64,000 nt of DNA from Patescibacteria group bacterium (lineage in GTDB: Bacteria > Patescibacteriota > Patescibacteriia > UBA2591 > CALHIP01). The stretch covers positions 63 through 64,062 of the forward strand of contig JAOACJ010000014.1 in the NCBI GenBank assembly GCA_026417895.1, in the 5' to 3' direction. Position 1 is the first letter of the stretch, and each line of letters opens with the position of its first letter. Shown piece after piece: positions 1 through 64,000 of the stretch. The translations under genes were made by a program, and so were the position numbers. Below the pieces are notes generated by a model. The model saw nothing but the letters and a program-made list of their open reading frames with translations. It searched no databases and was not told where the DNA came from.

Positions 1-1
1 T

Positions 2-286
2 AGAGAAAAGAAATTTTATATTGCAGATGTTTTTCCAAAAGAAGCAGAAGAAGGGTTAAAAAAAATCATAAATGGTTTAATACAGACAAAAATAATTCCC
101 AAATTTAACTCGGTTGGTGCTACAGATAAAAACAGCAGAATTTTAATTTTAGATTACGAAGAAGGTCAAGGAACGGATCTTAAATTTGGTAGAGAAGCTA
201 CCTTAAAGGAAATTTTAGGTGAAGAATTCTTTAATAAATTAGAAAATAACTATCGAATTACTATTTGGCCCAGGAGATATTTTTAA
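2..286 (+). CDS. 3' end of a CDS whose 5' end lies off-window (hypothetical protein)
   Basis: Open frame from base 2 to the TAA stop at 284-286. No recognisable motif. Confidence 0.3.
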   Translation, partial: REKKFYIADVFPKEAEEGLKKIINGLIQTKIIPKFNSVGATDKNSRILILDYEEGQGTDLKFGREATLKEILGEEFFNKLENNYRITIWPRRYF

Positions 287-451
287 GTAAATATTAGTAT
301 TTAGTATAAAATATATATTTTTATTAGTTATTCTCGAAAAATTTTTGAGTAAAAATTTTGAAATCTAATTCAAAAATCGGGACGAAGCACGGAGAGTGAC
401 CGATTTTCCAAACCACCAAAAGAAAAGTCGAGGAATTAATAAATAAAAATT

Positions 452-928
452 ATGTTATTTGATCCAGAAAACATTTTAAAAGGAAGAATGGCTGAAAGTT
501 TGGTTGAGGAGTTGCTAAAGCAATGTGGTAATAAAGTTTATCGTTTTGGCTATGAAGCGGTTTTACAGAACTTAACACAATTAGAAGATCAATTTGATAG
601 AAAAAGCGAAGTTGGACAAAGAATTAGATCAATTCCTGATTTTATTGTTATAAGACAAAAAAAGATTTTTCTGGTTGAAGTAAAATTCCGTGGCAGTCCT
701 ACAATTTATAATGAGGATTTAAAGATGTTGAATCTTATTGAGAAGTTTTGGCGGGCAAAAATAATTTGGGTAACTGTCACTAAACCATATTTTCGAATTT
801 CAGTCGCACCGTATTTTAACAAAAAAGGTGAACTCAACGCGATGCCCTTAGAGGCAGATTCTGATTTAGGAATCATGCCAGAGATTTTAAAACAATTTAA
901 CGAATTAGTAGAAAAATATTATTGTTAA
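452..928 (+). CDS. YraN/UPF0102-like PD-(D/E)xK nuclease-fold protein
   Basis: The motif 'IPDFIVIRQKKIFLVEVKFRG' gives D...E-V-K spacing typical of the PD-(D/E)xK restriction-endonuclease fold. The N-terminal 'GRMAESLVEELLKQCG' resembles YraN/Hjc-like proteins. Confidence 0.5.
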   Translation: MLFDPENILKGRMAESLVEELLKQCGNKVYRFGYEAVLQNLTQLEDQFDRKSEVGQRIRSIPDFIVIRQKKIFLVEVKFRGSPTIYNEDLKMLNLIEKFWRAKIIWVTVTKPYFRISVAPYFNKKGELNAMPLEADSDLGIMPEILKQFNELVEKYYC

Positions 929-1093
929 CTCAAGGGTGGCGGAGAAATTATTTGTTCATGAGTAGAAATAATTTAAATTTCAAATGGGTAAGATACGCTA
1001 ACATTCTTGAGAATGTGAGAATGTTGTCTTTGGCGAAAATTGAAAATTGGAGAAAATTAAATTAAAATTAACTAACCGTTAATTTTTGATTTT

Positions 1094-1549
1094 ATGGAAA
1101 ATTTTGAAATTTGCATTAGAGCAATTATTCAAAACAAAGGAAAAATTTTAATTTGCCAATACAAAGAAAAAGGATATTATTTTTTTCCGGGCGGGCATTT
1201 GGAATTTGGAGAAAAAATTGAAAAAGCACTTTCAAGAGAAATTAAAGAAGAACTCAATTTAAAGATTAAAAAATTTTCCCTCATTGGGTTAGTGGATAAT
1301 ATATATAAAGAAGATAAACAAAAACATCATGAAATTAATTTAGTATTTGATGTTAAGGTTGATAAAATCAACCTAAAGAGTAGGGAAGATCATATTATTT
1401 TTTATTTCTTTGATAAAATTAAATTTAAAAGAGAAAAAATTTTCCCCATTGCTTTACAAAAGGCAATTTTAAAGTGGATTAAAGATAAAAAATTTTTCTG
1501 GGCAAGTCAATATTACAAAAAGTCCTTTTTGATGAAAAATAAAACTTGA
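1094..1549 (+). CDS. NUDIX hydrolase
   Basis: Nudix box 'GGHLEFGEKIEKALSREIKEELNL' (Gx5Ex7REUxEExGU). Confidence 0.75.
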   Translation: MENFEICIRAIIQNKGKILICQYKEKGYYFFPGGHLEFGEKIEKALSREIKEELNLKIKKFSLIGLVDNIYKEDKQKHHEINLVFDVKVDKINLKSREDHIIFYFFDKIKFKREKIFPIALQKAILKWIKDKKFFWASQYYKKSFLMKNKT

Positions 1550-1629
1550 GGAAATGATTAAAAAACAATAAAATTAAAAGAATTTAATTTATCAAAAAGT
1601 CAAAAAAGTTTAAATAAAAATTAAAAAAT

Positions 1630-2361
1630 ATGGAACAAGTAAAAAATAATCAGTTTTTAGTTAAACCTGCTTTAATTTTGGGGATTTGTTTTTTGCTTGG
1701 TTTTTTTGCTTTATCTTTGGCCCTCTACCAAACCAGACAAGAAAAAGATATGCTTTCTGTTACAGGCTCAGCAAAACAGAAAGTGATTTCAGATGTGGTT
1801 AAATGGAAGAGTGAGTTTACTAATCAAGTTTTAATTTCAGAACTTGCTCAGGGATACAATAAAATGAAAAACGATGAAAAAATGGTGGTGGATTTTTTGA
1901 AAGAAAACGGGGTTAAGGAAGGGGAAATGACAATTTTACCGGTTTTTGCTACCGAAGTTTGGAGACCTGAGGGAGGAGGGCCTCGGCAATATCTTTTGCG
2001 TCAAACAGTAGAAATAAATTCAAATGATGTACAAAAAATTACCGAACTTTCAAAAAATGTACAAAAAATTGTTGACAAAGGAGTAGTGTTTTCCACAATT
2101 TCTCTAGAATATTATTATTCAAAACTCCCAGATTTGAGAATTAGTTTACTTTCTTTGGCAGTAGAGGATGCAAAAAAGAGAGCAGAACAGATTGGAAGGG
2201 CTAGCGGGAAGAAGGTTGGTTCAATTAAGTCAGCCACCATGGGTGTAGTGCAGGTTTTAGCACCAAATTCAGTAGAAATTTCAGATTATGGAACTTATGA
2301 TACAGGAAGTATTGAAAAAGAAGTAATGGTAACAGTAAAAGCAACTTTTCAACTAGAGTAA
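1630..2361 (+). CDS. SIMPL (DUF541) domain periplasmic protein
   Basis: N-terminal TM helix, about 240 aa. Size and C-terminal beta-rich region are consistent with the BP26/SIMPL family. Confidence 0.5.
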   Translation: MEQVKNNQFLVKPALILGICFLLGFFALSLALYQTRQEKDMLSVTGSAKQKVISDVVKWKSEFTNQVLISELAQGYNKMKNDEKMVVDFLKENGVKEGEMTILPVFATEVWRPEGGGPRQYLLRQTVEINSNDVQKITELSKNVQKIVDKGVVFSTISLEYYYSKLPDLRISLLSLAVEDAKKRAEQIGRASGKKVGSIKSATMGVVQVLAPNSVEISDYGTYDTGSIEKEVMVTVKATFQLE

Positions 2362-2375
2362 GATTTACTTTTATA

Positions 2376-3113
2376 ATGTTTAAATATTTTGTTTTAGGAA
2401 TTTTGCAGGGGATTTTTGAGTGGCTTCCTATTTCAAGCGAGGGGATTGTTTCATTATTCGGTAGTTTTTTAATTAAAGGATTCAATCCCGTTGATATAGC
2501 TCTTTTTTTACATCTTGGCACATTGTTGGCTTGCATTTTTTATTTTTGGAAAGATTTAAAAGAAATTATTTTTTTAAAAAACAAAACAATGTTTCAATTT
2601 TTAGCAATTTCTACTATTGTTTCATTAGCGATTGGCTTTCCTTTATATAAAATAGTGAGAGAGATGGCCTTAGGAAATTTTTTGTTAATATTGGTTGGTT
2701 TTGGTTTACTTTTTACGGCCTATTTTCATCAAAAAAAAGTTTTTTTTGAACTTGATTTTAAAAGGTTAGCTCTCTTGTCTGGTATTTTACAAGGATTAGC
2801 GGTAATTCCTGGACTTTCAAGGTCTGGGGCAACTATTTTTGCTCTTTCCTTTTCTAAATTAAAACCCGATGAAATTTTAAAAATTTCTTATTTGATGTCT
2901 ATTCCAGTAGTGCTCCTTTCCAGCCTTTACTTATTTTTAGAAAACAAAAGTATCATTGTAGAATCTTGGCCAGCCTTAATTTCTAGTTTTATAATAGGCC
3001 TTTTAACTTTAAAAATTTTAATTTCTTTTTCCAAAAAAATAAATTTTTCTAAATTTGCTCTTCTTTTTGCTATTCTTTGTTTTTTGGGTGCGATCATAAA
3101 TTTCATCCTTTAA
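2376..3113 (+). CDS. uppP: undecaprenyl-diphosphatase
   Basis: N-terminus 'ILQGIFEWLPISSEGIVSLFG', 'GLSRSGATI' motif and a multi-TM topology typical of BacA/UppP. Confidence 0.8.
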   Translation: MFKYFVLGILQGIFEWLPISSEGIVSLFGSFLIKGFNPVDIALFLHLGTLLACIFYFWKDLKEIIFLKNKTMFQFLAISTIVSLAIGFPLYKIVREMALGNFLLILVGFGLLFTAYFHQKKVFFELDFKRLALLSGILQGLAVIPGLSRSGATIFALSFSKLKPDEILKISYLMSIPVVLLSSLYLFLENKSIIVESWPALISSFIIGLLTLKILISFSKKINFSKFALLFAILCFLGAIINFIL

Positions 3114-3157
3114 TTTTTTAAAAGAAAGAGTGTAAAAAAAATTAAAAGAAAATTTTT

Positions 3158-3487
3158 ATGCGGATTTGGGATGTGCCAATAGATTGTTTGTGTCGTAATC
3201 ATCTTTTAGGCGAACATAGAGAATTACATGCCATTTGGAATATTTTGATAAAAAAGAAAAAGGGGTTTTCCAAACATCCAGAAACATTAAGGTGGCGAGG
3301 AAAATTAAAGGCTCTTTACCTTAAACACGAAGCAATAGTTAGAGAGATGAAAAAACGAGGTTATCAACATCGATCATCTTTAAATAAAAAATTAGCCAAA
3401 GGTAAAGCTCAGCAATATGAATTTTGGCAGTCCAAGGAAGCACAAAAGATAATTTTAAAAAGAAAGTGTCGGCAGTGCGGAGTCTAA
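3158..3487 (+). CDS. pyrimidine-dimer DNA glycosylase-like (T4 endonuclease V family), short form
   Basis: The N-terminus 'MRIWDVPIDCLCRNHLLGEHRELHAIW' parallels T4 DenV '[28 protein letters not shown]'. The catalytic Glu of the 'REL' motif is conserved. Confidence 0.5.
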   Translation: MRIWDVPIDCLCRNHLLGEHRELHAIWNILIKKKKGFSKHPETLRWRGKLKALYLKHEAIVREMKKRGYQHRSSLNKKLAKGKAQQYEFWQSKEAQKIILKRKCRQCGV

Positions 3488-3505
3488 AAAGTTATCCACA
3501 GGGCT

Positions 3506-3534
3506 AATTTGACAAATAGTTTATTGCGATTAAA
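3506..3534 (+). promoter_or_regulatory. sigma70-like promoter (TTGACA-16-TAAAAT) upstream of the fur-like gene
   Basis: Near-consensus -35 and -10 hexamers with 16-17 nt spacing, read directly from the sequence. Confidence 0.3.
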
Positions 3535-3546
3535 ATCTAAATAGGA

Positions 3547-3924
3547 ATGATTACTAATAAAAAAGAAAAGTTAACCTCGCAAAAAAAATTGATTTTAGAT
3601 TACTTGAGATCAGTTAAGACTCACCCTTCGGCTAAAGAGATTTTTAAGACGATAAGAAAAAAATTGCCTCGCATTAGTTTAAGTACCGTCTATCGAATTT
3701 TAAATAATTTGAAAGAAAAAAATCAAATTTTTGAAATTCCGATTGAGACAAGCCGTTTTGATGGCGACCTTTCTCCTCATGCACATTTTATTTGCCAAAA
3801 GTGTCGGAAAATCTTTGATATTTTTGAAAAATTACCATCTTTAAGAATAAAGAAAATAAAAATTGGTTTCGTAAAAAATTATCAAATTTATTTTTATGGC
3901 CTCTGTCAAAAATGTCAAAAATAA
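3547..3924 (+). CDS. Fur-family transcriptional regulator (PerR-like)
   Basis: Winged-helix N-terminus and two CxxC pairs ('HFICQKC', 'GLCQKCQK'). Sits beside peroxide-stress genes. Confidence 0.75.
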   Translation: MITNKKEKLTSQKKLILDYLRSVKTHPSAKEIFKTIRKKLPRISLSTVYRILNNLKEKNQIFEIPIETSRFDGDLSPHAHFICQKCRKIFDIFEKLPSLRIKKIKIGFVKNYQIYFYGLCQKCQK

Positions 3925-4201
3925 AAATTATTGTTGGGACTGTAAAAAAGAAATTAAGTTTAAGGAAAAAGAGATAAAAAATGGGCGAATGCTGACTTAT
4001 GAAACTGGCAGAGAAAAAGTAACTATTTTTAAATGTAATGATTGTTTTTCAAAAAGCAAGGAATTAAAAAATTTTCAAACCTGCGAAGTTTATTCAAGAG
4101 TCGTTGGTTATTTAAGACCAGTCCAACAATGGAATATTGGTAAGCAAAAAGAATTCGAAGAAAGAAAAGAATTCAATCAAAGGTCGAAAATTAAAAATTA
4201 A
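3896..4201 (+). CDS. stand-alone NrdD C-terminal-like protein (zinc ribbon plus glycyl-radical motif)
   Basis: 'CWDC...CNDC' zinc ribbon followed by 'SRVVGYLRPVQQWNIGKQKEFEERKEF'. This matches the E. coli NrdD C-terminus 'CYEC..CPKCGN..TRRVCGYLGSPDARPFNAGKQEEVKRR', including the radical glycine motif. No catalytic barrel is attached. Confidence 0.55.
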   Translation: MASVKNVKNKNYCWDCKKEIKFKEKEIKNGRMLTYETGREKVTIFKCNDCFSKSKELKNFQTCEVYSRVVGYLRPVQQWNIGKQKEFEERKEFNQRSKIKN

Positions 4202-4221
4202 AAATTAAAAATTAAAAATTT

Positions 4222-4791
4222 ATGCCTATGAAAGATCCATTAACTGTTTCTGATCCTAAACCAGTTAAGAAAGGATCAAAAACTTATGAAAATTTATGGA
4301 AAGCATTTGCTGGCGAGGCGCAGGCAAGAAATAAATATACTTACTTTGCTAAAATTGCTCGAGAACAGGGGATGCACCATATAGCAGGAATTTTTGAAGA
4401 AACCGCCAATCATGAATTAGAGCATGCGAAAATGATCTGGAAATTGTTAGGTGAATGGTCGGAGACAAAGGAAAATTTGAAAAAGGCGATTGAAGGAGAG
4501 AATTACGAGCACACGACAATGTATCCGGAATTTAAAAAAGTAGCCAAAGATGAGGGTTTTGAAGATGCAGTCAAATTTTTCACTGAAGTGGCTGAGGTTG
4601 AGGAACAACATGAAAAAAGATATAAAAGATTGTTGGAAGAATTAGAAAAAGGAATGGTTTTCAAAAAAGAAGAAAAGGTGATGTGGGTTTGTCGAAATTG
4701 TGGCTACCTTCACTGGGGAACCGAGGCGCCAAAAGAATGTCCGAACTGTCGACATCCGCAAAGTTACTTTGAGGTTAGGTGTCAGTATTAA
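4222..4791 (+). CDS. rbr: rubrerythrin with C-terminal rubredoxin-like domain
   Basis: Di-iron ExxH motifs ('EAQARNKY', 'ELEHAKM', 'EVEEQHE') and C-terminal 'CRNCGY...CPNC'. Confidence 0.85.
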
Positions 4792-4801
4792 AGTAAAAAA
4801 T

Positions 4802-5194
4802 ATGGTCCAATTAAAACAGATTTATCGTTGTTCAATTTGCGGCAATGTTGTTGAAGTATTGCATGCTAGTGTTGGCCAATTAGTTTGCTGCGGAAAGCCA
4901 ATGGAACTATTGATAGAGAAAACGAAAGATATAGGAGCAGAGAAGCACGTGCCGATTATTGAAAAGAAAGAGGGTGGAATAAAGGTCAGAGTTGGTTCTA
5001 TTCCTCATCCGATGGAAGAGAAGCACTATCTTGAATGGATAGAATTAGTGGTTGACGGAAAGAGTTTTCGTCAGTTTCTCCATCCCGATCAAAAGGCCGA
5101 AGCTGAATTTTTAGTAAAAGTTGAAGAAGGAAGTAAAATTTTTGCTAGAGAATATTGTAATCTTCACGGTCTTTGGAAGGGGTTTGAGAGTTAG
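4802..5194 (+). CDS. dfx: desulfoferrodoxin / superoxide reductase
   Basis: N-terminal desulforedoxin '[11 protein letters not shown]...CCG' and centre II 'EKHVP...[14 protein letters not shown]'. The ORF-track upstream extension (from 4700) overlaps rbr and is rejected. Confidence 0.8.
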
Positions 5195-5293
5195 TCTTGT
5201 CTTCAAATTAGCCCAGATAATTTATTTTAGGGTGAAAGTTTGATTACTACACTAATTTTTCCTATTTTTTAAAGATGATTTATTTAATATAAA

Positions 5294-5506
5294 ATGAAAG
5301 ATAATATGGGAAAGATTAGTAAAAAAAGAAGAAAATTTTTAATCAAACTTAAGCAAGCAAGAAAAAAGAAAATCAGAAAATTACAGGAGAAATATATACT
5401 TGCTAAAAATGAAACCGAAAGAGAAAAAATAATTGAAAAAGCATTGAAGATAAACCCTTTTTTGACGAGAGAAGAATTTCTTGCTCAAATCGGGCAGAAA
5501 AATTAA
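5294..5506 (+). CDS. hypothetical small lysine-rich protein
   Basis: ORF only. Followed by a terminator. Confidence 0.3.
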   Translation: MKDNMGKISKKRRKFLIKLKQARKKKIRKLQEKYILAKNETEREKIIEKALKINPFLTREEFLAQIGQKN

Positions 5507-5536
5507 GTCGATCTTTCATCAAAGGTTTTATCATAG

Positions 5537-5559
5537 AAGGCTCCGGCCTTTTTGTTTTT
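5537..5559 (+). terminator. rho-independent terminator
   Basis: Hairpin 'aaggc-tccg-gcctt' followed by 'tttgttttt'. Confidence 0.5.
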
Positions 5560-5622
5560 CATATCCAAAAGTTTAATTAAAAATAATATTTTTGATTGAC
5601 GGATTAAACAAAAAATGATAGA

Positions 5623-6780
5623 ATGATTAAAATGGCAAGTAATAATTTAAAAATTTCTGTTGTTTTGCCTTGTTTGAATGAAGAAAAAACCATCGGTGTT
5701 TGTTTGGAAAAAATAAAAAAGGCATTTGAAAAATATCATTTGGATGGCGAGATTATTGTTGTTGACAACGGTTCGACCGATCGGTCAGGAGAGATTGCTA
5801 AAAATTTAGGAGCAATTGTTGTTTTTGAGCCGAAAAGGGGATATGGTAATGCCTATCATCGAGGCATCGCCATGGCCAAAGGTGATTTTATTATTATTGG
5901 TGATGCTGATAATACTTATGATTTCGGCGAAATTGATAAATTTATTGGACCACTGAAAGAAGGTTATGATTTGGTCATAGGTAATCGTTTTTCCGGGTTA
6001 ATGAAAAAAAGAGCGATGGGGTTTTGGTCAAGAATTGGTAACCCAATTTTATCTAGCCTTTTGCGTCTATTTTTTCGAACAAAAATTCATGATGCTCACT
6101 GTGGAATGAGGGCTTTTACTAGAACAGCCTATGATAAATTGAATTTACAAACTACTGGGATGGAGTATGCTTCAGAAATGATTGTCAAAGCCATTTGGCA
6201 AAATTTAAAAATAAAAGAAGTACCGATTACTTATTATCCGCGAGTAGGCGAGTCAAAACTTTCTCCTTGGCGCGATGGTTGGCGTCATTTAAAATTTATG
6301 TTAATTTATGCTCCTAATTGGCTTTTTCTTGGGCCCGGGATATTTTTATTTTCCATTGGCCTGTTTCTTTTAATAGCGATGACTTTTGGTGAATTAAGGA
6401 TTGGCAAAGTAATTTTGCACCTTCATCCGATGTTCTTAGGCGCGCTTTTGGTTTTGCTAGGCTATCAAGTTTTTTCTTTTGGTCTTTTAACTAAACTTTA
6501 CGCTTATTCACAAAAATTAATGCCGCGCAGTAAATTAGTTGATTTTTATCTAAAATATTTTTCTTTGGAAAAATTAATTTTTATTGGTCTGTTATTTTTT
6601 TTTGTCGGCCTAGGTTTAGGCATCTCTGTTTATCTTATTTGGGCGCGCGGTGGTTTTGGGGCTTTGTTTGAAGTGAGAAAATCACTAACCTCGATTACTT
6701 TAATGATTCTGGGAATGCAAATTATTTTTACTGGTTTCTTTTATCATATTTTAAGAATCGGTCTGAAGGGACACGAATAA
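5623..6780 (+). CDS. family 2 glycosyltransferase with C-terminal membrane domain (DPM/GtrB-like)
   Basis: 'ISVVLPCLNEEKTIG', 'VVDNGSTDRS', 'GDAD' DxD-like motif, C-terminal TM helices. Confidence 0.75.
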   Translation: MIKMASNNLKISVVLPCLNEEKTIGVCLEKIKKAFEKYHLDGEIIVVDNGSTDRSGEIAKNLGAIVVFEPKRGYGNAYHRGIAMAKGDFIIIGDADNTYDFGEIDKFIGPLKEGYDLVIGNRFSGLMKKRAMGFWSRIGNPILSSLLRLFFRTKIHDAHCGMRAFTRTAYDKLNLQTTGMEYASEMIVKAIWQNLKIKEVPITYYPRVGESKLSPWRDGWRHLKFMLIYAPNWLFLGPGIFLFSIGLFLLIAMTFGELRIGKVILHLHPMFLGALLVLLGYQVFSFGLLTKLYAYSQKLMPRSKLVDFYLKYFSLEKLIFIGLLFFFVGLGLGISVYLIWARGGFGALFEVRKSLTSITLMILGMQIIFTGFFYHILRIGLKGHE

Positions 6781-6790
6781 ATTCAAAAAA

Positions 6791-7318
6791 ATGATTCCAT
6801 TATCTTTTATTTTTCTTTTCTTAAAGTTATTATTGGTTGTTTTTGTTATTATTTTACTTCTAACCTTTTCGCTGCCATTTTTTGGTGGCGTACCTTATGT
6901 ACCAACCCCAGAAAAAAGAGTCAAAAAAATGTTAGAATTGGCTCAATTGAAACAAGGTGAAAAGTTAGTTGATTTAGGTTCGGGCGATGGCCGGATCTTA
7001 ATTGAGGCGGCGAGAATAGGAGCGGAGGCTGTTGGTTATGAAATTGATCCTTTATTAGTTTTGACAAGTAAGAAACTGATAAAAAAGGAAGGATTAGAAA
7101 ATAAAATAAAAATTTATCGAAAAAGTTTTTGGCAGGCCGATTTAAAAGATGCTGACGTGGTGACCTTTTATGGTATCACGGGTATTATGGGGCGGATGGA
7201 AAAAAAATTATTAAGAGAATTAAAGCCAGGCGCTCGTGTTTGTTCTTATGTTTTTGCTTTTCCGCGATGGGAGCCGGTTCGTTACGAATCAGGAATTTTT
7301 TTATATCAAAAATCTTAA
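6791..7318 (+). CDS. class I SAM-dependent methyltransferase
   Basis: Motif I 'LVDLGSGDGRILIEAA', N-terminal TM segment. Confidence 0.6.
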   Translation: MIPLSFIFLFLKLLLVVFVIILLLTFSLPFFGGVPYVPTPEKRVKKMLELAQLKQGEKLVDLGSGDGRILIEAARIGAEAVGYEIDPLLVLTSKKLIKKEGLENKIKIYRKSFWQADLKDADVVTFYGITGIMGRMEKKLLRELKPGARVCSYVFAFPRWEPVRYESGIFLYQKS

Positions 7319-7458
7319 ATTTTAAAAAAGTTATCCACAAATTAATTTTTTTTGACTTATTTTTTATTTTTTTTATAATTACAAAATGATTAAACAATTT
7401 AGCCAAAATTTAGCCAAAGAGAAAAAACTTTCTTGATTTACCAAAAAAATTTTCTGAC

Positions 7459-8286
7459 TTTAAAAAATTAAAAATAGTTATCATCAGTTTTCCTTTTGAA
7501 AAAAACGTCAAGTTATCTTAAAGGTTCAAAACTTGGACCGGAAAAAATTATTGAAACTTCTTCACAAGTTGAATTATGGGATGAAGAATTGTAGTTTGCG
7601 CCTTATCAAATTGGTATTTCTACTCTCAAAATTCAACCATCTAAAGGCCATTTTCAGGCATTAAAGCAATTAGAAAATATTGTTACTAAAATTATTGATG
7701 ATTCTAAGTTGCCCATTGTTTTAGGCGGTGAACATTCAATAACTTTAGGTTCGTTAAAGGCATTGATTAAAAAAACAAAAAAATTAACCATCTGTCAATT
7801 TGATACTCACGCTGACTTAAGAGAAAGTTGGTTGGGCTCAAAATTATCTCATGCGGCAGTCATGCACCGTTGTTTAGAAGTTGATAAAGAAATTAATTTA
7901 GTCCAGATTGGCATCAGAAATATTTCTGAAGAAGAATTGCCGTTTCTTGAAAAGAATAAAAGAAGAATCAAAACTTTTTGGGCTAAAGATAAAAAAATTG
8001 GTCAACTAAAGAAATTATAAAATTTTGTCAAGAAAATATTTTTTTAACTTTTGATTTTGATGTTTTAGATCTTTCCATTATGCCAGCAGTTGGTACACCA
8101 GAATCAAATGGATTAGAATGGAACGAAGTTTTAAGATTATTTAAATCCTTTTCTCAAAAGAGAAAAGTAGTCGGTATTGATTTCGTTGAATTGTGTTCTA
8201 TAAACAAATTAGTGGCACCAGATTTCTTAGCCGCTAAATTGATTTATAAATTTATCTCTTATTTAGTTAAATTTCAACGCCTATGA
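7459..8286 (+). pseudogene. speB: agmatinase/arginase-family (ureohydrolase) gene disrupted by two frameshifts and an in-frame TAG
   Basis: Fragments 'VIISFPFEK', 'KTSSYLKGSKLGPEKIIETSSQVELWDEEL*' (TAG at 7592-7594), 'PIVLGGEHSITLG...FDTHADL' and 'FLTFDFDVLD...MPAVGTPESNGL' lie in three frames. Shifts occur at A-runs near 7500 and 7995. Confidence 0.6.
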
Positions 8287-9341
8287 AGGAACTTAAAAAA
8301 TTTCTTACCAAAAAAGTTAGAGCTATTAAAATTAAAACACCAAAAAAAATTTCTCAGCTTTTAGAAGAAATGAAGAGAACCGGTTTTCAGGGGCGAAAAT
8401 TAGCCGAAGTGACAGAAATTTGGGAGAAAATGATTAAAGACAAAAACGTAACCATTTTCTTTGGCTATACTGGTTCGCTTTCCACTACCGGACAGTGGAA
8501 AATTATTAATTGGTTGATAGAGAATCATTTTATTGATGTCCTTGTTTCTACTGGGGCAAACATTTCTGAGGATATTGTTGGGGCAATGGGAAAGAATTAT
8601 TGGCAAGGCCATCATTTGGTTCAAGATGATTTACTTTTCAAAGTCGGTCTAAATCGTTATTATGACGTTTATGGTCGCGAAGACGATTATCTGGAAATGA
8701 CAGAGTTGATTGCTGATTTTATAATGACACTCAAAGAGAAATATAACTATTCCTCTCGAGAATTTTTATTTCTCTTTGGTCAATGGCTTTGGCAAAAAGG
8801 AATCAAAAGTATTGTTGCCACCGCCGCCAAGAATAAAGTACCGGTTTTTTGTCCGGCTATTGTTGATAGTCCCTATGGTGATGCTGGCCTGCTGGCTAAA
8901 AGTCGAGGCTTTAATCTTATTCTTGACAATATGAAAGATTATTTTGAGTTTATGAAATTAGCTGAGCAGACTAAAGAGACGGCGGTTATCTATATCGGTG
9001 GTGGCGTACCTAAGGACTTTATTCAACTTTTAGCCGTGACAAGTGATCTCTTATATAAAGATAAAAATATTCCTGGTAAAAAGGGCAGGAAACGTCTTTT
9101 AACTAATGAGAGTTATTATCCTCATAAATATGCTATTCAAATTACTACTGATTCGCCGCAATGGGGAGGGCTTTCAGGGGCGACTTTAGACGAAGGTGTT
9201 TCTTGGGGTAAAGAATTACCTGCGGAGGGAAATTATGCCCAATGCTATTGTGACGCAACAATTGCTTTACCAATTATTGCTCAGGCTTTAGCTGAGAGAA
9301 AATTAAAAAGGAAAGGAAGAATTTTAACTTTTGAAGACTAA
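8283..9341 (+). CDS. deoxyhypusine synthase-like protein
   Basis: 'FFGYTGSLSTTGQWKIINWLIENHFIDVLVSTGANISEDIV' is typical of the DHS family. Confidence 0.8.
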   Translation: MKELKKFLTKKVRAIKIKTPKKISQLLEEMKRTGFQGRKLAEVTEIWEKMIKDKNVTIFFGYTGSLSTTGQWKIINWLIENHFIDVLVSTGANISEDIVGAMGKNYWQGHHLVQDDLLFKVGLNRYYDVYGREDDYLEMTELIADFIMTLKEKYNYSSREFLFLFGQWLWQKGIKSIVATAAKNKVPVFCPAIVDSPYGDAGLLAKSRGFNLILDNMKDYFEFMKLAEQTKETAVIYIGGGVPKDFIQLLAVTSDLLYKDKNIPGKKGRKRLLTNESYYPHKYAIQITTDSPQWGGLSGATLDEGVSWGKELPAEGNYAQCYCDATIALPIIAQALAERKLKRKGRILTFED

Positions 9342-10158
9342 TTGTATGGTCTTTATTGTTAAAGCTAATGGCCAGAGACAAGAATTTTCACTAGAAAAAG
9401 TGAGAAGAAGTTGCCTCAGGGCCGGTGCTTCTCCAACTTTGGCTCAAGAGATTAGCCGGAAAATTTCTCATCAGGTCAGAAATGGTATGACGACATTGGA
9501 AATTAGACGATTAATTTTTCGTTATTTAAATAAAGAAGAACCAAAAACAGCCTCTCTTTATTCTCTAAAGGAAGCAATTTTTCGTTTAGGACCGCAAGGT
9601 TTTTATTTTGAAAAAATAGTCGCCGAAATTTTTCAGCGAGAAGGTTACCAAGTAGAAATAGATAAAATTTTTTCGGGAGCCTGTGTTGAACACGAGATTG
9701 ATATTACGGCAAAAAAAGAACAAGAAAAATTAATGATTGAGTGTAAATTTCATCATCAGCCAGGCCTTTATACAGAATTAAAAGATGTGCTTTATGTCTG
9801 GGCAAGGTTTTTAGATTTAAAAGAAGGGGGTTGCGATTTTACTCAACCAGTTTTAGTTTCCAACACAAAATTTTCTGAATCAGTAAAAAAATACGCCCTT
9901 TGTAAGAATTTTCCTTTAATTGGCTGGTCCTACCCAGAAGAAAAAAATCTTCAATATTTTATTGAGAAATATCAACTTTACCCAATTACTGTACTCAGAC
10001 GATTAGAAAAATATTATCAGGAAAAACTTCTGCGCTACGGCATTGTTTCTTGTCAAGATTTATTAAAAATTGAACCAAGAAAACTGCAAAGAGAAACTGG
10101 TCTTGATGTGAAAAAAATCAACATCCTCCGGTCAGAAGTTCTGTCACTAATCCGATAA
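9331..10158 (+). CDS. ATP-cone domain fused to Mrr-like restriction endonuclease (PD-(D/E)xK) core, with C-terminal HhH-like tail
   Basis: N-terminal 'VFIVKANGQRQEFSLEKVRRSCLRAG...TLEIRRLIFRYL' looks like an ATP-cone. 'FEKIVAEIFQREGYQVEI...EHEIDITAKKEQEKLMIECKFH' matches the Mrr_cat pattern (G..FE..V...L...Gy.v...D.GIDi...QcK). Confidence 0.6.
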   Translation: MKTNCMVFIVKANGQRQEFSLEKVRRSCLRAGASPTLAQEISRKISHQVRNGMTTLEIRRLIFRYLNKEEPKTASLYSLKEAIFRLGPQGFYFEKIVAEIFQREGYQVEIDKIFSGACVEHEIDITAKKEQEKLMIECKFHHQPGLYTELKDVLYVWARFLDLKEGGCDFTQPVLVSNTKFSESVKKYALCKNFPLIGWSYPEEKNLQYFIEKYQLYPITVLRRLEKYYQEKLLRYGIVSCQDLLKIEPRKLQRETGLDVKKINILRSEVLSLIR

Positions 10159-10402
10159 TAAGATACGAATTGACGAATATATGCGAATGTTACTGATGGC
10201 GAAGGGGTAATATTAACTGGATGCATTGTCTTTTAAAGTAAAATAAAAATAGACAAAAAAGAGTTATAAACTTAATAAAAACTATACTCTTCTTGTCTAA
10301 TTTTTATTATGATAAGATAATCCTATAGACTTATTTTATTTGTATTTAATTTTAATTTATAAGGAATTTGGGTTATTACGAAAATCTACGAAAATACGAA
10401 AG

Positions 10403-11176
10403 ATGCGGCAAGTAATCAAGATTTTTATTATCTTTCTTCTACCCTTTCTTCTCTATTTTCTATTCTTTCTAAGACCATGTTTAGCTTTAGATTCAGATAA
10501 CGATCGGGTGAGTGATGAAGACGAGACAAAGGTTTATTATACTAATCCATTCAACCATGATACCGATGGCGACGGCTATGATGACTATACGGAAATAAAA
10601 AATGGTTATTCGCCACATCAATTAAAATTGAAAATGAGTCAAACAGACCTTGATCAGGATGGTTTAAGTGATAAACAAGAAAGACTATTAGGTACAGATT
10701 TAGGCAATGGTGATACTGATAACGATGGTTATCAAGACGGCGAAGAAATTTTTTCCGGCCACGATCCAAAAAATCCAAAAAGAGGAGCACGGATGAGTGG
10801 GAAAATTATTGAAATCAGTATTCAAGATCAGTTGCTGCGTTATAGAATCGGTAAAGTTATTTTAGGCGAATACAGGGTTTCAACTGGCTCCGTTCGATAT
10901 CCTACGCCTTTAGGTGAATTTTTAATCGATAAAAAAGAAAAAAGGGCTTATTCAAAAAAATGGCGACTTTGGATGCCCTATTTTTTATCAATGAAAAATG
11001 GTTTGTTTGGTATTCATGAATTACCAGAATGGTCAGACGGAAGAAAAGAAGGTGAAAATCATCTCGGGCAAAGAGTTTCTCATGGCTGTATTCGCTTAGG
11101 TGTTGGTCCAGCTAAAAAAATTTATGACTGGGCTGATGTCGGGACAAAAGTTATAATTAAAAAACATTGGCCATAA
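10403..11176 (+). CDS. L,D-transpeptidase (YkuD) with four N-terminal thrombospondin-type-3-like Ca-binding repeats
   Basis: Signal peptide. Repeats 'DSDNDRVSDEDE', 'DTDGDGYDDYTE', 'DLDQDGLSDKQE', 'DTDNDGYQDGEE'. YkuD catalytic 'SHGCIRL'. Confidence 0.75.
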   Translation: MRQVIKIFIIFLLPFLLYFLFFLRPCLALDSDNDRVSDEDETKVYYTNPFNHDTDGDGYDDYTEIKNGYSPHQLKLKMSQTDLDQDGLSDKQERLLGTDLGNGDTDNDGYQDGEEIFSGHDPKNPKRGARMSGKIIEISIQDQLLRYRIGKVILGEYRVSTGSVRYPTPLGEFLIDKKEKRAYSKKWRLWMPYFLSMKNGLFGIHELPEWSDGRKEGENHLGQRVSHGCIRLGVGPAKKIYDWADVGTKVIIKKHWP

Positions 11177-11455
11177 AGCCTTGCCAATTTTCCAATCATT
11201 TGATAATTTAAAGAAAGAGACTGTATTGAAGCAGGTCAACCAGTCATGTTGGTGAAAAATGTTGTTGAGGGTTAAAAAGAGTTCATGCTTGTGAAATGAA
11301 TTCTTGAGGAAGCGAATATCCTTTTCTGATTTCGTTAAGTTTTATTGCCTTGCTTGCGGTAATAGAATTTGTGATTATCTTAGGAATTCATATAATCGTC
11401 CCCAAGACCGCAACAGGTAAGAAGATGAATTTATTAAGTTTATTAATTTAAATTT

Positions 11456-12898
11456 ATGACAAAAGTAACAATTATTATCATTCTCATCTTTCTTATTCTT
11501 TTTGGCTTATTTTTTTTAAAACCAGTTTTAGCGCAAGAGATTTTTCCTGAGGAGCTAGAAGTGAAAACACCACTGGTTTTGCCAGACAGCAATATTTATT
11601 TTTTCAAAGATTTTTTTCGACAATTGAGATTAGTCTTTACTTTTTCACCCATAAAGAGAGCGGAATTAAGACTGAGAATGGCAAATGAAAAGTTAATAGA
11701 GGTTAAAAAATTGACTGAGAAAGAGACAAAACAGGAATTCATTGAAAGGGCCCTAACGAGTTATCAGCAGGAATTAGAAAAATTAAAAAATCAGATTGAG
11801 AAATTACCTGAAAGCGAAAAGGAGAAATTTTTAGAAAAATATGTTCGTCAGAGTTTAAAACAACAAATGGTTTTGGAAAACATTGCTTCGCAAGTTAAGG
11901 GTGAAGTTTATGAAAAAATTTTAGTCAACCGGGAGAAACACTTAGAGAGGTTTAAAGAAGTGATGGAAAAGATTCAAAACAAAGAGATGGTTCAAGAAAA
12001 AATTCGTCAGGCAGTTTTAGATGTCTTTTATGTTTCACCACCTCGAGCGATAAAAATTTTAGAGTCAATCGAAGAAATAAAAGAAAATTTGCCGGAAGAA
12101 TTGAAAGAAAAAATTGAAGAGATAAAAATAGAAATGATCAAAAAAGCCAAAGAGACATTTCAGGTTTTTCCAACCAAAACTCAAGTGCAAAAAATTGAAG
12201 AACAGCTCAGAACCTTTGCCAATCCTTTAATGGCGCAAAAAATTATTGAAGAAATAAAAGAAAAAGATGTGGTCGTACCACCAGAAGAGGTGAGAATTTT
12301 GCCCCAAGAGATTCTTCAAGAGAAGTTAACTCCTTTATCCGAAGAAAAACAGATTGAAGTTTTAGAAAAAATAGTTAATCAGAGAATTCAACATTTAGAA
12401 AAATTAGAGGAGATTAAAGAAAAGTTAGAAAAATTACCTGAATCAGCCCAAGCTTCAGGGGTGTTAAAAAAAGTTATTGAGAGGCAGATGGAAAAATTAG
12501 AAAAAAAGATAGAGAAAATTGAAGGTCTACCCGAGACTATTCGCGATCAATTAAAAGAAGAATTAAAGGCAAGTCCAAAAATCAGAAAAGAAATAATGAA
12601 AAGAGTGCCGGGGGTAATGGAAAAACTTGAATCAAAAATAGAATCTAAAGAAATCGAAATAAAACCACCCTTAGAGGCGTCTCGGCAAGCCAGGCTTTCT
12701 GGTTTTTGTGGTTGGGCAACTTATGCCTTATGTAAGACTAATGAAGATTGTTTAAGTGGCGGTTGTTCTCATCAAATCTGTCATGGAAAAAATGAGGAGA
12801 GGACGATTACTACTTGTGAGTGGCGAGATTGTTATAAAGCTGAGGCTTATGGCCTGAAATGTGGTTGTTTTCAAGGAAAATGTCAGTGGGGAAAATAA
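11456..12898 (+). CDS. secreted coiled-coil protein with C-terminal cysteine-rich domain
   Basis: Signal/TM N-terminus, long E/K-rich helical repeats. The C-terminal about 65 aa carry 11 Cys ('GFCGWATYALCKTNEDCLSGGCSHQICHG...CGCFQGKCQWGK'). Confidence 0.4.
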   Translation: MTKVTIIIILIFLILFGLFFLKPVLAQEIFPEELEVKTPLVLPDSNIYFFKDFFRQLRLVFTFSPIKRAELRLRMANEKLIEVKKLTEKETKQEFIERALTSYQQELEKLKNQIEKLPESEKEKFLEKYVRQSLKQQMVLENIASQVKGEVYEKILVNREKHLERFKEVMEKIQNKEMVQEKIRQAVLDVFYVSPPRAIKILESIEEIKENLPEELKEKIEEIKIEMIKKAKETFQVFPTKTQVQKIEEQLRTFANPLMAQKIIEEIKEKDVVVPPEEVRILPQEILQEKLTPLSEEKQIEVLEKIVNQRIQHLEKLEEIKEKLEKLPESAQASGVLKKVIERQMEKLEKKIEKIEGLPETIRDQLKEELKASPKIRKEIMKRVPGVMEKLESKIESKEIEIKPPLEASRQARLSGFCGWATYALCKTNEDCLSGGCSHQICHGKNEERTITTCEWRDCYKAEAYGLKCGCFQGKCQWGK

Positions 12899-12944
12899 TT
12901 TTAGAAATTAGAGCCTAGAGAATAGAAAAATAGTATTTTCTATT

Positions 12945-13436
12945 ATGTTTCAGCTATCTGAAAAAGAGATCCAAACGAAAATCATTTTGTCTAACGAAAA
13001 AATTTTGGCTCAGTTTGGCATAGCCAAAACCTATGTTCATTTTTGGATTGTTTTAGGAGTTTTGATTTTAATTATTTCGATGCTTATATCTTTATTTTTT
13101 ATTTCTGATTTTTGGCTGGCCATTCTTTTAGGTTTAGCCATCATTGGCTATGCCTTTTATTTGTCGTTGGCTTATTTTTATTTTTTAACCGATCAGAGGA
13201 TAATTTTTTATTACCGATTTTTCCATACTCATTTAGTTTCAATTAATTACAAAGATATTACAGATCTTAATGTCCGAGAAAGTTTTTTTGAAAAGATATT
13301 TTTTGATTCAGGTAATTTAGTCATCAACACAGCTGGCACACCACAGGAAGAAATCATTTTTTTGCATATTGCTCAACCCCACTTGATTAAAAGAAAGATA
13401 GAAGAAATAAAATTAAAAGATGAAAAATCTTTCTAA
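12945..13436 (+). CDS. bacterial PH-domain (YdbS/YdbT-like) membrane protein
   Basis: Two TM helices followed by 'LTDQRIIFYYRFF...VINTAGT', which resembles bPH_2. Confidence 0.45.
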   Translation: MFQLSEKEIQTKIILSNEKILAQFGIAKTYVHFWIVLGVLILIISMLISLFFISDFWLAILLGLAIIGYAFYLSLAYFYFLTDQRIIFYYRFFHTHLVSINYKDITDLNVRESFFEKIFFDSGNLVINTAGTPQEEIIFLHIAQPHLIKRKIEEIKLKDEKSF

Positions 13437-14016
13437 AATTGGGGTCTTAGGTGGGGCCTTCAATCCACCTCATTGTGGTCATTTATTAATTGCCAAAAAG
13501 GCAATCAAAGAATTAGGGTTGAAAAAAATCATTTTGATGGTAACTGGCAAGCCCGCCCTCAAAAAGAATGATTTGGCACCAATCAAAGAAAGAATGGCTA
13601 TGGCCAAAATTTTAACTTCTTATAATCATCGCTTAGAAATTTCAGATCTGGAGGTGAAAAAAGCAAAAAAGGGAAAAACCTCTTATACTACCGAGACGAT
13701 TCGAGACTTACAGAAAAAATATCCATTAACGGAAATTTATTGGCTGATTGGCGAAGATTCTTTACAAGAAATACTCCAGGGAAAATGGCGGGGGGGTTTG
13801 TCAATATTTAATCAGGCAAAGTTTATTGTTTTTCAGAGACCTGGCATTAAAGTTAAAATTCCCAAAAATATTTTCAAAAAAATAAAAAATATTAAATTAA
13901 AGGTTTCTATTTCTTCCACTGAAATCAGAGAAAAAATTAAAAATGGTAAAGATGTTTCTAAAATGGTACCAAAAAAAATTTTAGGATACATTAAAAAGAA
14001 AAAACTTTATTTATGA
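13420..14016 (+). CDS. nadD: nicotinate-nucleotide adenylyltransferase
   Basis: 'GVLGGAFNPPHCGHL' (HxGH). Confidence 0.8.
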   Translation: MKNLSKIGVLGGAFNPPHCGHLLIAKKAIKELGLKKIILMVTGKPALKKNDLAPIKERMAMAKILTSYNHRLEISDLEVKKAKKGKTSYTTETIRDLQKKYPLTEIYWLIGEDSLQEILQGKWRGGLSIFNQAKFIVFQRPGIKVKIPKNIFKKIKNIKLKVSISSTEIREKIKNGKDVSKMVPKKILGYIKKKKLYL

Positions 14017-14828
14017 AAATTCCAAAACATTTAAAAATTGATAAGCAAAGAGCACGGAAGATGATTAAAGATAAAGTCAAAGAAATAAGGAATTATTTTA
14101 AAAAATCTGGTTTTAAAAAGGGGGTGATCGGTCTTTCTGGTGGTCTTGATTCGGCCCTTGCTTGTTATTTAGCTGTCCGGGCATTAGAGGCAAAAAATGT
14201 TTATGTGGTGATGATGCCTTATTATGGAATCAGCGATAAAAATTCAATCATTGATGCCTTAAAGTTGATTGAGAATTTAAAGATCCCAAAAAAGAATATT
14301 TTACTCTTGCCAGTCAATAAACCAGTCGAAGCATCTTGGCAGATTCTTAAAAAATATAAAGGGAAAGAAAAAATCAGAAAAGGTAATTTAATGGCCCGTG
14401 AAAGAATGAAAATTTTATTTGACTTGTCACAAGTTTTCAATGCTATGGTCGTTGGTACCGAAGATAGAACTGAAGAAGAACTAGGTTATTATACTTTATG
14501 GGGGGACGAGGCTTCGGGCATTGAACCAATTAGGAATTTGTGGAAAACACAAGTTTCTCAATTAGCCAGTCATTGCAAAGAGATTCCTAAAGAAATTTTA
14601 AACAAAGAACCTTCGCCAGGACTTTGGAAAAATCATTCGGCTAAAAACGAACTAGGCTTTTCTCACCTCGAAGCTGATATTGTTTTATCAGCCTTCAAAG
14701 ACTTAAAAATGAAGCCGATAGAGATTAATAGAAAATTTGAAATTTCAAAGAAAAAAATTGATTTAATTTTGAAACGCACAGAGGTGGGTCAAATAAAAAA
14801 AACAATACCATATATTTTAAAAAAATAA
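14013..14828 (+). CDS. nadE: NH3-dependent NAD+ synthetase
   Basis: PP-loop 'GLSGGLDSAL'. Overlaps the nadD stop. Confidence 0.85.
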   Translation: MKIPKHLKIDKQRARKMIKDKVKEIRNYFKKSGFKKGVIGLSGGLDSALACYLAVRALEAKNVYVVMMPYYGISDKNSIIDALKLIENLKIPKKNILLLPVNKPVEASWQILKKYKGKEKIRKGNLMARERMKILFDLSQVFNAMVVGTEDRTEEELGYYTLWGDEASGIEPIRNLWKTQVSQLASHCKEIPKEILNKEPSPGLWKNHSAKNELGFSHLEADIVLSAFKDLKMKPIEINRKFEISKKKIDLILKRTEVGQIKKTIPYILKK

Positions 14829-14877
14829 TCTCCAATACCAATTCTACGGATGACATTTAAATAGTACGAATCGAAAT

Positions 14878-15192
14878 TTGAAAAAGATGAATGAAAATAA
14901 AGAAGAACAAAGAGAGAAAATGATAAGACAAATTCGAGATCAAGAAGTGGAGAAAATTTTAGCTATGACAAAAGAAGAGAGAAAGGGTTTAATTGATGCT
15001 TGTTTAGAATATCAAAAAAAAGAAGCAGTAGGAGCTAGTTTAGGAAGAATAGAAGTCTTAGCAGTTGATTCTAGCCATCCAAGTTTATACAGAGTCAAAG
15101 GTGGATTTGGAGAACATGGTTTAGGGGGATTAGAAGTTCAACAAGCAATTATTCGGAAAGAAGGGTGGAGGGGATACGAGGAAGAGGGTTGA
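14878..15192 (+). CDS. hypothetical protein
   Basis: ORF only. Gly-rich C-terminus, atypical composition. Confidence 0.3.
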   Translation: MKKMNENKEEQREKMIRQIRDQEVEKILAMTKEERKGLIDACLEYQKKEAVGASLGRIEVLAVDSSHPSLYRVKGGFGEHGLGGLEVQQAIIRKEGWRGYEEEG

Positions 15193-15415
15193 AGAATTTT
15201 ACACGGCATAGTTAATAAGATTGAAGGATTTCAATCGAAAATTATTAGAATGAATATTCGGCCAACAGTTTTAAAAGACGAAAGAGAAAAAAAGATTGTA
15301 TAGAAAGGATAAAAAAAGTTTGGTTATGCCTTAAAGAAAAAGAACTAGACTGGATTTTAATTGACTCTGATGGGAATCCTTTTGAAGAATATCTCAGAGA
15401 AAAATAGAATTTTAA

Positions 15416-17491
<2,076 letters not shown>

Positions 17492-17851
17492 TTAATGTTT
17501 CCTAAAGACCTCAGACAGAATTCGCTTTATACCTCTCCCCCCTTTCTCTCTCTTTCCTTCTAACTCTTTTACCTTTCTCCAAAATTCGCTTAAACCTCTC
17601 ATCTCTTTGGGCGGAATAATTTTGACACTCCACTTGCCTCTTTCCAAGCTTCGATGATAAGAAGAATCTGTTTCTCCTTCACTTCTTATCAACGGAATTT
17701 CTTCTATCTGAATATTAAATTCTTTTCCTACTTCTCTCAGAATATCTAACATATATCTTCGAGTCTTATCATATGTAATTTTAACCTCTTTTGGCTTAAG
17801 ATTTTCATCACGAAGTGCTTCATATGGGAAGAATCGTTCTCCTCTGTTCAT
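17492..17851 (-). CDS. hypothetical protein
   Basis: ORF convergent with ligA, zero spacing. No recognised motif. Confidence 0.35.
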   Translation of the reverse strand: MNRGERFFPYEALRDENLKPKEVKITYDKTRRYMLDILREVGKEFNIQIEEIPLIRSEGETDSSYHRSLERGKWSVKIIPPKEMRGLSEFWRKVKELEGKREKGGRGIKRILSEVFRKH

Positions 17852-18073
17852 AATATTTTGTATTAAAGATAAATTTATAATTGAAATTTTCGACCTTTAT
17901 CACTTTCATTTTACTACTACTTCTTCTTGTCAAGATAGGGGGCGTGAATAAATTTTTCTTGGAATTCAAAATAGATTTTTGTAGGCCGAAGGTACCCAAT
18001 CATTGGTACCTTTAGTTCATAAATAAGAAAAATTCCCTTGTTTTTTTATTTTAAAATTCTATAATTAAATCGT

Positions 18074-18349
18074 ATGGCCATTTCAAACAAACAAGTTGAA
18101 CACATTGCTTATTTGGCGAGACTAAAATTGAATGAAAAAGAGAAAAAGAAATTTTCCAAAGAACTTTCACAGATTTTGGATTTTATCGAAAAATTAAAAG
18201 AAGCTGAAACTTCACAGATTGAGCCATTTTCTTCTGATTTAAAAAATGTTTTCAGAAAAGACGAAATAAAGGGGCAAAAATCTGAAGACCTACTTGAACA
18301 AGTGCCAGAAAAAGAGGGAAATTTTATTAAAACCAAACCTATATTTTAA
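18074..18349 (+). CDS. gatC: Asp/Glu-tRNA amidotransferase subunit C
   Basis: 'VEHIAYLARLKLNEKEKKKFSKELSQILDFIEKL'. Confidence 0.8.
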   Translation: MAISNKQVEHIAYLARLKLNEKEKKKFSKELSQILDFIEKLKEAETSQIEPFSSDLKNVFRKDEIKGQKSEDLLEQVPEKEGNFIKTKPIF

Positions 18350-18387
18350 TTTTAGAATCTAGAATCTATAGTCTATGATTTAGCAAT

Positions 18388-19809
18388 ATGTCCTTTAACC
18401 AACTGACAATTAAAGAGGCAATTAATGGATTAAAAAAGAAAAAATTTTCTTGTCAAGAATTGGCTAAAGATTGTTTGAAAGAAATTGAAAAAAGAGATAA
18501 AGAGATTAACGCTTTTATTAGCTTAAATGAAAAAATTATTGAGGAAGCAAGAGAAATTGATAAAAAAATGATGCGAGGCGAGAAATTAGGTGAGTTGGCT
18601 GGTATACCTTTAGCTATTAAAGATAATATTTTGGTGAAGGGTTTAAGATGTACAGCTGGTTCAAAAATGTTAGAGAATTATTTTGCCTCTTATAATGCGA
18701 CAGTGATTGAAAAATTAAAAAAAGAAGATGCTCTAATTATTGGTAAGACAAACCTTGATGAATTTGCCATGGGTTCATCAGGCGAATATTCGGCTTTTGG
18801 TTTTACAAGAAATCCTTATGATTTAAAGCGAGTAGCTGGTGGTTCTTCTTCTGGCTCAGCGGCTGCTGTGGCAGCAAATTTCTGTTTAGGCGCTTTAGGC
18901 TCTGATACAGGCGGTTCAATTCGTCAACCAGCAGCTTTTTGTGGTCTGGTTGGCTTGAAGCCAACTTATGGAAGTGTTTCACGATACGGATTGATTGCTA
19001 CGGCTTCTTCTTTAGACCAAATTGGACCAATAACTAAAACAGTTGAAGATTGCCAGCTTATTTTTGAGATTATTAGAGGGAGGGATGAATTTGATTCAAC
19101 CAGTATGGAGATAAATTCTAAAGTTCAGCGTCAAAAATTGACAGTGGGTTTACCCCGAGAATATTTTGCGGAAGGACCGGAGAGGGAAATAAAAGACAAA
19201 ATTAAAGAGATAGTTAAGAAATTAGAAGATCAAAGAATTGAGATAAAAGAAGTTTCCTTGCCTCATACAGACTATGCCCTATCTTGCTATTATGTTATTA
19301 TGCCTTCAGAAGTGAGTGCTAATTTGGCGAGATACGATGGCATAAGATATGGACGATTAAATTTCCAATCTCAAATGTCAAGCCTCAAATCTGTATTTGA
19401 TTTATATTTAAAAAATAGAAGTGAGGGGTTTGGTGATGAAGTGAAAAGGAGAATTATGTTAGGAACATATTCTCTTTCAGCCGGCTATTTTGAAGCTTAC
19501 TATTTAAAAGCTATGAAGGTGAGAAATCTAATTAAAGATGATTTTGAAAAAGTGTTTAAACAAGTTGATTTGATCATTACTCCAACCACACCAACCACTG
19601 CCTTTAAAATTGGCGAAAAACAAAAACCTTTAGAAATGTATCTTTCTGATATTTTTACTGTTCCGACTAATTTGGCTGGCTTACCTGCCCTTTCTTTGCC
19701 CATTGGCTTCTCGTCAGAAAAATTACCATTAGCAATGCAAATTATCGGACCATCTTTTTCAGAATCTGAAATTTTCAGATTGGCTAAACTGGTTGAAGGG
19801 TTAAAGTAG
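18388..19809 (+). CDS. gatA: Asp/Glu-tRNA amidotransferase subunit A
   Basis: Amidase signature 'GGSSSGSAAAVAA'. Confidence 0.9.
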   Translation: MSFNQLTIKEAINGLKKKKFSCQELAKDCLKEIEKRDKEINAFISLNEKIIEEAREIDKKMMRGEKLGELAGIPLAIKDNILVKGLRCTAGSKMLENYFASYNATVIEKLKKEDALIIGKTNLDEFAMGSSGEYSAFGFTRNPYDLKRVAGGSSSGSAAAVAANFCLGALGSDTGGSIRQPAAFCGLVGLKPTYGSVSRYGLIATASSLDQIGPITKTVEDCQLIFEIIRGRDEFDSTSMEINSKVQRQKLTVGLPREYFAEGPEREIKDKIKEIVKKLEDQRIEIKEVSLPHTDYALSCYYVIMPSEVSANLARYDGIRYGRLNFQSQMSSLKSVFDLYLKNRSEGFGDEVKRRIMLGTYSLSAGYFEAYYLKAMKVRNLIKDDFEKVFKQVDLIITPTTPTTAFKIGEKQKPLEMYLSDIFTVPTNLAGLPALSLPIGFSSEKLPLAMQIIGPSFSESEIFRLAKLVEGLK

Positions 19810-19870
19810 CCTTTGACCATTTTTTTTAATTTGATATTATTTTAATAATTAAAATATTTAATTTTTTATT

Positions 19871-20908
19871 ATGTTTGACAAAATTTTTAGTCATTTTAGC
19901 AAGGATGTCGGCCTTGATTTAGGAACAACCAATACCAGGATTTATCTTAAGGGGAGGGGTTTAGTTATCAACCAACCATCGCTTGTAGCGATTAATACAA
20001 GAGTTGATCAATTGATTGCTATTGGTTTCGGAGCAAAAAAAATGTTGGGTAAGGCGCCAACCTATGTTTCTTTAGTTAAACCGATTGAAAACGGGGTGGT
20101 TACGGATTTTGAAGTGACGGAAAAAATGCTGCGCCACGCTTTTAATAAAATTTATACAGGTTTTTTTTCTCTTACTAGACCACGAGCCATTGTTGCCGTG
20201 CCTCTTGATATTACTGAGGTAGAAAAAAAGTCCTTTGAAGACGTTATTATCCAAGCTGGGGCGAGAGAAGTTTTTTTGGTTGAAAGACCGGTTGCTGCTG
20301 CCATTGGCATGAGACTACCAGTTAACGAATCGGTTGGTAATTTAGTGGCGGAAATTGGTGGTGGTCTAACGGAAGTGGCGGTCATTGCTTTAAATGGCAT
20401 TGTTGCCTGGAAATCTTTAAAAATTGGTGGTGAAACTTGGAGTAGAAATATCTGGCAATATGTCAAAGAGAAGTTTAATCTTTTACTTGGTGAACAAACA
20501 ATTGAAGAAATCAAAATTAAAATTGGTTCAGCTTTTCCTCAAAAAGAAAAAAGAGAAATGAAAGTAAAGGGTAGAGATTTGATTACTGGTTTACCAAAAG
20601 AAATTTCTTTGACTGATGAAGAAATCAGGGAGGCAATTTCACCGTCAGTCAACTTAATTGTCGAAGCTATTTCTGACACGATTGAAAAAACGCCACCTGA
20701 ATTAGTAGCGGACATTCTTAATCGGGGCATCCTTCTTTCTGGTGGTGGAGCAATGCTTAAAGGTTTAGATCAATTGGTTAATAAAAAAGTTAAAATTCCG
20801 ACCCATCTTACCGACGATCCATTAACTTCGGTGGTAAGAGGATTAGGTTTCATTTTAGAAGATTTTGAAAACTTAAAAACAGTTTTACTTCCTTCGTCAA
20901 GAGAATGA
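19871..20908 (+). CDS. mreB: rod shape-determining protein MreB
   Basis: 'DVGLDLGTTNTRIY', actin-fold motifs. Confidence 0.9.
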   Translation: MFDKIFSHFSKDVGLDLGTTNTRIYLKGRGLVINQPSLVAINTRVDQLIAIGFGAKKMLGKAPTYVSLVKPIENGVVTDFEVTEKMLRHAFNKIYTGFFSLTRPRAIVAVPLDITEVEKKSFEDVIIQAGAREVFLVERPVAAAIGMRLPVNESVGNLVAEIGGGLTEVAVIALNGIVAWKSLKIGGETWSRNIWQYVKEKFNLLLGEQTIEEIKIKIGSAFPQKEKREMKVKGRDLITGLPKEISLTDEEIREAISPSVNLIVEAISDTIEKTPPELVADILNRGILLSGGGAMLKGLDQLVNKKVKIPTHLTDDPLTSVVRGLGFILEDFENLKTVLLPSSRE

Positions 20909-20920
20909 AATTATTAGATT

Positions 20921-21709
20921 ATGGTTTCCAGGAAAATTAAGTATTTTGTTTTTTTCATTCTTGTTTTATTATTGATTGTTTTCTATAGACTTGGTTGGCT
21001 TTTTTTTATTGGCCAAATAATGCTACCTTTCCAGAAATTGTTTTTTCAATCAGAAAGCAAATCTTGGCAACAAAAAATAGTTAGAGAAGAAGAAAAATTA
21101 AAAAATGAAATTGAAAGGTTAACCTTGGAAAATATTAAACTTAAACTTTTAGAAAAAGAAAATGAAGAATTAAAGAAAGAATTAGGATATCAAAAAAATA
21201 GTTCTTATCGAAGAAAAGTATGCCGTCTTATTGGCCGTCAGACAGAGGCAGGTGTCACTTGGTTTATTTTAGATCAGGGAGAGGAAGAAGGTATAAAAAT
21301 TGGTCAGGCAGTTGTCAGTGGCGATGTTGTCGTTGGTAAGATAGCTAAAGTAACAAAATATTTTTCCTATCTTTTACCGCTGACCGATGAAAGAACAACT
21401 TTCTCTGCCTTAACTATATCTTCGGAAGGAAAGATTAAAGAAGAAAACAAGGTCAGTGGATTGGTGAGGGGAAAATGGGGGCTGTCTTTAGAAATGGACT
21501 GGATTCCTTTGGCAAAGAAAATAAATGTTGGTGATTATGTTATTACCGCTGGCCTTGAAGAAAATATTCCTCAAGGATTGTTGATTGGTCGGATTGGAAG
21601 CATTGAAAATAAAGTCGGGGCGATTTTTCAAAAAGCCGTTGTTTTACCAGAGAAAAAAATTGAAGATCTTAATATCGTGAGTGTTATTGTTATGAACAGT
21701 CGTCAGTAA
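20921..21709 (+). CDS. mreC: rod shape-determining protein MreC
   Basis: TM, coiled coil, beta domain. Position after mreB. Confidence 0.65.
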   Translation: MVSRKIKYFVFFILVLLLIVFYRLGWLFFIGQIMLPFQKLFFQSESKSWQQKIVREEEKLKNEIERLTLENIKLKLLEKENEELKKELGYQKNSSYRRKVCRLIGRQTEAGVTWFILDQGEEEGIKIGQAVVSGDVVVGKIAKVTKYFSYLLPLTDERTTFSALTISSEGKIKEENKVSGLVRGKWGLSLEMDWIPLAKKINVGDYVITAGLEENIPQGLLIGRIGSIENKVGAIFQKAVVLPEKKIEDLNIVSVIVMNSRQ

Positions 21710-21737
21710 GTGGCGAGTTTTCACAAATTTTACTTCT

Positions 21738-22238
21738 ATGATTACAATCATCTTCAATGTCATACTCGCATTTTTACTCGCGATGGTTCAATTAGCGATT
21801 ATTCCTACTAATGAAATTTTTCTTAACCTTACTCTCTGTTTAATTATTTATTTTACTCTTTACAATTTTTCTTTTGCTTTAATTCTGTCAATTCTGACCG
21901 GTCTTTTTCTGGATATTTTTTCAATTTTTGACTTCCCTCTTTTTACCCTTTCTTTTTTATCGACGCTCTTGATAACTTATTTTTTAGTTCATCGCTTTTT
22001 TACCCTAGAGAATTTTTGGTCGTTTTTGATTGTCTCCTTCGTTGGGATAATAGCCTATCATCTTAGTTTTTTGATTTTAAATCGTTTCTTCTCTCTTTTC
22101 AAAACTACCGAAATGATAATTTTTTTCAATAAAAAATACTTTTTTTATTTAATTTCTACGACTTTAATTAATTTAGGTTTTATTTCTCTACTCTTAATTA
22201 TAACGAATAGAAAAAAAGAAAAATTTTTAATAAAATGA
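21738..22238 (+). CDS. mreD: MreD-like membrane protein
   Basis: Small polytopic membrane protein between mreC and PBP2. Call rests on position. Confidence 0.4.
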   Translation: MITIIFNVILAFLLAMVQLAIIPTNEIFLNLTLCLIIYFTLYNFSFALILSILTGLFLDIFSIFDFPLFTLSFLSTLLITYFLVHRFFTLENFWSFLIVSFVGIIAYHLSFLILNRFFSLFKTTEMIIFFNKKYFFYLISTTLINLGFISLLLIITNRKKEKFLIK

Positions 22239-24112
22239 ATATCGATTTTAACTTTCCTGAAGAAAAAATAAAAGAGAGGGTAATAAAAAATTTTTCTCAT
22301 CGTGATTTTGCCGGCGAAGAATATTCCCCGTCTTTAGACGGCGAGGCACGACGAATTGCAATTAATAAAAAAATATTTGATCTTATCCTTATTCTGTTAT
22401 TTTTCTTTATTTTTTTAAATATAATTCAATTATTCAATCTTCAAATTGTCAAAGGTAATTATTATCTAAAAGTTGCCAGAGAAAATTCTGTGCGGATTGA
22501 GCCAATTAAAGCCGGACGTGGAATTATTTACGACCGTCAGTTAAGACCATTAGTTAGAAATATTCCAAAATTTTCTCTTTTTTGGGTTCCGACAAAAATT
22601 TCTCAACAAAGAAAAGAGGAAATGATTGAAAAACTGGCTGGTATTTTGAATCAAGAAAAGGAAGAGTTATCTTTCCTACTTCAAAAAACAACTTCCCATC
22701 AACCCGTTTTAGTCAAAGAAAGTTTAAATTACGAAGCAGCACTTCTTTTTGAGATAGAAAAGGAAAACTTTCCGGGTTTAATCCTACAAATTGAACAAGG
22801 TCGTCAATATTTAATGGGCCCTGAATTTTCCCACCTCTTGGGTTATACGGGTAAGATTTCTCCAGTGGAATTGGAAAGAGAAATAGGTTATTCGTATACT
22901 GACGAAATTGGTAAAGATGGGATAGAAAAATATTATGAAAAAAAACTCCGTGGTCGAGATGGTCGAAAAAGAGTTGAAACCGATCTTAAGGGGAGAGAGG
23001 TGGTCGTTGCTCAAGAACCAGCCAAAAATGGCGAAGACGTTATTTTAACCATTGATCTTGATTGGCAAAAGAAATTAGCCGAAATTCTTGCCAGACAAAT
23101 TAAAAGTGCTGGTGCTAATAGAGGAGCGGCTATTATTTTAAATCCAAAGAATGGAGAAATTTTAGCTTTGATCAGTTATCCTTACTTTGACAATAATCTT
23201 TTTAGTCAAGGTCTTTCAAAAAAAGAATTTGAAAAGATCAGACAGGATCCTAATCAGCCACTTTTTTTCCGGAGTATTGCTGGCGAATACATGTCTGGCT
23301 CAACAATAAAACCAGTTCTAGCCTTAGGAGCTTTAGAAGAGGGGATTATTGATGAACAAACAACGATCATAAGTACTGGCGCCCTTCAAGTCGGTAACCA
23401 ATTTTATTCTGATTGGAAGAAGGGTGGACATGGACCTACTCAAGTTAAAAAGGCTTTAGCCGAATCGGTTAATACTTTTTTCTATTTGATCGGTGGCGGT
23501 GATAAAAAATTTTTAGGCTTAGGACCAGAAAAAATGAATTTTTATCTCAACCAGTTTGGCTTGGGTAAAAAAACTAACATTGATCTCCCAGGAGAAAGAG
23601 ATGGTTTTTTGCCTTCGCCGGCATGGAAAAAAACAGCAAAAAATGAGGATTGGTACATTGGCGATTCTTATAATTTATCCATTGGTCATGGCGAAATTAG
23701 GACCACCCCTCTACAGATTGCTTATTTGACGGGTCTGATTGCTAACGAAGGCCAACTATTTCAACCTCATCTTCTCAAGGAAAATTCTCTAAATCAAGAA
23801 TTTTCTACTCTCCCGTTTAAAAAAGAAAACTTTAAAATTGTTAAAGAAGGAATGAGAGAGGCGGTGATTTACGGTACCGCTAAGGCTCTAAATAATTTAT
23901 CCATCAAGGTGGCTGGTAAAACCGGAACTGTTGAGACAAATGATGGTCGACCCCATTCTTGGTTTACTTGTTTTTTTCCTTACGATGATCCGAGAGTCGT
24001 TATGACAGTTTTAATCGAAAACGGTGGCGAGGGGAGTGGTCCGGCTTTGAGAACGGTCAAAGAATTTTTAGAATGGTATATTAAAAATGAAAATTCAAGA
24101 TCAAAATTTTAA
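22235..24112 (+). CDS. mrdA: penicillin-binding protein 2 (transpeptidase)
   Basis: 'SGSTIKP' (SxxK), 'KTGT'. Confidence 0.8.
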   Translation: MNIDFNFPEEKIKERVIKNFSHRDFAGEEYSPSLDGEARRIAINKKIFDLILILLFFFIFLNIIQLFNLQIVKGNYYLKVARENSVRIEPIKAGRGIIYDRQLRPLVRNIPKFSLFWVPTKISQQRKEEMIEKLAGILNQEKEELSFLLQKTTSHQPVLVKESLNYEAALLFEIEKENFPGLILQIEQGRQYLMGPEFSHLLGYTGKISPVELEREIGYSYTDEIGKDGIEKYYEKKLRGRDGRKRVETDLKGREVVVAQEPAKNGEDVILTIDLDWQKKLAEILARQIKSAGANRGAAIILNPKNGEILALISYPYFDNNLFSQGLSKKEFEKIRQDPNQPLFFRSIAGEYMSGSTIKPVLALGALEEGIIDEQTTIISTGALQVGNQFYSDWKKGGHGPTQVKKALAESVNTFFYLIGGGDKKFLGLGPEKMNFYLNQFGLGKKTNIDLPGERDGFLPSPAWKKTAKNEDWYIGDSYNLSIGHGEIRTTPLQIAYLTGLIANEGQLFQPHLLKENSLNQEFSTLPFKKENFKIVKEGMREAVIYGTAKALNNLSIKVAGKTGTVETNDGRPHSWFTCFFPYDDPRVVMTVLIENGGEGSGPALRTVKEFLEWYIKNENSRSKF

Positions 24113-24132
24113 AATTTAAGATTAATTTTTTT

Positions 24133-24807
24133 ATGAAAAAAATTGTTATCAGTTTAGGCGGTTCCTTAATTGTGCCAAAGGTTGGTTTTTTAGATTTAAA
24201 TTTTATTAAAAAATTTAAAAATTTAATTTTAAAATTTGCCCGAAAATATAGAATTTTTATTGTTGTAGGTGGAGGGAAATTGGCTCGTTTTTATCAGCAA
24301 GAGGCCAGACATTTAAAAATTAAAAGAACCGATTTAGATTGGTTAGGTATTTTCGCTTCGCGATTGAATACTCAGTTTGTTAAAAGCTTTTTTGACCAGC
24401 AATCATTTTCGGAAATTGTTACCTCTCCTTTAAAGAAAATAAAAACAAAAAAAATCGTTTTCTTGAGTGGCTGGAAGCCGGGTTGGACCACTGATTTTGT
24501 TGCCACGAAGATTTGTCAAGTCTATAAAGTAAAAGAGATTCTTAATTTGACTAATGTTGATTATATTTACGACCGAGATCCAAGAAAAAATAAAAAAGCA
24601 AAACCATTAAAAAAAATTTCTTGGTCTGATTACCTAAAAATTATTGGTCGAAGATTTAAACCCGGCGGAAACTATCCTTTTGATCCGGTGGCAAGTTTAT
24701 TGGCCAAAAAACTAAAAATTAAGTTAATCAGCCTGAATGGTAAAAATTTAAAGGCTGTGGATAACTATTTGACAGGAAAAAAATTTATTGGTAGTATTAT
24801 AAAATAG
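24133..24807 (+). CDS. pyrH: UMP kinase, archaeal-type
   Basis: 'ISLGGSLIVP', 'VVGGGKLAR'. Similar to Pyrococcus UMPK along its length. Confidence 0.7.
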   Translation: MKKIVISLGGSLIVPKVGFLDLNFIKKFKNLILKFARKYRIFIVVGGGKLARFYQQEARHLKIKRTDLDWLGIFASRLNTQFVKSFFDQQSFSEIVTSPLKKIKTKKIVFLSGWKPGWTTDFVATKICQVYKVKEILNLTNVDYIYDRDPRKNKKAKPLKKISWSDYLKIIGRRFKPGGNYPFDPVASLLAKKLKIKLISLNGKNLKAVDNYLTGKKFIGSIIK

Positions 24808-24883
24808 CCGTAGACAAGAGGTTTCGCCACGAAAGCGGATTAAAATCCTCTCGAGGCTTTGAAGATTTTATTCTTGTCTACGG
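24808..24883 (+). promoter_or_regulatory. long hairpin (12-bp perfect stem) in the rplJ 5' leader; candidate L10-leader autoregulatory element or terminator
   Basis: 'ccgtagacaaga...tcttgtctacgg' encloses an inner 'gagg-tt-tcgc-cacgaaa-gcgg-...-cctc' hairpin. Lies 23 nt upstream of the rplJ ATG. Confidence 0.3.
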
Positions 24884-24905
24884 TTCAGGTAGACAAATTT
24901 TCTTT

Positions 24906-25427
24906 ATGGCCAAAACAAGGGAACAAAAAAAAGAGATTTTAAAGAAATTGGAAGAAAAAATTTCTCAAGCCAAATCTTTGGTTTTAGTTGGCTATCAAAA
25001 AATCAAGAGTAAAGATCAGGAAAGGTTAAGAAAGATGGCCAAGGAAAGAGGTGGTGAGTTTATGGTTGTCAAAAAAAACCTTTTCAAATTAGCCTGGCAA
25101 AGATTAAATTTAGAAAAAGAATGGTTGGAAAAAATTGATCAAGAAATAGGCTTAGTTCTTGGTTATCAAGATGAAATTCTCCCGGCTAAAATTTGTGTTG
25201 ATTTTAATCGAGAGAATGAAAATTTAAAAATTAAAGCTGGTTTTTTTAATCGTCGCCTTATCGATCTCTCGGAAATTAAATTTTTAGCCATCCTGCCTTC
25301 AAAAGAAGTTCTTTTGCGACAATTATTATTTTCAATTAGAGCCCCTTTAGATAAATTTATCAACGTTTTAAGAGGTAATCTAAAATCTTTTGTCTATCTT
25401 CTACATTTAATCTCTCAAAAAAGTTAA
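24906..25427 (+). CDS. rplJ: 50S ribosomal protein L10
   Basis: '[31 protein letters not shown]'. Confidence 0.85.
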
Positions 25428-25437
25428 ATTTTTTCTT

Positions 25438-25851
25438 ATGAGCGAAGAAAAAAAACAAAAAGAAGTAAAAACTCCTGAAAAATTCAAAGATTTGGTGGAG
25501 AAAATTGAAAAGCTCTCTGTTCTAGAATTGGCTGAATTGGTAAAAATTTTAGAAGAAAAATTTGGTGTCTCGACTCAAGCCGCCGTTGTGGCGCCAGCCA
25601 GTGCCGTTACGCCAACTGAAGTTAAAAAAGAAGAAGAAAAAAATTCTTTTGACATTGAATTAACTGAAGTTGGAGCGAATAAAATCGCCGTTATCAAAAT
25701 TGTTCGCGATCTGAGTGGTAAAGGTCTAAAAGAAGCAAAAGATCTAGTAGATACGGCACCAAAAATTATCAAAGAAAAAGCAAGTAAAGAAGAGGCAGAG
25801 GAAATAAAGAAAAAATTAGAAGAGGTAGGGGCTAAAGTGACTTTAAAGTAG
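25438..25851 (+). CDS. rplL: 50S ribosomal protein L7/L12
   Basis: '[19 protein letters not shown]...[20 protein letters not shown]'. Confidence 0.9.
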
Positions 25852-25894
25852 TTTGCCCCTTTCATCAAGAAACAATGGATTGTATGAATTATAA

Positions 25895-25927
25895 AAACCG
25901 CCAATTGCGGAGGCAGTTTTTGATTTA
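25895..25927. terminator. bidirectional rho-independent terminator between convergent rplL and a minus-strand gene
   Basis: 'aaaaaccgcc-aattgcgga-ggcagttttt'. Confidence 0.5.
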
Positions 25928-25956
25928 ATTGCCTTTTACATTTCTATCTTCACAAT

Positions 25957-28014
25957 TTATAATTCTATCTCAACAATCTGTGACCTATTAAGCAGCCAGA
26001 TCTTTGTTTCTTTTTCGTCAACAAAAAGATCTTTTAGATCAGTAAATTTTTCCGAAGTGATTTGTTTGATCAATTTTCCGTTTTTATCTAAAAGAACAAT
26101 TCTTTTATTTTCCGGTTCTAAGAGATAAATATATTTAAAATCTGGCTGAGTAAGAATCTTCGTCACTTTTTTTATTTCTGGATAAACCCTTTCTTGATCA
26201 AATTTTGATTTTCTACCTAAATAAAATTTTAAAATTTCACCATTCTCTTTTAAAAGATAAATTGAACCATCAATAGTCAATGAAACGATGTTTTTTAAAT
26301 CTACTTTTTCTTTTAACCAATTTGATTCTTGACCAAAACCTTCTTCTAATTTTAAATATTTAAAAATTTGATTATTTTTTTGATCTAGAATATAAAGTTT
26401 ATGGTCGTAGATTTCTAAATCACTGATTGATAACTCTTTTTGTTTGGTTTCTAATTTTAAGGGAGAGATTTTTTTATTTCTTTGATTAAAAAGATAAATT
26501 TTATTCCCTGCCAATAAAATCAATTCGTCTGTTGTATAATTTAAAAATTTTTGTAGAGACAAATCTAATTTGACCAGCGAAGAGGCCCTTCCTATTTTTT
26601 GATCAAAGTCATAAATTTCTTTTAATCTTTTATTAAAAACAAAAAATTTATTATTTTGGAAAGAAAAATTTTCAAACTGACCATTTTTATCCAGAGAAGA
26701 AAGGCTAGTGACTATTTTTGGCTCAGCAATTTTTTCAATTTTATAAAGTTTCTCTAAACTTTCTTCAAAATTATTTTTTAGATTGTTAAAAATTTCTTTT
26801 TCCCAGACTGATTTGGGTTTCAGAAAAATAATTTTATCTTCTATCTCCTTGGCGAGAGTTAAAGCATTTTTTTGGTCAGCATAAATAAGGCTGGCCTTAA
26901 GAAGAGTAATTTTTTCTTGAACCTCCTGAAAGGTTTGGAAAAACTTGGGATTAATTCGGTCTCTATTAACTAAATGAAGGAAATTAAGAATCATCATAAC
27001 GATTAGAATGGTCAATAGAAAAGAGGTAAATTTAATTTTAGGGCGTGGCATTTGCTTGAAAAGGGAGAGAAAAGCATTGAAAATTGGAGGGAAAAAAGAG
27101 AGAGAGATTTTCGGAAGTTTTAGGCTTGGTTTTTTTTCTGGTTTTTTAAAGGGCTCTTCTTTCTTATTGCCATGAATAAAAATTTCTTTTACTTCTTCCT
27201 TGGTCGACTGAACGATGATTTTTGTTGGTACACTAACTGGTTTTATTTCTTCGGTCAAAATTTTTGGCTTTTCTTTTTCTTCGGTGACAAGAGTGGCGAT
27301 TTCCTTTGTTTTTCTCTCTTTCTCTTTTTTAATTAAAAAAACACCGATAGAAATTTCTTCTTTTAAATTTTCTAACGATCTTTCTAAATTTTTCATAGCC
27401 ATCGCCATAGGCGATTTAAATAAACAGTCCCTCAATTTTTCAAAATTAAAATAATCTAAAAAATTGTCCGTAGCAAAAATGAGGAGATCATTTTTTTCTA
27501 AACTGCCACTGATGATTTGGGTGAAGGTTTTAAATGATGTCTGATAACTCTTCTCAGCTGGCTGATAGAGAGGAAGCATTTTATCTTTTCTTAAAATAAA
27601 AGCTTGCATCAGACCAACGGGTGAGAAATAAATTTTTTCTTCTTTGATGACAGCGACGATGGCATTAAGATTTCTAACTAATTTTTCAAAAATTTTTGAA
27701 CCGATAATTTCTTGAGAAATGAGACGGTTAACTTTTTGTAAAGCATTTTCTAAAACTATTTCGACATTATCTGACTCTTTTAAATTTTCAGGTGTGTAAT
27801 AGTTAGTTTTTAAACCATTAATAATAATTTCGGAAACCTCTTTGGTTAAAGAATGAATATTTTTTTCTAGATTAGGCGGAATAGCTAATTGAATTAAAAA
27901 AATAGTTTCTCCTAAAAGTTTTTTATGAAGAGTTGGTGGGACAAAATGCTGTGATTCGACAACGAGATTATTTTTTTTAGGATTAGACAAACAAAATTTT
28001 GAAATTTCTAGCAT
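25957..28014 (-). CDS. hypothetical membrane protein (N-terminal cytoplasmic domain, central TM, C-terminal beta-rich domain)
   Basis: ORF with internal TM 'FTSFLLTILIVMMILNFL'. No confident family. Confidence 0.4.
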   Translation of the reverse strand: MLEISKFCLSNPKKNNLVVESQHFVPPTLHKKLLGETIFLIQLAIPPNLEKNIHSLTKEVSEIIINGLKTNYYTPENLKESDNVEIVLENALQKVNRLISQEIIGSKIFEKLVRNLNAIVAVIKEEKIYFSPVGLMQAFILRKDKMLPLYQPAEKSYQTSFKTFTQIISGSLEKNDLLIFATDNFLDYFNFEKLRDCLFKSPMAMAMKNLERSLENLKEEISIGVFLIKKEKERKTKEIATLVTEEKEKPKILTEEIKPVSVPTKIIVQSTKEEVKEIFIHGNKKEEPFKKPEKKPSLKLPKISLSFFPPIFNAFLSLFKQMPRPKIKFTSFLLTILIVMMILNFLHLVNRDRINPKFFQTFQEVQEKITLLKASLIYADQKNALTLAKEIEDKIIFLKPKSVWEKEIFNNLKNNFEESLEKLYKIEKIAEPKIVTSLSSLDKNGQFENFSFQNNKFFVFNKRLKEIYDFDQKIGRASSLVKLDLSLQKFLNYTTDELILLAGNKIYLFNQRNKKISPLKLETKQKELSISDLEIYDHKLYILDQKNNQIFKYLKLEEGFGQESNWLKEKVDLKNIVSLTIDGSIYLLKENGEILKFYLGRKSKFDQERVYPEIKKVTKILTQPDFKYIYLLEPENKRIVLLDKNGKLIKQITSEKFTDLKDLFVDEKETKIWLLNRSQIVEIEL

Positions 28015-28087
28015 AACTATTGCTTTATTTTCATTATTTATATATTATTATAAATAATTATAAATAAAAATATTTTTCCAGTCAATT

Positions 28088-28468
28088 ATGATTTTAGTTA
28101 TTAATACTTCGATAAAACCGTATTTTATTGCCTCAGCGACAAAGAGAAAGATAAAAATTTTTTATCTTAAAGATGAAGATCTCAACATTTTAGTTCAATT
28201 AGAACAATTTTTAAAGAAAAACCAAATTAAATGGAATCAAATTTCTGGTCTTGTTATAGTTCCCGATTATCTTTCTTTTACTCGACAAAGAATTATAATT
28301 ACAGTGGCTAATATTTTGGGTATTTTTTTAAATTTAGCCGTGGGTTTAGTCAATCAAAACGAATTTCAAAATATGGAAGAATTAATCAAGATCGGACAGA
28401 AGAGGTTGAGAAGAGGAACGATTCCTTTAGTTTATCATAAAGAGCCAAACATTACTACCAGTCGTTAG
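28088..28468 (+). CDS. TsaB/YeaZ-like N-terminal domain protein (short)
   Basis: 'MILVINTS' and 'GLVIVPDYLSFTRQRIIITVANILG' resemble the TsaB GPGSFTGxRIG region. Confidence 0.4.
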   Translation: MILVINTSIKPYFIASATKRKIKIFYLKDEDLNILVQLEQFLKKNQIKWNQISGLVIVPDYLSFTRQRIIITVANILGIFLNLAVGLVNQNEFQNMEELIKIGQKRLRRGTIPLVYHKEPNITTSR

Positions 28469-28495
28469 GTTTTTGCCTTAATAATTTTATTTTGA

Positions 28496-28525
28496 TTTTT
28501 AACCCGAAAAGGGTTAATTTTTTAT
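28496..28525. terminator. hairpin terminator 'ttaaccc-gaaaa-gggttaa' flanked by A/T runs
   Basis: Seen directly in the sequence. Confidence 0.4.
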
Positions 28526-28617
28526 CCCCAAATTATCCACAACCCAAAATTGACTAGTGGAAAAAAATGGGGTATTGTGTATTCGATGAATATAATTGTG
28601 GATAAATGTGGGGATAA
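28522..28617. promoter_or_regulatory. cluster of DnaA-box-like 9-mers (TTATCCCCA, TTATCCACA, TGTGGATAA, TGTGGGGATAA)
   Basis: One perfect TTATCCACA on the plus strand and one on the minus strand, plus two one-off variants, all within 96 bp. An AT-rich stretch lies upstream. Confidence 0.4.
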
Positions 28618-28679
28618 GTCAGCGAAATTGTGAATAAGTGCCGATTTTGTCTGAACGTTAGTGAAGATACAGAATCGAG

Positions 28680-28797
28680 CACCCCGCCCTTATTCCAACA
28701 ATAAACTTACAAAATATAGAAAGTAAAAGGCGAAGCCGCCTTACAGTTTTCATCTTTGTAAATCACAAGTTTTTCGAGAGAATAAGTGCGGGGTACG
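28680..28797 (+). ncRNA. conserved structured element, copy 1 (mraZ leader)
   Basis: 5' 'caccccgcccttattcc...aaaaggcgaagccgcc' and a 3' complementary arm 'gaataagtgcggggtacgg'. About 80% identical to the minus-strand element at 39226-39311. Confidence 0.35.
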
Positions 28798-28860
28798 GAA
28801 TTTTGTCCTAAAATTTCCATCGCTCTGCTCTGCGCGCTCGTAAATTTTAACCAAATTCGT

Positions 28861-29292
28861 ATGTTTATTGGCGAATACCACTATAAACTTGATGAAAAGG
28901 GAAGGTTAGCTATTCCTCCTAAATTTCGTTTAAGCTTTAAAAAGGGAACGGTTGTGACACGGGGCCTTGATAATTGTCTTTTTCTCTACCCAAAACCAGA
29001 ATGGCAAAAATTGGCTTTAAAGCTTTCTCAATTGCCTATTAGTAAAGCAAAAACAAGAGCTTTTGGTCGCTTAATGTTAGCCGGAGCAATGGATGTGATT
29101 TTAGATCGTCAGGGGAGAATTATTTTACCTGACTATTTAAGAAACTATGCCAAAATCAAAAAAAATGTTGTCATTGCTGGTCTCTATAACCGATTAGAAA
29201 TTTGGGATGAAAAAGAATGGGAGGAGTATAAAAGACAGTCAGAAAGAGAAAGTAGGGATATTGCCGAAACTCTAGGTGAATTAGGTGTCTAA
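28861..29292 (+). CDS. mraZ: transcriptional regulator MraZ
   Basis: 'MFIGEYHYKLDEKGRLAIPPKFR', duplicated SpoVT-AbrB-like halves. The ORF-track start at 28786 is rejected. Confidence 0.85.
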   Translation: MFIGEYHYKLDEKGRLAIPPKFRLSFKKGTVVTRGLDNCLFLYPKPEWQKLALKLSQLPISKAKTRAFGRLMLAGAMDVILDRQGRIILPDYLRNYAKIKKNVVIAGLYNRLEIWDEKEWEEYKRQSERESRDIAETLGELGV

Positions 29293-29301
29293 CGAAAATT
29301 T

Positions 29302-30198
29302 ATGTCTCATCAACCCGTTCTTTTACAAGAGGTAATTGCCTATCTCTCGCCCCAACCGAATCAAAATTTTATTGATTGTACAATTGGTGGTGGTGGGCAT
29401 GCTTTCGCTATTTTAGAAAAGACAACACCCTTAGGAAAAGTTTTGGGTATTGATTTAAATTCTGAAACTATTCAACAATTAAATTGCAAAATTCAAACCT
29501 CAAATTTCAAATCGAGATTGATATTAGTGAATGATAATTTCATCAATTTATCAAAGATCGTTGAAAAATATAATTTTTATCCGGTTCATGGAATTTTACT
29601 TGATTTAGGACTTTCAACCGATCTATTAGAAAAAAGTGGCAGAGGTTTTAGTTTTCAAGAAGATGAATTTTTAGATATGAGATATGGTCAAAAAGGCAAG
29701 ACTGCTTACGAGATTATTAATCAATGGCCAGAGGAGGAATTAAAAAAAATTTTAAAAGAATATGGGGAAGAAAAACTCGCTTGGCCAATCGCTAGAAATA
29801 TTTTTAAGAGACGCCAAAAAGAAAAAATCAGGACAACCAGAGAGTTAGTAGAGGTAATTAACGATGTCTTAAAAAAATTTAAAGTTTATAACCAGAAATT
29901 TAAAATTAAAACTTTAGCCAGAGTTTTTCAAGCTTTCAGGATTGCTGTCAATGATGAATTAGAAAATTTAAAAAAAGTTCTACCGTCAGCAATAAAAATT
30001 TTAGAAAAAGATGGATGTCTTTTAGTCATTTCTTATCACTCTTTAGAAGACAAAATTGTCAAAGATTTTTTCAAAACCCAAGAAAAAGAAAAACTTTTAA
30101 AAATTTTAACCAAAAAACCCGTTCAGCCAACCGACGAAGAAATAAAATTAAATCCGCGCAGTCGTTCAGCCAAACTGCGCGCCGGACTCAAACTATAA
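29302..30198 (+). CDS. rsmH: 16S rRNA (cytosine1402-N4)-methyltransferase
   Basis: 'HQPVLLQEV...DCTIGGGGH'. Confidence 0.9.
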   Translation: MSHQPVLLQEVIAYLSPQPNQNFIDCTIGGGGHAFAILEKTTPLGKVLGIDLNSETIQQLNCKIQTSNFKSRLILVNDNFINLSKIVEKYNFYPVHGILLDLGLSTDLLEKSGRGFSFQEDEFLDMRYGQKGKTAYEIINQWPEEELKKILKEYGEEKLAWPIARNIFKRRQKEKIRTTRELVEVINDVLKKFKVYNQKFKIKTLARVFQAFRIAVNDELENLKKVLPSAIKILEKDGCLLVISYHSLEDKIVKDFFKTQEKEKLLKILTKKPVQPTDEEIKLNPRSRSAKLRAGLKL

Positions 30199-30231
30199 AA
30201 CCAATAAAATAACCAATAACTAATTAAAAAT

Positions 30232-30600
30232 ATGTCTCCCTACGCCAAAAATTTTATCCAAACCCACTCCTTGCCTCTTTCTGTGAAAGAAAATAAATTT
30301 TTTTCTCTGAAGGTCTTTAAAAAACCATTTGTCTTAAATGTCGTTTTACTTTCTTTTATTTTATTGCTTATTATCTTTCAGTTTATTCTTGTCAATAGAA
30401 TGGTGGTTTATAGCTTTAAGAGAAATGAGCTAGAAGAAGAAAAAAGAATGTTAGAACAAGAAAAGAGGAATCTAGAATTAGAAATAATAAAAATAAAATC
30501 AACCGAGGGAACAAAAGATTCTTTTAAAAATTTTAATCTTGTTCAGGTAGAAGAAATAGAATATTTAAAACCAATCAGTGGCACAATGGCTGAAAAATAG
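30232..30600 (+). CDS. ftsL: FtsL-like cell division protein
   Basis: Single TM plus coiled coil, positioned between rsmH and ftsI. Confidence 0.4.
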   Translation: MSPYAKNFIQTHSLPLSVKENKFFSLKVFKKPFVLNVVLLSFILLLIIFQFILVNRMVVYSFKRNELEEEKRMLEQEKRNLELEIIKIKSTEGTKDSFKNFNLVQVEEIEYLKPISGTMAEK

Positions 30601-30615
30601 TTTAATTTTTTATAT

Positions 30616-32361
30616 ATGTTTGTTAAAAAAACTCGACAGAGATCGAAAACGAGTTTTTTCCGTTTTTATTTTTTAGCTATTATTTTTTTTATTTTTGGCA
30701 GCTTGATTATTTTAAGATTGATTCAACTTCAAATTTTAGATTATCGGTATTATCAAAACAAAGCCCTAGAAATTAGAACTTTTGAGAAGGAGGTTCAACC
30801 AAAGAGGGGAGAAATTTTTATCGAAGAAGAGGGAGGGAAGAGACCTGTGGCGATTAATATTGACTCTTATAATCTTTATGCTGTGCCGAAAGAAATCGAT
30901 GAGCCAATAAAAACGGCTGAAAAAATTGCCCCTTTGATTGGTATTTCATTATCAAATAAAAATGATGAATTAACTAATTTAATTAAAAAACTTTCTAAAG
31001 AAAACGACTGGTATGAAATTTTAAAAAAAGATATTAGTCAAGAAGAGGTAGATGCTATTAACAAACTCTCTCTCAAAGGGATAAAAATTGAGACGGTAAC
31101 TAAAAGGTTTTATCCCGAGAAAAAATATTTTGCTCATCTTCTTGGTTTTGTCGGCTTTAGCGGCGATCAACAGGTTGGTCGCTACGGTTTAGAAAATTAT
31201 TACGAAAATATTCTTTCTGGAAAAGAGGGGTTATTAAAAGGAGAAAAAACGCAAGGTGGCGTTCTTATTGCTACTGCTCAAACAACAACCATCAAACCGA
31301 AGGATGGAGCAGACCTTATTTTAACGATTGATCGAAATATTCAAATTAAAACTTGTCAAATTTTAGAAGAGGCGATTAAAAAATATCAGGCTGAAAAAGG
31401 AAATATTATTGTTTTGGAACCAAAAAGTGGACAAATTTTAGCTCTTTGTAATTGGCCATCTTTTGACCCTAATCAATACAACGAAGTCAAAGATAGTCGT
31501 CTTTTTCTTAACGAAGCCGTCTCTTCGCAATATGAGCCTGGCTCTATTTTTAAAACTATCACCTTTGCCGCCGCTTTGGAAGAAGGAAAAATCACACCTG
31601 AGACTACCTATGAAGATAAAGGTTTAGTAAAAATCGGCGGTTATACAATTAAAAACGCTGGTAAAAAGGTCTATGGTTTTAGGACAATGAAAGAAGTTTT
31701 AGAAAAGTCAATTAATACTGGCGCCATTTTCGCTGCTCAAAAATTAGGTTTAGAAAAATTTCGCCAGTATGTCGAAAAATTTGGTTTCGGTTCTCTAACT
31801 GGCGTAGATTTGCCAACTGAAGCAAAAGGCAATATTAAGAATTTATCAGAAAAAAAAGAAATCTATTTAGCTACTGCCTCATTTGGTCAGGGTTTATCTG
31901 TGACACCACTACAAATGGTCACTGCTTTTGCTGCTCTAGCCAATCATGGTAAATTAATGAAGCCTTATTTAGTCAAAAAAATAATTTCTGACGGTTTTGT
32001 GACTGAAATTAAACCGGAAGAAAGAGCTCAAGTGATTTCTCCAACGAGCGCAGAAATTTTGAAAGAAATGCTTATTTCGGTGGTAAAAAATGGTTGGGGG
32101 AAAAGAGCGGCTGTTAAAGGTTATCTAGTGGCTGGTAAAACTGGAACAGCCCAGGTTGCTTATTTGAAAGGTTATTCCGAAAAGACAATCCACTCTTTTG
32201 CTGGCTTTGCTCCGGCCAATGATCCAAGGTTTGTCGCTTTAGTCAAATTAGATAATCCGAAGTTAGAAAGATTTAGTGATCGAACGGCTGCTCCAGTTTT
32301 TGGTCAACTAGCCGACTTTTTGCTTAAATATTTTGCCATTCCACCAACAGAAATAGAATGA
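30616..32361 (+). CDS. ftsI: penicillin-binding protein (FtsI/PBP3-like transpeptidase)
   Basis: 'SIFK' SxxK, 'KTGTAQ'. dcw-cluster position. Confidence 0.8.
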   Translation: MFVKKTRQRSKTSFFRFYFLAIIFFIFGSLIILRLIQLQILDYRYYQNKALEIRTFEKEVQPKRGEIFIEEEGGKRPVAINIDSYNLYAVPKEIDEPIKTAEKIAPLIGISLSNKNDELTNLIKKLSKENDWYEILKKDISQEEVDAINKLSLKGIKIETVTKRFYPEKKYFAHLLGFVGFSGDQQVGRYGLENYYENILSGKEGLLKGEKTQGGVLIATAQTTTIKPKDGADLILTIDRNIQIKTCQILEEAIKKYQAEKGNIIVLEPKSGQILALCNWPSFDPNQYNEVKDSRLFLNEAVSSQYEPGSIFKTITFAAALEEGKITPETTYEDKGLVKIGGYTIKNAGKKVYGFRTMKEVLEKSINTGAIFAAQKLGLEKFRQYVEKFGFGSLTGVDLPTEAKGNIKNLSEKKEIYLATASFGQGLSVTPLQMVTAFAALANHGKLMKPYLVKKIISDGFVTEIKPEERAQVISPTSAEILKEMLISVVKNGWGKRAAVKGYLVAGKTGTAQVAYLKGYSEKTIHSFAGFAPANDPRFVALVKLDNPKLERFSDRTAAPVFGQLADFLLKYFAIPPTEIE

Positions 32362-32373
32362 ATATTATGAAAA

Positions 32374-33681
32374 ATGAATATTATGAAAAAAGTTATTGAA
32401 AGAATATTAGGATTCTTAGCCAAAGCCATTATTAGAAAGTATAAACCATTTATTATTGGTCTTACTGGTAGTTTTGGCAAAACTTCGACTAAAGAAGCGA
32501 TAGCTTTAGTCTTAAAAAAGAAATTTTTTCTTCGTGCCTCACCAAAAAATTATAATAATGAAATTGGTCTTCCTTTAACCATTATTAATGCCCTGGCTCC
32601 AGGTAAATCTTTATTTGGCTGGTTGAGAATTTTTCTGAAAGGAATTTTTCAAATTGTTTTTCCAGTCAAATTTCCAAAAGTTTTAGTTCTAGAAATGGCA
32701 GCTGATAAGCCGGGCGATATCAGATATTTGACTAAAATTGCTCCTTGTCAAATCGGTCTTATTACAGCCATTGGCCCTGTCCATCTAGAAAAATTTAAAA
32801 GTTTAGAAAATATCTTTAATGAGAAAAAAATTATCCTGACCCATCTTTCTTCCCATGACTTGGCTATTTTTAATGCCGACGACCAATATCTTTCAAGGTT
32901 AAAAAATCAATTAAAAGCAAAGACTCTAACCTTTGGCTTTTCCAGCCAGGCTGACCTGCGGGCTCTAGAAGCCAAAATTGACCAAGAAATTACAGAAAAG
33001 GGTGAATTGAAAATTTATGGTCTAAAGTTCAAAGTAGCCTATCAAGGTAATGTCGTGCCAATTTGTCTGCCTAAAATTTTAGCTAAACATCAGATTTACT
33101 CTGTCCTGGCCGCACTGAGCGTTGGGTTGGTCAAAGGATTAAATTTGATTGAGATGGCAGAAATTTTAAAAGAATTTGAAGCACCGCCAGGAAGAATGAA
33201 GCTAATCAATGGTTTAAAAGAAAGCTATATCATTGATGATTCATATAATTCGTCACCTCGGGCTGTTTTGGCGGCTTTAGAAACTCTGAATGAGATTTTA
33301 ACTATTCCTGGTCGAAGAAAAATTTTAGTCTTGGGCGAGATGCTAGAACTTGGTTCAATAGCCCAGCAATCCCATTATGAGATTGGTCAAAAGATTGCCG
33401 ATTTTAACTTTGATCTTTTGATCACCGTCGGTCAATTGGCCCAAAAAATTGCCCAAGGAGCAAGAGAAAACGGTTTTCGGGATGAAATGATTTTTGAGTT
33501 TCAAAAATCAGAAGAGGCGGCTCAGTTTCTGAAAGAAAAAATTAATTATGGTGATTTAATTTTAATTAAAGGTTCGCAGGGCGTGAGAATGGAAAAAATT
33601 GTTAAAGAAATTATGGCTGAACCAGAAAGAGCCAAAGAACTTCTAGTACGACAGGATAAAAGATGGAAAGAAATGGTGTAG
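32374..33681 (+). CDS. murF: Mur ligase (UDP-MurNAc-tripeptide D-Ala-D-Ala ligase-like)
   Basis: 'GLTGSFGKTSTKE' P-loop of Mur ligases. Only one Mur ligase is present in this cluster. Confidence 0.6.
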   Translation: MNIMKKVIERILGFLAKAIIRKYKPFIIGLTGSFGKTSTKEAIALVLKKKFFLRASPKNYNNEIGLPLTIINALAPGKSLFGWLRIFLKGIFQIVFPVKFPKVLVLEMAADKPGDIRYLTKIAPCQIGLITAIGPVHLEKFKSLENIFNEKKIILTHLSSHDLAIFNADDQYLSRLKNQLKAKTLTFGFSSQADLRALEAKIDQEITEKGELKIYGLKFKVAYQGNVVPICLPKILAKHQIYSVLAALSVGLVKGLNLIEMAEILKEFEAPPGRMKLINGLKESYIIDDSYNSSPRAVLAALETLNEILTIPGRRKILVLGEMLELGSIAQQSHYEIGQKIADFNFDLLITVGQLAQKIAQGARENGFRDEMIFEFQKSEEAAQFLKEKINYGDLILIKGSQGVRMEKIVKEIMAEPERAKELLVRQDKRWKEMV

Positions 33682-33744
33682 AATCTAGAAGACAGGAGAA
33701 AGCAGCTCATTGTCAAAAAGAAAGGATTGATTAAAATAAAAAAT

Positions 33745-33817
33745 GGCCCTGTCATCTAGTGGTTTAGGATACATGGTTCTCAACCATGTCACACGGGTTC
33801 GAATCCCGTCAGGGCTA
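33745..33817 (+). tRNA. tRNA-Glu (anticodon CUC)
   Basis: Manual fold. Acceptor ggccctg/cagggct (G1·U72), T-arm 'acggg-ttcgaat-cccgt', anticodon arm 'catgg-ttCTCaa-ccatg', 4-nt variable loop. CCA is not encoded. Confidence 0.75.
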
Positions 33818-34588
33818 AATTGATTTCTGGTGAAAAATTATTTTTAAAAAGAACATTAAAGAAAGACCAAGTACAATAAAAACAAATTGGATGAATGATT
33901 TCTTGAGAGAAGTTTCTTTTTTTAATTCCGGAATTAAATCTGAACCAGCCAAGTAAAGAAAACCGCCAGCGGCAAAAGGCAGCAGATAATTAACTAAAAA
34001 ACCTAAGGCGTTGCTCAATAATAAAGTGATGACTGCCCCTAAAAAGGCACTTAAGGCAGAGAGAAAATTGAAAAATAAAGCCCGCCATTTAGAAAATCCA
34101 CCATAGATTAAAACACCAAAATCACCAATTTCTTGAGGAATTTCGTGAAAAATTACAGCCAAGGTTGTACTAAGACCCAAAGGAAAACTTATTAAATAAG
34201 CTCCAGCCATAATACTGCCATCAATAAAATTGTGAACGGCATCACCAATAATATTGAGATAGGTAAGAGGGTGTGGATGACTAGCGGTAGTAGGCAGGTG
34301 ACAATGTCGCCAGCCAATAAATTTTTCTAAAATAAAAAAACCCAAAAGACCAATCAAAAGTAAAAAGGCCGTTCTTTTGCCAAAACCAAATTCTTCAACT
34401 GCTTCAGGGATTAAATGGAAAAAGGCACTGCCAAATAAACTACCGACTGAAAAACTGACTAAAAAAAGTAAAATTTTTTTTAATTTCTCCTCACTGATGG
34501 CAAAGGTAAAAACACCAATTAGTGAGACGAGACTGATAATTAAAACGGAGATAAAAACTGTTAACCAAATCATATAAATTAAAACCAT
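33815..34588 (-). CDS. ZIP-family metal transporter (ZupT-like)
   Basis: 'HEIPQEIGDFGVLIYGG', His-rich TM helices. Confidence 0.75.
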   Translation of the reverse strand: MVLIYMIWLTVFISVLIISLVSLIGVFTFAISEEKLKKILLFLVSFSVGSLFGSAFFHLIPEAVEEFGFGKRTAFLLLIGLLGFFILEKFIGWRHCHLPTTASHPHPLTYLNIIGDAVHNFIDGSIMAGAYLISFPLGLSTTLAVIFHEIPQEIGDFGVLIYGGFSKWRALFFNFLSALSAFLGAVITLLLSNALGFLVNYLLPFAAGGFLYLAGSDLIPELKKETSLKKSFIQFVFIVLGLSLMFFLKIIFHQKSI

Positions 34589-35733
34589 TTTAGAAGAAGA
34601 CCGAGGGCTAAAATTAACAAGATTAAACCTGAGGCAAGACGCATATATTTTTTAAACTTGGCTCGCCAAACTTCCATTTGATCAGCCTTTTCAATAGCCA
34701 CTGATACCAAGGCCATCATCAGTAACAGTGGCACGATAAAGAAAAAATTATACCAAAAGAGATATGGAAAAATATATTTTGTTCTTTCCGCTAAGATTGT
34801 CACATAGACCAGCGGAATACCTGAAGAACAGGGTAATTCTACCAGCGAGCTAAAGAAAGCCAAAATAATAGCACTTGGCATTGTCCCTTTTTGAATTAAT
34901 TTTTGAATAACAAAACGAGACTTAGTCGGAATTTCTAAAGAAACAAATTTATTATAAAAAAAGAAATCTTTCAGCATTAATAAAGCCACAATCAGAGCCA
35001 AGAAACCAATAATCATTTTAACAGTTGAAATTAAACCAATAAAATGGAATAAGTTAAAGATACCATACATAAAAAGGAAATAAACTATAAAGACCGTCAG
35101 GACAAAAACCAAACCAAGACCTATCGCCCTTTTTTTTGAGCCAATGGCTAAGAGATAGGTTAATAAAAATAAAAAGACCATCAACAGACAAGGGTTGATA
35201 CCGTCAATCAAGCCGAGAATCATACCTAAAAAAAGTGTTGATTTTTTTAAACTAAAAGTAATTTCTTTGCCCAAAAAATTAATTTTTGTTTGATCGCTTT
35301 TAACTGGAACAATCTCTTTTGGTTTAGGCATTTGTAACAATGTCTGCTCAATTTGATGAACCGGACAGGTATAATTTGGGTCCTTGAGACACTCTTGAAT
35401 AGTCTTTTCTAAATTGTTTCGAATGGCGGTTGAACCAATAAAATATTGATGACCGACAAAGAGAACCGGGACAACGGCCATTTTAATTTTGTATAATTCC
35501 CTCAATTTATCATAAAGTTTGACACTCAATTCTTCTGTTAAAGAATGTTCCTCAAAGATGATATTATATTTTTCTGCCATGGCTTTAACAAAAGGTTTAA
35601 TCTCTTGACAATGAGGACAGCTGGGCAAGGTAAAGAGATGAATAAAAATTGGTTCATTAGCTTGACTATAAAAAGGAAGAAAAAAGGAAAACAGAAAAGA
35701 GGAAAGAGAAATAACAAAAAGTATTTTCTTCAT
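34579..35733 (-). CDS. thioredoxin-like domain fused to DsbD/CcdA-type membrane disulfide transporter
   Basis: N-terminal 'LPSCPHCQE' CxxC, then a polytopic domain with 'GINPC' and 'LPCSSGIP' cysteines. Confidence 0.6.
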   Translation of the reverse strand: MKKILFVISLSSFLFSFFLPFYSQANEPIFIHLFTLPSCPHCQEIKPFVKAMAEKYNIIFEEHSLTEELSVKLYDKLRELYKIKMAVVPVLFVGHQYFIGSTAIRNNLEKTIQECLKDPNYTCPVHQIEQTLLQMPKPKEIVPVKSDQTKINFLGKEITFSLKKSTLFLGMILGLIDGINPCLLMVFLFLLTYLLAIGSKKRAIGLGLVFVLTVFIVYFLFMYGIFNLFHFIGLISTVKMIIGFLALIVALLMLKDFFFYNKFVSLEIPTKSRFVIQKLIQKGTMPSAIILAFFSSLVELPCSSGIPLVYVTILAERTKYIFPYLFWYNFFFIVPLLLMMALVSVAIEKADQMEVWRAKFKKYMRLASGLILLILALGLLLKWF

Positions 35734-35797
35734 AACCTTCTATTTTAAAGAAAAATAAAAATTTGACAAGAGAAGAATGGTTGATTAAAATATTAAG

Positions 35798-36277
35798 ATG
35801 ACCTTTACTCTTAAAAAATATCCTGATCCAATTCTTAGAAAAAAAGCCGAGGCTATCAAAGAAATCAACGAAGAAATAAAAAAAATTGCTCAGCTCATGA
35901 TCGAAGTAAAAGAAAACAGTCAAGGCCTTGGTTTAGCCGGCCCTCAAATAGGTATTTTAAAGAGAATTATTGCTGTAACGACAGAAAAGGGTCCTCAAAT
36001 TTTTCTTAATCCGGAGATTTTAGCCAAAAGTAAGAGACAAGAAATAATGGAAGAAGGTTGCTTGAGCTTTCCTGGTTTATATTTAAAAATAAAAAGACCG
36101 ATTGAAGTTGAAATTAAAGCCCTCAACTTAAATGGTCGAGAATTAAAGTTTAAGGTCCAAGGCTTAACGGCTAGAATTTTCCAGCATGAAATAGATCATT
36201 TAAACGGGGTGCTTTTTATCGACCGATTGCCTTGGTGGCAAAGAGCAAAACTAAAAATAAAAAGACTGCGGGATTAG
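35798..36277 (+). CDS. def: peptide deformylase
   Basis: 'EGCLSFPG', 'QHEIDHLNG'. Confidence 0.9.
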   Translation: MTFTLKKYPDPILRKKAEAIKEINEEIKKIAQLMIEVKENSQGLGLAGPQIGILKRIIAVTTEKGPQIFLNPEILAKSKRQEIMEEGCLSFPGLYLKIKRPIEVEIKALNLNGRELKFKVQGLTARIFQHEIDHLNGVLFIDRLPWWQRAKLKIKRLRD

Positions 36278-36338
36278 TATAGTGGCAGTACGCTTGCTTC
36301 CCAAGCAAGAGGCGCCAGTTCGATTCTGGTATCCCGCT
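36268..36338 (+). tRNA. tRNA-Gly (anticodon CCC)
   Basis: Manual fold. Acceptor gcgggat/atcccgc, D-arm gtat/gtac, anticodon arm 'cttgc-ttCCCaa-gcaag', T-arm 'gccag-ttcgatt-ctggt', discriminator U. The 5' end overlaps the last 10 nt of def. Confidence 0.75.
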
Positions 36339-36350
36339 TTTTGTTTTCTT

Positions 36351-36839
36351 TTATCGCGTGATGGAAATATTCGTCGCTGGTGCCTCGGCTCCACAGGCCC
36401 CAACCGTTACTCGACCACCTTCTACTTTTACCGCATAATAGCTAGTATTAGCTGTGCCATTAACTGGATCTGACGGTCGGGTGGAAAGGTAGGTGGGGAC
36501 AAGGGCACTGATAAAATCTTGACCGGTACATCCTTTATTGATAGTGCCAAGATCACCTTTACTACAATCAATGTTGCATTCAGCGGCAGAGGTAGCATTG
36601 CCAATGACTTTTGCGTCTGAGGTTAAACCAGATGGCCAGGAACCGTTATTGTCAATATAATACTGAAAAATGGCATTGAGGATAGCCAAGATATCATTTC
36701 TTCGAGCAGCATTTCTTGCTTGAGCTAATTGCCTGGTCGGATTAACAGCGACAATGACAATGCCGGTCAAAATTGAAATAATGCCAATGACAACCAGAAG
36801 TTCGATAAGAGTAAAACCCTTTTTCTTTTTCATACTCAT
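36351..36839 (-). CDS. type IV pilin (major pilin candidate)
   Basis: Canonical prepilin leader 'MSMKKKKG|FTLIELLVVIGII'. Confidence 0.75.
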   Translation of the reverse strand: MSMKKKKGFTLIELLVVIGIISILTGIVIVAVNPTRQLAQARNAARRNDILAILNAIFQYYIDNNGSWPSGLTSDAKVIGNATSAAECNIDCSKGDLGTINKGCTGQDFISALVPTYLSTRPSDPVNGTANTSYYAVKVEGGRVTVGACGAEAPATNISITR

Positions 36840-36844
36840 AATTT

Positions 36845-37921
36845 TTATTTCTTCAATAGATTTATCTCGACTTTTTGAAAATCTTTTTCTAAGGCTCTCA
36901 GAGCCAAACCGATAACATTAGCCGATAAAATTCTTTTTTCTTCTTGAGCCAAAAAATCACCCTTGATATTTGTTAATGGTTCGCCCCTCGTTGTCTCCAA
37001 ACCAAGTTTTTTTTGAAAATAAGCACTAATGCCTGGCAGTAAACTTGAACCACCAGCCAGAATAATTTTTTTAACTTGATGGTAGGTCGTCTGCTGGTAA
37101 AAGATTAAAATCCTTCTTGCTTCATCAATAATTGGTAGCGCTTCCTTTTTCAAAACTTGTTCTACCTTGGGATATTTCTGAGGACGAAAGCCTTCTGCCA
37201 CTTTTATTTTTTCTGCCTCTTCAAAAGATAAACCAAGAGCTTCTGAGACTTTTTTAGTAAAAAGATTACCAGCGACACGAAGATAATGGTTGAAAACTAA
37301 TCCTCTTTCGTCAAAAAGACTAAAAACACTTGTTCTCTGACCAATATCAATAATCAATATACCTTCATCCTTTGGAATCTCTTTGATTAAAGCTCGTCTC
37401 AAAGAAAGCGGTTCTAAATCAAAAACTATTGGTGTTAAATGAGCAATTTTCAAGGTTTCTTGCCAGTCATCAATTAACTCTTTTCGACAACCAGCAAAAA
37501 AGACTTGTTGGATTTTATTTATTTTACCAATAATTTGAAAATCTGTGTAGAGTTGGGATGTGGATAAAGGAAAAACTTGTTCGGCTTCATAGATTAAGGC
37601 TTCGGAAAGCTCTTTCTGAGTTAAATTGGCGGGTAGTTGAAAAAGATAAGTAAAAACCTGAGAGCTGGGTAAAGAAAGCAAACAAAATTTTTCTTTAATT
37701 GGCCTTGGTTTCGCTTGATCGAGAACCTCTCTAATGTTTTTCGCTAACTCATTTTTTTCTTTAATTAAACCATTTTCTACTAACTGAGCTGATGGTAATT
37801 CTTTATGACCATAACTTTCAATTTCTATTTTACTTCCTTTTCTTTTTAAAATTAAAGCTTCAATCGAGGTATCAGAAACATCTAAACCAAAAGCTTGTTT
37901 TTTTTGGAAACCAAATAACAT
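36845..37921 (-). CDS. pilM: type IV pilus assembly protein PilM
   Basis: Actin-like ATPase fold, 'FGLDVSDTSIEALIL'. Confidence 0.75.
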   Translation of the reverse strand: MLFGFQKKQAFGLDVSDTSIEALILKRKGSKIEIESYGHKELPSAQLVENGLIKEKNELAKNIREVLDQAKPRPIKEKFCLLSLPSSQVFTYLFQLPANLTQKELSEALIYEAEQVFPLSTSQLYTDFQIIGKINKIQQVFFAGCRKELIDDWQETLKIAHLTPIVFDLEPLSLRRALIKEIPKDEGILIIDIGQRTSVFSLFDERGLVFNHYLRVAGNLFTKKVSEALGLSFEEAEKIKVAEGFRPQKYPKVEQVLKKEALPIIDEARRILIFYQQTTYHQVKKIILAGGSSLLPGISAYFQKKLGLETTRGEPLTNIKGDFLAQEEKRILSANVIGLALRALEKDFQKVEINLLKK

Positions 37922-37955
37922 AAATTAGCAATGGGAATTTGAATATTGTCTTATC

Positions 37956-39161
37956 TTATTGTCCTATTTGCCCAATAAATTGATAAATTGGCAGAATAAT
38001 GGAAACGGCTAAGAGACCAACACCCAGACCAATAATAATCAGTAAAATTGGTTCAAGGACACTGGTTAAATTTTTAATCGTTCGATCAACCTCAGTTTCA
38101 TAGAAATCAGCTAAATAATGAAAAGAATCTTCAAGGTTACCAGTTTTTTCCCCGACATTCAAAATTTTTGCTACTGATAAAGGAAATTCTTGGGGAAAGT
38201 TTTCTAAATTTGAGGCAAGGGTTTCGCCGCGTCGAAGAGCGGGAATAATTTTTTCTAAAGTTTTTTTATAAACTTCGTTACCGATTGTTTCAGCGACAAC
38301 TTCAAGAGATTTCGGTAGAGTCAGTCCACTTTTTAAAAGCGTCTCACTCGTTCGGGCAAATTGAGCCAAATTATTATTTTTTGTCAATCGACCAAAAATG
38401 GGTAGTTTAAGATAAAGAATGTGCAAAATCGATTTTATTCTCCTCAGTTGAGAGAGAAACCGAAAAACAATGACTAAGAGGATTAGACCAATAAGAATAA
38501 AAAGTGTATTTTTAGCGAGAAAGTTCATAATAGAGAGAAAAATTTTAGTAATCAGAGGAATAGAAACATCAAGTTTCGCAAAAAGACTAAGAATTTTTGG
38601 TAAAAGAAACTGAGAAAGTGCCAAAGAAAGAAGAATAGCCACGATCACCACAATCGTTGGGTAGGTGAGACTGGCTTTGACCTTTTTTTTCAATTCATAT
38701 GATTTTTCTAATTGTTCAGCCAGATAGACAAGAGAAGATTCTAAAGTACCACTTGACTCAGCTGTTTTAATGACACCAATAAAAAGAGGAGAGAAGTATT
38801 TTGGATAAAGAGCAAAAGAAGAGGATAAAACTTCTCCTTGCTCAACCCTTTTTTGAATTTCCGCCAGAATAGTTTTTAATTTTAAATTTACAGTTTGTTC
38901 AGAAAGAGTTTTTAAAGATTCGCTCAAAGAGAGGCCACTCTTAATCATCATCTGTAAATTTCTGACTAAATTGATTTTTTCTAATTCTGAAATGCGACCA
39001 AAACTGAAAAGAGGTTGTCTTTTCACCCTCTTTGGTATTAAAGAAATAATAATCAAGTCTTGGACTAAAAGCATTTTGGCGGCTTCATCTTTATTAGCTG
39101 CCTCAATTTCTCCTTTTTTTATTTGTCCGGCTTTAGTGGAAACAGTGTATTGAAAAAGCAT
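37956..39161 (-). CDS. pilC: type IV pilus platform protein PilC (GspF family)
   Basis: Two GspF repeats, three TM segments. Confidence 0.85.
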   Translation of the reverse strand: MLFQYTVSTKAGQIKKGEIEAANKDEAAKMLLVQDLIIISLIPKRVKRQPLFSFGRISELEKINLVRNLQMMIKSGLSLSESLKTLSEQTVNLKLKTILAEIQKRVEQGEVLSSSFALYPKYFSPLFIGVIKTAESSGTLESSLVYLAEQLEKSYELKKKVKASLTYPTIVVIVAILLSLALSQFLLPKILSLFAKLDVSIPLITKIFLSIMNFLAKNTLFILIGLILLVIVFRFLSQLRRIKSILHILYLKLPIFGRLTKNNNLAQFARTSETLLKSGLTLPKSLEVVAETIGNEVYKKTLEKIIPALRRGETLASNLENFPQEFPLSVAKILNVGEKTGNLEDSFHYLADFYETEVDRTIKNLTSVLEPILLIIIGLGVGLLAVSIILPIYQFIGQIGQ

Positions 39162-39225
39162 ACCAATTTTCTTATCTCTTAAAAATTTTAAGATATCATT
39201 GAAAAAATTTTTACTAGAAAATTGA

Positions 39226-39311
39226 GTACCCGCGTACAGGGCCGTTAGGCGGTTTCGCCTTTAGTCTTTCTCTGTCGGAAGTTTATCGCTGGAATAAGTG
39301 CGGGGTAAGGG
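39226..39311 (-). ncRNA. conserved structured element, copy 2 (pilB-pilC intergenic)
   Basis: The minus strand reads 'cccttaccccgcacttattccagcgataaacttcc...aaaggcgaaaccgcctaacgg...gtacgcgggtac'. Same orientation relative to its downstream gene as copy 1. Confidence 0.35.
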
Positions 39312-39364
39312 TTTTCTGGATAAATTTTCTACAACTTTTGTCTTGAAAATTTATATAAAATTCT

Positions 39365-41056
39365 TTATTTAGTTACTCTTAAAACCTCTTCAACTGTTGT
39401 TAAACCCAAAAAGACTTTTTCTAATCCATCTTCAATCATCGTCGTCATTCCTTTTTGACAAGCCAGAGTTCTTATTTCGTCGGTATTTGCCTTTTGCATA
39501 ATTCTTTCTTTAATTTCTTCTTCTGGTTCCAACACTTCAAAGATACCAGTTCGTCCTGCATAACCAGTTTGATGACAAGCTTCACAACCAAGACCATGGT
39601 AAATTCTTATTTTTTCCTTATTTTGAATTGATTTTAAAAAGCGAGTTGGTAAATTACCAACACCGCTGAGTAAACTAAGAAATTCTTTCTGACTAATTTC
39701 TTCACTGACAATACACTTTCGACAGATAAGCCTGACTAGTCTTTGGGCAATGATGACATTGACTGTCGAAGCAATTAAAAACGGCTCAATGCCCATATCC
39801 ATTAGCCTAACTATGGTTGTCGGCGCATCATTGGTGTGCATCGTCGAAAGAACAAGATGGCCGGTCAAGGCGGCATTAACAGCAATGCCAGCTGTTTCTT
39901 GATCTCGAATTTCACCAACCATTAGAATATCGGGGTCTTGTCTAACTAAAGCCCTTAACCCTTGAGCAAAGGTTAAATTTGTTTTTGGATTAACTTGAAT
40001 CTGATTAACGCCCTCAATGTCATATTCAACCGGATCTTCAATAGTGGCAATATTAATATCTCTTTTATTGAGAATTTTTAAAATGGCGTAAAGGGTAGTG
40101 GTTTTACCACAACCAGTTGGTCCGGTAGCTAAAATCATTCCCCACGGCTTTTCAATATTAGCTCGGACAACTTTTTCATCTTTTGCTAAAAAACCAAGAT
40201 CTTCTAAATTAAAACGTCTGATCTTTTCGGAAAGCAATCTTAAAACTGCCTTTTCTCCTTTAGTCACCGGAACAATCGAAACACGGATATCAACTTTTTC
40301 ATTTTCGAATGTTTCTGAAAATCGACCGTCTTGAGCGGCAAAATGCTCATCAGTTCTGAGTTTAGCCAAAAGTTTAATTCGGGAAATAATATAATCATGA
40401 ATATCTTTTGGCAATTCTAAAACATCATGAAGAATTCCGTCAATTCTGAATCGGACAACTGTTTTTTTCTCAAATGGTTCGAAGTGAATATCTGAAACTC
40501 GATTTTGATAAGCGTAATTAATAATTGTGTCTAAAATTTTAATGATCGGCAACTCTTTTTCCTCCTCTTCTGCTTTTTTAGTATATTCTTCAATCAGATT
40601 TTGAAATTCTTGCTTTAATCCCTTTTTGTATCGGACTAGATTTTCTTTTAAATCTTTTTCGGTCGCATAATAAGGGATAACTTTAAAACCAGTCTTTTTT
40701 TCGATTAAAGAAATAATCTCTAAATCTCCCGGATTATTCATTGCTAGCTTAATTTTCATTCCTTTTAGATCTTGACCGAAGGCCATTACCTTTTGTTTTT
40801 TAGCCACCACTTCTGGAATTATATTTAAATCATCTTCTTTAATAATTTCTTTTTTTAAATTGACAAAAGGATAGCCAAGAAATTCTGCTTTGAGTTGTCC
40901 TAACTGTTCATCGCTCATTTTGCCTGAGCTGATAATTAACTCCTCTAAATTTTTGTTTTCTTCTTGAGCTTGTTTCTCTAAATTTTGAAAATCTTCAGGA
41001 CTTAAAAATCCCGGCTCAACTAGAATTTTCTTCAATTGTTCACTTGTTAGTTCCAT
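39365..41056 (-). CDS. pilB: type IV pilus assembly ATPase PilB (GspE family)
   Basis: Walker A 'GPTGCGKTTT', tetracysteine 'CRKC...CEAC'. Confidence 0.9.
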   Translation of the reverse strand: MELTSEQLKKILVEPGFLSPEDFQNLEKQAQEENKNLEELIISSGKMSDEQLGQLKAEFLGYPFVNLKKEIIKEDDLNIIPEVVAKKQKVMAFGQDLKGMKIKLAMNNPGDLEIISLIEKKTGFKVIPYYATEKDLKENLVRYKKGLKQEFQNLIEEYTKKAEEEEKELPIIKILDTIINYAYQNRVSDIHFEPFEKKTVVRFRIDGILHDVLELPKDIHDYIISRIKLLAKLRTDEHFAAQDGRFSETFENEKVDIRVSIVPVTKGEKAVLRLLSEKIRRFNLEDLGFLAKDEKVVRANIEKPWGMILATGPTGCGKTTTLYAILKILNKRDINIATIEDPVEYDIEGVNQIQVNPKTNLTFAQGLRALVRQDPDILMVGEIRDQETAGIAVNAALTGHLVLSTMHTNDAPTTIVRLMDMGIEPFLIASTVNVIIAQRLVRLICRKCIVSEEISQKEFLSLLSGVGNLPTRFLKSIQNKEKIRIYHGLGCEACHQTGYAGRTGIFEVLEPEEEIKERIMQKANTDEIRTLACQKGMTTMIEDGLEKVFLGLTTVEEVLRVTK

Positions 41057-41057
41057 A

Positions 41058-41426
41058 TTAAAGGTGTTTTTTTATTCTTTCCACTACTTCCGGCAGTGAT
41101 TGTTGAGATTTAACAAGATAATCAACGGCGCCAAATTTCAAAGCTTTTTCCCGATCTTGTTCTTGACCCAAACAGGAAAGAATGATAATTTTTGTTTCTT
41201 TTATCTTATCACTTTTTTGTTTTTCGGCCAAAAATTCAAAACCATCCTTTTGGGGCAAAATCAAATCAAGGACAATCAAATCATATTTTTTTTCTTGAAT
41301 TTTTTTTAGGGCCTCTTCACCATTAAAAGCTGTTTCAACCTCTAAATTAGTCTCAGAACTAGCTAACTTTGAGGCCAAAAGTTTGGCCAAAAATTGATCA
41401 TCCTCAACAATAAGAATTTTTTTCAT
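41058..41426 (-). CDS. response regulator, receiver domain only (PilH/CheY-like)
   Basis: 'ILIVEDDQF...DLIVLDLILPQKDG'. Confidence 0.8.
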   Translation of the reverse strand: MKKILIVEDDQFLAKLLASKLASSETNLEVETAFNGEEALKKIQEKKYDLIVLDLILPQKDGFEFLAEKQKSDKIKETKIIILSCLGQEQDREKALKFGAVDYLVKSQQSLPEVVERIKKHL

Positions 41427-41487
41427 ATTGCGATACTAATACACCTGAGAGAAGCTAATGATGCGAATTTTTATCATCAATATTCAT

Positions 41488-42708
41488 TTATTTGTTGGTA
41501 TCGATTTGGTCTTTTAATTTCGTCTTTTCGTAGGGGAGGGTAAAATAGAAAGTTGAGCCCTTATTTTCTTCTGATTCAAACCAAATTTTGCCTTTTAAAT
41601 CATCGATAAGTTTTTTAACAATATAAAGGCCCAAACCAGTACCGTCGGGTTGATAACGAAGAGCATTGGGTGCCCGAAAGAATTTTTGAAAAATATCTTT
41701 TTGTTTATCTTTAGGAATACCAATCCCTTCATCTTTGATAGAAATTATAATTTCTGTATCAGTTTTTCCGGCAGTAATTTTAATTTTTCCGCCTGGTCGA
41801 GAATAATTGATGGCATTTGAAAGAATATTATTAAAAATAATCTCTAAGAATTTCTGGTCCAAGAAAACTTTAGGTAAAAACTGCTTTTCAAAAATAATTT
41901 TTAATCCCTTTCCCTCGATTAAAAAATTAAACTGTTTAATTTTTTCTTCTAAAAAGAGATTAAGGTCTGTCTCTTGACTTCTGGTTTTAATTGGTTTTCC
42001 ATCTAAATCAGTAATGGCTAAAAGATCGTTCACTGATTTCATCATTTTTATCTGGGCGCGCTTAATTTCTTCCAGATATTCTCTTTTTTCTACGTCAACT
42101 TTTTTATTCTCAAGTAATTCGTCGGTGATCCAACCAATTGAAGAAATCGGCCCACGTAACTGATGACTGGCAATGGTAATAAACTCACTCTTTTTTTCGT
42201 CAAGTTCTTTCAAAAAATCAATTTCTTTTTTAGCTTGAAGGGCAAGAAGAAAACTTAAATAACTAATAATCGCCACCGAAGAAAGACTTAAAAAAACGAA
42301 ATCAAGAAAAAACGAAATTTTTAACCAGATACTTAAACCAAACATTAAAAGATAATAAAAAACAATAATGATTAATAAACCAATGAGAGCTGGAATATGG
42401 GCAGTGGAAGCGGCGGCTAATAAAGGTAAAAAAATAAAAGGAAAAAGCGGGCTTTGGAAAGAACCGCTGAAGTGGATAAATAAAAGGATAAAAAGGGTAT
42501 AAAAACCTAAATCAATAAAAAATTTTTCATAACGCCAATATCTTTTTGAGATGAAAAATAAACTGATGAACGAATAAAAAGTCATGGCAACGATGATAGA
42601 TAGAAACCAGAGAGATTCTTTAGGTGGGAAAAAATAAAACCAAACGAGGAGAATCAAAATTAAAATTGGCACTACTAAACGAAAAATTTTATGATACTGT
42701 TCGTACAT
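41488..42708 (-). CDS. sensor histidine kinase (polytopic N-terminus, PilS-like)
   Basis: H-box 'ASHQLRGPISS', HATPase 'GTGLGLYIVKKLIDDLKGKIW'. Confidence 0.8.
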   Translation of the reverse strand: MYEQYHKIFRLVVPILILILLVWFYFFPPKESLWFLSIIVAMTFYSFISLFFISKRYWRYEKFFIDLGFYTLFILLFIHFSGSFQSPLFPFIFLPLLAAASTAHIPALIGLLIIIVFYYLLMFGLSIWLKISFFLDFVFLSLSSVAIISYLSFLLALQAKKEIDFLKELDEKKSEFITIASHQLRGPISSIGWITDELLENKKVDVEKREYLEEIKRAQIKMMKSVNDLLAITDLDGKPIKTRSQETDLNLFLEEKIKQFNFLIEGKGLKIIFEKQFLPKVFLDQKFLEIIFNNILSNAINYSRPGGKIKITAGKTDTEIIISIKDEGIGIPKDKQKDIFQKFFRAPNALRYQPDGTGLGLYIVKKLIDDLKGKIWFESEENKGSTFYFTLPYEKTKLKDQIDTNK

Positions 42709-42866
42709 ATTTAAATTTAAAGTTCAGAATCAACTCGCCAAAGTATCAATGTCTTTGATAAACATTATATCATAGAATTTCTTTAATGTCTAATTTTATC
42801 CACAGGACGGCAATTAAAAACGATGGTAAAATGAAATATCAATAAAAAAATTCCACCAGTTATTCT

Positions 42867-43334
42867 ATGAGTATATTCTCATACTTTCGTAAAATTTTCA
42901 TATTTCGCAAAAGCCTCTCTTTTTCCTTTCTCGAAGGTCTTCTGGTTATTGCCATTTTAGGTATTATTTTTTCCTTAAGCACCATTGCTTTCATTCGTTT
43001 CCAAAAAACTTACGAATTGAAAACAACAGCTAATGAATTGTTTCAGAATTTAAAAAGGGCGCAGGCTAAAGCCATGTCCCAAGAACAAGATAAAAATTGG
43101 GGGATAAAATTTGAGCCAGAAAACAAAAAATATTATCTTTGTTCGGATAATTGCACGACTAATCTTGAAACGTTTACTTATTCAACGAACATCAATCTGA
43201 CTTCTTCTCTCAATCCAATTATTTTCCAAAAACTTTCGGGTACACTGACGACGGCTGGCACCATCAATCTTAATCTTGATTCTCAGACTAAAACGATTAC
43301 TATTACGACAGCTGGTTTGATTATTCTTAATTAA
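42867..43334 (+). CDS. prepilin-like protein (atypical, Ser at -1)
   Basis: 'KSLS|FSFLEGLLVIAILGII' has Phe+1, Glu+5 and a hydrophobic helix. Confidence 0.45.
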   Translation: MSIFSYFRKIFIFRKSLSFSFLEGLLVIAILGIIFSLSTIAFIRFQKTYELKTTANELFQNLKRAQAKAMSQEQDKNWGIKFEPENKKYYLCSDNCTTNLETFTYSTNINLTSSLNPIIFQKLSGTLTTAGTINLNLDSQTKTITITTAGLIILN

Positions 43335-43404
43335 AGTTTTCCACAACTAAATTCTAGATTGTCAAAAAAATAATTTGTTCTATAATTAAACCGAAGGTAA
43401 GAAT

Positions 43405-43752
43405 ATGAAAAAGACTAATCTAAAAAAGACTAATGTAAAAAAGACTAAGAAATATACCACCGATGAGGTCAAAAGATATATGAAGATTTTGGCTGAGGAT
43501 TTTGAGGTCAAGGTGAAGGTTATTGCTGAGCAATATTTGAATATCAAAAAGACCCTTGATCAACACACCAAAATTCTTGATTCTCATAGCGCCATTTTAG
43601 CTTCTCATACTGAAACATTAGAAATTATGAAAATTGATATCCAATTCATCAAAAACTCTCTTAAAGAAAAAGAAAAAGTTGATCTGCAAGAATTTAAAGC
43701 CCTGGAAAGGCGAGTGGCTCTTCTTGAAGCAAAGATAAGAGTTTTAAAATAA
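43405..43752 (+). CDS. small helical protein, paralog 1 (T[KT]D[DE]-R-M-L-E family)
   Basis: 'TTDEVKRYMKILAE' aligns with paralog 2 'TKDDMREIMEMLEG'. Confidence 0.35.
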   Translation: MKKTNLKKTNVKKTKKYTTDEVKRYMKILAEDFEVKVKVIAEQYLNIKKTLDQHTKILDSHSAILASHTETLEIMKIDIQFIKNSLKEKEKVDLQEFKALERRVALLEAKIRVLK

Positions 43753-43762
43753 AAAAATAATT

Positions 43763-44674
43763 ATGAAAAGATCTTTTTCTCTCATTGAATTAATGGTTGC
43801 TTTGGGCGTTTTTGTTTTGGTGGCGAGCGCCATCATTTTTTTAGTCATTGGTAGTCAGCAATGGCAAAAGGTTTCTCAAGAAAGAGCAGTTGCTATCCAA
43901 CTGGCTCAAGAGGCGATGGAAGCAGTTCGTTCGATTCGTGACCGCGATTGGAACGAATTAAAAACAGATTCGCGGTGTAGTGAGCAAAATCTAAGAACAC
44001 GAACTTATGGTTTAAAAATTGTCAATAATGCTTGGACTTTAAGTACGCTTGAAATTGATAAAAAAGTGACCCTTAACAACAAAGAATATACCCGCCTCAT
44101 TAAAGTAGATTGTGTTTTTGAAAATGGCATTGCCAATCCAGACAAGAAAAAAATTACCGTTGAAGTTTCCTGGGGTGTCCTACCTGGTCGGTCAATTAGT
44201 TTAGTTTCTTATTTGACCAACTGGCGATCTGCTGATTTTGCCACTAAAACCAAAGGCGATTTTGAAGCCGGCGTTTTTGAAAACACTAAATTAATTGATG
44301 GCAACAATCCGATTATCAAACTTGATGATTTGGCTGGTGCCACCATCCGAGCTAATGAGTTTTTTATTGATGGTTTTACCAACACTTCAGAAATTACCAC
44401 TAACAAAAAAATCTCCTTCCGTTTTACCGCCCAAAACAACAAGACTCCTAATCAGGTCAAATTTTATATTAATCAAGTTTCTCAGCCTGGTACTTTTCGG
44501 GCTGGTTTACAGAACAATGCTAATGGTCAGCCATCCGGCACTTGGCTTTGTTCAAATATCTTTTCGGTCCAACAAAATTTCATCGGTTGGCAAACAGTTA
44601 ATCTTTCCGGTTGCCCAGCAATCGGTCCTAATACCGATTATAAAATTGTCCATCTCGTCATTGAGCCACAATAA
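43763..44674 (+). CDS. prepilin-type minor pilin / pseudopilin (303 aa)
   Basis: 'MKRS|FSLIELMVALGVFVLV'. Confidence 0.65.
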   Translation: MKRSFSLIELMVALGVFVLVASAIIFLVIGSQQWQKVSQERAVAIQLAQEAMEAVRSIRDRDWNELKTDSRCSEQNLRTRTYGLKIVNNAWTLSTLEIDKKVTLNNKEYTRLIKVDCVFENGIANPDKKKITVEVSWGVLPGRSISLVSYLTNWRSADFATKTKGDFEAGVFENTKLIDGNNPIIKLDDLAGATIRANEFFIDGFTNTSEITTNKKISFRFTAQNNKTPNQVKFYINQVSQPGTFRAGLQNNANGQPSGTWLCSNIFSVQQNFIGWQTVNLSGCPAIGPNTDYKIVHLVIEPQ

Positions 44675-44714
44675 AAGCCCTTTCTCAGCATTTAAAAATT
44701 AAAAATTTTAAAGT

Positions 44715-44963
44715 ATGCCTCAAGATAAAATTATTTTAAAATTATTAGAGCATGATGAACGATTAGAGAGAATCGAGGAGAAAATGGCAACAAAAGACGA
44801 TATGAGAGAAATTATGGAAATGCTGGAGGGAATTACCACCATTGCTCAGCGCCTTGATCAAGAAAGAATTTTTACGGCTGAATGGGTTAAGCGCATCGAG
44901 AAAGAAGTTGAAGAACATCGCCAGGAAATTATCAAAATTAAAAAAGTTTTAAAAATTACTTAA
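44715..44963 (+). CDS. small helical protein, paralog 2
   Basis: See paralog 1. Confidence 0.35.
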   Translation: MPQDKIILKLLEHDERLERIEEKMATKDDMREIMEMLEGITTIAQRLDQERIFTAEWVKRIEKEVEEHRQEIIKIKKVLKIT

Positions 44964-44990
44964 AATCTCAATCAATCTCTTTTGTAATTT

Positions 44991-47900
44991 ATGAGGAAAA
45001 AAATTTTTAAAATTTTGTTGCCGGGTTTGGTTACTTTAACCCTCATTTTTTCTTTTTTTGAATTTAACCTTCACTCTTTTTTTCTTCAGGCTCAAGAGGC
45101 AATGAAAATTGAAGTACCAATTGAAATGGTTGACTATGGCTTGGCTTCGTCAAGAGAAGCGACTCTTTTTAATCGGACAAAAATCTTTCTTGACCCCAAT
45201 GATTATCAAGCTGATTCAACCAATTACTTTTTTGAAATCGTGGCTATAAATACAGATGAAAGAGAGGGAAGAGTTGTCTTGGTTGATTCTAAGAAGCAAC
45301 CAGTCGCCGAGATTACTGTACCACCCCAGACCAATCAACCAGCCCGTTTTAGAACAAAAGAGCCTTTTAGTTTATCTCAGGATGAATATCTTATTATACT
45401 GGAAGGAACCTCAGCAGAGAATCAACTTCAGGTTTATGCCGCCAGAATTATTATTCAACAAACGAATCCTCAAGTAACAAGAATCCAAATTCCCTTAACC
45501 AGCGGTCCAGATGATAGTTATTCTTTTAAAGAGACAGCAATTGATCAAGTAGAAAGTGGAAATTATATTCAGCCACAACCTCAATTTTACCATCTCTGGT
45601 CCTATCGTTCTCTTGATTGGGTGAGTTTAGCTGAGAGTAATCCTTTTACCTTAGAAGCTGTTTTAGCCGGCGATATTAGTGCTGCACTTTTTGATCAAAA
45701 TAATCAAATAGTTAGTGGTTCAGAAATTTCTGTCTCCAGCCAAACTCCTCTTTTGATGCAAAAAGATTTTACTGATTTAGTTGATGCTACTTATCAGTTA
45801 AAAATTAGAGGTAGAGAAGGCTTAATTTATCGGGCTGCTCTTTATCTGAGATTAACCAATCCAATAGCTTTAGAAATTTATTATCGTTATCAAAGAATGA
45901 GACAGTCTCAGACAGCTGAAATTAGAAGCTATCAAAGAGTGCTTTATGATGCCAGCCAATTTCCTGAGCATCAGATTTATCATGAAGCAACCGGTCAAGG
46001 GCAAAACCTAATGGCTGTCATTTACGACCATAGTCAAAATGAGAGCGGTACTACCAATGGCAACAACATTGAATCTTCAGCTATTAATTTTAACTCATCA
46101 GAGAAAATATTAATGCGGACTTCTCCTTTTTCTCTAACCTCTGGCAACCGCTTTATTTATTCTGTTCTTGGCGAAAGTGGCGATTTAATTTTAACCAGCG
46201 CCTCAATAGTCATTAAAATTGGTCAGCCAAAAATTGACCAGACCCACTATCGCTGGCGCAATGATAATGGTGGAGAATTGGGCGGTAATTTTGAGGTAGT
46301 TACACTTTTGCCCAATGGTAATGGTGACGAAATTACTTGGACCCCTTATCCTAATACTCCCAATCATTATACTTTAGTCGCTGACGAAAGTGATAACTCA
46401 TACGTTTATAAAACCATTCAGACCGATCTGGCCATTTTCCGTTTCGGTCTTAAAGAAAGTAATGGTTCTGTCTCTAGTTTTTCTGTTACTTTGACAGGAG
46501 ATTATGCTGAGTATTCTTATCAATGGAGTGTTAAACCATCAAATGGTCAGCCTTGGACACCTAGCGCGATTAATGATTTACAGATTGGGGTGGCCTATAA
46601 TATACTTGAAGAAATACCAATACCAGGTAAAGGAGAGATACCTGAAGAAAAAGAAGAATTAGAAGAGTCGTTTCATATTGCAGACCTTTCTTTACCTACT
46701 GGTGTTGTCATTGATTATGTTAAAGTCTTTGTCCGGGCTAAAAGGGTCTGTCGTGTAGGTCCTGAATGGCCTCCAACTTATAATTGTACTGCTTTTACGG
46801 CGAAAATGTGGGCAGAGGTTAAGTATTATCCCGGCGCGACCTATAAAGCTGACGAGGATACGCCCGTGACCAATCAAGTAAAAAATAAAAATGTCCGTTT
46901 AAGATTTTCTTTGAAGAATACCGGCTCAGCTCCAGCGGTTAATTATCAATATCGCCTCCAAGTGGCTCCAAAAGGTACGGCTAGTAGTTGCCTAGAAGTG
47001 CCGCCTGAAAATTATACGGATGTGCCAACAGCTGGGAACTGTGGTTCAGCTGTTGCTTGTATGGCTGATTCTTCATATCTTGATGATGGCCAAGCAACAA
47101 CCTGGCAACTGAGTGGGCCGGGTGAAGATTGGACTTGGGCAGACGGTAAAATAGTTGAAAGGCCTTCTAATCAGACATCTCAATTTACTTTAGAAACGAA
47201 ATCTTTTACGGAATTTGAATATAATTTTCAATTCACTAATAATGCTATTGGCGGCGCTACCTACTGTTTTCGGTTATCAAATGCTGGTGAAGGTTTGGAT
47301 AATTATAATCAAATCGCGGCTATTACCTTATTACAAACACTACCATCTTTCCGTCTTAGAGTCTCCACACCCTTAAATTATAAACAGCCCTATAATCATT
47401 CTGAGCCGGCTAAAAATTTTAATGACTCCGCTTCTAATGTGCTTTATTGGAACGGCTCGTCTTGGCTGGTTCAAAACCAACAACCGATTTATCTTATTGG
47501 TTTTAGCGATGGTAGTTTTGAGGGAAATCCGTATGATGAAGAGAATCAAACCGATAACCAGATTAATAGTTCTTCAATAAAAATTGGTCAACAATTTACC
47601 GTGCCAGCTGGAGCAGCAACTCAAAAAGTCATTCAGACTAGCTTTTATCTTAAAAAGACAGGCAACCCACCAGATCTTCTTCTTACTTTAGAAAAAGTTG
47701 GTGGTAGTTCGGTTACAAAAACTATTTCTGCCAATACCGTCTCTAATCAATATGCTTGGGTCGAAGCACCAGCTTTTGATGAAGCCTTTAATTTAGAAGC
47801 CAATGCCACTTACCGCCTTTATCTTTCTTGTGCTGGCTGTAGTGCAAACAATTATTATCAAGTCAAAAGATTAAAAACAATGAGTGGAATCAATAGTCTG

Positions 47901-50309
47901 ACTTATGATGGTGGCATTGATTCAGGATTAATTTATACTACCACAGGTACCTTTGGCAACCCTATAAATAACGAAGATACTCTTTTCCGTCTTAAAGAAT
48001 TTGCTGGCTTTCCAACTACTGGCAATTATATTTCTGCCCAAACATCTACCGGTAGCACAGCTACTACTTATTCTCATCTTGATTGGAAACAAGAAATTCC
48101 GAGCGGTGAAGTTTGTCCCACCGATCCAGTTCGTTTTCAAATTGGCACCGCTAACTTAGTCAGTGGTAGTTGTCCAGCCAGTCCGAATGCCTATTCCTAT
48201 TATGGCCCAAATGGTATCGGTGGTCCAATGTGGTGGTATGAAGAAAACGGTGTTCGTTGGAAAAAACGGCGTTCGATTACTATCAATAATCCCAGTGGTC
48301 AGGAATTAAAAAATTATCAAATTCTGTTGACTATAAATACCGCCGAATTAATCTCGGCTGGCGAATTACAAAGTGATTGCGATGATCTTCGATTTACCAG
48401 TTTATCTGGTGCCAGTCTAAATTATTGGCTCGAATCTGGTTGTAATACCTCTCAAACAAAAATCTGGGTGAAAATTCCTTATCTTCCTGCTACTCCCACC
48501 TCTAACACTACTAAAATTTATCTTTATTACGGCAACGCCAATGCCTCCTCTGCCAGCAACGGCGATGCGACGTTTATTTTCTTTGATGATTTCAACGGCA
48601 CGAGTTTGGATACGAGCAAATGGACAGAGCAAAAAGGTGGGACAACGAGTTTAAGTGTTAATAATGGTCAGATTACTTTTCATCATCCAGCCGTCCAGGG
48701 TAATTATATTTGGATCTATTCTAATAATAAATTTTCTTACCCAGTTTGGCAGGAGGTGAGATGGATTTCTTTTGACATCAGCGATGCCACGCCTCGATTT
48801 GGACAATCAACGACTACCAATTTAAGGACGAATGGTAATTATTATAATAATTATTCTGCTGATGTGGGTTTCAACTCGGCATATAGAATTGTCGGCGACA
48901 ATTCAAATAGTGGTTGGACTGTTTCTTCTACTTCAGTGAGTGGCCAGCGGCCTGAGATTTGGAGTTTTGCCTGGCCAGCCACTGGTTCGCAAATTTTTAG
49001 AAAAAATTACTCTTTACTATTGACCGGCAGTGATAATATAAACACTATCGCCGATTATTATCTTTATTTAGGCATAGCAGAGCGGACGGCAAATCAGACA
49101 GCTGTTGCTGATTGGGTACGTGTCCGTAAGTACGTCTCAGTAGAGCCAACACAGGGAGGATGGGGTGAAGTAGAAACATATAGTCCAGAAGATTATTACG
49201 CCGGCGACCTAAATACCTACTGCCAAAATGTGACCGGTGGTCAATTCTGTTCCCGCGAAATTTGTCCGGATCGACTGGCTGGCTTTCAATATCGCAAAAA
49301 AATTAACTTAACCGGTGCTCAAGGCGCTGGTAATGGCTATCAAGTGAAATTAAAAATTGGCAAAACTTCAGCTGCCATCGGTGAAGATTTTGACCTCAAT
49401 GGTAATGTTCAAGATTCTTTCAATGATATTAGGTTTACTGATGACGATGGTGTGACTTTATTGAATTACTGGATAGAATCAGTGGCTGATAGTGGCGGAA
49501 CGAAATTAGCGACAGTTTGGGTAAAAGTGAATGATAATTTAGATAATAATCAGTCGATTTATATCTATTATGGCAATGCCAATACCTCTTCAGCCAGCAA
49601 TGGTGAAGGTACTTTCGTTCATTTTCAAGATTGGAATAATTCAAATGGCTGGACTTTAAGCAAATCTTCAGTTTCTAATAGTGAACTTTTTCTTGACCCC
49701 GATGGTTTTCAGCCAGCAGCTTCAGCAAGGCGAACCGAGTTGTTGGGGGCAGGCTATGCTTTGCGAAGTCGACTTGACTGGGCTGATGAAGGCGGGCCAT
49801 GGAAAGAACAAGGGTTTGGTTGGGGTGATTTTGATCACTCATACGAATACGGCAATCATCAGGTTCGAAATGGTATTTGGGTAAGATGTTTCTATGGGTC
49901 ACCTTATCCAACTCAGTTTATTACTAAAAAAGACGGCATTGAAACATACACTCAGGTGACTTCTTTTCGGACAGGAGGATACAACACAGTCGAACTTCGT
50001 TGGCCATCTAATACACGAGCAGAGTTTTCTTTAAATGATGATGCGCCGGTTGTTCATACTACTAATATTCCTACTGGTAGTTATTATCAACATCATTGGT
50101 ATCAGTATTTCGGTACCGCTATTCAAAAAGTAGATTGGACTTTAATTCGTAAATATGTTTATCCGGAGCCAGCTATTCAATCAATCGATGCCCAGGAAAT
50201 AGTCTATCCTCATCAGAACCAGCCCTGCCTACGCTACCGATTTTTACTTCTCAACTGTCAAAACAACTCACCAAAAGTTAAGGAAGTCAAAGTCAATTAT
50301 ACACCATAA
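44991..50309 (+). CDS. giant secreted protein (1772 aa) with two DUF2341-like plus LamG/ConA-like modules
   Basis: Signal peptide. Repeated module 'DCDDLRFTS..LNYWLES...KIWVKIPYLP...KIYLYYGNANASSASNG..TFIFFDDFNG' and 'DIRFTDD..LNYWIES...TVWVKVNDNL...IYIYYGNANTSSASNG..TFVHFQDWN'. Confidence 0.55.
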   Translation: MRKKIFKILLPGLVTLTLIFSFFEFNLHSFFLQAQEAMKIEVPIEMVDYGLASSREATLFNRTKIFLDPNDYQADSTNYFFEIVAINTDEREGRVVLVDSKKQPVAEITVPPQTNQPARFRTKEPFSLSQDEYLIILEGTSAENQLQVYAARIIIQQTNPQVTRIQIPLTSGPDDSYSFKETAIDQVESGNYIQPQPQFYHLWSYRSLDWVSLAESNPFTLEAVLAGDISAALFDQNNQIVSGSEISVSSQTPLLMQKDFTDLVDATYQLKIRGREGLIYRAALYLRLTNPIALEIYYRYQRMRQSQTAEIRSYQRVLYDASQFPEHQIYHEATGQGQNLMAVIYDHSQNESGTTNGNNIESSAINFNSSEKILMRTSPFSLTSGNRFIYSVLGESGDLILTSASIVIKIGQPKIDQTHYRWRNDNGGELGGNFEVVTLLPNGNGDEITWTPYPNTPNHYTLVADESDNSYVYKTIQTDLAIFRFGLKESNGSVSSFSVTLTGDYAEYSYQWSVKPSNGQPWTPSAINDLQIGVAYNILEEIPIPGKGEIPEEKEELEESFHIADLSLPTGVVIDYVKVFVRAKRVCRVGPEWPPTYNCTAFTAKMWAEVKYYPGATYKADEDTPVTNQVKNKNVRLRFSLKNTGSAPAVNYQYRLQVAPKGTASSCLEVPPENYTDVPTAGNCGSAVACMADSSYLDDGQATTWQLSGPGEDWTWADGKIVERPSNQTSQFTLETKSFTEFEYNFQFTNNAIGGATYCFRLSNAGEGLDNYNQIAAITLLQTLPSFRLRVSTPLNYKQPYNHSEPAKNFNDSASNVLYWNGSSWLVQNQQPIYLIGFSDGSFEGNPYDEENQTDNQINSSSIKIGQQFTVPAGAATQKVIQTSFYLKKTGNPPDLLLTLEKVGGSSVTKTISANTVSNQYAWVEAPAFDEAFNLEANATYRLYLSCAGCSANNYYQVKRLKTMSGINSLTYDGGIDSGLIYTTTGTFGNPINNEDTLFRLKEFAGFPTTGNYISAQTSTGSTATTYSHLDWKQEIPSGEVCPTDPVRFQIGTANLVSGSCPASPNAYSYYGPNGIGGPMWWYEENGVRWKKRRSITINNPSGQELKNYQILLTINTAELISAGELQSDCDDLRFTSLSGASLNYWLESGCNTSQTKIWVKIPYLPATPTSNTTKIYLYYGNANASSASNGDATFIFFDDFNGTSLDTSKWTEQKGGTTSLSVNNGQITFHHPAVQGNYIWIYSNNKFSYPVWQEVRWISFDISDATPRFGQSTTTNLRTNGNYYNNYSADVGFNSAYRIVGDNSNSGWTVSSTSVSGQRPEIWSFAWPATGSQIFRKNYSLLLTGSDNINTIADYYLYLGIAERTANQTAVADWVRVRKYVSVEPTQGGWGEVETYSPEDYYAGDLNTYCQNVTGGQFCSREICPDRLAGFQYRKKINLTGAQGAGNGYQVKLKIGKTSAAIGEDFDLNGNVQDSFNDIRFTDDDGVTLLNYWIESVADSGGTKLATVWVKVNDNLDNNQSIYIYYGNANTSSASNGEGTFVHFQDWNNSNGWTLSKSSVSNSELFLDPDGFQPAASARRTELLGAGYALRSRLDWADEGGPWKEQGFGWGDFDHSYEYGNHQVRNGIWVRCFYGSPYPTQFITKKDGIETYTQVTSFRTGGYNTVELRWPSNTRAEFSLNDDAPVVHTTNIPTGSYYQHHWYQYFGTAIQKVDWTLIRKYVYPEPAIQSIDAQEIVYPHQNQPCLRYRFLLLNCQNNSPKVKEVKVNYTP

Positions 50310-50372
50310 AATAAAATTTTTAATTTCTAATTTTGAATTTTGAATAAATTTTTAATGGTCTAATTTTGAAAG

Positions 50373-50678
50373 ATGAAGAAATATGATTTAGAAGAGAGAA
50401 CGGCAAATTTCGGTGAAAAGGTAATTAAATTCTGTAAAAATTTAAAACAAGATGCTATTTCTAAACCGATTATCAGTCAATTAATTCGCTCAAGCACGAG
50501 TATCGGTGCCAATTATATGGAAGCTAACGCTGCCAGTTCAAAGAGAGATTTCAAAAATAAAATTTTTATCTGTAAAAAAGAAACTCAAGAAACAAAACAC
50601 TGGTTACGGATGTTGGCTCAATATTTCTCAGAGAGAAGCAGTGAAATCAAAAACTTTGGCAAGAGGCACAAGAGTTGA
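50373..50678 (+). CDS. four-helix-bundle protein (23S rRNA intervening-sequence protein family)
   Basis: 'SQLIRSSTSIGANYMEA...KRDFKNKIFICKKETQETKHWL' matches the family pattern. Confidence 0.65.
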   Translation: MKKYDLEERTANFGEKVIKFCKNLKQDAISKPIISQLIRSSTSIGANYMEANAASSKRDFKNKIFICKKETQETKHWLRMLAQYFSERSSEIKNFGKRHKS

Positions 50679-50718
50679 CTTTAATTTTCGGCAAAATTAT
50701 TGGCTCACTCAATAAAAA

Positions 50719-51459
50719 ATGATTTTTAAAATTCAAAAATTCAAAATTGATTCAAAATTAAAAATTCAGAATTCAGAATTGACAAATAAAGGTTTTACTC
50801 TCATTGAAATTCTCTTATACTTGGCCATTGTTTCGGTAGTGCTGGTTGTCGGCACTATTTTTATTTGGCAGGTCATTGAGGGTGGCGAGCGGGCGAATCA
50901 ATTAGAAGAACTGCGCGAAGCCAGCCGTTTTGTTTTAGAAAAAATCAGTCAAGAGGTAAAAAAAGCTAGAAATGTTTTAGATCCACCGAGTTGTCAGAAA
51001 TTTACCAATCAAACAGATTGTCAAAGTTATTGGGCTTGTCTCTGGCAGAATAACAAATGTTTTGTTACTTGCACTAGATACAACAATCAGCCTGATTGCG
51101 AAAATCATAATTGTATCTGGAGTAACGGTGTCTGCAGTGGCAGTGAGCCAAAAAATCTCTGCCCAGTCGATCCGGAAAACAATAAAGAAACTTGTTTAAC
51201 GATTGCCAAACCTGATGGAACTATGGTTAAATTTTATCGCCAAACTTATACAAATGTGAAAAGGATTGTTCAAAAAACAGGAAACAACGAGCCAGTAGGT
51301 TTGACCTCTGGCTTAGTTGACATTACTTCGTTGAAAATTGCTAATCTTTCACCCGACAAAGGATCAGGCATCATTAGAATCGAAATGACCTTAAAACACA
51401 AAAATAATCCACGTCTAACCTTTACTGCCCAATCTTCTATTTCTTTACGCGATAATTAA
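50719..51459 (+). CDS. prepilin-type protein with Cys-rich globular domain
   Basis: 'TNKG|FTLIEILLYLAIVSVV', then 10 Cys ('CQKFTNQTDCQSYWACLW..CFVTC..'). Confidence 0.6.
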   Translation: MIFKIQKFKIDSKLKIQNSELTNKGFTLIEILLYLAIVSVVLVVGTIFIWQVIEGGERANQLEELREASRFVLEKISQEVKKARNVLDPPSCQKFTNQTDCQSYWACLWQNNKCFVTCTRYNNQPDCENHNCIWSNGVCSGSEPKNLCPVDPENNKETCLTIAKPDGTMVKFYRQTYTNVKRIVQKTGNNEPVGLTSGLVDITSLKIANLSPDKGSGIIRIEMTLKHKNNPRLTFTAQSSISLRDN

Positions 51460-51540
51460 ATCATAGCAATTTTTAATTTTATCAACGCTTGACTGATTCT
51501 TTTTAAAATTATAAAATTAAAAATTAGAAATTTTTCTTCT

Positions 51541-52554
51541 ATGAATAAAAATATTTTTTCTGAAGCGGTCAAGATTATTCTTTTTCTTTTATCATTGCTT
51601 TTTCTTTATTTTATTCGTGATATTATTTTGATTTTTATTGTTTCTTTGATTATTGCTGCCATTTTTAATCCCTTAGTTGATTGGTTGGAGAAGAAAAAAA
51701 TTTCACGCGGGGCAGCAACCATCCTTATTTATTTTATTTTTCTTTTTCTTCTGGTCGGCCTTTTAATTTTAATTGTCCCGAGTTTAACGAAAGATTTAGA
51801 ATTTTTAGGAACAAAAATTTCTTCCTATTATTCAATCTTGAGGTCGTTGTTTGGTCGGGCTCAAGAAATTTTACCTAAAGACTTGTCTTTATTCTCGAGC
51901 TGGCAGACAGGTCTTTCTTCTTTAACGCGTGGTGTTTTTTCTTTACTTGGTGATGTGGCCAATGCGATTTTGGCTATTTTTTTGATACTTATTATCTCTT
52001 TTTATCTTGTCGTAGAAAAAGAGGCCATTGCCAAATTCTTTCTTTCTTTTATTCCGGAAAAACGTCATCAATTTGTTTCTCGTCTCATTTCTCTTTCGCA
52101 AAAGAATTTAAGTAATTGGGGTTGGGGAATGTTGATTTTAATGCTTTTTATCGGTGTCTTGACTTATCTTGGCCTTTTGATCCTTGAGGTTCGTTATGCT
52201 TTATTTTTCGCCATCATCGCTGGTTTGACCGAAGTTATTCCCCGAATCGGCCCTTTTCTTGGCGCTGTACCAGCCGTTGTTTTAACCTTTTTTCAAGCAC
52301 CGATTAAAGCCATTTTTGTCGCTCTCCTTTATTTTCTCATTCAACAAATTGAAGGTTCAATTGTCGTCCCTCAGGTGATGAAAAAAGCTGTTGGGTTAAA
52401 TCCGATTGTTGTCATTCTTGTTCTTCTAATTGGTGCTAAAATTGGTGGTATTTTAGGCGCGATAATTGCTGTACCGGTGACGGCTGTCATTGATATTGTC
52501 ATCAGAGAATATCGGGAATTAAAAAAACAGGAAAGTAACCTAGTTCATTATTAA
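51541..52554 (+). CDS. AI-2E family transporter (PerM/UPF0118)
   Basis: Eight TM helices, 'LTEVIPRIGPFLGAVPAVV'. Confidence 0.8.
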   Translation: MNKNIFSEAVKIILFLLSLLFLYFIRDIILIFIVSLIIAAIFNPLVDWLEKKKISRGAATILIYFIFLFLLVGLLILIVPSLTKDLEFLGTKISSYYSILRSLFGRAQEILPKDLSLFSSWQTGLSSLTRGVFSLLGDVANAILAIFLILIISFYLVVEKEAIAKFFLSFIPEKRHQFVSRLISLSQKNLSNWGWGMLILMLFIGVLTYLGLLILEVRYALFFAIIAGLTEVIPRIGPFLGAVPAVVLTFFQAPIKAIFVALLYFLIQQIEGSIVVPQVMKKAVGLNPIVVILVLLIGAKIGGILGAIIAVPVTAVIDIVIREYRELKKQESNLVHY

Positions 52555-52565
52555 AAGAAGAAAGG

Positions 52566-52958
52566 TTGGTTATGACTAAAAAGAAGAAATCCTTTTTTCA
52601 AATCCTCTTTACTTCTTCTTTTTTGTCTTTGGTCCTATTAATCATTCTAGGCGTAACCCTTACTTTTTCCTTTAAGACCTTTCGTCAGGAAAGAGAGGTG
52701 AGGGGACAAATTTTGGCTTTAGAAAATGAAATTGAAAAGGTTGAAGGCGAAAAATCAAAACTTCTCGAAACATTAGAATATCTCAAATCTGATTTTTATA
52801 AAGAAAAAGAAGCGCGGGAGAAATTTGGTATGCAGCAACCTGGCGAAAAGGTGATCGTCATTTTGCCACCCATTGAAAATCAAGAGAAAAATATGGTCAA
52901 AGAAGAGGAAAATTTACCCATTTTTAAAAAATGGTGGTATTATTTATTTAAAAAATAA
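52566..52958 (+). CDS. septum formation initiator (FtsB/DivIC-like)
   Basis: TM, coiled coil, 'KEKEAREKFGMQQPGEKVIVI'. Confidence 0.5.
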   Translation: MVMTKKKKSFFQILFTSSFLSLVLLIILGVTLTFSFKTFRQEREVRGQILALENEIEKVEGEKSKLLETLEYLKSDFYKEKEAREKFGMQQPGEKVIVILPPIENQEKNMVKEEENLPIFKKWWYYLFKK

Positions 52959-52962
52959 AAAT

Positions 52963-53535
52963 ATGAAATTTTATCCAGAAGAAAATGAAGAAGCAGCAAA
53001 AATCATTGAAAGAAGAAAACAGGAAATACTAAAATTAATTAATTGGTTCTCTCAGCAGATTAAAGATAAAGAATGGAGAATTTTTTTTCAAGAACGTCTT
53101 AAGTTTCAAAGAGATCAATCTCCTTCACTTTTTTTAGCAATCAGCGCCTCAGATTCAGAACAAACCGTTAAATTTGCCTTTGCTAAGACAGAGCAAGAGG
53201 CGAGAGAATTGCTTATTCATCGATTATCTTCAACAGAAAAGAATTTTCCTATTTTTACAGGTAAAGTGATTGAACCACCGCCAAGTTTTTTACCACCATT
53301 TCCTCTTGAATTTCCTTTTCGTATCGTTTCTTTACCGGTCAACCTAGAAGATGCTAGATCAGCACCAGCGGATCCAGTGGAAAGAGAAGAATATATTAAG
53401 GCCATTGAACGAGTCGCTCGTTATTTTCGTGGAAACTATTTTTCTGAGATACCAAACAGTCCGGAAAGAACTCATAATTTGCTAATTCTTGACTCAAACC
53501 TTCATCCTCTTAAAGTGAGTTACGAAAAATTTTAG
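52963..53535 (+). CDS. hypothetical protein
   Basis: ORF. Start chosen at ATG 52963 to avoid overlap with the previous gene. Confidence 0.35.
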   Translation: MKFYPEENEEAAKIIERRKQEILKLINWFSQQIKDKEWRIFFQERLKFQRDQSPSLFLAISASDSEQTVKFAFAKTEQEARELLIHRLSSTEKNFPIFTGKVIEPPPSFLPPFPLEFPFRIVSLPVNLEDARSAPADPVEREEYIKAIERVARYFRGNYFSEIPNSPERTHNLLILDSNLHPLKVSYEKF

Positions 53536-53540
53536 TTTTT

Positions 53541-54199
53541 ATGATTACCGGTCTCCTAGCCATTGGGCTTGGCTATTTGCTTGGCTCAATTTCGCCATCA
53601 TATTTCTTGACTAAATGGCTTAAAGGGGTTGATATTCGCAAACTTGGCGATGGTAATGCTGGCGCAAGAAATGTTTATCACAGTGTCGGACTGGTGCCAG
53701 CCATAATCACCGGATTAATTGATCTTTCAAAAGGGGTGGGAGTTATTTTGATTTCTTCTTTGTTCGCGCCTTTAATTTTCTCTTATCTGGCTGGCTTAGC
53801 AGCAGTCGTTGGTCATATTTTTCCTTTTTATTTAAAATTTCGTGGTGGTCAGGGTGGAGCGACTTTAAGTGGAATTCTACTTTTTTTATTTTTCAACTTC
53901 GTTTTCAAGGCCAAATCTCTTGGTCTTTATTTTTTATTCTCTTAGTGGCGGGTCTAATTTTTATTTATATCACTAAATTAGGTCCCTTTGCCGGACTAGT
54001 CTGTCTGCCATTTCTTATTTTTGGCATTTTAATGGAAACCTCTCTTAATTTAACTACCGGTTTTGTGATATTTTTATTAGCGATAAGCCTCTTTCAACTC
54101 ATTCGTTATTTTTTCTCTCAAGGAAAGATCAGACAATGGATTTTTAAAAAGGAATTAACGATTGAAGAAAAGACAGAGCTCCTTCGTTGGCGAACCTTA
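53541..54199 (+). pseudogene. plsY: glycerol-3-phosphate acyltransferase PlsY, interrupted by a frameshift near 53940
   Basis: Frame 1 runs 'LGSISPSYFLTKWLKGVDIRKLGDGNAGARNV...GGQGGATLSG', then stops. The C-terminal part ('VAGLIFIYITKLGPFAGLV...LIRYFFSQGKIRQW') continues in another frame after a T-run. Confidence 0.55.
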
Positions 54200-54748
54200 A
54201 TGAGACCTTTGGGCGTCTTCATTATTATTTTTTATTTTTTATTTGGTAAGACGATCATTCTCTTTTTAATTGGTTTGGTCAGTGTAATTTTTATCCTCGT
54301 TGACGTTTCTCGTCTTAGTTTTCAAAAATTTAATATCTTTCTCTTGAAAAATTTATTTATTAAACAAAAAGAAATAAAAATATTTTCCTCAATGAGTCTT
54401 TTTACGAGCGCCTCCTTTATTTTCCTCCTGATTTTTGAAAAAAGAATTGCTTTCTTGGCTATTCTTTATCTTGTTTTCGGTGATCTTTTTGCTAAAGTGA
54501 TTGGTACTTTCTTCGGTCGACAAAAATTTTTTACTAAAACTCTAGAAGGAACACTGGCTTATTTCACCTCTTGTCTACTTTTTGGCTTCTTTTTCAGTTA
54601 TTTTTTTGAAATTTCATCTTTGACAATGATAGTTGGTGCTTTCACTGCTGCTTTTTCCGAAGCTCTGCCTTTGGGTATTGATGATAATTTCAGCGTTGAC
54701 CTTCTCTCTGCTACCACCATGTATTTAGTTAATCTGATCTTCGTATAA
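54200..54748 (+). CDS. CdsA/dolichol-kinase-family (CTP-transferase) membrane protein
   Basis: 'GDLFAKVIGTFFGRQKFFTKTLEGTLAYF' is the signature of the CTP_transf_1 family. The start is uncertain, and the ORF is continuous with the plsY C-terminal frame. Confidence 0.5.
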   Translation: MRPLGVFIIIFYFLFGKTIILFLIGLVSVIFILVDVSRLSFQKFNIFLLKNLFIKQKEIKIFSSMSLFTSASFIFLLIFEKRIAFLAILYLVFGDLFAKVIGTFFGRQKFFTKTLEGTLAYFTSCLLFGFFFSYFFEISSLTMIVGAFTAAFSEALPLGIDDNFSVDLLSATTMYLVNLIFV

Positions 54749-55020
54749 ACCGTCTTATTTTTTAATGCGGTCGTTGGTAAATTTAAGACGGAGAATGGCT
54801 AAAGATTGATAAAAATGAGGTGAAAAAATGAAAAAATAAGTGAATTGACCATTTCTAAAATTCATTTATAATAGAAAAAATTCAATTTTGATTTGTAATA
54901 AAATAAAAGCAAGAGACGGAAACTTAACATTCTCATGTTTTTAAGAATGCTAGAATATTGAGAAAGTATAAAAATAAAATTGGAAATTAAATAATTTAAT
55001 CAAATTTTAAGTAAAATCAT

Positions 55021-58000
55021 ATGATCAAAGAAGCAATGAAGAAAATTTTATCCTGGTTTTTATCAGGAGTTCTGATTTTTTCAGGATTCTTTGTTGTTTT
55101 GGAAAAACCAGTCAGAGCGGAATGGGCGAATTATGTGGTTATTAGTGAGTTTGCGACCCGCGGTTCAACTAGTGCCTATGATGAGTTTGTTGAATTATAT
55201 AATCCGACTGAAAATATTGTTGATATCAGTGGTTGGAAATTACAATATTGGGGCGGCAGTACCTGGACCACCAAATTAACAATTCCGTCTGGAACAAAAA
55301 TTTTACCCCACCGGTATTATTTAATGTCTTCTTCGTCTCAATATTTTACTACCACAGTTTCTGATCTAACCCATAATTCATATTTGGCTCTGGCTGATGG
55401 CACAGCAGGAGATCCGCGAGGGATCAGAATAATTACTGCTGATAATATGGTAATAGATACAATAATATACGAAGCGGACGGCGGAACTGATAATTCCCTT
55501 GCGGAGGGTGGGAAGACAGCTCCTGCCCCTAATTATCGTGCCAACACTTATAACAGAAGCGTAGAAAGAAAGCCTGGTGGAGAAAGTGGCAACGGACAAG
55601 ATACAAATATCAATGGTCATGATTTTTTTGTAAGAGATCAAAGGGACCCAACGAACTCTCAAGCCTTACCTCGACCACCAATTGAGCAACCACCGTCGTC
55701 GCAACCGCAATGCGGAAACGGTACCTGTGAAACAGGAGAAAGTTCAGAAAACTGTCCCCAAGATTGTCAGTTAAATCAACCAGTTTGCGGTAATAATCTT
55801 AAAGAAGAAAAGGAAGAATGTGACAAGACTGATTTGGCCGGCCAAACTTGTATGACGCTCGGCTTTGTGAGTGGCACTTTAAGCTGTAATAATAATTGTA
55901 CTTTTAATACCTCTCAATGTACTTCTGGCGGTAGCTATCCACCGCCGATAGTTGAACAAGTCAAGCCAGGCGATATTGCTATTAATGAATTTGTTTCTGA
56001 TCCGGTTGATGGTGAAGAGGAGTGGATTGAGCTCTATAATAACACTGACAAAGAAATTGATTTAACAAATTGGCAAATTGAAGAAGGATCGGGGGTACGA
56101 ACAACTTTGTCCGGCACAATTAGTTCAAAGAGTTTTTTTGTTGTTGAAAAAATTAAAGGTTATTTAAACAACTCAGGTGACATTATTATTTTAAGAGGGG
56201 CCAATGGTCGAATTATTGATCAAGTTGTTTATGGCAGTTGGGATGATGGCAATAGAGAAGATAATGCGCCAGCAACCAAAGACCCAAATTCGGTAGCGCG
56301 AGTGGTCGATGGTCAAGATACGGATCGTGACTATTTAGATTTCAAAATTTCCACTTTACCAACAAAAAATGCACCTAATAAATTTGAAGAAGAGAAAGAA
56401 TATCCTTTTGGTGTAATTTTTAACGAACTTTTACCAAATCCTAAGGGCGATGATTCGGAAAATGAATTTATTGAATTAAAAAATCTCAATGATTTTGAAG
56501 TTAATTTAGAAAATTGGCGATTAGAAGACGCCAGTGGGACAAAATTTGTTATTTCTTCACAAAAATTATCTTCGACGAAAATTCCAGGACGTGGCTTTTT
56601 TATCCTTTGGCGTCGGGATTCAAAAATCGCTTTAAATAATTCTGGCAGTGAAAGAGTAAAACTCTATCAACCAAATGATAATTTAGTTGATGAAATCAGC
56701 TACAGCGGGACAGTTGCTGAAGACATTGCCTATGCCAAAGAGGAAACAAAAAATTGGTTTTTGACTACACAACCAACACCAGGACAAGAGAATATTATTA
56801 AGAAGGTTAATCAGAAACCAAAGGCGGTAATCTCGGCACCGAATAAAGCCTTGGTCAACGAAGAAATAATTTTTGATGCTTCTGATTCTTACGATCCAGA
56901 TGGTGATGGTTTAACTTATCTTTGGGATTTTGGTGACCAGACAAGGAGTAACGAGGTGGTGGCTAAACATTTTTATAAAAAAACAGGCAAATTTAATGTC
57001 AAACTTGAAGTTAAGGACAGTCTTGGCGAAAGCGAGGTGGTGAAATTAAGTCTTGAAATTTTACCTAACGAAAAAAAATTTTCTTATAGTCCACTTGAGG
57101 CAGAAATTTTTATCAGCGAATTTTTACCTAATCCAAAAGGGAGAGACGAGGCAGAATGGATAGAAATTTTTAATAATGGCGACAGAGAAGTCGATTTGTC
57201 GGGTTGGTTTTTAGATGACATGGATGGGGGAAGTAAACCGTATCAAATAAAAGAAGGGATAAAAATTTTGCCAGGTGAACATTTACTTTTTGAACGCAAA
57301 GAGACAAAAATTGCTTTAAATAATAATTTTGATTCTGTCAGAATTTTAGATCCAGAAGGAAATTTATTTTTTGAAGTCACCTACGAAAAACCAAAAGAAG
57401 GGTTTTCTTATGCTTTAGATGAAAATAGTGAATGGCGGTGGACATCGCTTTTAACCCCTGGTCAGAAAAATTTATTTAGTAGTGAAGAAGAGATAAAAAC
57501 AAAAAAGTCTTCAGCTAAAATAGCTGGCGAAGGGGAAAAATTTTTAGAAACTCCTTTATCAGAAGTAAGAAATCAAGAGATTGGTGATTTAGTTAAAACC
57601 CAAGGTATTGTTTCGGTTGAACCTGGTATTTTAGGAAAACAAATTTTTTATCTGGCTGGCTCAGGAATCCAAATTTATTCTTATCAGAAAGATTTTCCTT
57701 CTCTTAAACTCGGTGATCAAATTGAAGTAAGAGGTGAATTGGCCGAATATAAAAACGAAACGAGAATTAAAATTGCTTCCAAAGATGACATTAAAATTTT
57801 GGAAAGTAAAACTCCGCCCGAGCCAAAAAAAGTTAAAACTGGCGAGGTTGACGAAAGTTTAGAAGGAAATCTGGTGCTTATTGAAGGACAGTTAATCGAA
57901 TCGAGAACGAATTATTTTTATTTAGATGATGGCTCCGGCGAAGTTAAAGTTTATCTCAAAGCAACAGCCGGTCTTAAAAAACCAAAAATGAAAGAAGGTA

Positions 58001-58275
58001 ATTGGCTAAGGGTTATTGGCATTGTTGGACAGTATGGCGAAGAATATCGACTTTATCCACGCTATCAAAGTGATTTAGAAATAATTCAAAAACCAGAGGA
58101 AGATGTGGTGCTGACAACCGCTTCATTATCTGAAACGAAACCTCTTTTTGAAAGAATTAATCCTTTTTCAAAAAGCAGCCAATCAGAAAAAATCAAATAT
58201 CTTTCTTTAAGTGCTTTAACTTTGTTGATTATTTTAATTAGTCTTTTACTTCGAAGTCGAAGAAAAAAATATTGA
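55021..58275 (+). CDS. cell-surface protein with four lamin-tail-domain repeats, a PKD domain, a C-terminal OB-fold-like domain and a TM anchor
   Basis: Repeats 'VISEFATRGS..DEFVELYNPT', 'INEFVSDPVDGEEEWIELYNNT', 'IFNELLPNPKGDDSENEFIELKNL', 'FISEFLPNPKGRDEAEWIEIFNNG'. PKD 'DASDSYDPDGDGLTYLWDFGD'. C-terminal hydrophobic anchor plus 'RSRRKKY'. Confidence 0.6.
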   Translation: MIKEAMKKILSWFLSGVLIFSGFFVVLEKPVRAEWANYVVISEFATRGSTSAYDEFVELYNPTENIVDISGWKLQYWGGSTWTTKLTIPSGTKILPHRYYLMSSSSQYFTTTVSDLTHNSYLALADGTAGDPRGIRIITADNMVIDTIIYEADGGTDNSLAEGGKTAPAPNYRANTYNRSVERKPGGESGNGQDTNINGHDFFVRDQRDPTNSQALPRPPIEQPPSSQPQCGNGTCETGESSENCPQDCQLNQPVCGNNLKEEKEECDKTDLAGQTCMTLGFVSGTLSCNNNCTFNTSQCTSGGSYPPPIVEQVKPGDIAINEFVSDPVDGEEEWIELYNNTDKEIDLTNWQIEEGSGVRTTLSGTISSKSFFVVEKIKGYLNNSGDIIILRGANGRIIDQVVYGSWDDGNREDNAPATKDPNSVARVVDGQDTDRDYLDFKISTLPTKNAPNKFEEEKEYPFGVIFNELLPNPKGDDSENEFIELKNLNDFEVNLENWRLEDASGTKFVISSQKLSSTKIPGRGFFILWRRDSKIALNNSGSERVKLYQPNDNLVDEISYSGTVAEDIAYAKEETKNWFLTTQPTPGQENIIKKVNQKPKAVISAPNKALVNEEIIFDASDSYDPDGDGLTYLWDFGDQTRSNEVVAKHFYKKTGKFNVKLEVKDSLGESEVVKLSLEILPNEKKFSYSPLEAEIFISEFLPNPKGRDEAEWIEIFNNGDREVDLSGWFLDDMDGGSKPYQIKEGIKILPGEHLLFERKETKIALNNNFDSVRILDPEGNLFFEVTYEKPKEGFSYALDENSEWRWTSLLTPGQKNLFSSEEEIKTKKSSAKIAGEGEKFLETPLSEVRNQEIGDLVKTQGIVSVEPGILGKQIFYLAGSGIQIYSYQKDFPSLKLGDQIEVRGELAEYKNETRIKIASKDDIKILESKTPPEPKKVKTGEVDESLEGNLVLIEGQLIESRTNYFYLDDGSGEVKVYLKATAGLKKPKMKEGNWLRVIGIVGQYGEEYRLYPRYQSDLEIIQKPEEDVVLTTASLSETKPLFERINPFSKSSQSEKIKYLSLSALTLLIILISLLLRSRRKKY

Positions 58276-58387
58276 AATAGTCTTCTTATGATCCAATATC
58301 CTTATTGTGGCATTGTGGCGAATAAAATTTAAGAAAGTGATGAGAAAAAGTCTTAAAACAAAAAAATAATTTAAATCTATAGCTTGA

Positions 58388-59123
58388 ATTTTTTGGACAC
58401 CTTTTATTATCATTGTCGTCTGGTTTTTGGCTGGTTTGCGAGTCGTTCAACAATACGAAAGGGGTGTTGTTTTAACTCTTGGCCGTTATTCTTCAACTCG
58501 TTTGCCGGGGCTAAATTGGATTCTGGTTGGTATTCAAAAAATGATCAAGGTTGATGTCCGAGTCAGAACTATTGATATTCCTAGACAGGAAGTCATTACT
58601 TCTGATAATGTCACTGTTGGTATTAACGCCGTAGTTTTTGTTAGAGTAGAACGAGCCGAAGATGCGGTTTTAAAAGTTCAGGACCATGTCTATGTCATTT
58701 CTCAATATGCCTTAGGTGCCTTGCGTGATGTCATTGGTGGCGTAGAACTTGATGTTTTATTAACCCAAAGAGAGAGAATTGCCGAAGAGATTAAAAAAAA
58801 TTGTTGACCAAGCCACTGAGCCTTGGGGAATTGATGTACCGGAAATTAAAATTCAAGACATTGAACTACCGGCCGAAATAAAAAGAGCCTTGGCAAAGCA
58901 AGCCGAGGCGGAAAGAGAAAGACGGGCGGTAATTATTAAAGCCGAAGGTGAATTAAAAGCTTCAGAAAATTTATCGGCAGCAGCGGCAAAATTAGCTAGT
59001 ATGCCTGGCGGCTTAACTTTAAGAACTTTAAAAACGATTGAACAGATTAATCCCGATCCTTCAAAAACTGTTATTTTCGCTTTACCGATAGAAATTATTG
59101 AAGCCTTGAAAAAAAATTGGTAG
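58388..59123 (+). pseudogene. SPFH/band-7 (stomatin-like) gene with a frameshift in an A8 run and no standard start before the TM helix
   Basis: 'VVQQYERGVVLTLGR...' in frame 1 and 'IVDQATEPWGIDV...' in frame 2 join if one A is removed at 58793-58800. Confidence 0.55.
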
Positions 59124-59834
59124 TCAGAAGTAATTTTATCTCATTTCTTTCAAAAACTCTGTGGCTAATTTCGCAGTTTCGGTTATGCTTTGATAATATG
59201 CTTTGATAAAACGATTTCCAAACAATAACGATATCGACGTCGTTAAAAATTGCCCGTTGTACTTCTTGAATTGTGTTACCGCCAGCTAAAGCCAGCAAAA
59301 TATCATATTGACCTTTAATTCTAGCAATCTCATGATAAGGAATTGACTTGTTTTATGCTTCTTTGTCTACACCACAATGAATAATCACGGCGGTGGGTAA
59401 TTTCTTAAGTTTTCGCAAAACAGAAAAAGAGAATTCAAAATTTATCATGTCAATCATTGAATCGATTTTGAATTCCTGACAAGCCTCAACAAAAGTATTA
59501 AGGGTTGATATGGGAGCTACGCCAAACGCCACGACGGCTGAGGCACCAGCCTGAGTCGCCAATTTGACTTCTGTTTTGTTCGGCCGCGATCCATCGTTTT
59601 CAAATCAGCCACAACATAAGGAAAACCTTGAAAACCAACAAGGCGAGCCGCCCACCAATTTCTCAGTCGACTAATGGCATTCAGCCCGTAAGTTTTAATC
59701 AAGGGTGTGCCGGCTTCGATAATAATACGATCAGAAACTGGTAACTGGCTAATAATTTTTCCTGCTTCTTCTAAAGTTGAATTGAGGGCGATTTGGAGAT
59801 ACTGTTTTTTGCGATTAAGCTTGAAACTTTCCAT
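59095..59834 (-). pseudogene. 3-hexulose-6-phosphate synthase / KGPDC-family gene split into three frames
   Basis: 'LQIALNSTLEEAGKI...IIEAGTPLIKTYGL...ADLKTMD' and 'LATQAGASAVVAFGV...HCGVDKEA' and 'LALAGGNTIQEVQRA' are collinear with HPS but lie in three different frames. Confidence 0.55.
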
Positions 59835-59858
59835 ATTTTTTTATCTATCATAACAAAT

Positions 59859-60749
59859 ATGCCAGAAATTTCCATTGTCATTTTGACAAAAAATGCCGGA
59901 CGACGATTCAAAAAAGTTCTGAAGGCGATTTTTGAACAGGTAATAGAAAAAAAATTTGAAGTCATTATTATTGATTCTGGTTCAAAGGATAAAACTTTAA
60001 AAATTGCTCATCAGTTTTCGGTAGCAAAAATTTTAGAAATCAAGCCAGAGACTTTTGAACACGGCAAAACCAGAAACCTATCCCTTGCTCTTTGTCAGGG
60101 AAAATATATTGTCTTTCTCAGTCAAGACGCCTTGCCCGTTAATCATCTTTGGCTAAAGAATTTAATCAACCCTTTATCTGATGATAAAGTAGCAGCCACC
60201 TTTTCTCGTCAAATTCCTTATGTCCAAACCAATCTTTTTCAGAAATACTATCAGTCTTTTCTTTATCCAAAAGAAAAAGAACCACTTTTAGGTTCTCTCT
60301 TTTTTTCTAATGTTTCAGCCGCCATCAAAAAAGAAGTTTTGGAAAAAATAAAATTTCCCGAAAATTTACCAATGAGTGAGGATCAAGCTTGGGCAAAAGC
60401 GGTCGTAGAGAATGGTTATCAAATAGTTTACTGTCCAGAGGCACCAGTCTTTCATTCACATAATTATAGTTTTTGGAAAAATTTTAAAAGAAATTTTGAT
60501 TCCGGATTAAGTTTAAAGAAATTAGGTTTAATTCAAGAAAAAAAATTTTTTGTTAAATTGCCAAAGTATCTTTTGGGTGAAATTTGGTTCCTTTTCAAAA
60601 AAAGATTAATTTTTGCTTTTCTTTATTTGCCCTCTATGTTTATCTACGAATTTTTTCGTTTTTTCGGTTTCTGGCTCGGTAGTCACTACCAAATTTTACC
60701 CCTCTCTTGGCGAAAGAAATTTTCTTTACATAATAAAAACTTAGATTAA
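59859..60749 (+). CDS. family 2 glycosyltransferase
   Basis: 'ISIVILTKNAGRRF...IIIDSGSKDKT'. 'SQDA' DxD-like motif. Confidence 0.75.
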   Translation: MPEISIVILTKNAGRRFKKVLKAIFEQVIEKKFEVIIIDSGSKDKTLKIAHQFSVAKILEIKPETFEHGKTRNLSLALCQGKYIVFLSQDALPVNHLWLKNLINPLSDDKVAATFSRQIPYVQTNLFQKYYQSFLYPKEKEPLLGSLFFSNVSAAIKKEVLEKIKFPENLPMSEDQAWAKAVVENGYQIVYCPEAPVFHSHNYSFWKNFKRNFDSGLSLKKLGLIQEKKFFVKLPKYLLGEIWFLFKKRLIFAFLYLPSMFIYEFFRFFGFWLGSHYQILPLSWRKKFSLHNKNLD

Positions 60750-60765
60750 AATTACAATGTAATCT

Positions 60766-61929
60766 ATGAGAATTGCCCATATCGTCTCAACCTTTCCACC
60801 TTATCAGGGAGGGATGGGAAATGTCTGCTATTATCAAGCCAAAGAGTTAGCTGAACTTGGTCATCAGGTTACAGTTTTTACTCCCTGGCGAGGAGAAAGG
60901 TTTAAAATAACAAATGAAAAATTTAAGATTCAGTATCTCTGGCCATTATTGAAATATGGTAATGCTGCCTTCGTGCCAGAAATTTTTATCCATCTAGAAA
61001 ATTTTGACCTTATTCATCTTCATTATCCTTTTATTGGTGGAGCAGAAATCATTTTTTTTAAAAAAATCTTTTCTCTTATTCCTATTATTCTTCAATATCA
61101 AATGGACCTTTCTTTACCCGGTCCATGGTCTCTAGTCTCCCGTCTTTATAACCGAAGTTTTAATTGGTGGATTATTGAAAAGGTGGAAAAAATTATTGTC
61201 TCTTCTTATGATTATGCACAGAGCTCGAAGTATCTTTCCTATCTATTAGAAAAAGAAAAGGAAAAGATAATTGAAATTCCTCACGGTGTTGATACAGATT
61301 GGTTTAAGCCAAGAGAAAAAGATAAAAAATTTTTGAAGAAACATCATCTTTCTCTCAAAGATAAAATTATTTTATTTGTCGGCGGCTTAGACCGAGCTCA
61401 TTACTTTAAGGGTTTAGAGGTGCTACTCAAAGCAGTGGTAGATTTAAGATCTATGTCTTTAGATTTAAGATTACTAATTGTTGGTGAAGGAAATTTGCGA
61501 CTAAAATATGAAAAAGAAGTCGAAAAATTAAAAATAAAAGATAAGGTTATTTTTGCTGGCCAGGTCTCAAGAGAAGATTTACCGACTTACTATAATTTAG
61601 CTGACCTTTTCGTTTTGCCATCGATTAATCGTAACGAATCTTTTGGTTTGGTTTTATTAGAAGCTATGGCTTGTGCTAAACCTTGTTTAGCCTCGGACTT
61701 ACCAGGCGTGAGAACGGTGGTGAGTAATTATAAAACCGGTCTTCTCTTTAAGACTGGCCATTCTGATGATCTGGCAGAAAAAATGAAAATTTTACTGCTT
61801 AACGATGATTTGGCTAAAAAAATGGGAGAGAGGGGTAGAGAAAGGGTCGAAATAGAATATGATTGGAAGGTTATCGTTAAAAAATTAGAAACATTATATG
61901 GAAATGTGGCCAAGTATTGGCGAAAATAA
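60766..61929 (+). CDS. family 4 glycosyltransferase (GT-B)
   Basis: 'MRIAHIVSTFPPYQGGMG', 'ESFGLVLLEAMACAKPCLASDLPG'. Confidence 0.8.
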   Translation: MRIAHIVSTFPPYQGGMGNVCYYQAKELAELGHQVTVFTPWRGERFKITNEKFKIQYLWPLLKYGNAAFVPEIFIHLENFDLIHLHYPFIGGAEIIFFKKIFSLIPIILQYQMDLSLPGPWSLVSRLYNRSFNWWIIEKVEKIIVSSYDYAQSSKYLSYLLEKEKEKIIEIPHGVDTDWFKPREKDKKFLKKHHLSLKDKIILFVGGLDRAHYFKGLEVLLKAVVDLRSMSLDLRLLIVGEGNLRLKYEKEVEKLKIKDKVIFAGQVSREDLPTYYNLADLFVLPSINRNESFGLVLLEAMACAKPCLASDLPGVRTVVSNYKTGLLFKTGHSDDLAEKMKILLLNDDLAKKMGERGRERVEIEYDWKVIVKKLETLYGNVAKYWRK

Positions 61930-64000
61930 AAAATTTCTTTTGACCGGTCTATCAATTTTGTTTTTAATCATTCTTTTCTTTAATATCTCGTTTTGGCAAA
62001 GTATTTTGATCGGTCTTCTATTTTCTATTTCCTACTTTCTTGTTTCTGGTCTTTGGTTGGGTAAAATTTTAGGTAAAATTTTAAACTTAGATACAGAATG
62101 GCGATTTCTATTTGGCTTATTTCTTCTTCTTTATTTAATAGCTTTTAGTCTGGCTCTACCAGCTGTTTTTTACAAAATCACGCCAGTCTATTTCTATGTT
62201 TTTCTATTGTTACTGACATTAACTATTAGTTTCGTTAATCATTTTTTGAACAGAAAAACAAAAATTCAAAATGACAAACTCCAAATTCCAAAAAATGGCC
62301 AAGATTCTCAATGTTTTTTTAAAAATTTAAAATTAAAAATTAAAAATTTCATTCCCTATCTTCTCTATTCCATTTTCTATATTCCAGCCTTCTTGCTACT
62401 GATCAAAGCTAGGACTGGTCAATACTTAGATTCGCCTTGGCAAGTTATTTCACCTCTTTATCTTATTTTTTTCTCTTTTATTTTTTTTCTTACCGTTTTG
62501 TTCATTTTTTCTCAAAAAAAACCTTTTACAATTTTAATTTTTATTATCTTGGCCTCTTTTTTACTTCATGCTTATTTACCAATTGTTCATGAAAATAATT
62601 TTGGCGTTGACCGCTGGCGTCAGTTAGGGGCAGAAAGAAGACTAATGGCTGGTCAAATCGAAGCACCGGCTCTTTTTGGCGGAGTGATAAAATATAAAAA
62701 AATTGGCCCCCTTCAAATTCCCGAAGTTTTTTTTGCTGCTAATAAATTTTCTTACGCCAGTAATTGGGGTCTAACAATTGGTTTAAGTTGGCTCACTGGC
62801 ATTGACATTTTTTATCTTGATTTATTTTTAATTTTGATTCTTTGGTCGGTTTTTTTACCAATTTTTACTTTTCAGTTAGTTAATTTAATTTTTAAAAATG
62901 AAAAAATTGCTCTTCTTTCTAGTCTTGCCGTTCTTCTTCCTTTTCCATTCCAAACAGATGGAGCGATTACTTTACCAAAAACTGTCAGTTTTCTTTTCTT
63001 TGTTTTTGCCTTGATCGTTATTTTCCAATATCTAAAAGGTCAAAAAAAACTTTTGCCCCTAATTATTTTTTTCTTTCTTATTCTTTCTTTCCATTACATT
63101 CTTTTCTTGATTTTATCTCTAGAAATTTTTATTTTTGGTCTAGTCCTGAAAACTCAGCCAAAAAAAATATGTTTAAAAAAAATTTTTTTATTTTTATTTT
63201 TTATTATTTTTTCCTTAAGTCTAATTTTTTTAGATCGAATTTCTGAAACAAGCTTTTTTCAGTATAAACTTTCCGAAATACCTCAAGTTTTTCCTTCAAA
63301 AGTTAAAGATTTTTTAAAAAAAATTCTTCTTGGCCAATATTTCTATTATTTTGAACAAGGTCAACCCCTTTTTCCTTTAAAACCTAATTTCTTTTTTGTC
63401 CTTTTTGTTTGGTCTTTGGTCATTGTTGGTTTAATAAAAAGCTGGAAAAAAGATAGGTGGATAAAAATTTTAGCCATCTTTCTATTAATTTTAATAATCA
63501 ACCAGTTTTTGAGTCTCTCTTTAATGAAAAATTATCGACTTTTAGCCAGACGGTCGTCGATGATAACTATTTTTCTTCTCGTTATCTTTTTTTCTGTTGG
63601 TCTCATTGAATTGATAGAAATTAAATTGATAGAAAAAGTAAATTTTAAGCCAAAGTTAATTACCATTCTACTCAGCGTCTTTTTGACTATTTTTGCCAGT
63701 ACCACTTATGCCTCTGGACCATATAATTTAGGCACAGTAACGCGTAGCGAACTTGGGGTGGCAAGATTCCTTTGGCAAGAAATAAAAAAAGAACCAAAAA
63801 AAAGGTTTTGTATTTTTGATTCAAGTTGGCGACTTTTGGCTTTAGAGGCAGAGTCAGGTATCATTGCTGGCAATTTTCCTTTTCATCCCATTGACTTTGT
63901 TCAAAAAGAAAAAGATGAATTATATCGACAAATGCTTAAAAATCCTTCCAGAGAAATTTTAAATCAAACTTTAGAAATCACTGGTGCAGAAAAATGTTTT
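61898..64000 (+). CDS. large polytopic membrane protein, 3'-truncated by the window edge (possible glycan polymerase or membrane glycosyltransferase)
   Basis: An open frame of about 700 codons with many predicted TM helices. The call rests on its position after GT2 and GT4. Confidence 0.35.
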   Translation, partial: MEMWPSIGENKKFLLTGLSILFLIILFFNISFWQSILIGLLFSISYFLVSGLWLGKILGKILNLDTEWRFLFGLFLLLYLIAFSLALPAVFYKITPVYFYVFLLLLTLTISFVNHFLNRKTKIQNDKLQIPKNGQDSQCFFKNLKLKIKNFIPYLLYSIFYIPAFLLLIKARTGQYLDSPWQVISPLYLIFFSFIFFLTVLFIFSQKKPFTILIFIILASFLLHAYLPIVHENNFGVDRWRQLGAERRLMAGQIEAPALFGGVIKYKKIGPLQIPEVFFAANKFSYASNWGLTIGLSWLTGIDIFYLDLFLILILWSVFLPIFTFQLVNLIFKNEKIALLSSLAVLLPFPFQTDGAITLPKTVSFLFFVFALIVIFQYLKGQKKLLPLIIFFFLILSFHYILFLILSLEIFIFGLVLKTQPKKICLKKIFLFLFFIIFSLSLIFLDRISETSFFQYKLSEIPQVFPSKVKDFLKKILLGQYFYYFEQGQPLFPLKPNFFFVLFVWSLVIVGLIKSWKKDRWIKILAIFLLILIINQFLSLSLMKNYRLLARRSSMITIFLLVIFFSVGLIELIEIKLIEKVNFKPKLITILLSVFLTIFASTTYASGPYNLGTVTRSELGVARFLWQEIKKEPKKRFCIFDSSWRLLALEAESGIIAGNFPFHPIDFVQKEKDELYRQMLKNPSREILNQTLEITGAEKCF

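Follow-up and report, generated by a model that had tools for sequence, protein, structure and literature searches.

A stand-alone zinc-ribbon and glycyl-radical protein in a predicted PerR-type operon of Patescibacteria may be a spare part for class III ribonucleotide reductase

A small NrdD-like gene lies in a predicted oxidative-stress operon

The window analyzed here is a 64,000-nt stretch of a contig from a Patescibacteria group bacterium (GenBank assembly GCA_026417895.1, contig JAOACJ010000014.1, positions 63 to 64,062). It contains four co-directional genes, encoding a Fur-family regulator, a 101-aa protein related to the class III ribonucleotide reductase NrdD (hereafter the mini), rubrerythrin, and desulfoferrodoxin/superoxide reductase (SOR), with spacings of −29, +20, and +10 nt (Table 1). 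The initial annotation had described the 101-aa ORF as overlapping the fur stop by 29 nt ahead of rubrerythrin and SOR, and this is the arrangement that we find. For the regulator, the top NCBIfam models are those of PerR (1.8e-28 and 2.2e-26), followed by Fur (6e-15), all scoring under their equivalog cut-offs.

Table 1. Genes, protein motifs, and candidate regulatory sites at the mini locus (positions in the 64,000-nt window)
Feature	Position	Strand	Remarks
Fur-family regulator, closest to PerR, 125 aa	3547..3924	+	Pfam FUR 1.5e-22
Mini-NrdD, Zn-ribbon and glycyl-radical domain, 101 aa	3896..4201	+	ATG start, 29 nt inside the end of fur
Rubrerythrin, 189 aa	4222..4791	+	NCBIfam RuberyRbr 226 bits (cut-off 200); Pfam Rubrerythrin and RUBY_RBDX
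Desulfoferrodoxin/superoxide reductase (SOR), 130 aa	4802..5194	+	TIGR00320 189.8 bits (cut-off 146.9)
Zinc knuckle 1, C13-W-D-C16	3932..3943	+	Invariant in 37/37 family members; not alignable to NrdD
Zinc knuckle 2, C47-N-D-C50	4034..4045	+	Invariant; aligns with the NrdD CPxC knuckle
NrdD-type tail, residues 61-93, R68-V-V-G71-Y72	4076..4174	+	G71 codon 4106-4108, predicted glycyl-radical site
Putative sigma-70-like promoter of the fur/perR-like gene, TTGACA-16 nt-TAAAAT	3509..3536	+	Function predicted
Candidate Fur/PerR operator, palindrome TGATTA-c-TAATAA	3548..3560	.	Closely follows the -10 box and overlaps the start codon of fur

The putative promoter upstream of the regulator gene matches 11/12 consensus positions and is the best site within positions 3100-5700. 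Its TTGACA...TAAAAT pair recurs at the equivalent place in four related loci (L001, L002, L005, and L009); at that place L081 has a TTGAC-like stretch only, and L055 has neither hexamer. The candidate operator belongs to a longer motif, AGGAAT[G/T]ATTA[C/T]TAATAA, which also lies upstream of fur in L002, L005, L009, and L081, and which falls in non-coding DNA in L002 and L009, as TTATTAcTAATAA. We infer that the PerR-like regulator and this candidate Fur-type palindrome probably control the mini-rbr-sor operon.

The mini matches the C terminus of NrdD and carries no reductase barrel

The protein has two cysteine pairs, which may form a four-ligand zinc site, followed by a glycyl-radical segment (C13xxC16...C47xxC50, C63, R68-V-V-G71-Y-L...N80.GK83..E86), within which R68-VV-G71-Y72...N80-I-G82-K83-QK-E86 has the NrdD-type motif R-V-x-G-Y then N-x-G-K-x-x-E. 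Cys4 and RVxGY...N.GK..E, both noted in the initial annotation, are indeed present in the ORF, and among its homologues the four cysteines (13, 16, 47, and 50) are invariant, as are G71, Y72, R74, P75, W79, G82, and K83; R68 (Lys in P0010), N80, and E86 are nearly so.

Alignments of the mini with the NrdD C terminus were highly significant. Pfam NRDD (PF13597) matches with E = 2.5e-11 and 43.4 bits (gathering score 26.2), exclusively at profile positions 521-562 of 562, and TIGR02487 matches at positions 533-580 of 581, with 42.3 bits against a cut-off of 326. In BLASTP, residues 61-93 of the mini align with residues 665-697 of a Patescibacteria NrdD (P0400) at 26/33 identities (79%; E = 1e-17), and a profile-profile comparison (hhalign) of the mini family with NrdD C termini gives a probability of 99.9% and E = 3.9e-33 over 53 columns. 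The similarity is far above chance. The claimed likeness to the NrdD C terminus therefore stands for the tail and the second zinc knuckle, but its extent had been put at about 80 residues and is shorter: the homologous stretch is residues 44-101 (~55 residues), and residues 13-43, comprising the first knuckle and a 30-residue hairpin, gave no alignment with NrdD by BLASTP or profile-profile comparison.

Both proteins share the second zinc knuckle, the R-V-x-G-Y radical loop, and the C-terminal helix. They differ in the first knuckle, which in the mini is C[H/W]DC followed by the 30-residue hairpin and in NrdD is CPxH followed by about nine residues, and in a seven-residue insertion ahead of CEVYSR in the mini. 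The mini also lacks the barrel, the ATP-cone, and the Cys loop of NrdD and so cannot be a reductase; no full-length NrdD profile match with a catalytic Cys loop was found for it. The barrel is absent from the rest of the window as well, as the initial annotation had stated, and so are nrdG and nrdR: in tblastn of full NrdD, NrdG, and NrdR against the whole 64 kb, only the tail at 4076-4174 matched, and Pfam scans of 20 larger window ORFs (298-1772 aa) found neither NRDD nor a radical-SAM activase.

NrdD structures are available from T4, T. maritima, and P. copri. A single-sequence search of solved structures with the mini returned chance matches only, and a profile search reached T. maritima NrdD at E = 0.5 and nothing better. 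An AlphaFold2 model built on a 37-sequence alignment had a pLDDT of 65, below 50 in the Gly loop, and a Foldseek search of the PDB yielded no match with E under 0.7; the poor model offers no structural support.

The mini belongs to a large conserved family found in four settings

Homologues of the mini, about 80-150 aa long, form a large family that falls into 641 clusters at 90% identity. When representatives are taken at 50% identity, Zn-ribbon minis account for 114 of the best 150. They occur in four settings: a Patescibacteria PerR-mini-(Prx)-Rbr-SOR operon, a Patescibacteria operon in which the mini stands between an intact nrdD and nrdG, a position beside rubrerythrin in Desulfobacterota, and tailed-phage genomes. 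The first setting, which includes the variant Fur-mini-cupin-EncFtn-FeSOD, comprises the window and loci L001, L002-4, L005, L009, L254, and L255. Fur-mini adjacency alone is seen in L055 and L081, whereas L029 has Rbr after the mini but lacks a Fur call. Conservation beside fur and rbr, a check suggested with the initial annotation, is thus seen in many relatives. In Desulfobacterota, a reverse-rubrerythrin gene precedes the mini in L041, and L073 has an Rrf2 regulator, the mini, and Rbr in order. An association of the mini with oxidative stress is seen independently in the two phyla. No PHROGs family matches minis, and INPHARED phage genomes gave two partial matches only.

The NCBI entry for the window's mini (MCX7779039.1) is labelled 'anaerobic ribonucleoside-triphosphate reductase', as a fragment would be, and the initial annotation had kept a remnant of a lost nrdD as its fallback. 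We reject this explanation, together with that of a 3′ piece of a rearranged nrdD pseudogene, as next to impossible: the family is large (641 clusters, in which intact homologues of equal length number in the hundreds), the Cys4 and Gly residues and other functional positions are invariant, and dN/dS is 0.11 for the mini (0.20 for the neighboring fur). Synteny is also conserved, and the zinc ribbon is of the mini's own design, not a copy of that of NrdD.

A second explanation would assign the mini to its regulator. The 29-32 nt overlap with fur is kept across relatives, so that a translationally coupled redox or O2 sensor, or a PerR partner, could be imagined that acts by thiol oxidation and zinc release or by O2-dependent self-cleavage of a glycyl radical and has no role in NrdD function. 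In one assembly Fur and the mini are called as a single fused protein (P0027), but we rejected this 'fusion' since it results from a one-base frameshift in an A-run and is most likely an assembly error. Many members have no fur neighbor, including those in nrdD-mini-nrdG operons, the phage copies, L018, and L038, and a role confined to PerR would leave the near-identity to the NrdD tail over 31 residues unexplained. We consider a sensor distinctly improbable.

Complete NrdD and NrdG coexist with the mini in other genomes

The initial annotation had suggested a search for a full nrdD and nrdG elsewhere in the genome, and two near-complete relatives with the PerR-type operon supplied both: each has an intact 705-aa nrdD and an nrdG about 90-110 kb from it. 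In Ga0527077_0027 (695,565 bp), nrdD (705 aa, with its own Zn site and tail), nrdG, and metK lie at 4.7-18.9 kb and PerR-mini-Prx-Rbr-SOR at 588-608 kb; in Ga0527077_0059 (459,396 bp), the same two loci are about 90 kb apart. Since both relatives carry nrdD in full together with nrdG, we take the mini to be an additional tail rather than one part of a divided gene.

Furthermore, an intact nrdD (Pfam NRDD 1-562), the mini, and nrdG follow one another in seven loci (L013, L021, L076, L077, L092, L123, and L125) that represent about five distinct lineages, with nrdR upstream in L076 and L077. A Zn-ribbon mini is accompanied by an intact nrdD in 9/9 cases where both are visible. We rejected an apparent anti-correlation of mini and nrdD, by which no genome had them at two separate loci, because it rests on the best 80 of at least 600 matches from the whole collection.

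In four of the adjacent pairs (L013, L021, L076, and L077), the mini tail is closest to that of its own NrdD among 160 tails; in L013 this closeness is tied with two others, and 60 nt are identical between the mini and its own nrdD. The mini and NrdD tails thus appear to undergo concerted evolution in the adjacent pairs tested. For the PerR-type genomes, identity of the mini tail to that of the resident NrdD is 26-27/31 (rank 21/160), with no special co-variation.

Naturally split nrdD genes suggest that the radical tail can act in trans

Commonly, nrdD genes are themselves divided into a barrel-plus-Zn ORF and a tail ORF of 45-65 aa with its own SD and ATG, followed by nrdG. We found such genes in Anaerolineae, Thermodesulfobacterium, Aquificales, Leptospiraceae, Hippea, Patescibacteria, and high-GC contigs; among 80 loci fetched with a probe from the end of the NrdD barrel, about 16 have an early-ending nrdD. 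A 51-residue probe with the lineage-specific extension 'EEFRWRREYR...LP.EKIPSKK' gave 1125 matches, all of them tail-only ORFs. Eight candidates for a barrel gene on its own were considered (L134, L135, L141, L144, L151, L165, L167, and L170): six carry, next to the barrel gene, a tail ORF whose motif deviates from the usual one, e.g., CEVWTRVMGYHRPV, and in L141, L144 (a 1.5-kb contig), and L151 no tail ORF was resolved. Among the early-ending cases examined in the 80 loci, we found no barrel gene that stood without a tail ORF beside it. The split genes indicate that an NrdD tail can act in trans on the barrel with NrdG. The literature that we searched contains no description of these tail ORFs.

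Like the mini, the tail ORF of a split nrdD is a separate small polypeptide with a CEVYSRVVGY...NxGK..E tail. It is 42-90 aa long, has no zinc ribbon, and always lies between a tail-less barrel gene and nrdG, where it is the sole tail in the locus. The mini of the window, by contrast, brings a zinc ribbon of its own and is part of a predicted stress operon, and its relatives also encode NrdD in full. The mini is not such a tail ORF, with its Cys4 ribbon and with no nrdD or nrdG in the window.

How common split genes are, together with the lack of nrdD in the 64-kb window, could also suggest that the mini is an obligate second subunit, a 'replaceable fuse' that provides the sole tail of an NrdD without a radical domain of its own. 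Such a subunit seems very improbable to us: split tail ORFs always lack the zinc ribbon and directly follow the barrel gene, the search for a barrel-only nrdD with no tail beside it came up empty in the cases examined, in all nine cases in which both are visible the Zn-ribbon mini is accompanied by an intact nrdD, and one would hardly expect an essential subunit to be controlled by a stress repressor at a distance from nrdD and nrdG.

A proposed mechanism for repair of NrdD after oxygen exposure

On balance we think it somewhat more likely than not that the mini is an autonomous glycyl-radical 'spare part' for NrdD, PerR-controlled and induced by oxidative stress. If the resident enzyme behaves as is established for E. 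coli and T4 NrdD, O2 would attack the glycyl radical and the chain would be cut at Gly, so that NrdD would lose its last 25-31 residues (~25 in T4, ~31 in E. coli) and an enzyme of ~700 residues would be killed. Peroxide or O2 would also inactivate the PerR-like repressor, as the context of the gene suggests, and derepress perR-mini-rbr-sor, so that the 101-residue mini would be made alongside enzymes that remove H2O2 and superoxide.

The mini appears to have all that the activase needs, namely the Cys4 ribbon, the R-V-V-G-Y loop, and the C-terminal helix, in a ribbon-loop-helix stretch that is 79-87% identical to the Patescibacteria NrdD tail. Once reducing conditions return, NrdG and S-adenosylmethionine would put a radical on G71. 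The radical-bearing mini could then dock in the damaged NrdD barrel in place of the lost piece, a step for which the split genes argue, and the Gly-to-Cys radical relay would be restored for one seventh of what making a new NrdD would cost. That the mini takes up the radical, binds NrdD, and rescues it is our inference. Because NrdD retains its zinc domain and a stump of the Gly loop after cleavage, the mini would have to displace or adjoin them; that nothing in NrdD corresponds to the mini's first knuckle and hairpin speaks against a spare part.

Expression during O2 exposure fits a decoy or a sensor as well as it fits repair. As a decoy or radical buffer, an abundant mini would protect NrdD under oxidative stress by competing for NrdG and taking the radical and the O2 cleavage itself, at the expense of a cheap 101-residue protein and not of the 700-residue enzyme, or by keeping NrdG inactive. 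Its place in the PerR operon with Rbr and SOR, by which it would be made when O2 or peroxide is present, its retention of every feature of an activase substrate, and the intact resident NrdD of the two relatives would all suit this role. A decoy need satisfy only the activase, however, and the tail beyond the Gly is as strictly conserved as in NrdD; a C-terminal helix conserved to this degree points to a tail that docks in the barrel. In nrdD-mini-nrdG operons, moreover, the mini is co-expressed with the enzyme and not with stress genes, and split nrdD genes indicate that the tail docks productively. We therefore regard a decoy as unlikely.

Whether the broader form of the spare-part reading holds seems to us evenly balanced: the mini of the window would be the founding member of an undescribed and widespread family that supplies class III ribonucleotide reductase with spare parts and spans Patescibacteria, Desulfobacterota, and tailed phages. 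Wired here to PerR, it would let an anaerobe with a minimal genome re-arm its sole dNTP enzyme after an O2 pulse by the swap of a 100-residue cartridge, with no need to rebuild 700 residues, and phages would bring such a cartridge along so that the reductase of the host stays active. If true, strictly fermentative anaerobes with minimal genomes would keep DNA synthesis going through oxygen pulses, and phages may sustain the dNTP supply of their hosts. The family gives the spare-part question a test object, with the cognate NrdD and NrdG on the same contigs, e.g., NrdD P0400 and mini P0010 of Ga0527077_0027. Hundreds of entries named 'anaerobic ribonucleoside-triphosphate reductase' cannot be reductases, and the common split nrdD genes indicate that the radical tail is a separable module, useful for engineering and for mechanistic EPR work.

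Comparison with known spare glycyl-radical proteins

Destruction by O2 follows one and the same course in all glycyl-radical enzymes. To our knowledge, repair by a spare radical domain has been demonstrated for pyruvate formate-lyase (PFL) only, by YfiD/GrcA and T4 Y06I. The existence of spare parts for further glycyl-radical enzymes was raised as a speculation by Andorfer et al. 2021 (PMC8683613), and a review of June 2026 states that such spare proteins are unknown outside the formate-lyases. A further paper (PMC5906684) treats NrdD only as an example of the zinc-ribbon fold. We found no description of an NrdD spare part or of a stand-alone NrdD domain in the literature searched.

The initial annotation had likened the mini to GrcA/YfiD, an analogy of predicted role and not of family. 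No match of the mini to Pfam Gly_radical (PF01228) was found at a maximum E of 1, a search in which HMMER's filters drop most matches above ~0.1, so that the likeness to GrcA is one of role. GrcA rescues PFL, and the mini is predicted to rescue NrdD (GrcA properties: PMC8683613 and PMC13450708).

The parent enzymes accordingly differ, PFL for GrcA and, as predicted, NrdD for the mini. The N terminus is a Cys4 zinc ribbon in the mini and disordered in GrcA. The regulator is PerR-like for the mini, whereas control of grcA is of the FNR/ArcA/PdhR type. Common to the mini, GrcA/YfiD, and T4 Y06I is that each is a small stand-alone copy of the C-terminal glycyl-radical domain of an enzyme encoded elsewhere, with a tail highly similar to that of the parent enzyme and an extra N-terminal part without a counterpart in it. 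In each case the gene lies away from that of the enzyme under stress-type regulation, and phage copies exist; those of the mini parallel T4 Y06I. The complete parent enzyme and its activase are likewise present elsewhere in the genome, as seen in the two near-complete relatives and the seven nrdD-mini-nrdG loci.

Homology and conservation of a stand-alone, predicted glycyl-radical protein

The mini-NrdD of this low-GC Patescibacteria (CPR) bacterium, a stand-alone zinc-ribbon and glycyl-radical domain (NCBI MCX7779039.1, annotated 'anaerobic ribonucleoside-triphosphate reductase'), is a fragment-sized homologue of class III anaerobic ribonucleotide reductase (NrdD) that fails every full-length criterion. 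Pfam NRDD matches it at E=2.5e-11 over profile positions 521–562 of 562 only, TIGR02487 over its last 48 positions only (42 bits vs. a cut-off of 326), and residues 61–93 are 79% identical to residues 665–697 of P0400, a Patescibacteria NrdD. Profile–profile comparison of the family with NrdD C-termini (probability 99.9%, E=3.9e-33) aligned 53 columns that start at the second zinc knuckle, take in the R-V-V-G-Y loop, and continue to the end; a 7-residue insertion is present in mini-NrdD. The likeness to the NrdD C-terminus reported in the initial annotation is thereby confirmed, while its NrdD-like zinc ribbon holds for the second knuckle but not for the first: C13xxC16 and the subsequent 30-residue hairpin gave no NrdD alignment in this comparison. 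The predicted structure model was of poor quality. As first described, no reductase barrel lies nearby: tblastn of the whole 64 kb with NrdD, its activase NrdG, and NrdR as queries matched only the mini-NrdD tail, and Pfam scans of 20 larger window ORFs (298–1772 aa) found neither barrel nor activase.

Searching 5.8 billion proteins gave 641 homologous clusters. Among the best 120, nearly all are 91–117 aa long with 54–74% identity, and all those with an organism name are Patescibacteria. When 1.84 billion representatives (50% identity) were searched with a profile, 417 matches fell at E<1e-10, the top 150 including 114 zinc-ribbon minis, 27 tail-only proteins or fragments, and 2 full-length NrdDs. 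Twelve residues do not vary across the 37 sequences of an unfiltered alignment (C13, C16, C47, C50, C63, G71, Y72, R74, P75, W79, G82, and K83), and dN/dS is 0.11 vs. 0.20 for the adjacent fur, each against L009, the nearest relative with DNA available. This family-wide conservation, with the invariant cysteines and glycine and the low dN/dS, rules out a fragment and makes a non-functional leftover of a lost nrdD, which the initial annotation had entertained, hardly conceivable. The sole length exception among the best 120 clusters is P0027, a Fur–mini-NrdD fusion that arises where an ENA assembly has single-base frameshifts within A-runs; it is most likely an assembly error, not a programmed frameshift.

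With a promoter ahead of fur, followed by a recurring palindrome, the fur, mini-NrdD, rubrerythrin (Rbr), and superoxide reductase (SOR) genes look like one autoregulated peroxide-stress operon; their overlap and order are as originally annotated. Relatives carry the palindrome before fur as well, and two of them have it outside coding sequence. Near the operon, a pyrimidine-dimer DNA glycosylase adds a second damage-repair function, both here and in the relative L254.

Features of the window and of related loci (L) and proteins (P)
Sequence	Position	Feature	Remarks
Window	3158-3487	pyrimidine-dimer DNA glycosylase	Pfam Pyr_excise, 3e-26; just upstream of fur-mini operon
Window	3509-3536	near-consensus promoter TTGACA-16-TAAAAT	upstream of fur
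Window	3547-3924	Fur-family gene	best score to PerR models (NCBIfam scan)
Window	3548-3560	palindrome TGATTAcTAATAA	downstream of promoter
Window	3896-4201 (+)	mini-NrdD	101 residues; ATG 29 nt inside fur 3′ end
Window	4222-4791	rubrerythrin	20-nt gap after mini-NrdD
Window	4802-5194	desulfoferrodoxin/superoxide reductase	10-nt gap after rubrerythrin
Window	7709-8020, 8080-8286	two short co-directional ORFs just upstream of 352-aa ORF	by eye, two halves of an arginase/agmatinase-type gene; could be frameshifted or split
Window	8283-9341	352-aa ORF	by eye, deoxyhypusine-synthase-like
Window	44991-50309	1772-aa ORF, DUF2341 repeats	may be a surface protein (guessed from domain types); unconnected to mini-NrdD
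Window	55021-58275	1084-aa ORF, four lamin-tail domains and PKD	may be a surface protein (same basis); unconnected to mini-NrdD
L254	1597-2037	pyrimidine-dimer DNA glycosylase	~1.6 kb upstream of fur-mini operon, one gene between
L005	3152-3797	P0027 fusion	171 aa
L182; L191; L195; L203	5929-6330; 5833-6273; 259-597; 5998-6258	phage minis	IMG/VR
L173-L209, L211, L223, L227, L239		phage minis, including the four above	IMG/VR
L013	10010-10117 vs 10333-10440	nrdD tail/mini tail	60-nt stretch at 100% DNA identity
L021	10010 vs 10320	nrdD tail/mini tail	87/108 nt identical
L072; L079; L074; L080	6724-10141; 7724-10111; 5835-8114; 7879-10141	split nrdD
L088; L050; L089/L090; L091	7865-10165; 60-636; 3947-6153; 3971-6174	split nrdD
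L120, L124, L131, L134-136, L149, L152, L156, L163, L165, L167, L170		split nrdD
L172; L253	6001-10024; 3001-7024	nrdD-nrdG, then AdoMet synthase	Patescibacteria
P0261	residues 411-813	intein
L036, L039, L051; L049		intein-bearing NrdD ORFs	1486-1663 aa; 2618 aa
P0015, P0023, P0055, P0067		minis with EKIPSKK-type extension
L039, L043, L054, L094		NrdDs with EKIPSKK-type extension

Genomic settings of the family

Conservation of the small ORF beside fur, which the initial annotation proposed to check, is seen in the relatives L001, L002-4, L005, L009, L254, and L255. Together with the window they form a PerR-type setting, either Fur-mini-(peroxiredoxin)-rubrerythrin-SOR or Fur-mini-cupin-EncFtn-Fe-SOD, in which the Fur/mini overlap is always 29–32 nt. 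Fur adjoins the mini without downstream stress genes in L055 and L081, and L029 has mini-Rbr with no Fur called. A role of mini-NrdD as a partner of PerR or as a sensor appears improbable. In a second setting an intact nrdD (ATP-cone plus NRDD 1–562) is followed by the mini and nrdG (L013, L021, L076, L077, L092, L123, and L125; L076 and L077 also carry nrdR upstream). In Desulfobacterota the minis belong to a longer subfamily that bears an N-terminal helix; they adjoin a reverse rubrerythrin in L041 and lie between an Rrf2 regulator and rubrerythrin in L073. Finally, zinc-ribbon minis occur in tailed phages, in ~40–45 of the best 80 IMG/VR loci (39 under a stricter motif filter), frequencies that, like others from collection scans, are rough. 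They sit among terminase, portal, head, and tail-sheath genes (PHROGs-confirmed), match no PHROG family themselves, and have no NrdD or NrdG within 6 kb by BLAST with Patescibacteria reference proteins; the phage-borne GrcA of T4, Y06I, is a parallel case. Across these settings the family is thus independently tied to class III ribonucleotide reductase genes and to oxidative-stress genes.

Complete NrdD and NrdG, which the initial annotation proposed to seek, accompany every zinc-ribbon mini with an inspectable genome (two same-contig pairs, from related organisms in one sample, and the seven nrd-operon loci). An intein-free Patescibacteria NrdD as query led to P0400 (705 aa), in which both a CPVH...CPKC site and a tail, CEVYSRIVGYYRPVQQWNLGKQQEFKQRKEF, are present. 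Its contig, Ga0527077_0027 (695,565 bp), carries nrdD-nrdG-AdoMet synthase at 4.7–18.9 kb and PerR-mini-Prx (peroxiredoxin)-Rbr-SOR at 588–608 kb, its mini (P0010) being 72% identical to that of the window in the same operon; in a second genome, Ga0527077_0059 (459,396 bp), the nrdD-nrdG and PerR-mini loci are ~90 kb apart. Two Patescibacteria genomes (L172 and L253) have nrdD-nrdG directly followed by an archaeal-type AdoMet synthase (PF01941), source of the NrdG activase co-substrate, with enolase and phosphoglycerate mutase upstream. Many Patescibacteria and archaeal nrdD genes contain one or more LAGLIDADG-type inteins, which lengthen the ORF to up to 2600 residues.

In the adjacent mini–nrdD pairs tested (L013, L021, L076, and L077), the mini tail is closest to that of the neighboring NrdD when compared with 160 distinct NrdD tails, two others scoring equal in L013; this is a sign of concerted evolution. 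The DNA identity in L013 and L021 points to gene conversion between nrdD and its paralogue; L076 and L077, with 27/36 residues but only 12–14 codons kept, point to purifying selection. Distant PerR-type pairs show tail identities of 26–27/31 and no special ranking among NrdD tails. Some minis and some full NrdDs share an unusual, lineage-specific C-terminal extension, 'EEF[RK]WRREYR..(K)L..LP.EKIPSKK'; the lineage was not retrieved with a probe based on this extension.

Split nrdD genes

In many phyla nrdD is naturally split. The barrel-plus-zinc ORF ends ~20–50 residues past the zinc site, and a second ORF of 45–65 aa with its own Shine-Dalgarno and ATG, encoding '...CEVYSRVVGY...NxGK..E', precedes nrdG. 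Such genes, for which we found no published description in the literature searched, account for ~16 of the 80 loci that a probe for the NrdD barrel end retrieved; a single search gave 1125 matches to tail-only ORFs. It follows that NrdD can receive its radical tail as a separate polypeptide. Mini-NrdD as an obligate remote subunit of NrdD is nonetheless very improbable: obligate split tails have no zinc ribbon and are confined to the nrd operon, whereas the window mini has a ribbon and lies in a stress operon, and among the 80 barrel-end-probe loci no barrel-only nrdD lacked an adjoining tail ORF, each examined case of the ~16 that ended early having one.

Proposed role and comparison with known spare parts

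In E. coli and T4 NrdD, O2 cuts the active enzyme at the radical glycine, removing the last 25–31 residues (~25 in T4, ~31 in E. coli). All functional statements on mini-NrdD draw on comparative inference, and the rescue of NrdD that we favor would run as follows. Peroxide would inactivate the PerR-like repressor, and the derepressed operon would deliver Rbr, SOR, and mini-NrdD. NrdG would recognize the zinc ribbon and glycine loop, placing a radical on G71 once reducing conditions return, and the tail would dock into the damaged barrel, restoring the Gly-to-Cys relay. Speculatively, the first knuckle and hairpin may hold mini-NrdD on a barrel that retains its own zinc domain. It is unlikely that mini-NrdD instead serves as a decoy, keeping NrdD from being activated during exposure to O2.

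No paper describing the family was found in the literature searched, and none of Pfam, NCBIfam, and PHROGs offers a model specific to it. YfiD and Y06I are the only validated spare parts, and others are possible for further glycyl-radical enzymes (Andorfer et al. 2021, PMC8683613). The role proposed for mini-NrdD resembles that of GrcA/YfiD of E. coli, as the initial annotation suggested, and of Y06I of T4, both for pyruvate formate-lyase, but mini-NrdD matches neither Gly_radical nor GrcA in a Pfam scan and is a spare-part candidate from outside the GrcA family.

Follow-up and report, generated by a model that had tools for sequence, protein, structure and literature searches.

An ATP-cone joined to a PD-(D/E)XK nuclease core in Patescibacteria: an intact member of a widespread, biochemically uncharacterised family

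The locus and the start of the gene

The analyzed stretch of DNA, hereafter the window, comprises 64,000 nucleotides of a Patescibacteria genome. The region considered here carries a string of a pseudogene and two intact genes, the last of which encodes the predicted nuclease. Its features, in order of position, are:

7352..7379, + strand: promoter-like site TTGACT-16-TATAAT (11/12 in a consensus scan), ahead of the pseudogene-DHS-nuclease string
7420..8283, + strand: agmatinase-like (arginase family) pseudogene, seen by tblastn against intact orthologues and as Pfam Arginase fragments
8283..9341, + strand: intact deoxyhypusine-synthase-like (DHS) gene, ending 4 nt ahead of ATG 9346
9331..9345, + strand: five-codon extension MKTNC, implied by a TTG start; present in 0 homologues, with the NCBI start at 9346
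9346..10158, + strand: coding sequence of the ATP-cone / Mrr_cat / AF1548-like_C protein, 270 aa plus stop, ATG start
9352..9564, + strand: ATP-cone domain (Pfam PF03477; Foldseek match to the NrdR cone; conserved K6, G9, F14, and K18)
9598..9897, + strand: PD-(D/E)XK core, Mrr_cat (Pfam PF04471; PDB 1y88; invariant active-site residues)
9610-9612, 9694-9696, 9700-9702, 9739-9741, and 9745-9747, + strand: predicted catalytic codons of E89, E117, D119, E132, and K134, respectively
9979..10143, + strand: AF1548-like C-terminal helical domain (Pfam PF22357; 1y88 coverage; five model helices)

The open reading frame 9331..10158 (+ strand) gives a protein of 275 aa when TTG 9331 is used, the start assumed in the earlier note, and the amino acid ranges of the domains below are counted from this codon. 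However, the identical protein in NCBI (P0001) is 270 aa long, and thus starts at ATG 9346. All aligned homologues begin at the Met of ATG 9346 or within 3-4 residues of it, and 31 homologues align with the window protein over its full length. The MKTNC extension is, judging from these alignments, probably untranslated. The overlap with the DHS stop (9331 versus 9341) that the earlier note described depends on TTG 9331 being the start. Since the favored start lies downstream of the DHS stop codon (TAA 9339-9341), separated from it by a gap of 4 nt, neither the overlap nor the co-translation deduced from it is supported. This protein already has an NCBI entry, under the name "ATP cone domain-containing protein".

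The DHS-like gene scores 294.9 bits with the Pfam family DS and 413.6 bits with the NCBIfam model PRK00805, just below the cut-off of 434. The agmatinase-like gene upstream of it is a true pseudogene, as the earlier note had proposed: tblastn reveals a lost start, frameshifts near 7505 and 8000, and a TGG to TAG change near 7594. The promoter-like site is a pattern match, and the region has no more of these sites than chance would give; a hairpin at 7276-7290 comes after the gene that precedes it. The only methyltransferase gene nearby (6791-7318) matches the PrmA and small-molecule class I methyltransferase families. Elsewhere in the 64-kb window we found neither a second ATP-cone gene nor salvage partners, namely an AMP phosphorylase (tblastn) or a RuBisCO motif.

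Domain architecture of the predicted nuclease

The N-terminal part of the protein (aa 8-78 of the 275-aa frame) belongs to the ATP-cone family PF03477, with 31.7 bits against a cut-off of 25.8. The AlphaFold model of the window protein (pLDDT 94.7, pTM 0.88) has the β-hairpin and four helices of the ATP-cone fold, and Foldseek superimposes it on the E. coli NrdR ATP-cone with an rmsd of 1.8-1.9 Å over 81 residues. The cone profile of the nuclease family also matches the cones of ribonucleotide reductases (RNR) in PDB, those of Aquifex NrdA and Prevotella NrdD. The identification of the N-terminus as an ATP-cone, made in the earlier note, is thus borne out by both profile and fold. The cones of NrdA, NrdD, and NrdB resemble the window cone by profile, but sit on a reductase rather than on a nuclease. 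NrdR likewise joins an adenine-nucleotide sensor of this fold to a module that interacts with DNA; it differs in having a Zn-ribbon and being a sequence-specific binder, whereas the window protein has a nuclease core and A7 in place of Arg, and scores only 14.4 bits against the cut-off of 124.65 of the NCBIfam model for NrdR, TIGR00244.

Among relatives, the cone residues K6, G9, F14, and K18 are conserved in at least 95% of cases, and together with E12 (205 of 263 proteins) and T50 they form a strongly conserved set in a family that is about 40% identical overall. Both Lys residues, K6 and K18, are present in the window protein. Their counterparts in S. coelicolor NrdR, K50 and K62, contact the nucleotide (PMC9110341). 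The canonical phosphate-binding motif KR(D)G reads KA(S/N)G in most members, the position of its Arg being occupied by Ala in 176 and by Arg in 12 of the 263 proteins, and the complete canonical KRDG is retained in the Archaeoglobales. Further, the window protein has Q12 at the position of the Glu that in ATP-cones contacts adenine N6, where 205 members have Glu and 26 Gln, and a change rare in the family, R71L. Because the Arg of the motif is replaced in most members, and because of Q12 and R71L, the window protein might bind nucleotides differently or less well.

The cone is followed by the Mrr_cat core (PF04471; aa 90-189, 28 bits against a cut-off of 21) and the AF1548-like_C domain (PF22357; aa 217-271, 40.1 bits against 23.9), so that the three-domain build read from the DNA, including an intact PD-(D/E)XK active site, stands. 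All five predicted catalytic residues are without variation in 267 of 267 relatives; the D...ExK residues lie within HEIDITAKKEQEKLMIECKFH, the stretch for which an alignment had been called for. Both refutations foreseen in the earlier note, an N-terminus other than an ATP-cone by profile and unconserved catalytic residues, were checked, and neither occurred. The C-terminal helical domain is probably a DNA-binding domain of the (HhH)2 type. The HhH-like tail of the earlier note is weakly supported, by matches to RAD51D_N and IMS_HHH_1 (E about 0.03-0.05) and by five predicted helices. The protein also contains conserved Cys/His residues.

The closest structural relative is AF1548 of Archaeoglobus fulgidus (PDB 1y88; COG1787), a member of the same family with the D...ExK motif and the C-terminal helical domain. 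Residues 82-264 match it with E=1e-44, and the Foldseek TM score is 0.83. Its D...ExK motif was predicted to be catalytic (PMC1821046, PMC1874628), and we found no reported activity for it. The crystallized construct begins internally and lacks the ATP-cone and the α-1 Glu, both of which are present in the window protein. The sole solved structure of the family is one without the cone; a natural protein 99% identical to the construct has 265 aa and a canonical KRDG ATP-cone. Mrr and other type IV restriction endonucleases have the Mrr_cat core in common with the window protein, whereas their N-terminal winged-helix reader Mrr_N has no match in it, and their defence context and mobility are not shared.

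Distribution and genomic neighborhoods of the family

The family to which the intact window gene belongs is widespread and biochemically uncharacterised. It comprises about 630 clusters (at 50% identity), and its carriers, at least 595 species, are Patescibacteria, archaea, Bacteroidota, and members of other groups. The carriers include minimal-genome Patescibacteria and DPANN archaea, as well as the cultured Flagellimonas, Pontibacter, Geoglobus, and Ferroglobus. The full-length architecture persists, at 262-295 aa, in almost every one of the top 150 representatives. Across phyla the family is patchily distributed, and bacteria and archaea are intermixed in places in a rough tree. In the literature searched, which did not extend to the ATP-cone paper of Aravind et al. 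(2000), we found no description of an ATP-cone fused to a nuclease and no biochemistry of any member of the ATP-cone/Mrr_cat family.

No neighbor is common to all 80 species-level loci that were compared, and the immediate neighbors are mostly housekeeping genes, among which the position of the nuclease gene is stable in many Patescibacteria. The commonest of them is mnmA, which gene clustering places in 25 of the 80 loci; mltG and alaS also occur nearby. All 25 loci are from Patescibacteria, and the adjacency of mnmA thus reflects lineage synteny. Genes of DNA or nucleotide metabolism recur as neighbors in separate lineages: Patescibacteria have UDG4 and a Cas4-like nuclease, and a clade labelled 'Gammaproteobacteria' has DinB; one archaeon has an ATP-dependent ligase nearby. 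In Nitrososphaera, an AMP phosphorylase gene lies directly upstream of the nuclease gene, and in Bacteroidota the nuclease forms a tight operon with a β-CASP RNase, an archaeal-type thymidine/AMP phosphorylase, and a ribose-phosphate diphosphokinase. These scattered neighbors, hinting at DNA repair or nucleotide salvage, were spotted after the fact, and each of the two associations occurs in only some three to four independent lineages.

Functional interpretation

We consider it moderately probable that the window gene encodes an adenine-nucleotide-regulated chromosomal PD-(D/E)XK DNA endonuclease of the AF1548/COG1787 family, acting most likely in DNA repair or nucleic-acid/nucleotide turnover. 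The protein is predicted to be an intact, cytosolic, metal-dependent DNA endonuclease that probably holds DNA by its C-terminal (HhH)2-like domain. If the analogy to RNR and NrdR holds, ATP, dATP, or ADP bound in the cone would make the enzyme alternate between an active and an inactive oligomer or conformation, and DNA cleavage would then follow the adenylate/dATP state of the cell. The analysis shows the identity of the domains, the fold, the intact active site, and the distribution and context of the gene, whereas nuclease activity, action on DNA, gating by nucleotides, and the biological role are inferred. The suggestion in the earlier note that the nuclease is gated by adenine nucleotides is supported by the domain structure, with the gating itself deduced from the role of the ATP-cone in RNR and NrdR.

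To our knowledge, studies of the ATP-cone have so far been confined to its part as master switch in ribonucleotide reductases and in NrdR, their repressor. This family could hold the first enzyme controlled by an ATP-cone outside ribonucleotide reduction, a DNA endonuclease whose activity is set by the ATP/dATP/ADP ratio; we put this forward as a tentative proposal. If true, DNA breakdown for repair or salvage would depend on the nucleotide pool in minimal-genome Patescibacteria and in DPANN archaea, and in Bacteroidota it would be tied to the operon of the β-CASP RNase, the AMP/thymidine phosphorylase, and the PRPP-synthetase-like gene. Were a sensor on an intact nuclease confirmed across the carrier species, regulatory logic of the RNR type would reach DNA cleavage. 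The idea is easy to test, since cultured carriers and a crystal structure of the core exist. For the window itself the outcome is mostly a correction, with a new start codon, a DHS link that is non-functional, and no sign of defence.

It is unlikely, in our estimate, that the ATP-cone has become a structural or oligomerisation module that binds no nucleotide, on a constitutive structure-specific nuclease, for instance of the Hjc-like or repair type. That most members have Ala or Ser instead of the KR-motif Arg, and that the window protein carries Q12 and R71L, agrees with such a loss of binding, and repair genes are found among some neighbors. However, conservation of K6, G9, E12, F14, K18, and T50 in so divergent a family would be hard to explain if no ligand were bound, and the Archaeoglobales members keep the motif complete. 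The name 'Holliday junction resolvase', given to homologues in some sources, points in the same direction as the Pfam match to Hjc (PF01870), which is weak: at 15.5 bits it falls below the cut-off of 21.1.

Equally improbable is a role in anti-phage defence; the earlier note had raised defence as a possible function. In this reading the protein would be a type IV restriction-like or abortive-infection-like nuclease whose ATP-cone would sense a collapse of the ATP/dNTP pool during infection and unleash DNA degradation. CARF-nucleases, which are switched on by cyclic oligoadenylates, provide the model. The design is indeed common to the CARF effectors Can2, Card1, Cdn1, and VC1899, a sensor of an adenine-nucleotide-derived ligand on a PD-(D/E)XK nuclease; the likeness is one of analogy, as these proteins sense by CARF and the window protein by an ATP-cone, with no CRISPR or CBASS context. 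Foldseek finds a weak resemblance to Can2, Cdn1, and VC1899, one homologue matches the CARF_PDDEXK model, and the core is homologous to Mrr_cat. The patchy distribution, with bacteria and archaea interleaved in places, also speaks for this reading. Nevertheless, no copies were found in IMG/VR or, by tblastn, among 50,697 phage records, plasmids gave 2 matches in 72,556, and the BFVD fold search yielded no full-length viral analogue; a mobile or viral origin was rejected on these searches.

A PADLOC scan of the protein, of its partners in operons of other phyla, and of the 151 immediate neighbors in the 80 loci gave no match at the level of a system, and a defence system was likewise rejected. 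The protein itself gives a weak match of 24 bits, confined to the domain level, to the Mrr-like nuclease domain of ZorD. Models were matched by 26 of the 151 neighbors with no defence pattern: 13 were MnmA cross-matching the QueC model, and the other 13 include a single strong match, to MzaA (E=1e-61). The protein has no Mrr_N methyl-DNA reader domain by Pfam, no cognate DNA methyltransferase is adjacent to its gene, and none was found among the 151 neighbors. No paper in the literature searched ties the ATP-cone to defence. The setting among housekeeping genes is stable in many Patescibacteria, and in the favored reading the nuclease gene is a stand-alone chromosomal gene and not a restriction-modification or mobile defence module.

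A functional coupling of the nuclease to deoxyhypusine synthase and polyamine metabolism, suggested in the earlier note, is very unlikely. The gene junctions are tight, with the 4-nt gap in the window, a 4-nt overlap in relative L092, and a 1-nt gap after the arginase gene in L084, where the DHS is only 34% identical to that of the window; three relatives have a polyamine pair adjoining the nuclease, arranged in two ways. The neighborhood is, however, conserved in a narrow clade only. Adjacency to DHS is confined to close relatives (58-74% identity), one of which lacks DHS; in relative P0014 (65% identity) the nuclease is found with no polyamine genes. Neither a DHS nor an arginase-family gene lies within 8 kb in any of the 80 species-level loci. 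In a tblastn survey of 92 loci, the window DHS, the arginase fragments, YkuD, and the methyltransferase appeared in close relatives only, and DHS/polyamine genes were rejected as a general association. No mechanistic link is known, and of the supposed partners in the window, the agmatinase gene has decayed to a pseudogene, whereas the nuclease gene is intact. The position of the nuclease gene after DHS reflects a lineage-specific gene order, and the functional link is largely refuted by the synteny survey.

Finally, a catalytically dead, nucleotide-sensing, DNA-binding regulator would follow the logic of NrdR, an ATP-cone plus a DNA-binding domain, but is extremely improbable given the invariance of the five catalytic residues in all relatives, the missing Zn-ribbon, and the score with the NrdR model far below its cut-off.

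Domain architecture and gene start

The genes considered here are:
7420-8283 (+), agmatinase-like pseudogene of the arginase family
8283-9341 (+), deoxyhypusine-synthase-like gene (DS)
9346-10158 (+), nuclease gene

The nuclease combines an N-terminal ATP-cone (Pfam, 31.7 bits against a curated cut-off of 25.8), an Mrr_cat core (28 against 21), and an AF1548-like_C C-terminal part (40.1 against 23.9), which confirms the ATP-cone and Mrr-type core recognized in an earlier, sequence-only note. AF1548 of Archaeoglobus fulgidus is a structural-genomics protein; its structure (PDB 1y88) matches residues 82-264 with E=1e-44. An AlphaFold2 model built from the family alignment (mean pLDDT 94.7, pTM 0.88) retrieves the same structure in Foldseek (E=9e-18, target TM 0.83), while its N-terminal 81 residues retrieve the ATP-cone of Escherichia coli NrdR (rmsd 1.8-1.9 Å) and many ribonucleotide reductase (RNR) cones. 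A profile of the N-terminal 80 residues of the family also matches the cones of Aquifex NrdA and Prevotella NrdD. The well-folded N-terminal ATP-cone, the intact PD-(D/E)XK core, and the helical C-terminal domain, which is (HhH)2-like, are conserved as a unit.

We modestly favor, on the combined analysis, an adenine-nucleotide-responsive, metal-dependent DNA-cleaving nuclease with a non-defense chromosomal role. The C-terminal domain would bind the DNA that the core would cleave with the help of a divalent metal, and adenine nucleotides bound to the cone would shift oligomerization or conformation, and hence activity, as they do in RNR and NrdR.

The residues of S. coelicolor NrdR that touch the inner ATP are K50, R51, and E56, and the outer nucleotide is contacted by K62 (PMC9110341); the corresponding residues of the window protein are K6, A7, Q12, and K18. 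The hairpin Arg is replaced by Ala or Ser in most family members, the commonest motifs being KASG (99), KANG (36), and KADG (22), with the canonical KRDG in only 6. Position 12 is E in 205 and Q in 26. Another substitution, R71L, attainable by one change (CGT to CTT), is rare: 245 of 267 relatives, including all the closest ones, carry R or K there (window 9346-9585). Therefore, this cone plausibly, though not certainly, binds nucleotides, perhaps with a specificity unlike that of canonical cones. The same substitutions could be read as a degenerate cone on a constitutive nuclease, which we consider unlikely; K6, G9, F14, K18, R25, G27, and T50 are strongly conserved in the family.

The reading frame proposed earlier, 9331..10158 (+), is present, with ATG 9346 favored over TTG 9331 as its start. 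The identical NCBI protein (P0001) is 270 aa long, all 32 aligned family members begin at this methionine or no more than a few residues from it, and none of the other members of this alignment has the MKTNC extension. Since DS ends with TAA at 9339-9341, 4 nt lie between it and the nuclease gene, and the overlap once taken to imply co-translation disappears. Among relatives, the junction is a 22-nt gap in locus L081, a 4-nt overlap in L092, and a 1-nt gap after the arginase gene in L084; it is tight operon packing in which overlap is not conserved. A near-consensus promoter-like site at 7352-7379, a pattern match only, lies ahead of the pseudogene-DS-nuclease string and is preceded by a hairpin at 7276-7290. 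The G+C content of the window is low (about 0.29-0.42).

Family distribution and genomic context

A word-indexed search yielded 535 homologues and an exhaustive profile search 630 clusters at 50% identity (E<=1e-30), nearly all of the best 150 being full-length matches of 262-295 aa. Scanning GTDB with one genome per species confirmed relatives at no fewer than 595 matched stretches. Bacterial carriers include many Patescibacteria, Bacteroidota (including the cultured Flagellimonas iocasae), Actinomycetota, Parachlamydiales, Bacteriovoracaceae, and Nitrospinaceae; carriers among DPANN and other archaea include Aenigmarchaeota, Micrarchaeota, Iainarchaeum, Hadesarchaea, Methanoperedens, Nitrososphaera, and Thermofilaceae. 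Databases name the proteins "ATP cone domain-containing protein", "restriction endonuclease", "ATPase", or "Holliday junction resolvase". In a rough neighbor-joining tree without support values, the Bacteroidota and Actinomycetota clades are coherent, the window protein groups with DPANN archaeal sequences (Iainarchaeum, Micrarchaeota) outside the main Paceibacteria/Patescibacteria clade, and a few further Patescibacteria sequences are nested among archaea. This placement hints that the gene may have been transferred between domains.

The open reading frames of 80 species-level loci were clustered, and 151 immediate neighbors were tallied by Pfam and PADLOC. The commonest neighbor is mnmA, directly upstream in 25 of the 80 loci; with mltG farther upstream and alaS downstream of the nuclease, it forms a Patescibacteria housekeeping block. 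Subsets of the loci have downstream genes for a family 4 uracil-DNA glycosylase (UDG; 12 loci within 1.5 kb), MgtC, DUF7282, or a Cas4-like PDDEXK_1 protein.

The earlier note had allowed for a defense role. In the Pfam tally, the 151 immediate neighbors include no DNA methyltransferase, and no partner dominates. Of the PADLOC matches, 13 to QueC are cross-matches of MnmA and 13 others are scattered, with a single strong one (MzaA, E=1e-61). Neither IMG/VR nor the 50,697 phage records searched contain family members; 2 of 72,556 plasmids do. A BFVD fold search gave per-domain similarity only. These results argue against restriction-modification or mobile defense, and we regard a defense nuclease as improbable, on a par with the degenerate cone.

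Several loci from independent lineages place the nuclease beside genes of DNA or nucleotide metabolism:
L039 (Bacteroidia), 7989-12645: nuclease, beta-CASP/RMMBL nuclease, archaeal-type thymidine/AMP phosphorylase, ribose-phosphate diphosphokinase
L069 (Flagellimonas), 7959-14603: the same four-gene string, with a PPK2 polyphosphate kinase farther downstream
L063 (Nitrososphaera), 6384-8822: AMP phosphorylase (TIGR03327, 586.6 bits against 535) 46 nt upstream of the nuclease on the same strand
L002 (archaeon), 3316-8834: AMP-phosphorylase-like gene, phosphoglycerate mutase, ATP-dependent DNA ligase, nuclease

The L039 genes are spaced by a 4-nt overlap and then gaps of 3 and 2 nt, and the diphosphokinase belongs to the PRK07199 subfamily (395.4 bits, cut-off 322). 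In L069, 297 nt separate the nuclease from the beta-CASP gene, and the phosphorylase matches TIGR02645 with 602 bits (cut-off 434.6). We found neither PADLOC matches in this Bacteroidota operon nor a published description of it. Four further loci have just the beta-CASP gene after the nuclease, and in four loci of a "Gammaproteobacteria"-labelled clade a DinB polymerase gene converges on the nuclease. For Patescibacteria and archaea, a nucleotide-salvage route that includes AMP phosphorylase has been proposed (PMC7304191); neither this enzyme nor a RuBisCO motif was found in the 64-kb window. These associations, spotted after the fact and each backed by few independent lineages, suggest a theme of DNA repair or nucleic-acid/nucleotide turnover; they do not establish function.

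Polyamine genes upstream of the nuclease

The agmatinase-like gene is decayed, as noted earlier: its start is lost, frameshifts occur near 7505 and 8000, each in an A-run, and a TGG-to-TAG change near 7594 introduces a stop. Misassembly of homopolymers could in principle account for the frameshifts, but not for the nonsense codon. The DS and nuclease genes downstream are both intact. The DS protein scores 413.6 bits, just below the cut-off of 434 of the NCBIfam deoxyhypusine synthase equivalog, and also matches the models for homospermidine synthesis and 1,9-bis(guanidino)-5-aza-nonane synthase; bacteria are not known to have the usual hypusine target. The DS and arginase-family genes therefore look more like a polyamine-synthesis pair, half-decayed in the window.

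Conservation of this neighborhood is confined to some close relatives. In homologues P0007 (71% identity) and P0015 (59%) the genes run arginase, DS, nuclease, and in P0020 (58%) DS, arginase, nuclease. In P0014 (65%) polyamine genes are absent and the nuclease directly follows the upstream LTD-domain gene; the neighbors of P0025 (49%) and P0032 (46%) are unrelated. No DS or arginase-family gene occurs within 8 kb in any of the 80 species-level loci. With this absence, and with the agmatinase-like gene dead beside an intact nuclease, the association is a lineage-specific gene order, and the feature that made the gene appear special fails. The pair in L084/L085 (4076-5999; nuclease 58% identical) is reversed relative to window 7420-9341, and its DS is 34% identical to that of the window, versus 61-80% in other relatives, which suggests that another cassette occupies the corresponding locus. 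Two differing arrangements beside the nuclease are the sole, weak hint of more than gene order, and functional coupling to polyamine metabolism is very improbable.

AF1548 and the active site

AF1548 was predicted to be a PD-(D/E)XK nuclease with catalytic D38, E51, and K53 (PMC1821046; PMC1874628) and was placed in Mrr_cat/COG1787 by a superfamily survey (PMC3424549). Its 99%-identical natural counterpart P0268 has 265 aa, with a cone carrying the canonical "VRKRDGRLEEF" and a "GPSGFGFEK" segment (conserved GPxGFxFE) bearing the alpha-1 Glu. The crystallized AF1548, the sole solved structure of the family, is thus an N-terminally truncated gene call that lacks both the ATP-cone regulatory domain and the alpha-1 catalytic Glu.

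Counted from ATG 9346, E89, E117, D119, E132, and K134 are invariant across 267 aligned relatives, so the loss of catalytic residues that the earlier note had considered is not seen, and a catalytically dead regulator is the least probable reading of all.

The catalytic residues are flanked by two Cys and two His (window 9682-9753), all nearly invariant (C113 in 248 of the 267, H116 in 255, C133 in 219, H136 in 249), which may form either a metal site or a redox-sensitive pair.

An identical protein is already in the databases under a name, Pfam covers the architecture, and the structure of a truncated member has been available since 2004, so the window gene is a further member of a catalogued, uncharacterized family. 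No biochemical study of the family was found in the literature searched, nor any report of an ATP-cone fused to a nuclease or tied to nucleases or defense, the original ATP-cone paper (Aravind et al. 2000) lying outside that search. The interest that remains is that no ATP-cone-regulated nuclease has been characterized, and the idea is readily testable.

Elsewhere, a 1772-aa open reading frame (44991-50309) lies where the G+C content of the window is highest (0.39-0.42 versus about 0.32). Proteins whose N-termini resemble prepilins (43763-44674 and 50719-51459) flank it within 43763-51459, and it probably encodes a large surface protein or one associated with pili.

Follow-up and report, generated by a model that had tools for sequence, protein, structure and literature searches.

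The two look-alike intergenic sequences in the DNA analysed here—a 64-kb stretch of a Patescibacteria contig, which we call the window—are best explained as an intact and a decayed member of a palindromic interspersed repeat family of CPR bacteria, a mobile hairpin resembling both MITEs and rRNA IVSs; we put the probability of this reading at about 0.7. The family, referred to here as H1, would be a non-autonomous, MITE-like DNA element moved by a trans-acting enzyme; family membership, stem covariation, insertion polymorphism, rRNA locations and promoter adjacency are observed, and transposition is what we infer. Repetitive DNA is generally considered scarce in the very small genomes of CPR bacteria. 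A literature search for CPR MITEs or hairpin repeats found none, and the family is probably new, that is, previously undescribed.

A first-pass annotation of the window had reported two similar intergenic copies at roughly 80% identity, and both are present where it placed them; in a global alignment, copy 1 (28681-28748, forward strand) and the reverse complement of 39241-39306 are identical in 52 of 69 columns (~75%), a similarity far above chance. A 28-nt core pattern matches only these two copies in the 64 kb (0.00 matches expected from 100 shuffles), and neither this pattern nor the covariance model R1 found a third H1 copy in the window. The internal GGCG-AARC-CGCC hairpin is found in both copies as described, and the pairing proposed between the 5' arm of copy 1 and a downstream arm also holds up, with 14 of 15 positions paired and one mismatch. 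Beyond that description, copy 1 proves to be a complete palindromic unit with inverted ends of ~28 nt; its RNA fold (125 nt) reaches -36.2 kcal/mol (z = -5.0), and model R1 scores it at 86 bits (E = 1e-15). Also new is the condition of copy 2, the right arm of which is reduced to the remnant GTACGCGGGTA; its fold is no better than shuffles (z = -0.4), and R1 gives it 32 bits (E = 6e-4). Copy 2 lies between pilB and pilC. The coordinates of all features are collected in Table 1.

Table 1. Positions of the H1 copies, their flanking hairpins and nearby upstream features in the window.
Feature	Position	Strand	Remarks
H1 copy 1, intact 114-nt palindromic (hairpin) element	28681..28794	+	inverted ends, fold, R1 score
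Copy 1 terminal stem, left arm ACCCCGCCCTTATTC	28681..28695	+	pairs with 28780-28794
Copy 1 terminal stem, right arm GAATAAGTGCGGGGT	28780..28794	+	pairs with 28681-28695
Copy 1 apical conserved block AAAGGCGAAGCCGCCTTACAG	28726..28746	+	21-mer class recurring in Patescibacteria
H1 copy 2, degraded	39227..39306	-	left arm and apical block retained, right half deleted
Copy 2 apical block AAAGGCGAAACCGCCTAACGG	39242..39262	-	GGCG-AARC-CGCC hairpin
Three-hairpin block h2'-H1-h2	28642..28859	+	~215 nt, lacking in the mraZ leaders of seven close relatives
Hairpin h2', left flank of copy 1, 9-bp stem CGATTTTGT/ACAGAATCG	28642..28678	+	
Hairpin h2, copy 1 to mraZ start codon (ATG at 28861)	28798..28859	+	
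Hairpin h2 of copy 2	39163..39225	-	ends 1-2 nt before pilC ATG (39161-39159)
Hairpin h0, other flank of copy 2, perfect 10-bp stem ATAAATTTTC/GAAAATTTAT	39320..39354	-	
mraZ promoter-like site TTGACT-17-TATTGT	28550..28578	+	conserved in relatives
Phased box array TGTGGATAAATGTGGGGATAAGT ... GTGAATAAGTGCCG	28596..28643	+	conserved in relatives without the element

The idea of a conserved, structured non-coding element is borne out by further copies and by a long stem that covaries strongly. Scanning a genome collection with the apical 21-mer returned 65 loci, about 45 of which are hairpins of ~115 nt in some 25 Patescibacteria genomes; matches in a coding gene of Acidobacteriaceae, in another type of repeat from Flavobacteriales and in a handful of GC-rich genomes were set aside as chance or unrelated. 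Hosts range from Saccharibacteria to Uhr-, Yanofsky- and Berkelbacteria and comprise at least ~25 lineages at the species level; the MAGs DAOWLE01, CBDVEN01 and CAYPCM01 carry at least 6-7 copies each. The common build is a unit of 110-120 bp with a terminal stem of 15-19 bp (CCCCG...CGGGG), an imperfectly paired interior and a 23-nt apical block. The stem begins with CCCC(G) and finishes with (C)GGGG, its sequence being genome-specific; the interior is freely variable, and the elements have no conserved ORF. A first genome scan with the 5'-arm pattern CCCGCNCTTATTCCANNNATAAAC gave 0 matches, a metagenome scan by arm pattern returned one locus (L010), and the viral collection yielded one unrelated match (L084). 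Contig breaks were seen to coincide with elements.

All 15 pairs of the family stem covary. Of the cells in the stem, 94.5% are paired, whereas shuffles reach 78.7% and slid controls 31-54%, and double-change cells number 146 versus 43 in shuffles; among the fetched loci, the arms pair only at a spacing of ~110 nt. Mismatches in the stem are G·U in 27 cases versus A·C in 16, a split that does not settle the strand of function. The apical block, AAAGGCGAAGCCGCCUWRCGGCU (23 nt), is near-invariant, which is in part ascertainment as the family was fished with that block; members found by other routes (E3, E5, L047b, L034b, L040b) carry it with 2-6 changes only. Typical MITEs are conserved in their terminal repeats. 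The combination of a free stem with an apex fixed across the phylum suggests a function for the apex beyond the MITE model.

One proposal for that function works at the DNA level—the 23-bp block, with its partial dyad AGCCG-N5-CGGCT, would be a putative site for a DNA-binding protein conserved in CPR bacteria, and the element an insulator, upstream element or nucleoid-organising site near promoters. The block does stay invariant amid changing surroundings, -35 boxes are abutted in either orientation, and no single RNA secondary structure accommodates the rare variants, which conflict with every model we tried; a functional IHF site within Correia elements provides a precedent (PMC10969869). 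Copies in rRNA genes and 5' leaders are, however, not promoter-proximal, similar places are taken by sister elements that share the arms and differ in the centre, and there is no candidate protein, which makes a protein-binding module an improbable account of the family. We give even less credence to a mobile unit bearing a self-cleaving ribozyme or a small RNA that is transcribed on its own; the long closing stem, conserved core and many copies recall some ribozyme-bearing repeats, but conservation is confined to one contiguous apical block rather than scattered over internal loops, neither a promoter nor a terminator belonging to the element was found, and the element decays at two loci. Comparison against Rfam, too, matched no family: Rfam 15 at gathering thresholds, applied to the window and 34 loci, returned tRNAs and rRNAs only, none of which overlaps the element, and for the element region nothing relevant came up at E <= 10.

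Other roles for parts of the element were considered and rejected. A likeness to group II intron domain V (GAGCCGUA...) leaves the lower stem unpaired, and the apical hairpin is terminator-like on the antisense strand only, and only in AT-rich copies. No promoter was found within H1 or h2; in the GC-rich L053, paired GC sequence takes the place of the h2 'TAAATT', which is thus structure rather than a -10 box.

The mraZ locus shows the family as a polymorphic insertion. A promoter-like site upstream places copy 1 in the mraZ 5' leader, where it is accompanied by a hairpin on each side. Hairpin h2' folds at -14.8 kcal/mol (z = -3.4), and its orthologue in L086 keeps the hairpin with a different inner sequence; at the other locus, modules similar to the h0 that flanks copy 2 also flank L045, L010 and L015. 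Among the mraZ leaders compared, those of the window, L086 and L012/L013 contain the ~215-nt block; it is absent from those of L001, L003, L005, L009, L014, L085 and L089 (alignments A2 and A6; no model hits), relatives in which MraZ is 84-90% identical. The tally is three lineages filled and seven empty, an absence in 7 of 10 close leaders. In L086 the element is decayed, its right arm being 12 nt shorter and its apical block mutated, and in another relative's mraZ leader the block has diverged. Between the window element (E1) and its L012 orthologue (E4), the stem has undergone three compensatory changes with pairing retained, which implies that pairing here is selected for or corrects itself. 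No clean target-site duplication was found at either window copy (CA/TA) or in the window's subfamily; the flanks of the window block share only ATTTTGTC as direct similarity on both sides. We propose that the three-hairpin block with copy 1 was inserted between the promoter and operator boxes and the ATG of mraZ, while a second block, now decayed, lies between pilB and pilC.

The first-pass annotation had also seen a second partial copy upstream of copy 1, able to compete for the 5' arm, and had proposed mutually exclusive helices as in an attenuator or riboswitch-like switch for mraZ and pilC. The complementarity is real, as 'gaataagtgc' (28632-28641) matches the 5' arm at 9 of 10 positions, but this sequence is not a partial copy of the element. 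It belongs to the phased box array, and the segment in question (28632-28643) consists of the third GTGRATAA box of that conserved array plus the start of the flanking hairpin. The mutually exclusive helices fall with it; the partner box exists without the element, and L012 shows only a 7-nt chance match elsewhere. These upstream boxes fit MraZ operator repeats better than a replication origin, and a DnaA-box or origin reading was rejected because every relative conserves them alongside the mraZ promoter and no GC-skew switch occurs there. As for the switch itself, copy 1 resembles riboswitches and attenuators in its 5' leader location and strong structure; however, conservation of the element does not extend to orthologous mraZ leaders, the family has neither positional conservation nor conserved alternative helices, and its orientation is not fixed (16 sense to 7 antisense copies in co-directional spacers). 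Many copies lie upstream of a -35 box, the downstream genes are unrelated, and no Rfam family matches, so we abandoned this interpretation.

A broader cis-acting role as leader RNA deserves separate treatment. Here H1 and h2 would form a transcribed 5'-UTR cassette that steers translation start or mRNA processing, and the spread of the family would reflect recruitment of a useful module. In the window's subfamily, H1 and h2 do stand in sense directly before the start codon of five unrelated genes (mraZ, pilC, a proS-like gene, rplU and one more), with the 3' arm of h2 stopping 1-3 nt short of the ATG; h2 itself covaries, with 14 of its 19 pairs showing compensatory (double) changes (RNAalifold, 8 sequences), and the pairing of the H1 stem survives the three changes between the window and L012. 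Most close relatives lack the same cassette in front of an essential operon; in L086 and at pilC it is decayed, and it stands before genes with no common regulatory logic and has no conserved alternative helix. The sense bias, to which both rRNA copies add, may instead stem from selection against the antisense strand, since that strand reads as a terminator-like hairpin with a T-rich tail; moreover, many copies are antisense or lie outside the transcript, upstream of the -35 box. We regard leader RNA as an unlikely explanation of the family, while a leader-RNA effect in the window's subfamily is still conceivable.

Returning to a mobile, MITE-like hairpin, H1 is short and non-coding, has terminal inverted repeats, occurs in multiple copies in unrelated places—two in the 64-kb window, in addition to MAG copies beside housekeeping genes—and is polymorphic at orthologous sites. 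This is essentially the small mobile inverted-repeat element that the first-pass annotation had named as the outcome that would overturn its own proposal. Direct repeats of 4 nt (TTGA, TCAA, TTTA) flank 13 of 47 copies with automatic boundaries and about 20 by eye, with 2.7 expected from shuffled partners, and TTGAC stands directly outward of 13 of 94 ends, with 0.11 expected. Where TTGACA adjoins an element, a proper -10 box lies 16-17 nt off and the spacers differ between copies; the promoters beside the elements are therefore resident ones, and -35 hexamers of resident promoters may be preferred insertion sites. Family sites are often upstream of promoters, next to tRNAs or inside rRNA genes, and the neighbours of elements are housekeeping genes. 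The arms are alike within one genome and are also common to elements with other centres. Some points count against mobility: the unit inserted at mraZ is ~215 nt and not 114 nt, the window shows no target duplication, the 16:7 sense bias is mild but present, and h2 sits next to start codons. The ORFs next to or between copies that we tested for a transposase were DHH, Wzz, MiaB-like, DUF5667 and ThiI-like, and inspection of ~0.5 Mb of fetched loci revealed neither a transposase nor an autonomous element whose ends match.

Copies inside rRNA genes connect the family to a second class of insertion. One copy lies in the loop of 23S helix 25 (L041; LSU model 583/584), one in the loop of 16S helix 40 (L036; SSU model ~1157-1162), and a sister element with the same arms in the loop of 23S helix 9 (LSU model 138/144). 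These elements replace the apical loop, form long stems from complementary termini, measure ~90-105 nt and are in sense orientation. Bacterial rRNA IVSs, known from 23S helices 9, 25 and 45 and excised by RNase III, share the apical-loop replacement, a sporadic distribution and a suspected transposon origin; their origin is called unclear (PMC4990558). Excision leaves the rRNA fragmented, and IVSs of 16S are rare. Classical IVSs are described inside rRNA genes only, whereas the H1 family is mostly intergenic and multi-copy, with both window copies outside rRNA. For the rRNA genes of CPR bacteria, a survey (J Bacteriol 2024) reports numerous insertions of <200 bp that lack ORFs, are not introns and were left uncharacterised; these are particularly frequent in Saccharibacteria, and also at sites that coincide with known IVS positions (PMC11270868). 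The insertions in L041 and L036 are of this short, ORF-less kind, and the survey of CPR rRNA insertions described no shared sequence or structure and no copies outside rRNA genes (PMC11270868). Because the element folds back on itself, rRNA helices would tolerate it in their apical loops, and the copies there may be the same kind of thing as a classical RNase III-excised IVS. When transcribed, the long stem would probably not be a ligand-sensing switch; its likely role is the one seen in Correia elements and rRNA IVSs, a site of RNase III-type processing or of stability.

In core operons (dcw, type IV pilus) the H1 family reshapes 5' leaders; it also breaks assemblies and abuts promoters. Beyond that, it links interspersed MITE-like repeats with rRNA IVSs, which have so far been treated separately; if this link is true, the origin of IVSs becomes testable, and annotators gain a model for recognising such insertions. 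The invariant apical block points to a conserved interaction. Carried further—and here we are tentative, holding the extension to be possible but doubtful—H1 could be a phylum-wide self-propagating hairpin whose apex is recognised by a protein conserved in CPR bacteria, be it a structure-guided transposase or recombinase or an RNA-processing factor; it would dock on -35 hexamers and hairpin loops and be the mobile source, long sought, of the short ORF-less rRNA insertions (IVSs). If true, this would amount to a novel mode of movement for a non-coding element and of its tolerance by tiny genomes.

Among known systems, the Correia elements of Neisseria are close in kind: non-coding MITEs of ~100-200 bp with terminal inverted repeats, present in many copies mostly just upstream of genes, which interact with promoters, contain a central IHF site, form transcript hairpins cut by RNase III at the repeats, and can invert (PMC10969869). 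The likeness to H1 lies in short non-coding units, terminal inverted repeats, many copies and contact with promoters. To our knowledge, no transposase has been identified for Correia elements. Correia repeats have a conserved sequence and produce TA duplications, whereas the H1 stem is free and genome-specific with flanking repeats of 4 bp; the conserved part of H1 is a GC-rich apical block without an IHF-like motif, and there is no sequence similarity between the two. Unlike Correia promoters, those at H1 are resident sequences that the element adjoins but does not carry. The ERIC/IRU repeats of enterobacteria resemble H1 as intergenic, co-transcribed, imperfect palindromes of ~127 bp with a central part conserved across many genera and a variable copy number (PMC10969869). 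ERIC is, however, conserved over its full length and not at the apex only, is not known in rRNA, and has no sequence relation to H1.

Two further classes were rejected as homes for the family. Integron attC sites have R''/R' core sites of the form RYYYAAC ... GTTRRRY and stand in cassette arrays with IntI nearby; H1 ends in CCCCG...CGGGG, the adjoining GTTGACA does not fit GTTRRRY, and copies are single and dispersed beside housekeeping genes. REP sequences are palindromes of 20-40 nt with a 5' GTAG, more than 100 copies and an associated RAYT gene. H1 shares with REP/BIME the arrangement of interspersed extragenic palindromes in mosaics, the window block being a mosaic of three hairpins, but at 110-120 nt and without GTAG the element does not belong to them. 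The sequence AAGGCGAAGCCGCC does occur in a Klebsiella REP, a 14-nt match that is most likely due to chance.

The two window copies, an intact one upstream of mraZ (copy 1, or E1) and a decayed one upstream of pilC (copy 2), belong to one dispersed hairpin family, which we read, with a probability of about 70%, as a non-autonomous mobile palindrome moved in trans by some enzyme. The likeness reported in the first-pass annotation is real, as is the gene context given there for both copies: 52 of 69 aligned columns are identical between 28681-28748 and the reverse complement of 39241-39306, and the 28-nt core pattern occurs nowhere else in the 64 kb (0.00 expected from shuffles). Neither blast nor R1, a covariance model of the family, found further copies across the 64 kb. 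The ends of copy 1 are inverted repeats—ACCCCGCCCTTATTCCAACAATAAACTT and, on the opposite strand, ACCCCGCACTTATTCTCTCGAAAAACTT—and its RNA folds to -36.2 kcal/mol (z = -5.0); the right arm of copy 2 is reduced to a remnant, GTACGCGGGTA, and the fold of this copy is no more stable than that of shuffled sequence (z = -0.4). R1 scores them at 86 and 32 bits, respectively.

Features of the window and of loci fetched from relatives or other genomes (L-numbers)
Locus	Feature	Position	Strand	Remarks
Window	copy 1	28681-28794	+	complete palindromic unit
Window	mraZ	28861-29292	+	then rsmH, ftsL-like ORF, ftsI
Window	copy 2	39306 down to 39227	-	left arm and central GGCGAAACCGCC hairpin kept
Window	pilC	37956-39161	-	
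Window	pilB	39365-41056	-	
Window	pilM		-	
L011	different inverted-repeat element	3131-3276		ends GGGTAGTTGCCTCAAAAAC...GTTTTTTCAGCAACATACCC; at mraZ-leader site of the hairpin element H1 in window and L012
L041	family member	6450-6568	sense	replaces apical loop of 23S hairpin LSU 573-600 (Rfam); insert between 583/584
L041	sister element	LSU 131-150 hairpin (helix 9)		90 nt replaces 5-nt loop; AT-rich centre
L036	family member	6126-6247	sense	replaces loop of 16S hairpin SSU about 1149-1172 (helix 40)
L043	sister element	3461-3570		same genome-specific arms, other centre
L022	sister element	4978-5090		as L043
L021	sister elements	5586-5692, 5807-5915		as L043
L076	sister element	5929-6032		as L043
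L047b	adjoining promoter			TTGACA-17-TATAGT
L048	adjoining promoter			TTGACA-17-TAAAGT
L060	adjoining promoter			TTGACA-16-TATAAT
L063	adjoining promoter			TTGACA-17-TAGAAT

Copy 1 and its surroundings are an insertion in the mraZ leader, not a conserved leader. Among relatives with MraZ 84-90% identical, seven (L001, L003, L005, L009, L014, L085, L089) have an element-free leader; here the spacer from the upstream ORF to mraZ is about 180-210 nt, the window's promoter-like site (TTGACT-17-TAnnGT) and phased box array (TGTGGATAAATGTGGGGATAAGT ... GTGGATAA) are shared, and the ATG comes about 20-35 AT-rich bases past the array. In the window, some 215 additional nt (about 28642-28859) separate the third box from the ATG, and three lineages have this block at that position: the window, L086-L088 (MraZ 85%), and L012/L013 (MraZ 90%). 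In the L086 element 12 nt of the right arm are gone and the apical block reads GCTACC instead of GCCGCC; the L012 element is intact but diverged, its stem (TACCCAGCACATATTT/AAATATGTGCTGGGTA) paired at 16/16 positions with three compensatory double changes relative to the window. L011 has the same MraZ protein as L012, but its leader site carries another inverted-repeat element of about 150 nt, and its own family member (E5) sits ahead of the promoter, oppositely oriented. The leader site has the look of an insertion hot spot. The window's block—hairpin h2' (28642-28678), H1 (the element itself, about 115 nt), and hairpin h2 (28798-28859)—has a folding energy of -61.6 kcal/mol (z = -3.7) and would lengthen the leader from about 75 to about 275 nt, counted from the promoter-like site at 28550-28578.

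The array before mraZ (28526-28643) comprises this site (TTGACT-17-TATTGT), perfect DnaA-box-like 9-mers (TTATCCACA at 28534-28542, TGTGGATAA at 28598-28606), 10-bp phased GTGG repeats (GTGGATAAAT GTGGGGATAA GT), and the third box, GTGAATAA; since all are kept in relatives, they are probably MraZ operator repeats. Two ORFs without a Pfam match, 25957-28014 (-, 685 aa) and 28088-28468 (+, 126 aa), are found in synteny ahead of mraZ in every relative examined (656-710 and 114-138 aa there).

The first-pass annotation had proposed an attenuator or riboswitch-like switch, in which the 5' arm would pair alternatively with a "second partial copy" upstream. That stretch (28632-28643) consists of the third GTGRATAA box and the opening nucleotides of the flanking hairpin, and relatives without the element have the box too. 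In L012 the orthologous stretch lacks complementarity to the 5' arm, and nowhere in the 184 nt upstream is there a complement longer than one 7-mer, which lies elsewhere. Because the box exists independently of the element and L012 lacks the complement, mutually exclusive helices are unsupported as a conserved two-state switch. The riboswitch candidate is refuted; no Rfam family covers any element of the hairpin family.

A first genome scan with the 5'-arm pattern gave no matches, and an arm-pattern scan gave one further copy, on JGI metagenome contig L010, antisense to neighbouring genes. The main scan, with the apical 21-mer AAAGGCGAARCCGCCTWRCRG against one genome per GTDB species, returned 65 loci. 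Roughly 20 of them have no relation to the family: a coding gene from Acidobacteriaceae, another kind of repeat from Flavobacteriales, and a few GC-rich matches due to chance. The annotated element does recur, in about 45 loci from about 25 Patescibacteria genomes, including Saccharibacteria, Paceibacterota, and Uhr-, Azam-, Yanofsky-, Lipton-, Berkel-, Wildermuth-, Portnoy- and Sungbacteria. R1 also recovers members without the exact 21-mer (L047b, L034b, L040b, L010, L011), and individual MAGs contain at least 6-7 copies (DAOWLE01, CBDVEN01, CAYPCM01). Our literature search found no paper describing this family. The Flavobacteriales MAG WGAP01 has an unrelated multi-copy repeat that contains this apical 21-mer (L049, L068, L077, L078, L080, L083), reading AAAGGCGAAACCGCCTTGCGGGTTCGCCG then GC-rich repeats; its locus L042 has the 21-mer and a GGGTTCGCCG continuation, but a different GC-rich left flank.

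In all of the roughly 45 loci the 21-mer is central in a unit of 110-120 nt that a 13-19-bp stem closes. This stem starts near CCCC(G) and ends in (C)GGGG in all members; the rest is entirely different between genomes (for example CCCCGCCCTAATCC, CCCCGTTAGAAGTC, CCCTTCACTAATCT, GCCACACCTATTCC, CCCCTCACCTACTGG), and arms are alike within one genome. Complementarity of the two arms is kept throughout. The long stem covaries, which bears out the structured part of the original claim: in A3, an alignment of 44 sequences, 94.5% of cells are paired versus 78.7% in column shuffles and 31-54% with a slid partner, and double changes occur in all 15 pairs (146 cells versus 43 in shuffles). Sister elements in the same genomes have the same arms around a different, AT-rich centre, and some directly adjoin tRNA 3' ends. 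Several begin exactly at the tRNA discriminator base (...GCGCCCA/CCCCG), where CCA would be, and in L027 a tRNA pair is bracketed by two family copies.

The apical block, AAAGGCGAAGCCGCCUWRCGGCU, is kept whole, flanking GGCU included, with stems and interiors diverged to saturation. Its invariance in the fished set is partly by construction, the 21-mer having been the query; members found by other routes have only 2-6 changes in it. A single fold was rejected, as variants disagree: two 3-bp mini-hairpins suit E5 (GGC>GAC with GCC>GUC), L047b (GCC/GGC>GCU/AGC) and L040b (GAC-UUC-GUC), GGCG/CGCC suits the R=A variants, and AGCCG-N5-CGGUU suits L034b. We infer that a constraint on sequence, such as a protein site in RNA or DNA, is more likely than one on a helix.

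In the window's subfamily, h2 follows H1 in the window copies, L012, L015, L011, L019, L045 and L053. It is about 60 nt long (CAATTTTGTAGTAAAATTT...AAATTTTAACAAAATTG), GC-rich yet still paired in L053, and RNAalifold gives 19 pairs, 14 with compensatory changes. Only 1-3 nt separate the end of its 3' arm from the ATG of mraZ, pilC, a proS-like gene (MKQSELFTKTLRE), rplU (MAKLAVIKTGGKQY) and one more gene; no Shine-Dalgarno sequence or promoter was seen at these start codons. The far side of H1 often has another hairpin (h0 or h2') plus the motif AAAACCTTT. Relative to these flanks the apical block points one way in E1, E3 and E5, and the other in E2, L019, L045 and L053, which suggests inversion between the arms; such inversion is reported for Correia elements (PMC10969869).

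A crude ORF call places 39 of 50 copies between genes, with the remainder mostly over doubtful ORFs; copies in co-directional spacers are sense in 16 cases and antisense in 7. Many are bracketed by 4-nt direct repeats, outermost A/T included (TTGA about 10 times, TCAA and TTTA about 6 each); with automatic boundaries 13 of 47 have them, versus 2.7 (maximum 8) when flanks are randomly re-paired. TTGA is nearly always followed by CA, and 16-17 nt beyond this outward-facing TTGACA stands a good -10 hexamer; TTGAC lies outward of 13 of 94 element ends (0.11 expected). These promoters, which may stand on either side relative to apical-block orientation, are resident rather than cargo, since their spacers differ between copies of one genome. 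The pattern is what insertion into TTGA/CA with a 4-bp duplication would give. The genes beside the elements (DHH, Wzz, MiaB-like, ThiI-like) are unremarkable, and no transposase turned up among them. At several of the adjoining promoters (L048, L025, L076 and others) just 5-8 nt lie between the -10 box and the ATG, a distance that would fit leaderless mRNAs being common in these genomes.

Two members of the family are located within rRNA genes. The insert in L041, of about 100 nt with the GC-rich apical block, is in helix 25, judged by flanking sequence, and the same 23S gene (5824-8000, JAZDKA010000011.1, from a Patescibacteria MAG) has a second hairpin insertion, the sister element, with identical arm sequences. 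In L036, 103 nt stand in place of the 4-nt helix-40 loop (16S gene 5773-7388, JAHJMO010000012.1). Helices 9, 25 and 45 are classical sites of bacterial intervening sequences (IVSs), whose terminal complementary sequences form long stems excised by RNase III and whose origin is unclear (PMC4990558); a 2024 survey found many uncharacterised, ORF-less insertions of <200 bp at such sites in CPR rRNA genes (PMC11270868). The family, with a member in helix 25 and a sister element in helix 9, links CPR rRNA insertions to a dispersed intergenic repeat.

The mobile palindrome would enter TTKA sites (-35 hexamers above all), making a short duplication, as well as hairpin loops, and would be tolerated because it folds back on itself. 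Where it is transcribed (mraZ leader, pilB-pilC spacer, rRNA genes), its 15-19-bp terminal stem is a plausible RNase III substrate, by analogy with Correia elements (PMC10969869) and rRNA IVSs (PMC4990558), which the enzyme cuts. At mraZ it would add a processing or stability site between operator boxes and start codon, not a sensor. The sequences show the anatomy, the family, covariation, polymorphism, decay, promoter adjacency and the rRNA sites; transposition, the length of the duplication, RNase III processing and any effect on expression of mraZ or pilC are inferred. Elements of this kind, MITE-like repeats and IVS-like hairpins, are known; the family itself appears to be undescribed. Unlike textbook MITEs, it has ends of free sequence and an apex fixed across the phylum, docks on -35 boxes, and also occupies rRNA IVS sites. 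It is worth following for what it may reveal about where CPR rRNA insertions come from and about a putative conserved interaction of the apical block.

Past the dcw genes, the window (33744-41426) has tRNA-Glu, tRNA-Gly and a type IV pilus cluster (pilM, pilC, pilB, response regulator), whereas miaA, rpmA and argS lie downstream of murE in L001/L003/L005, indicating local rearrangement. Window PilC has a single close homologue (77%) in the protein collection. In the pilC relative L015 (77% identical) the contig begins 79 nt before pilC, inside a related palindrome (ACCCCGACCGCGGTCGGGGTA); the flank that comes next is homologous to the one beside copy 2. Both ends of this contig lie inside elements (1-21 and 4815-4870), so these repeats break short-read assemblies of such genomes.
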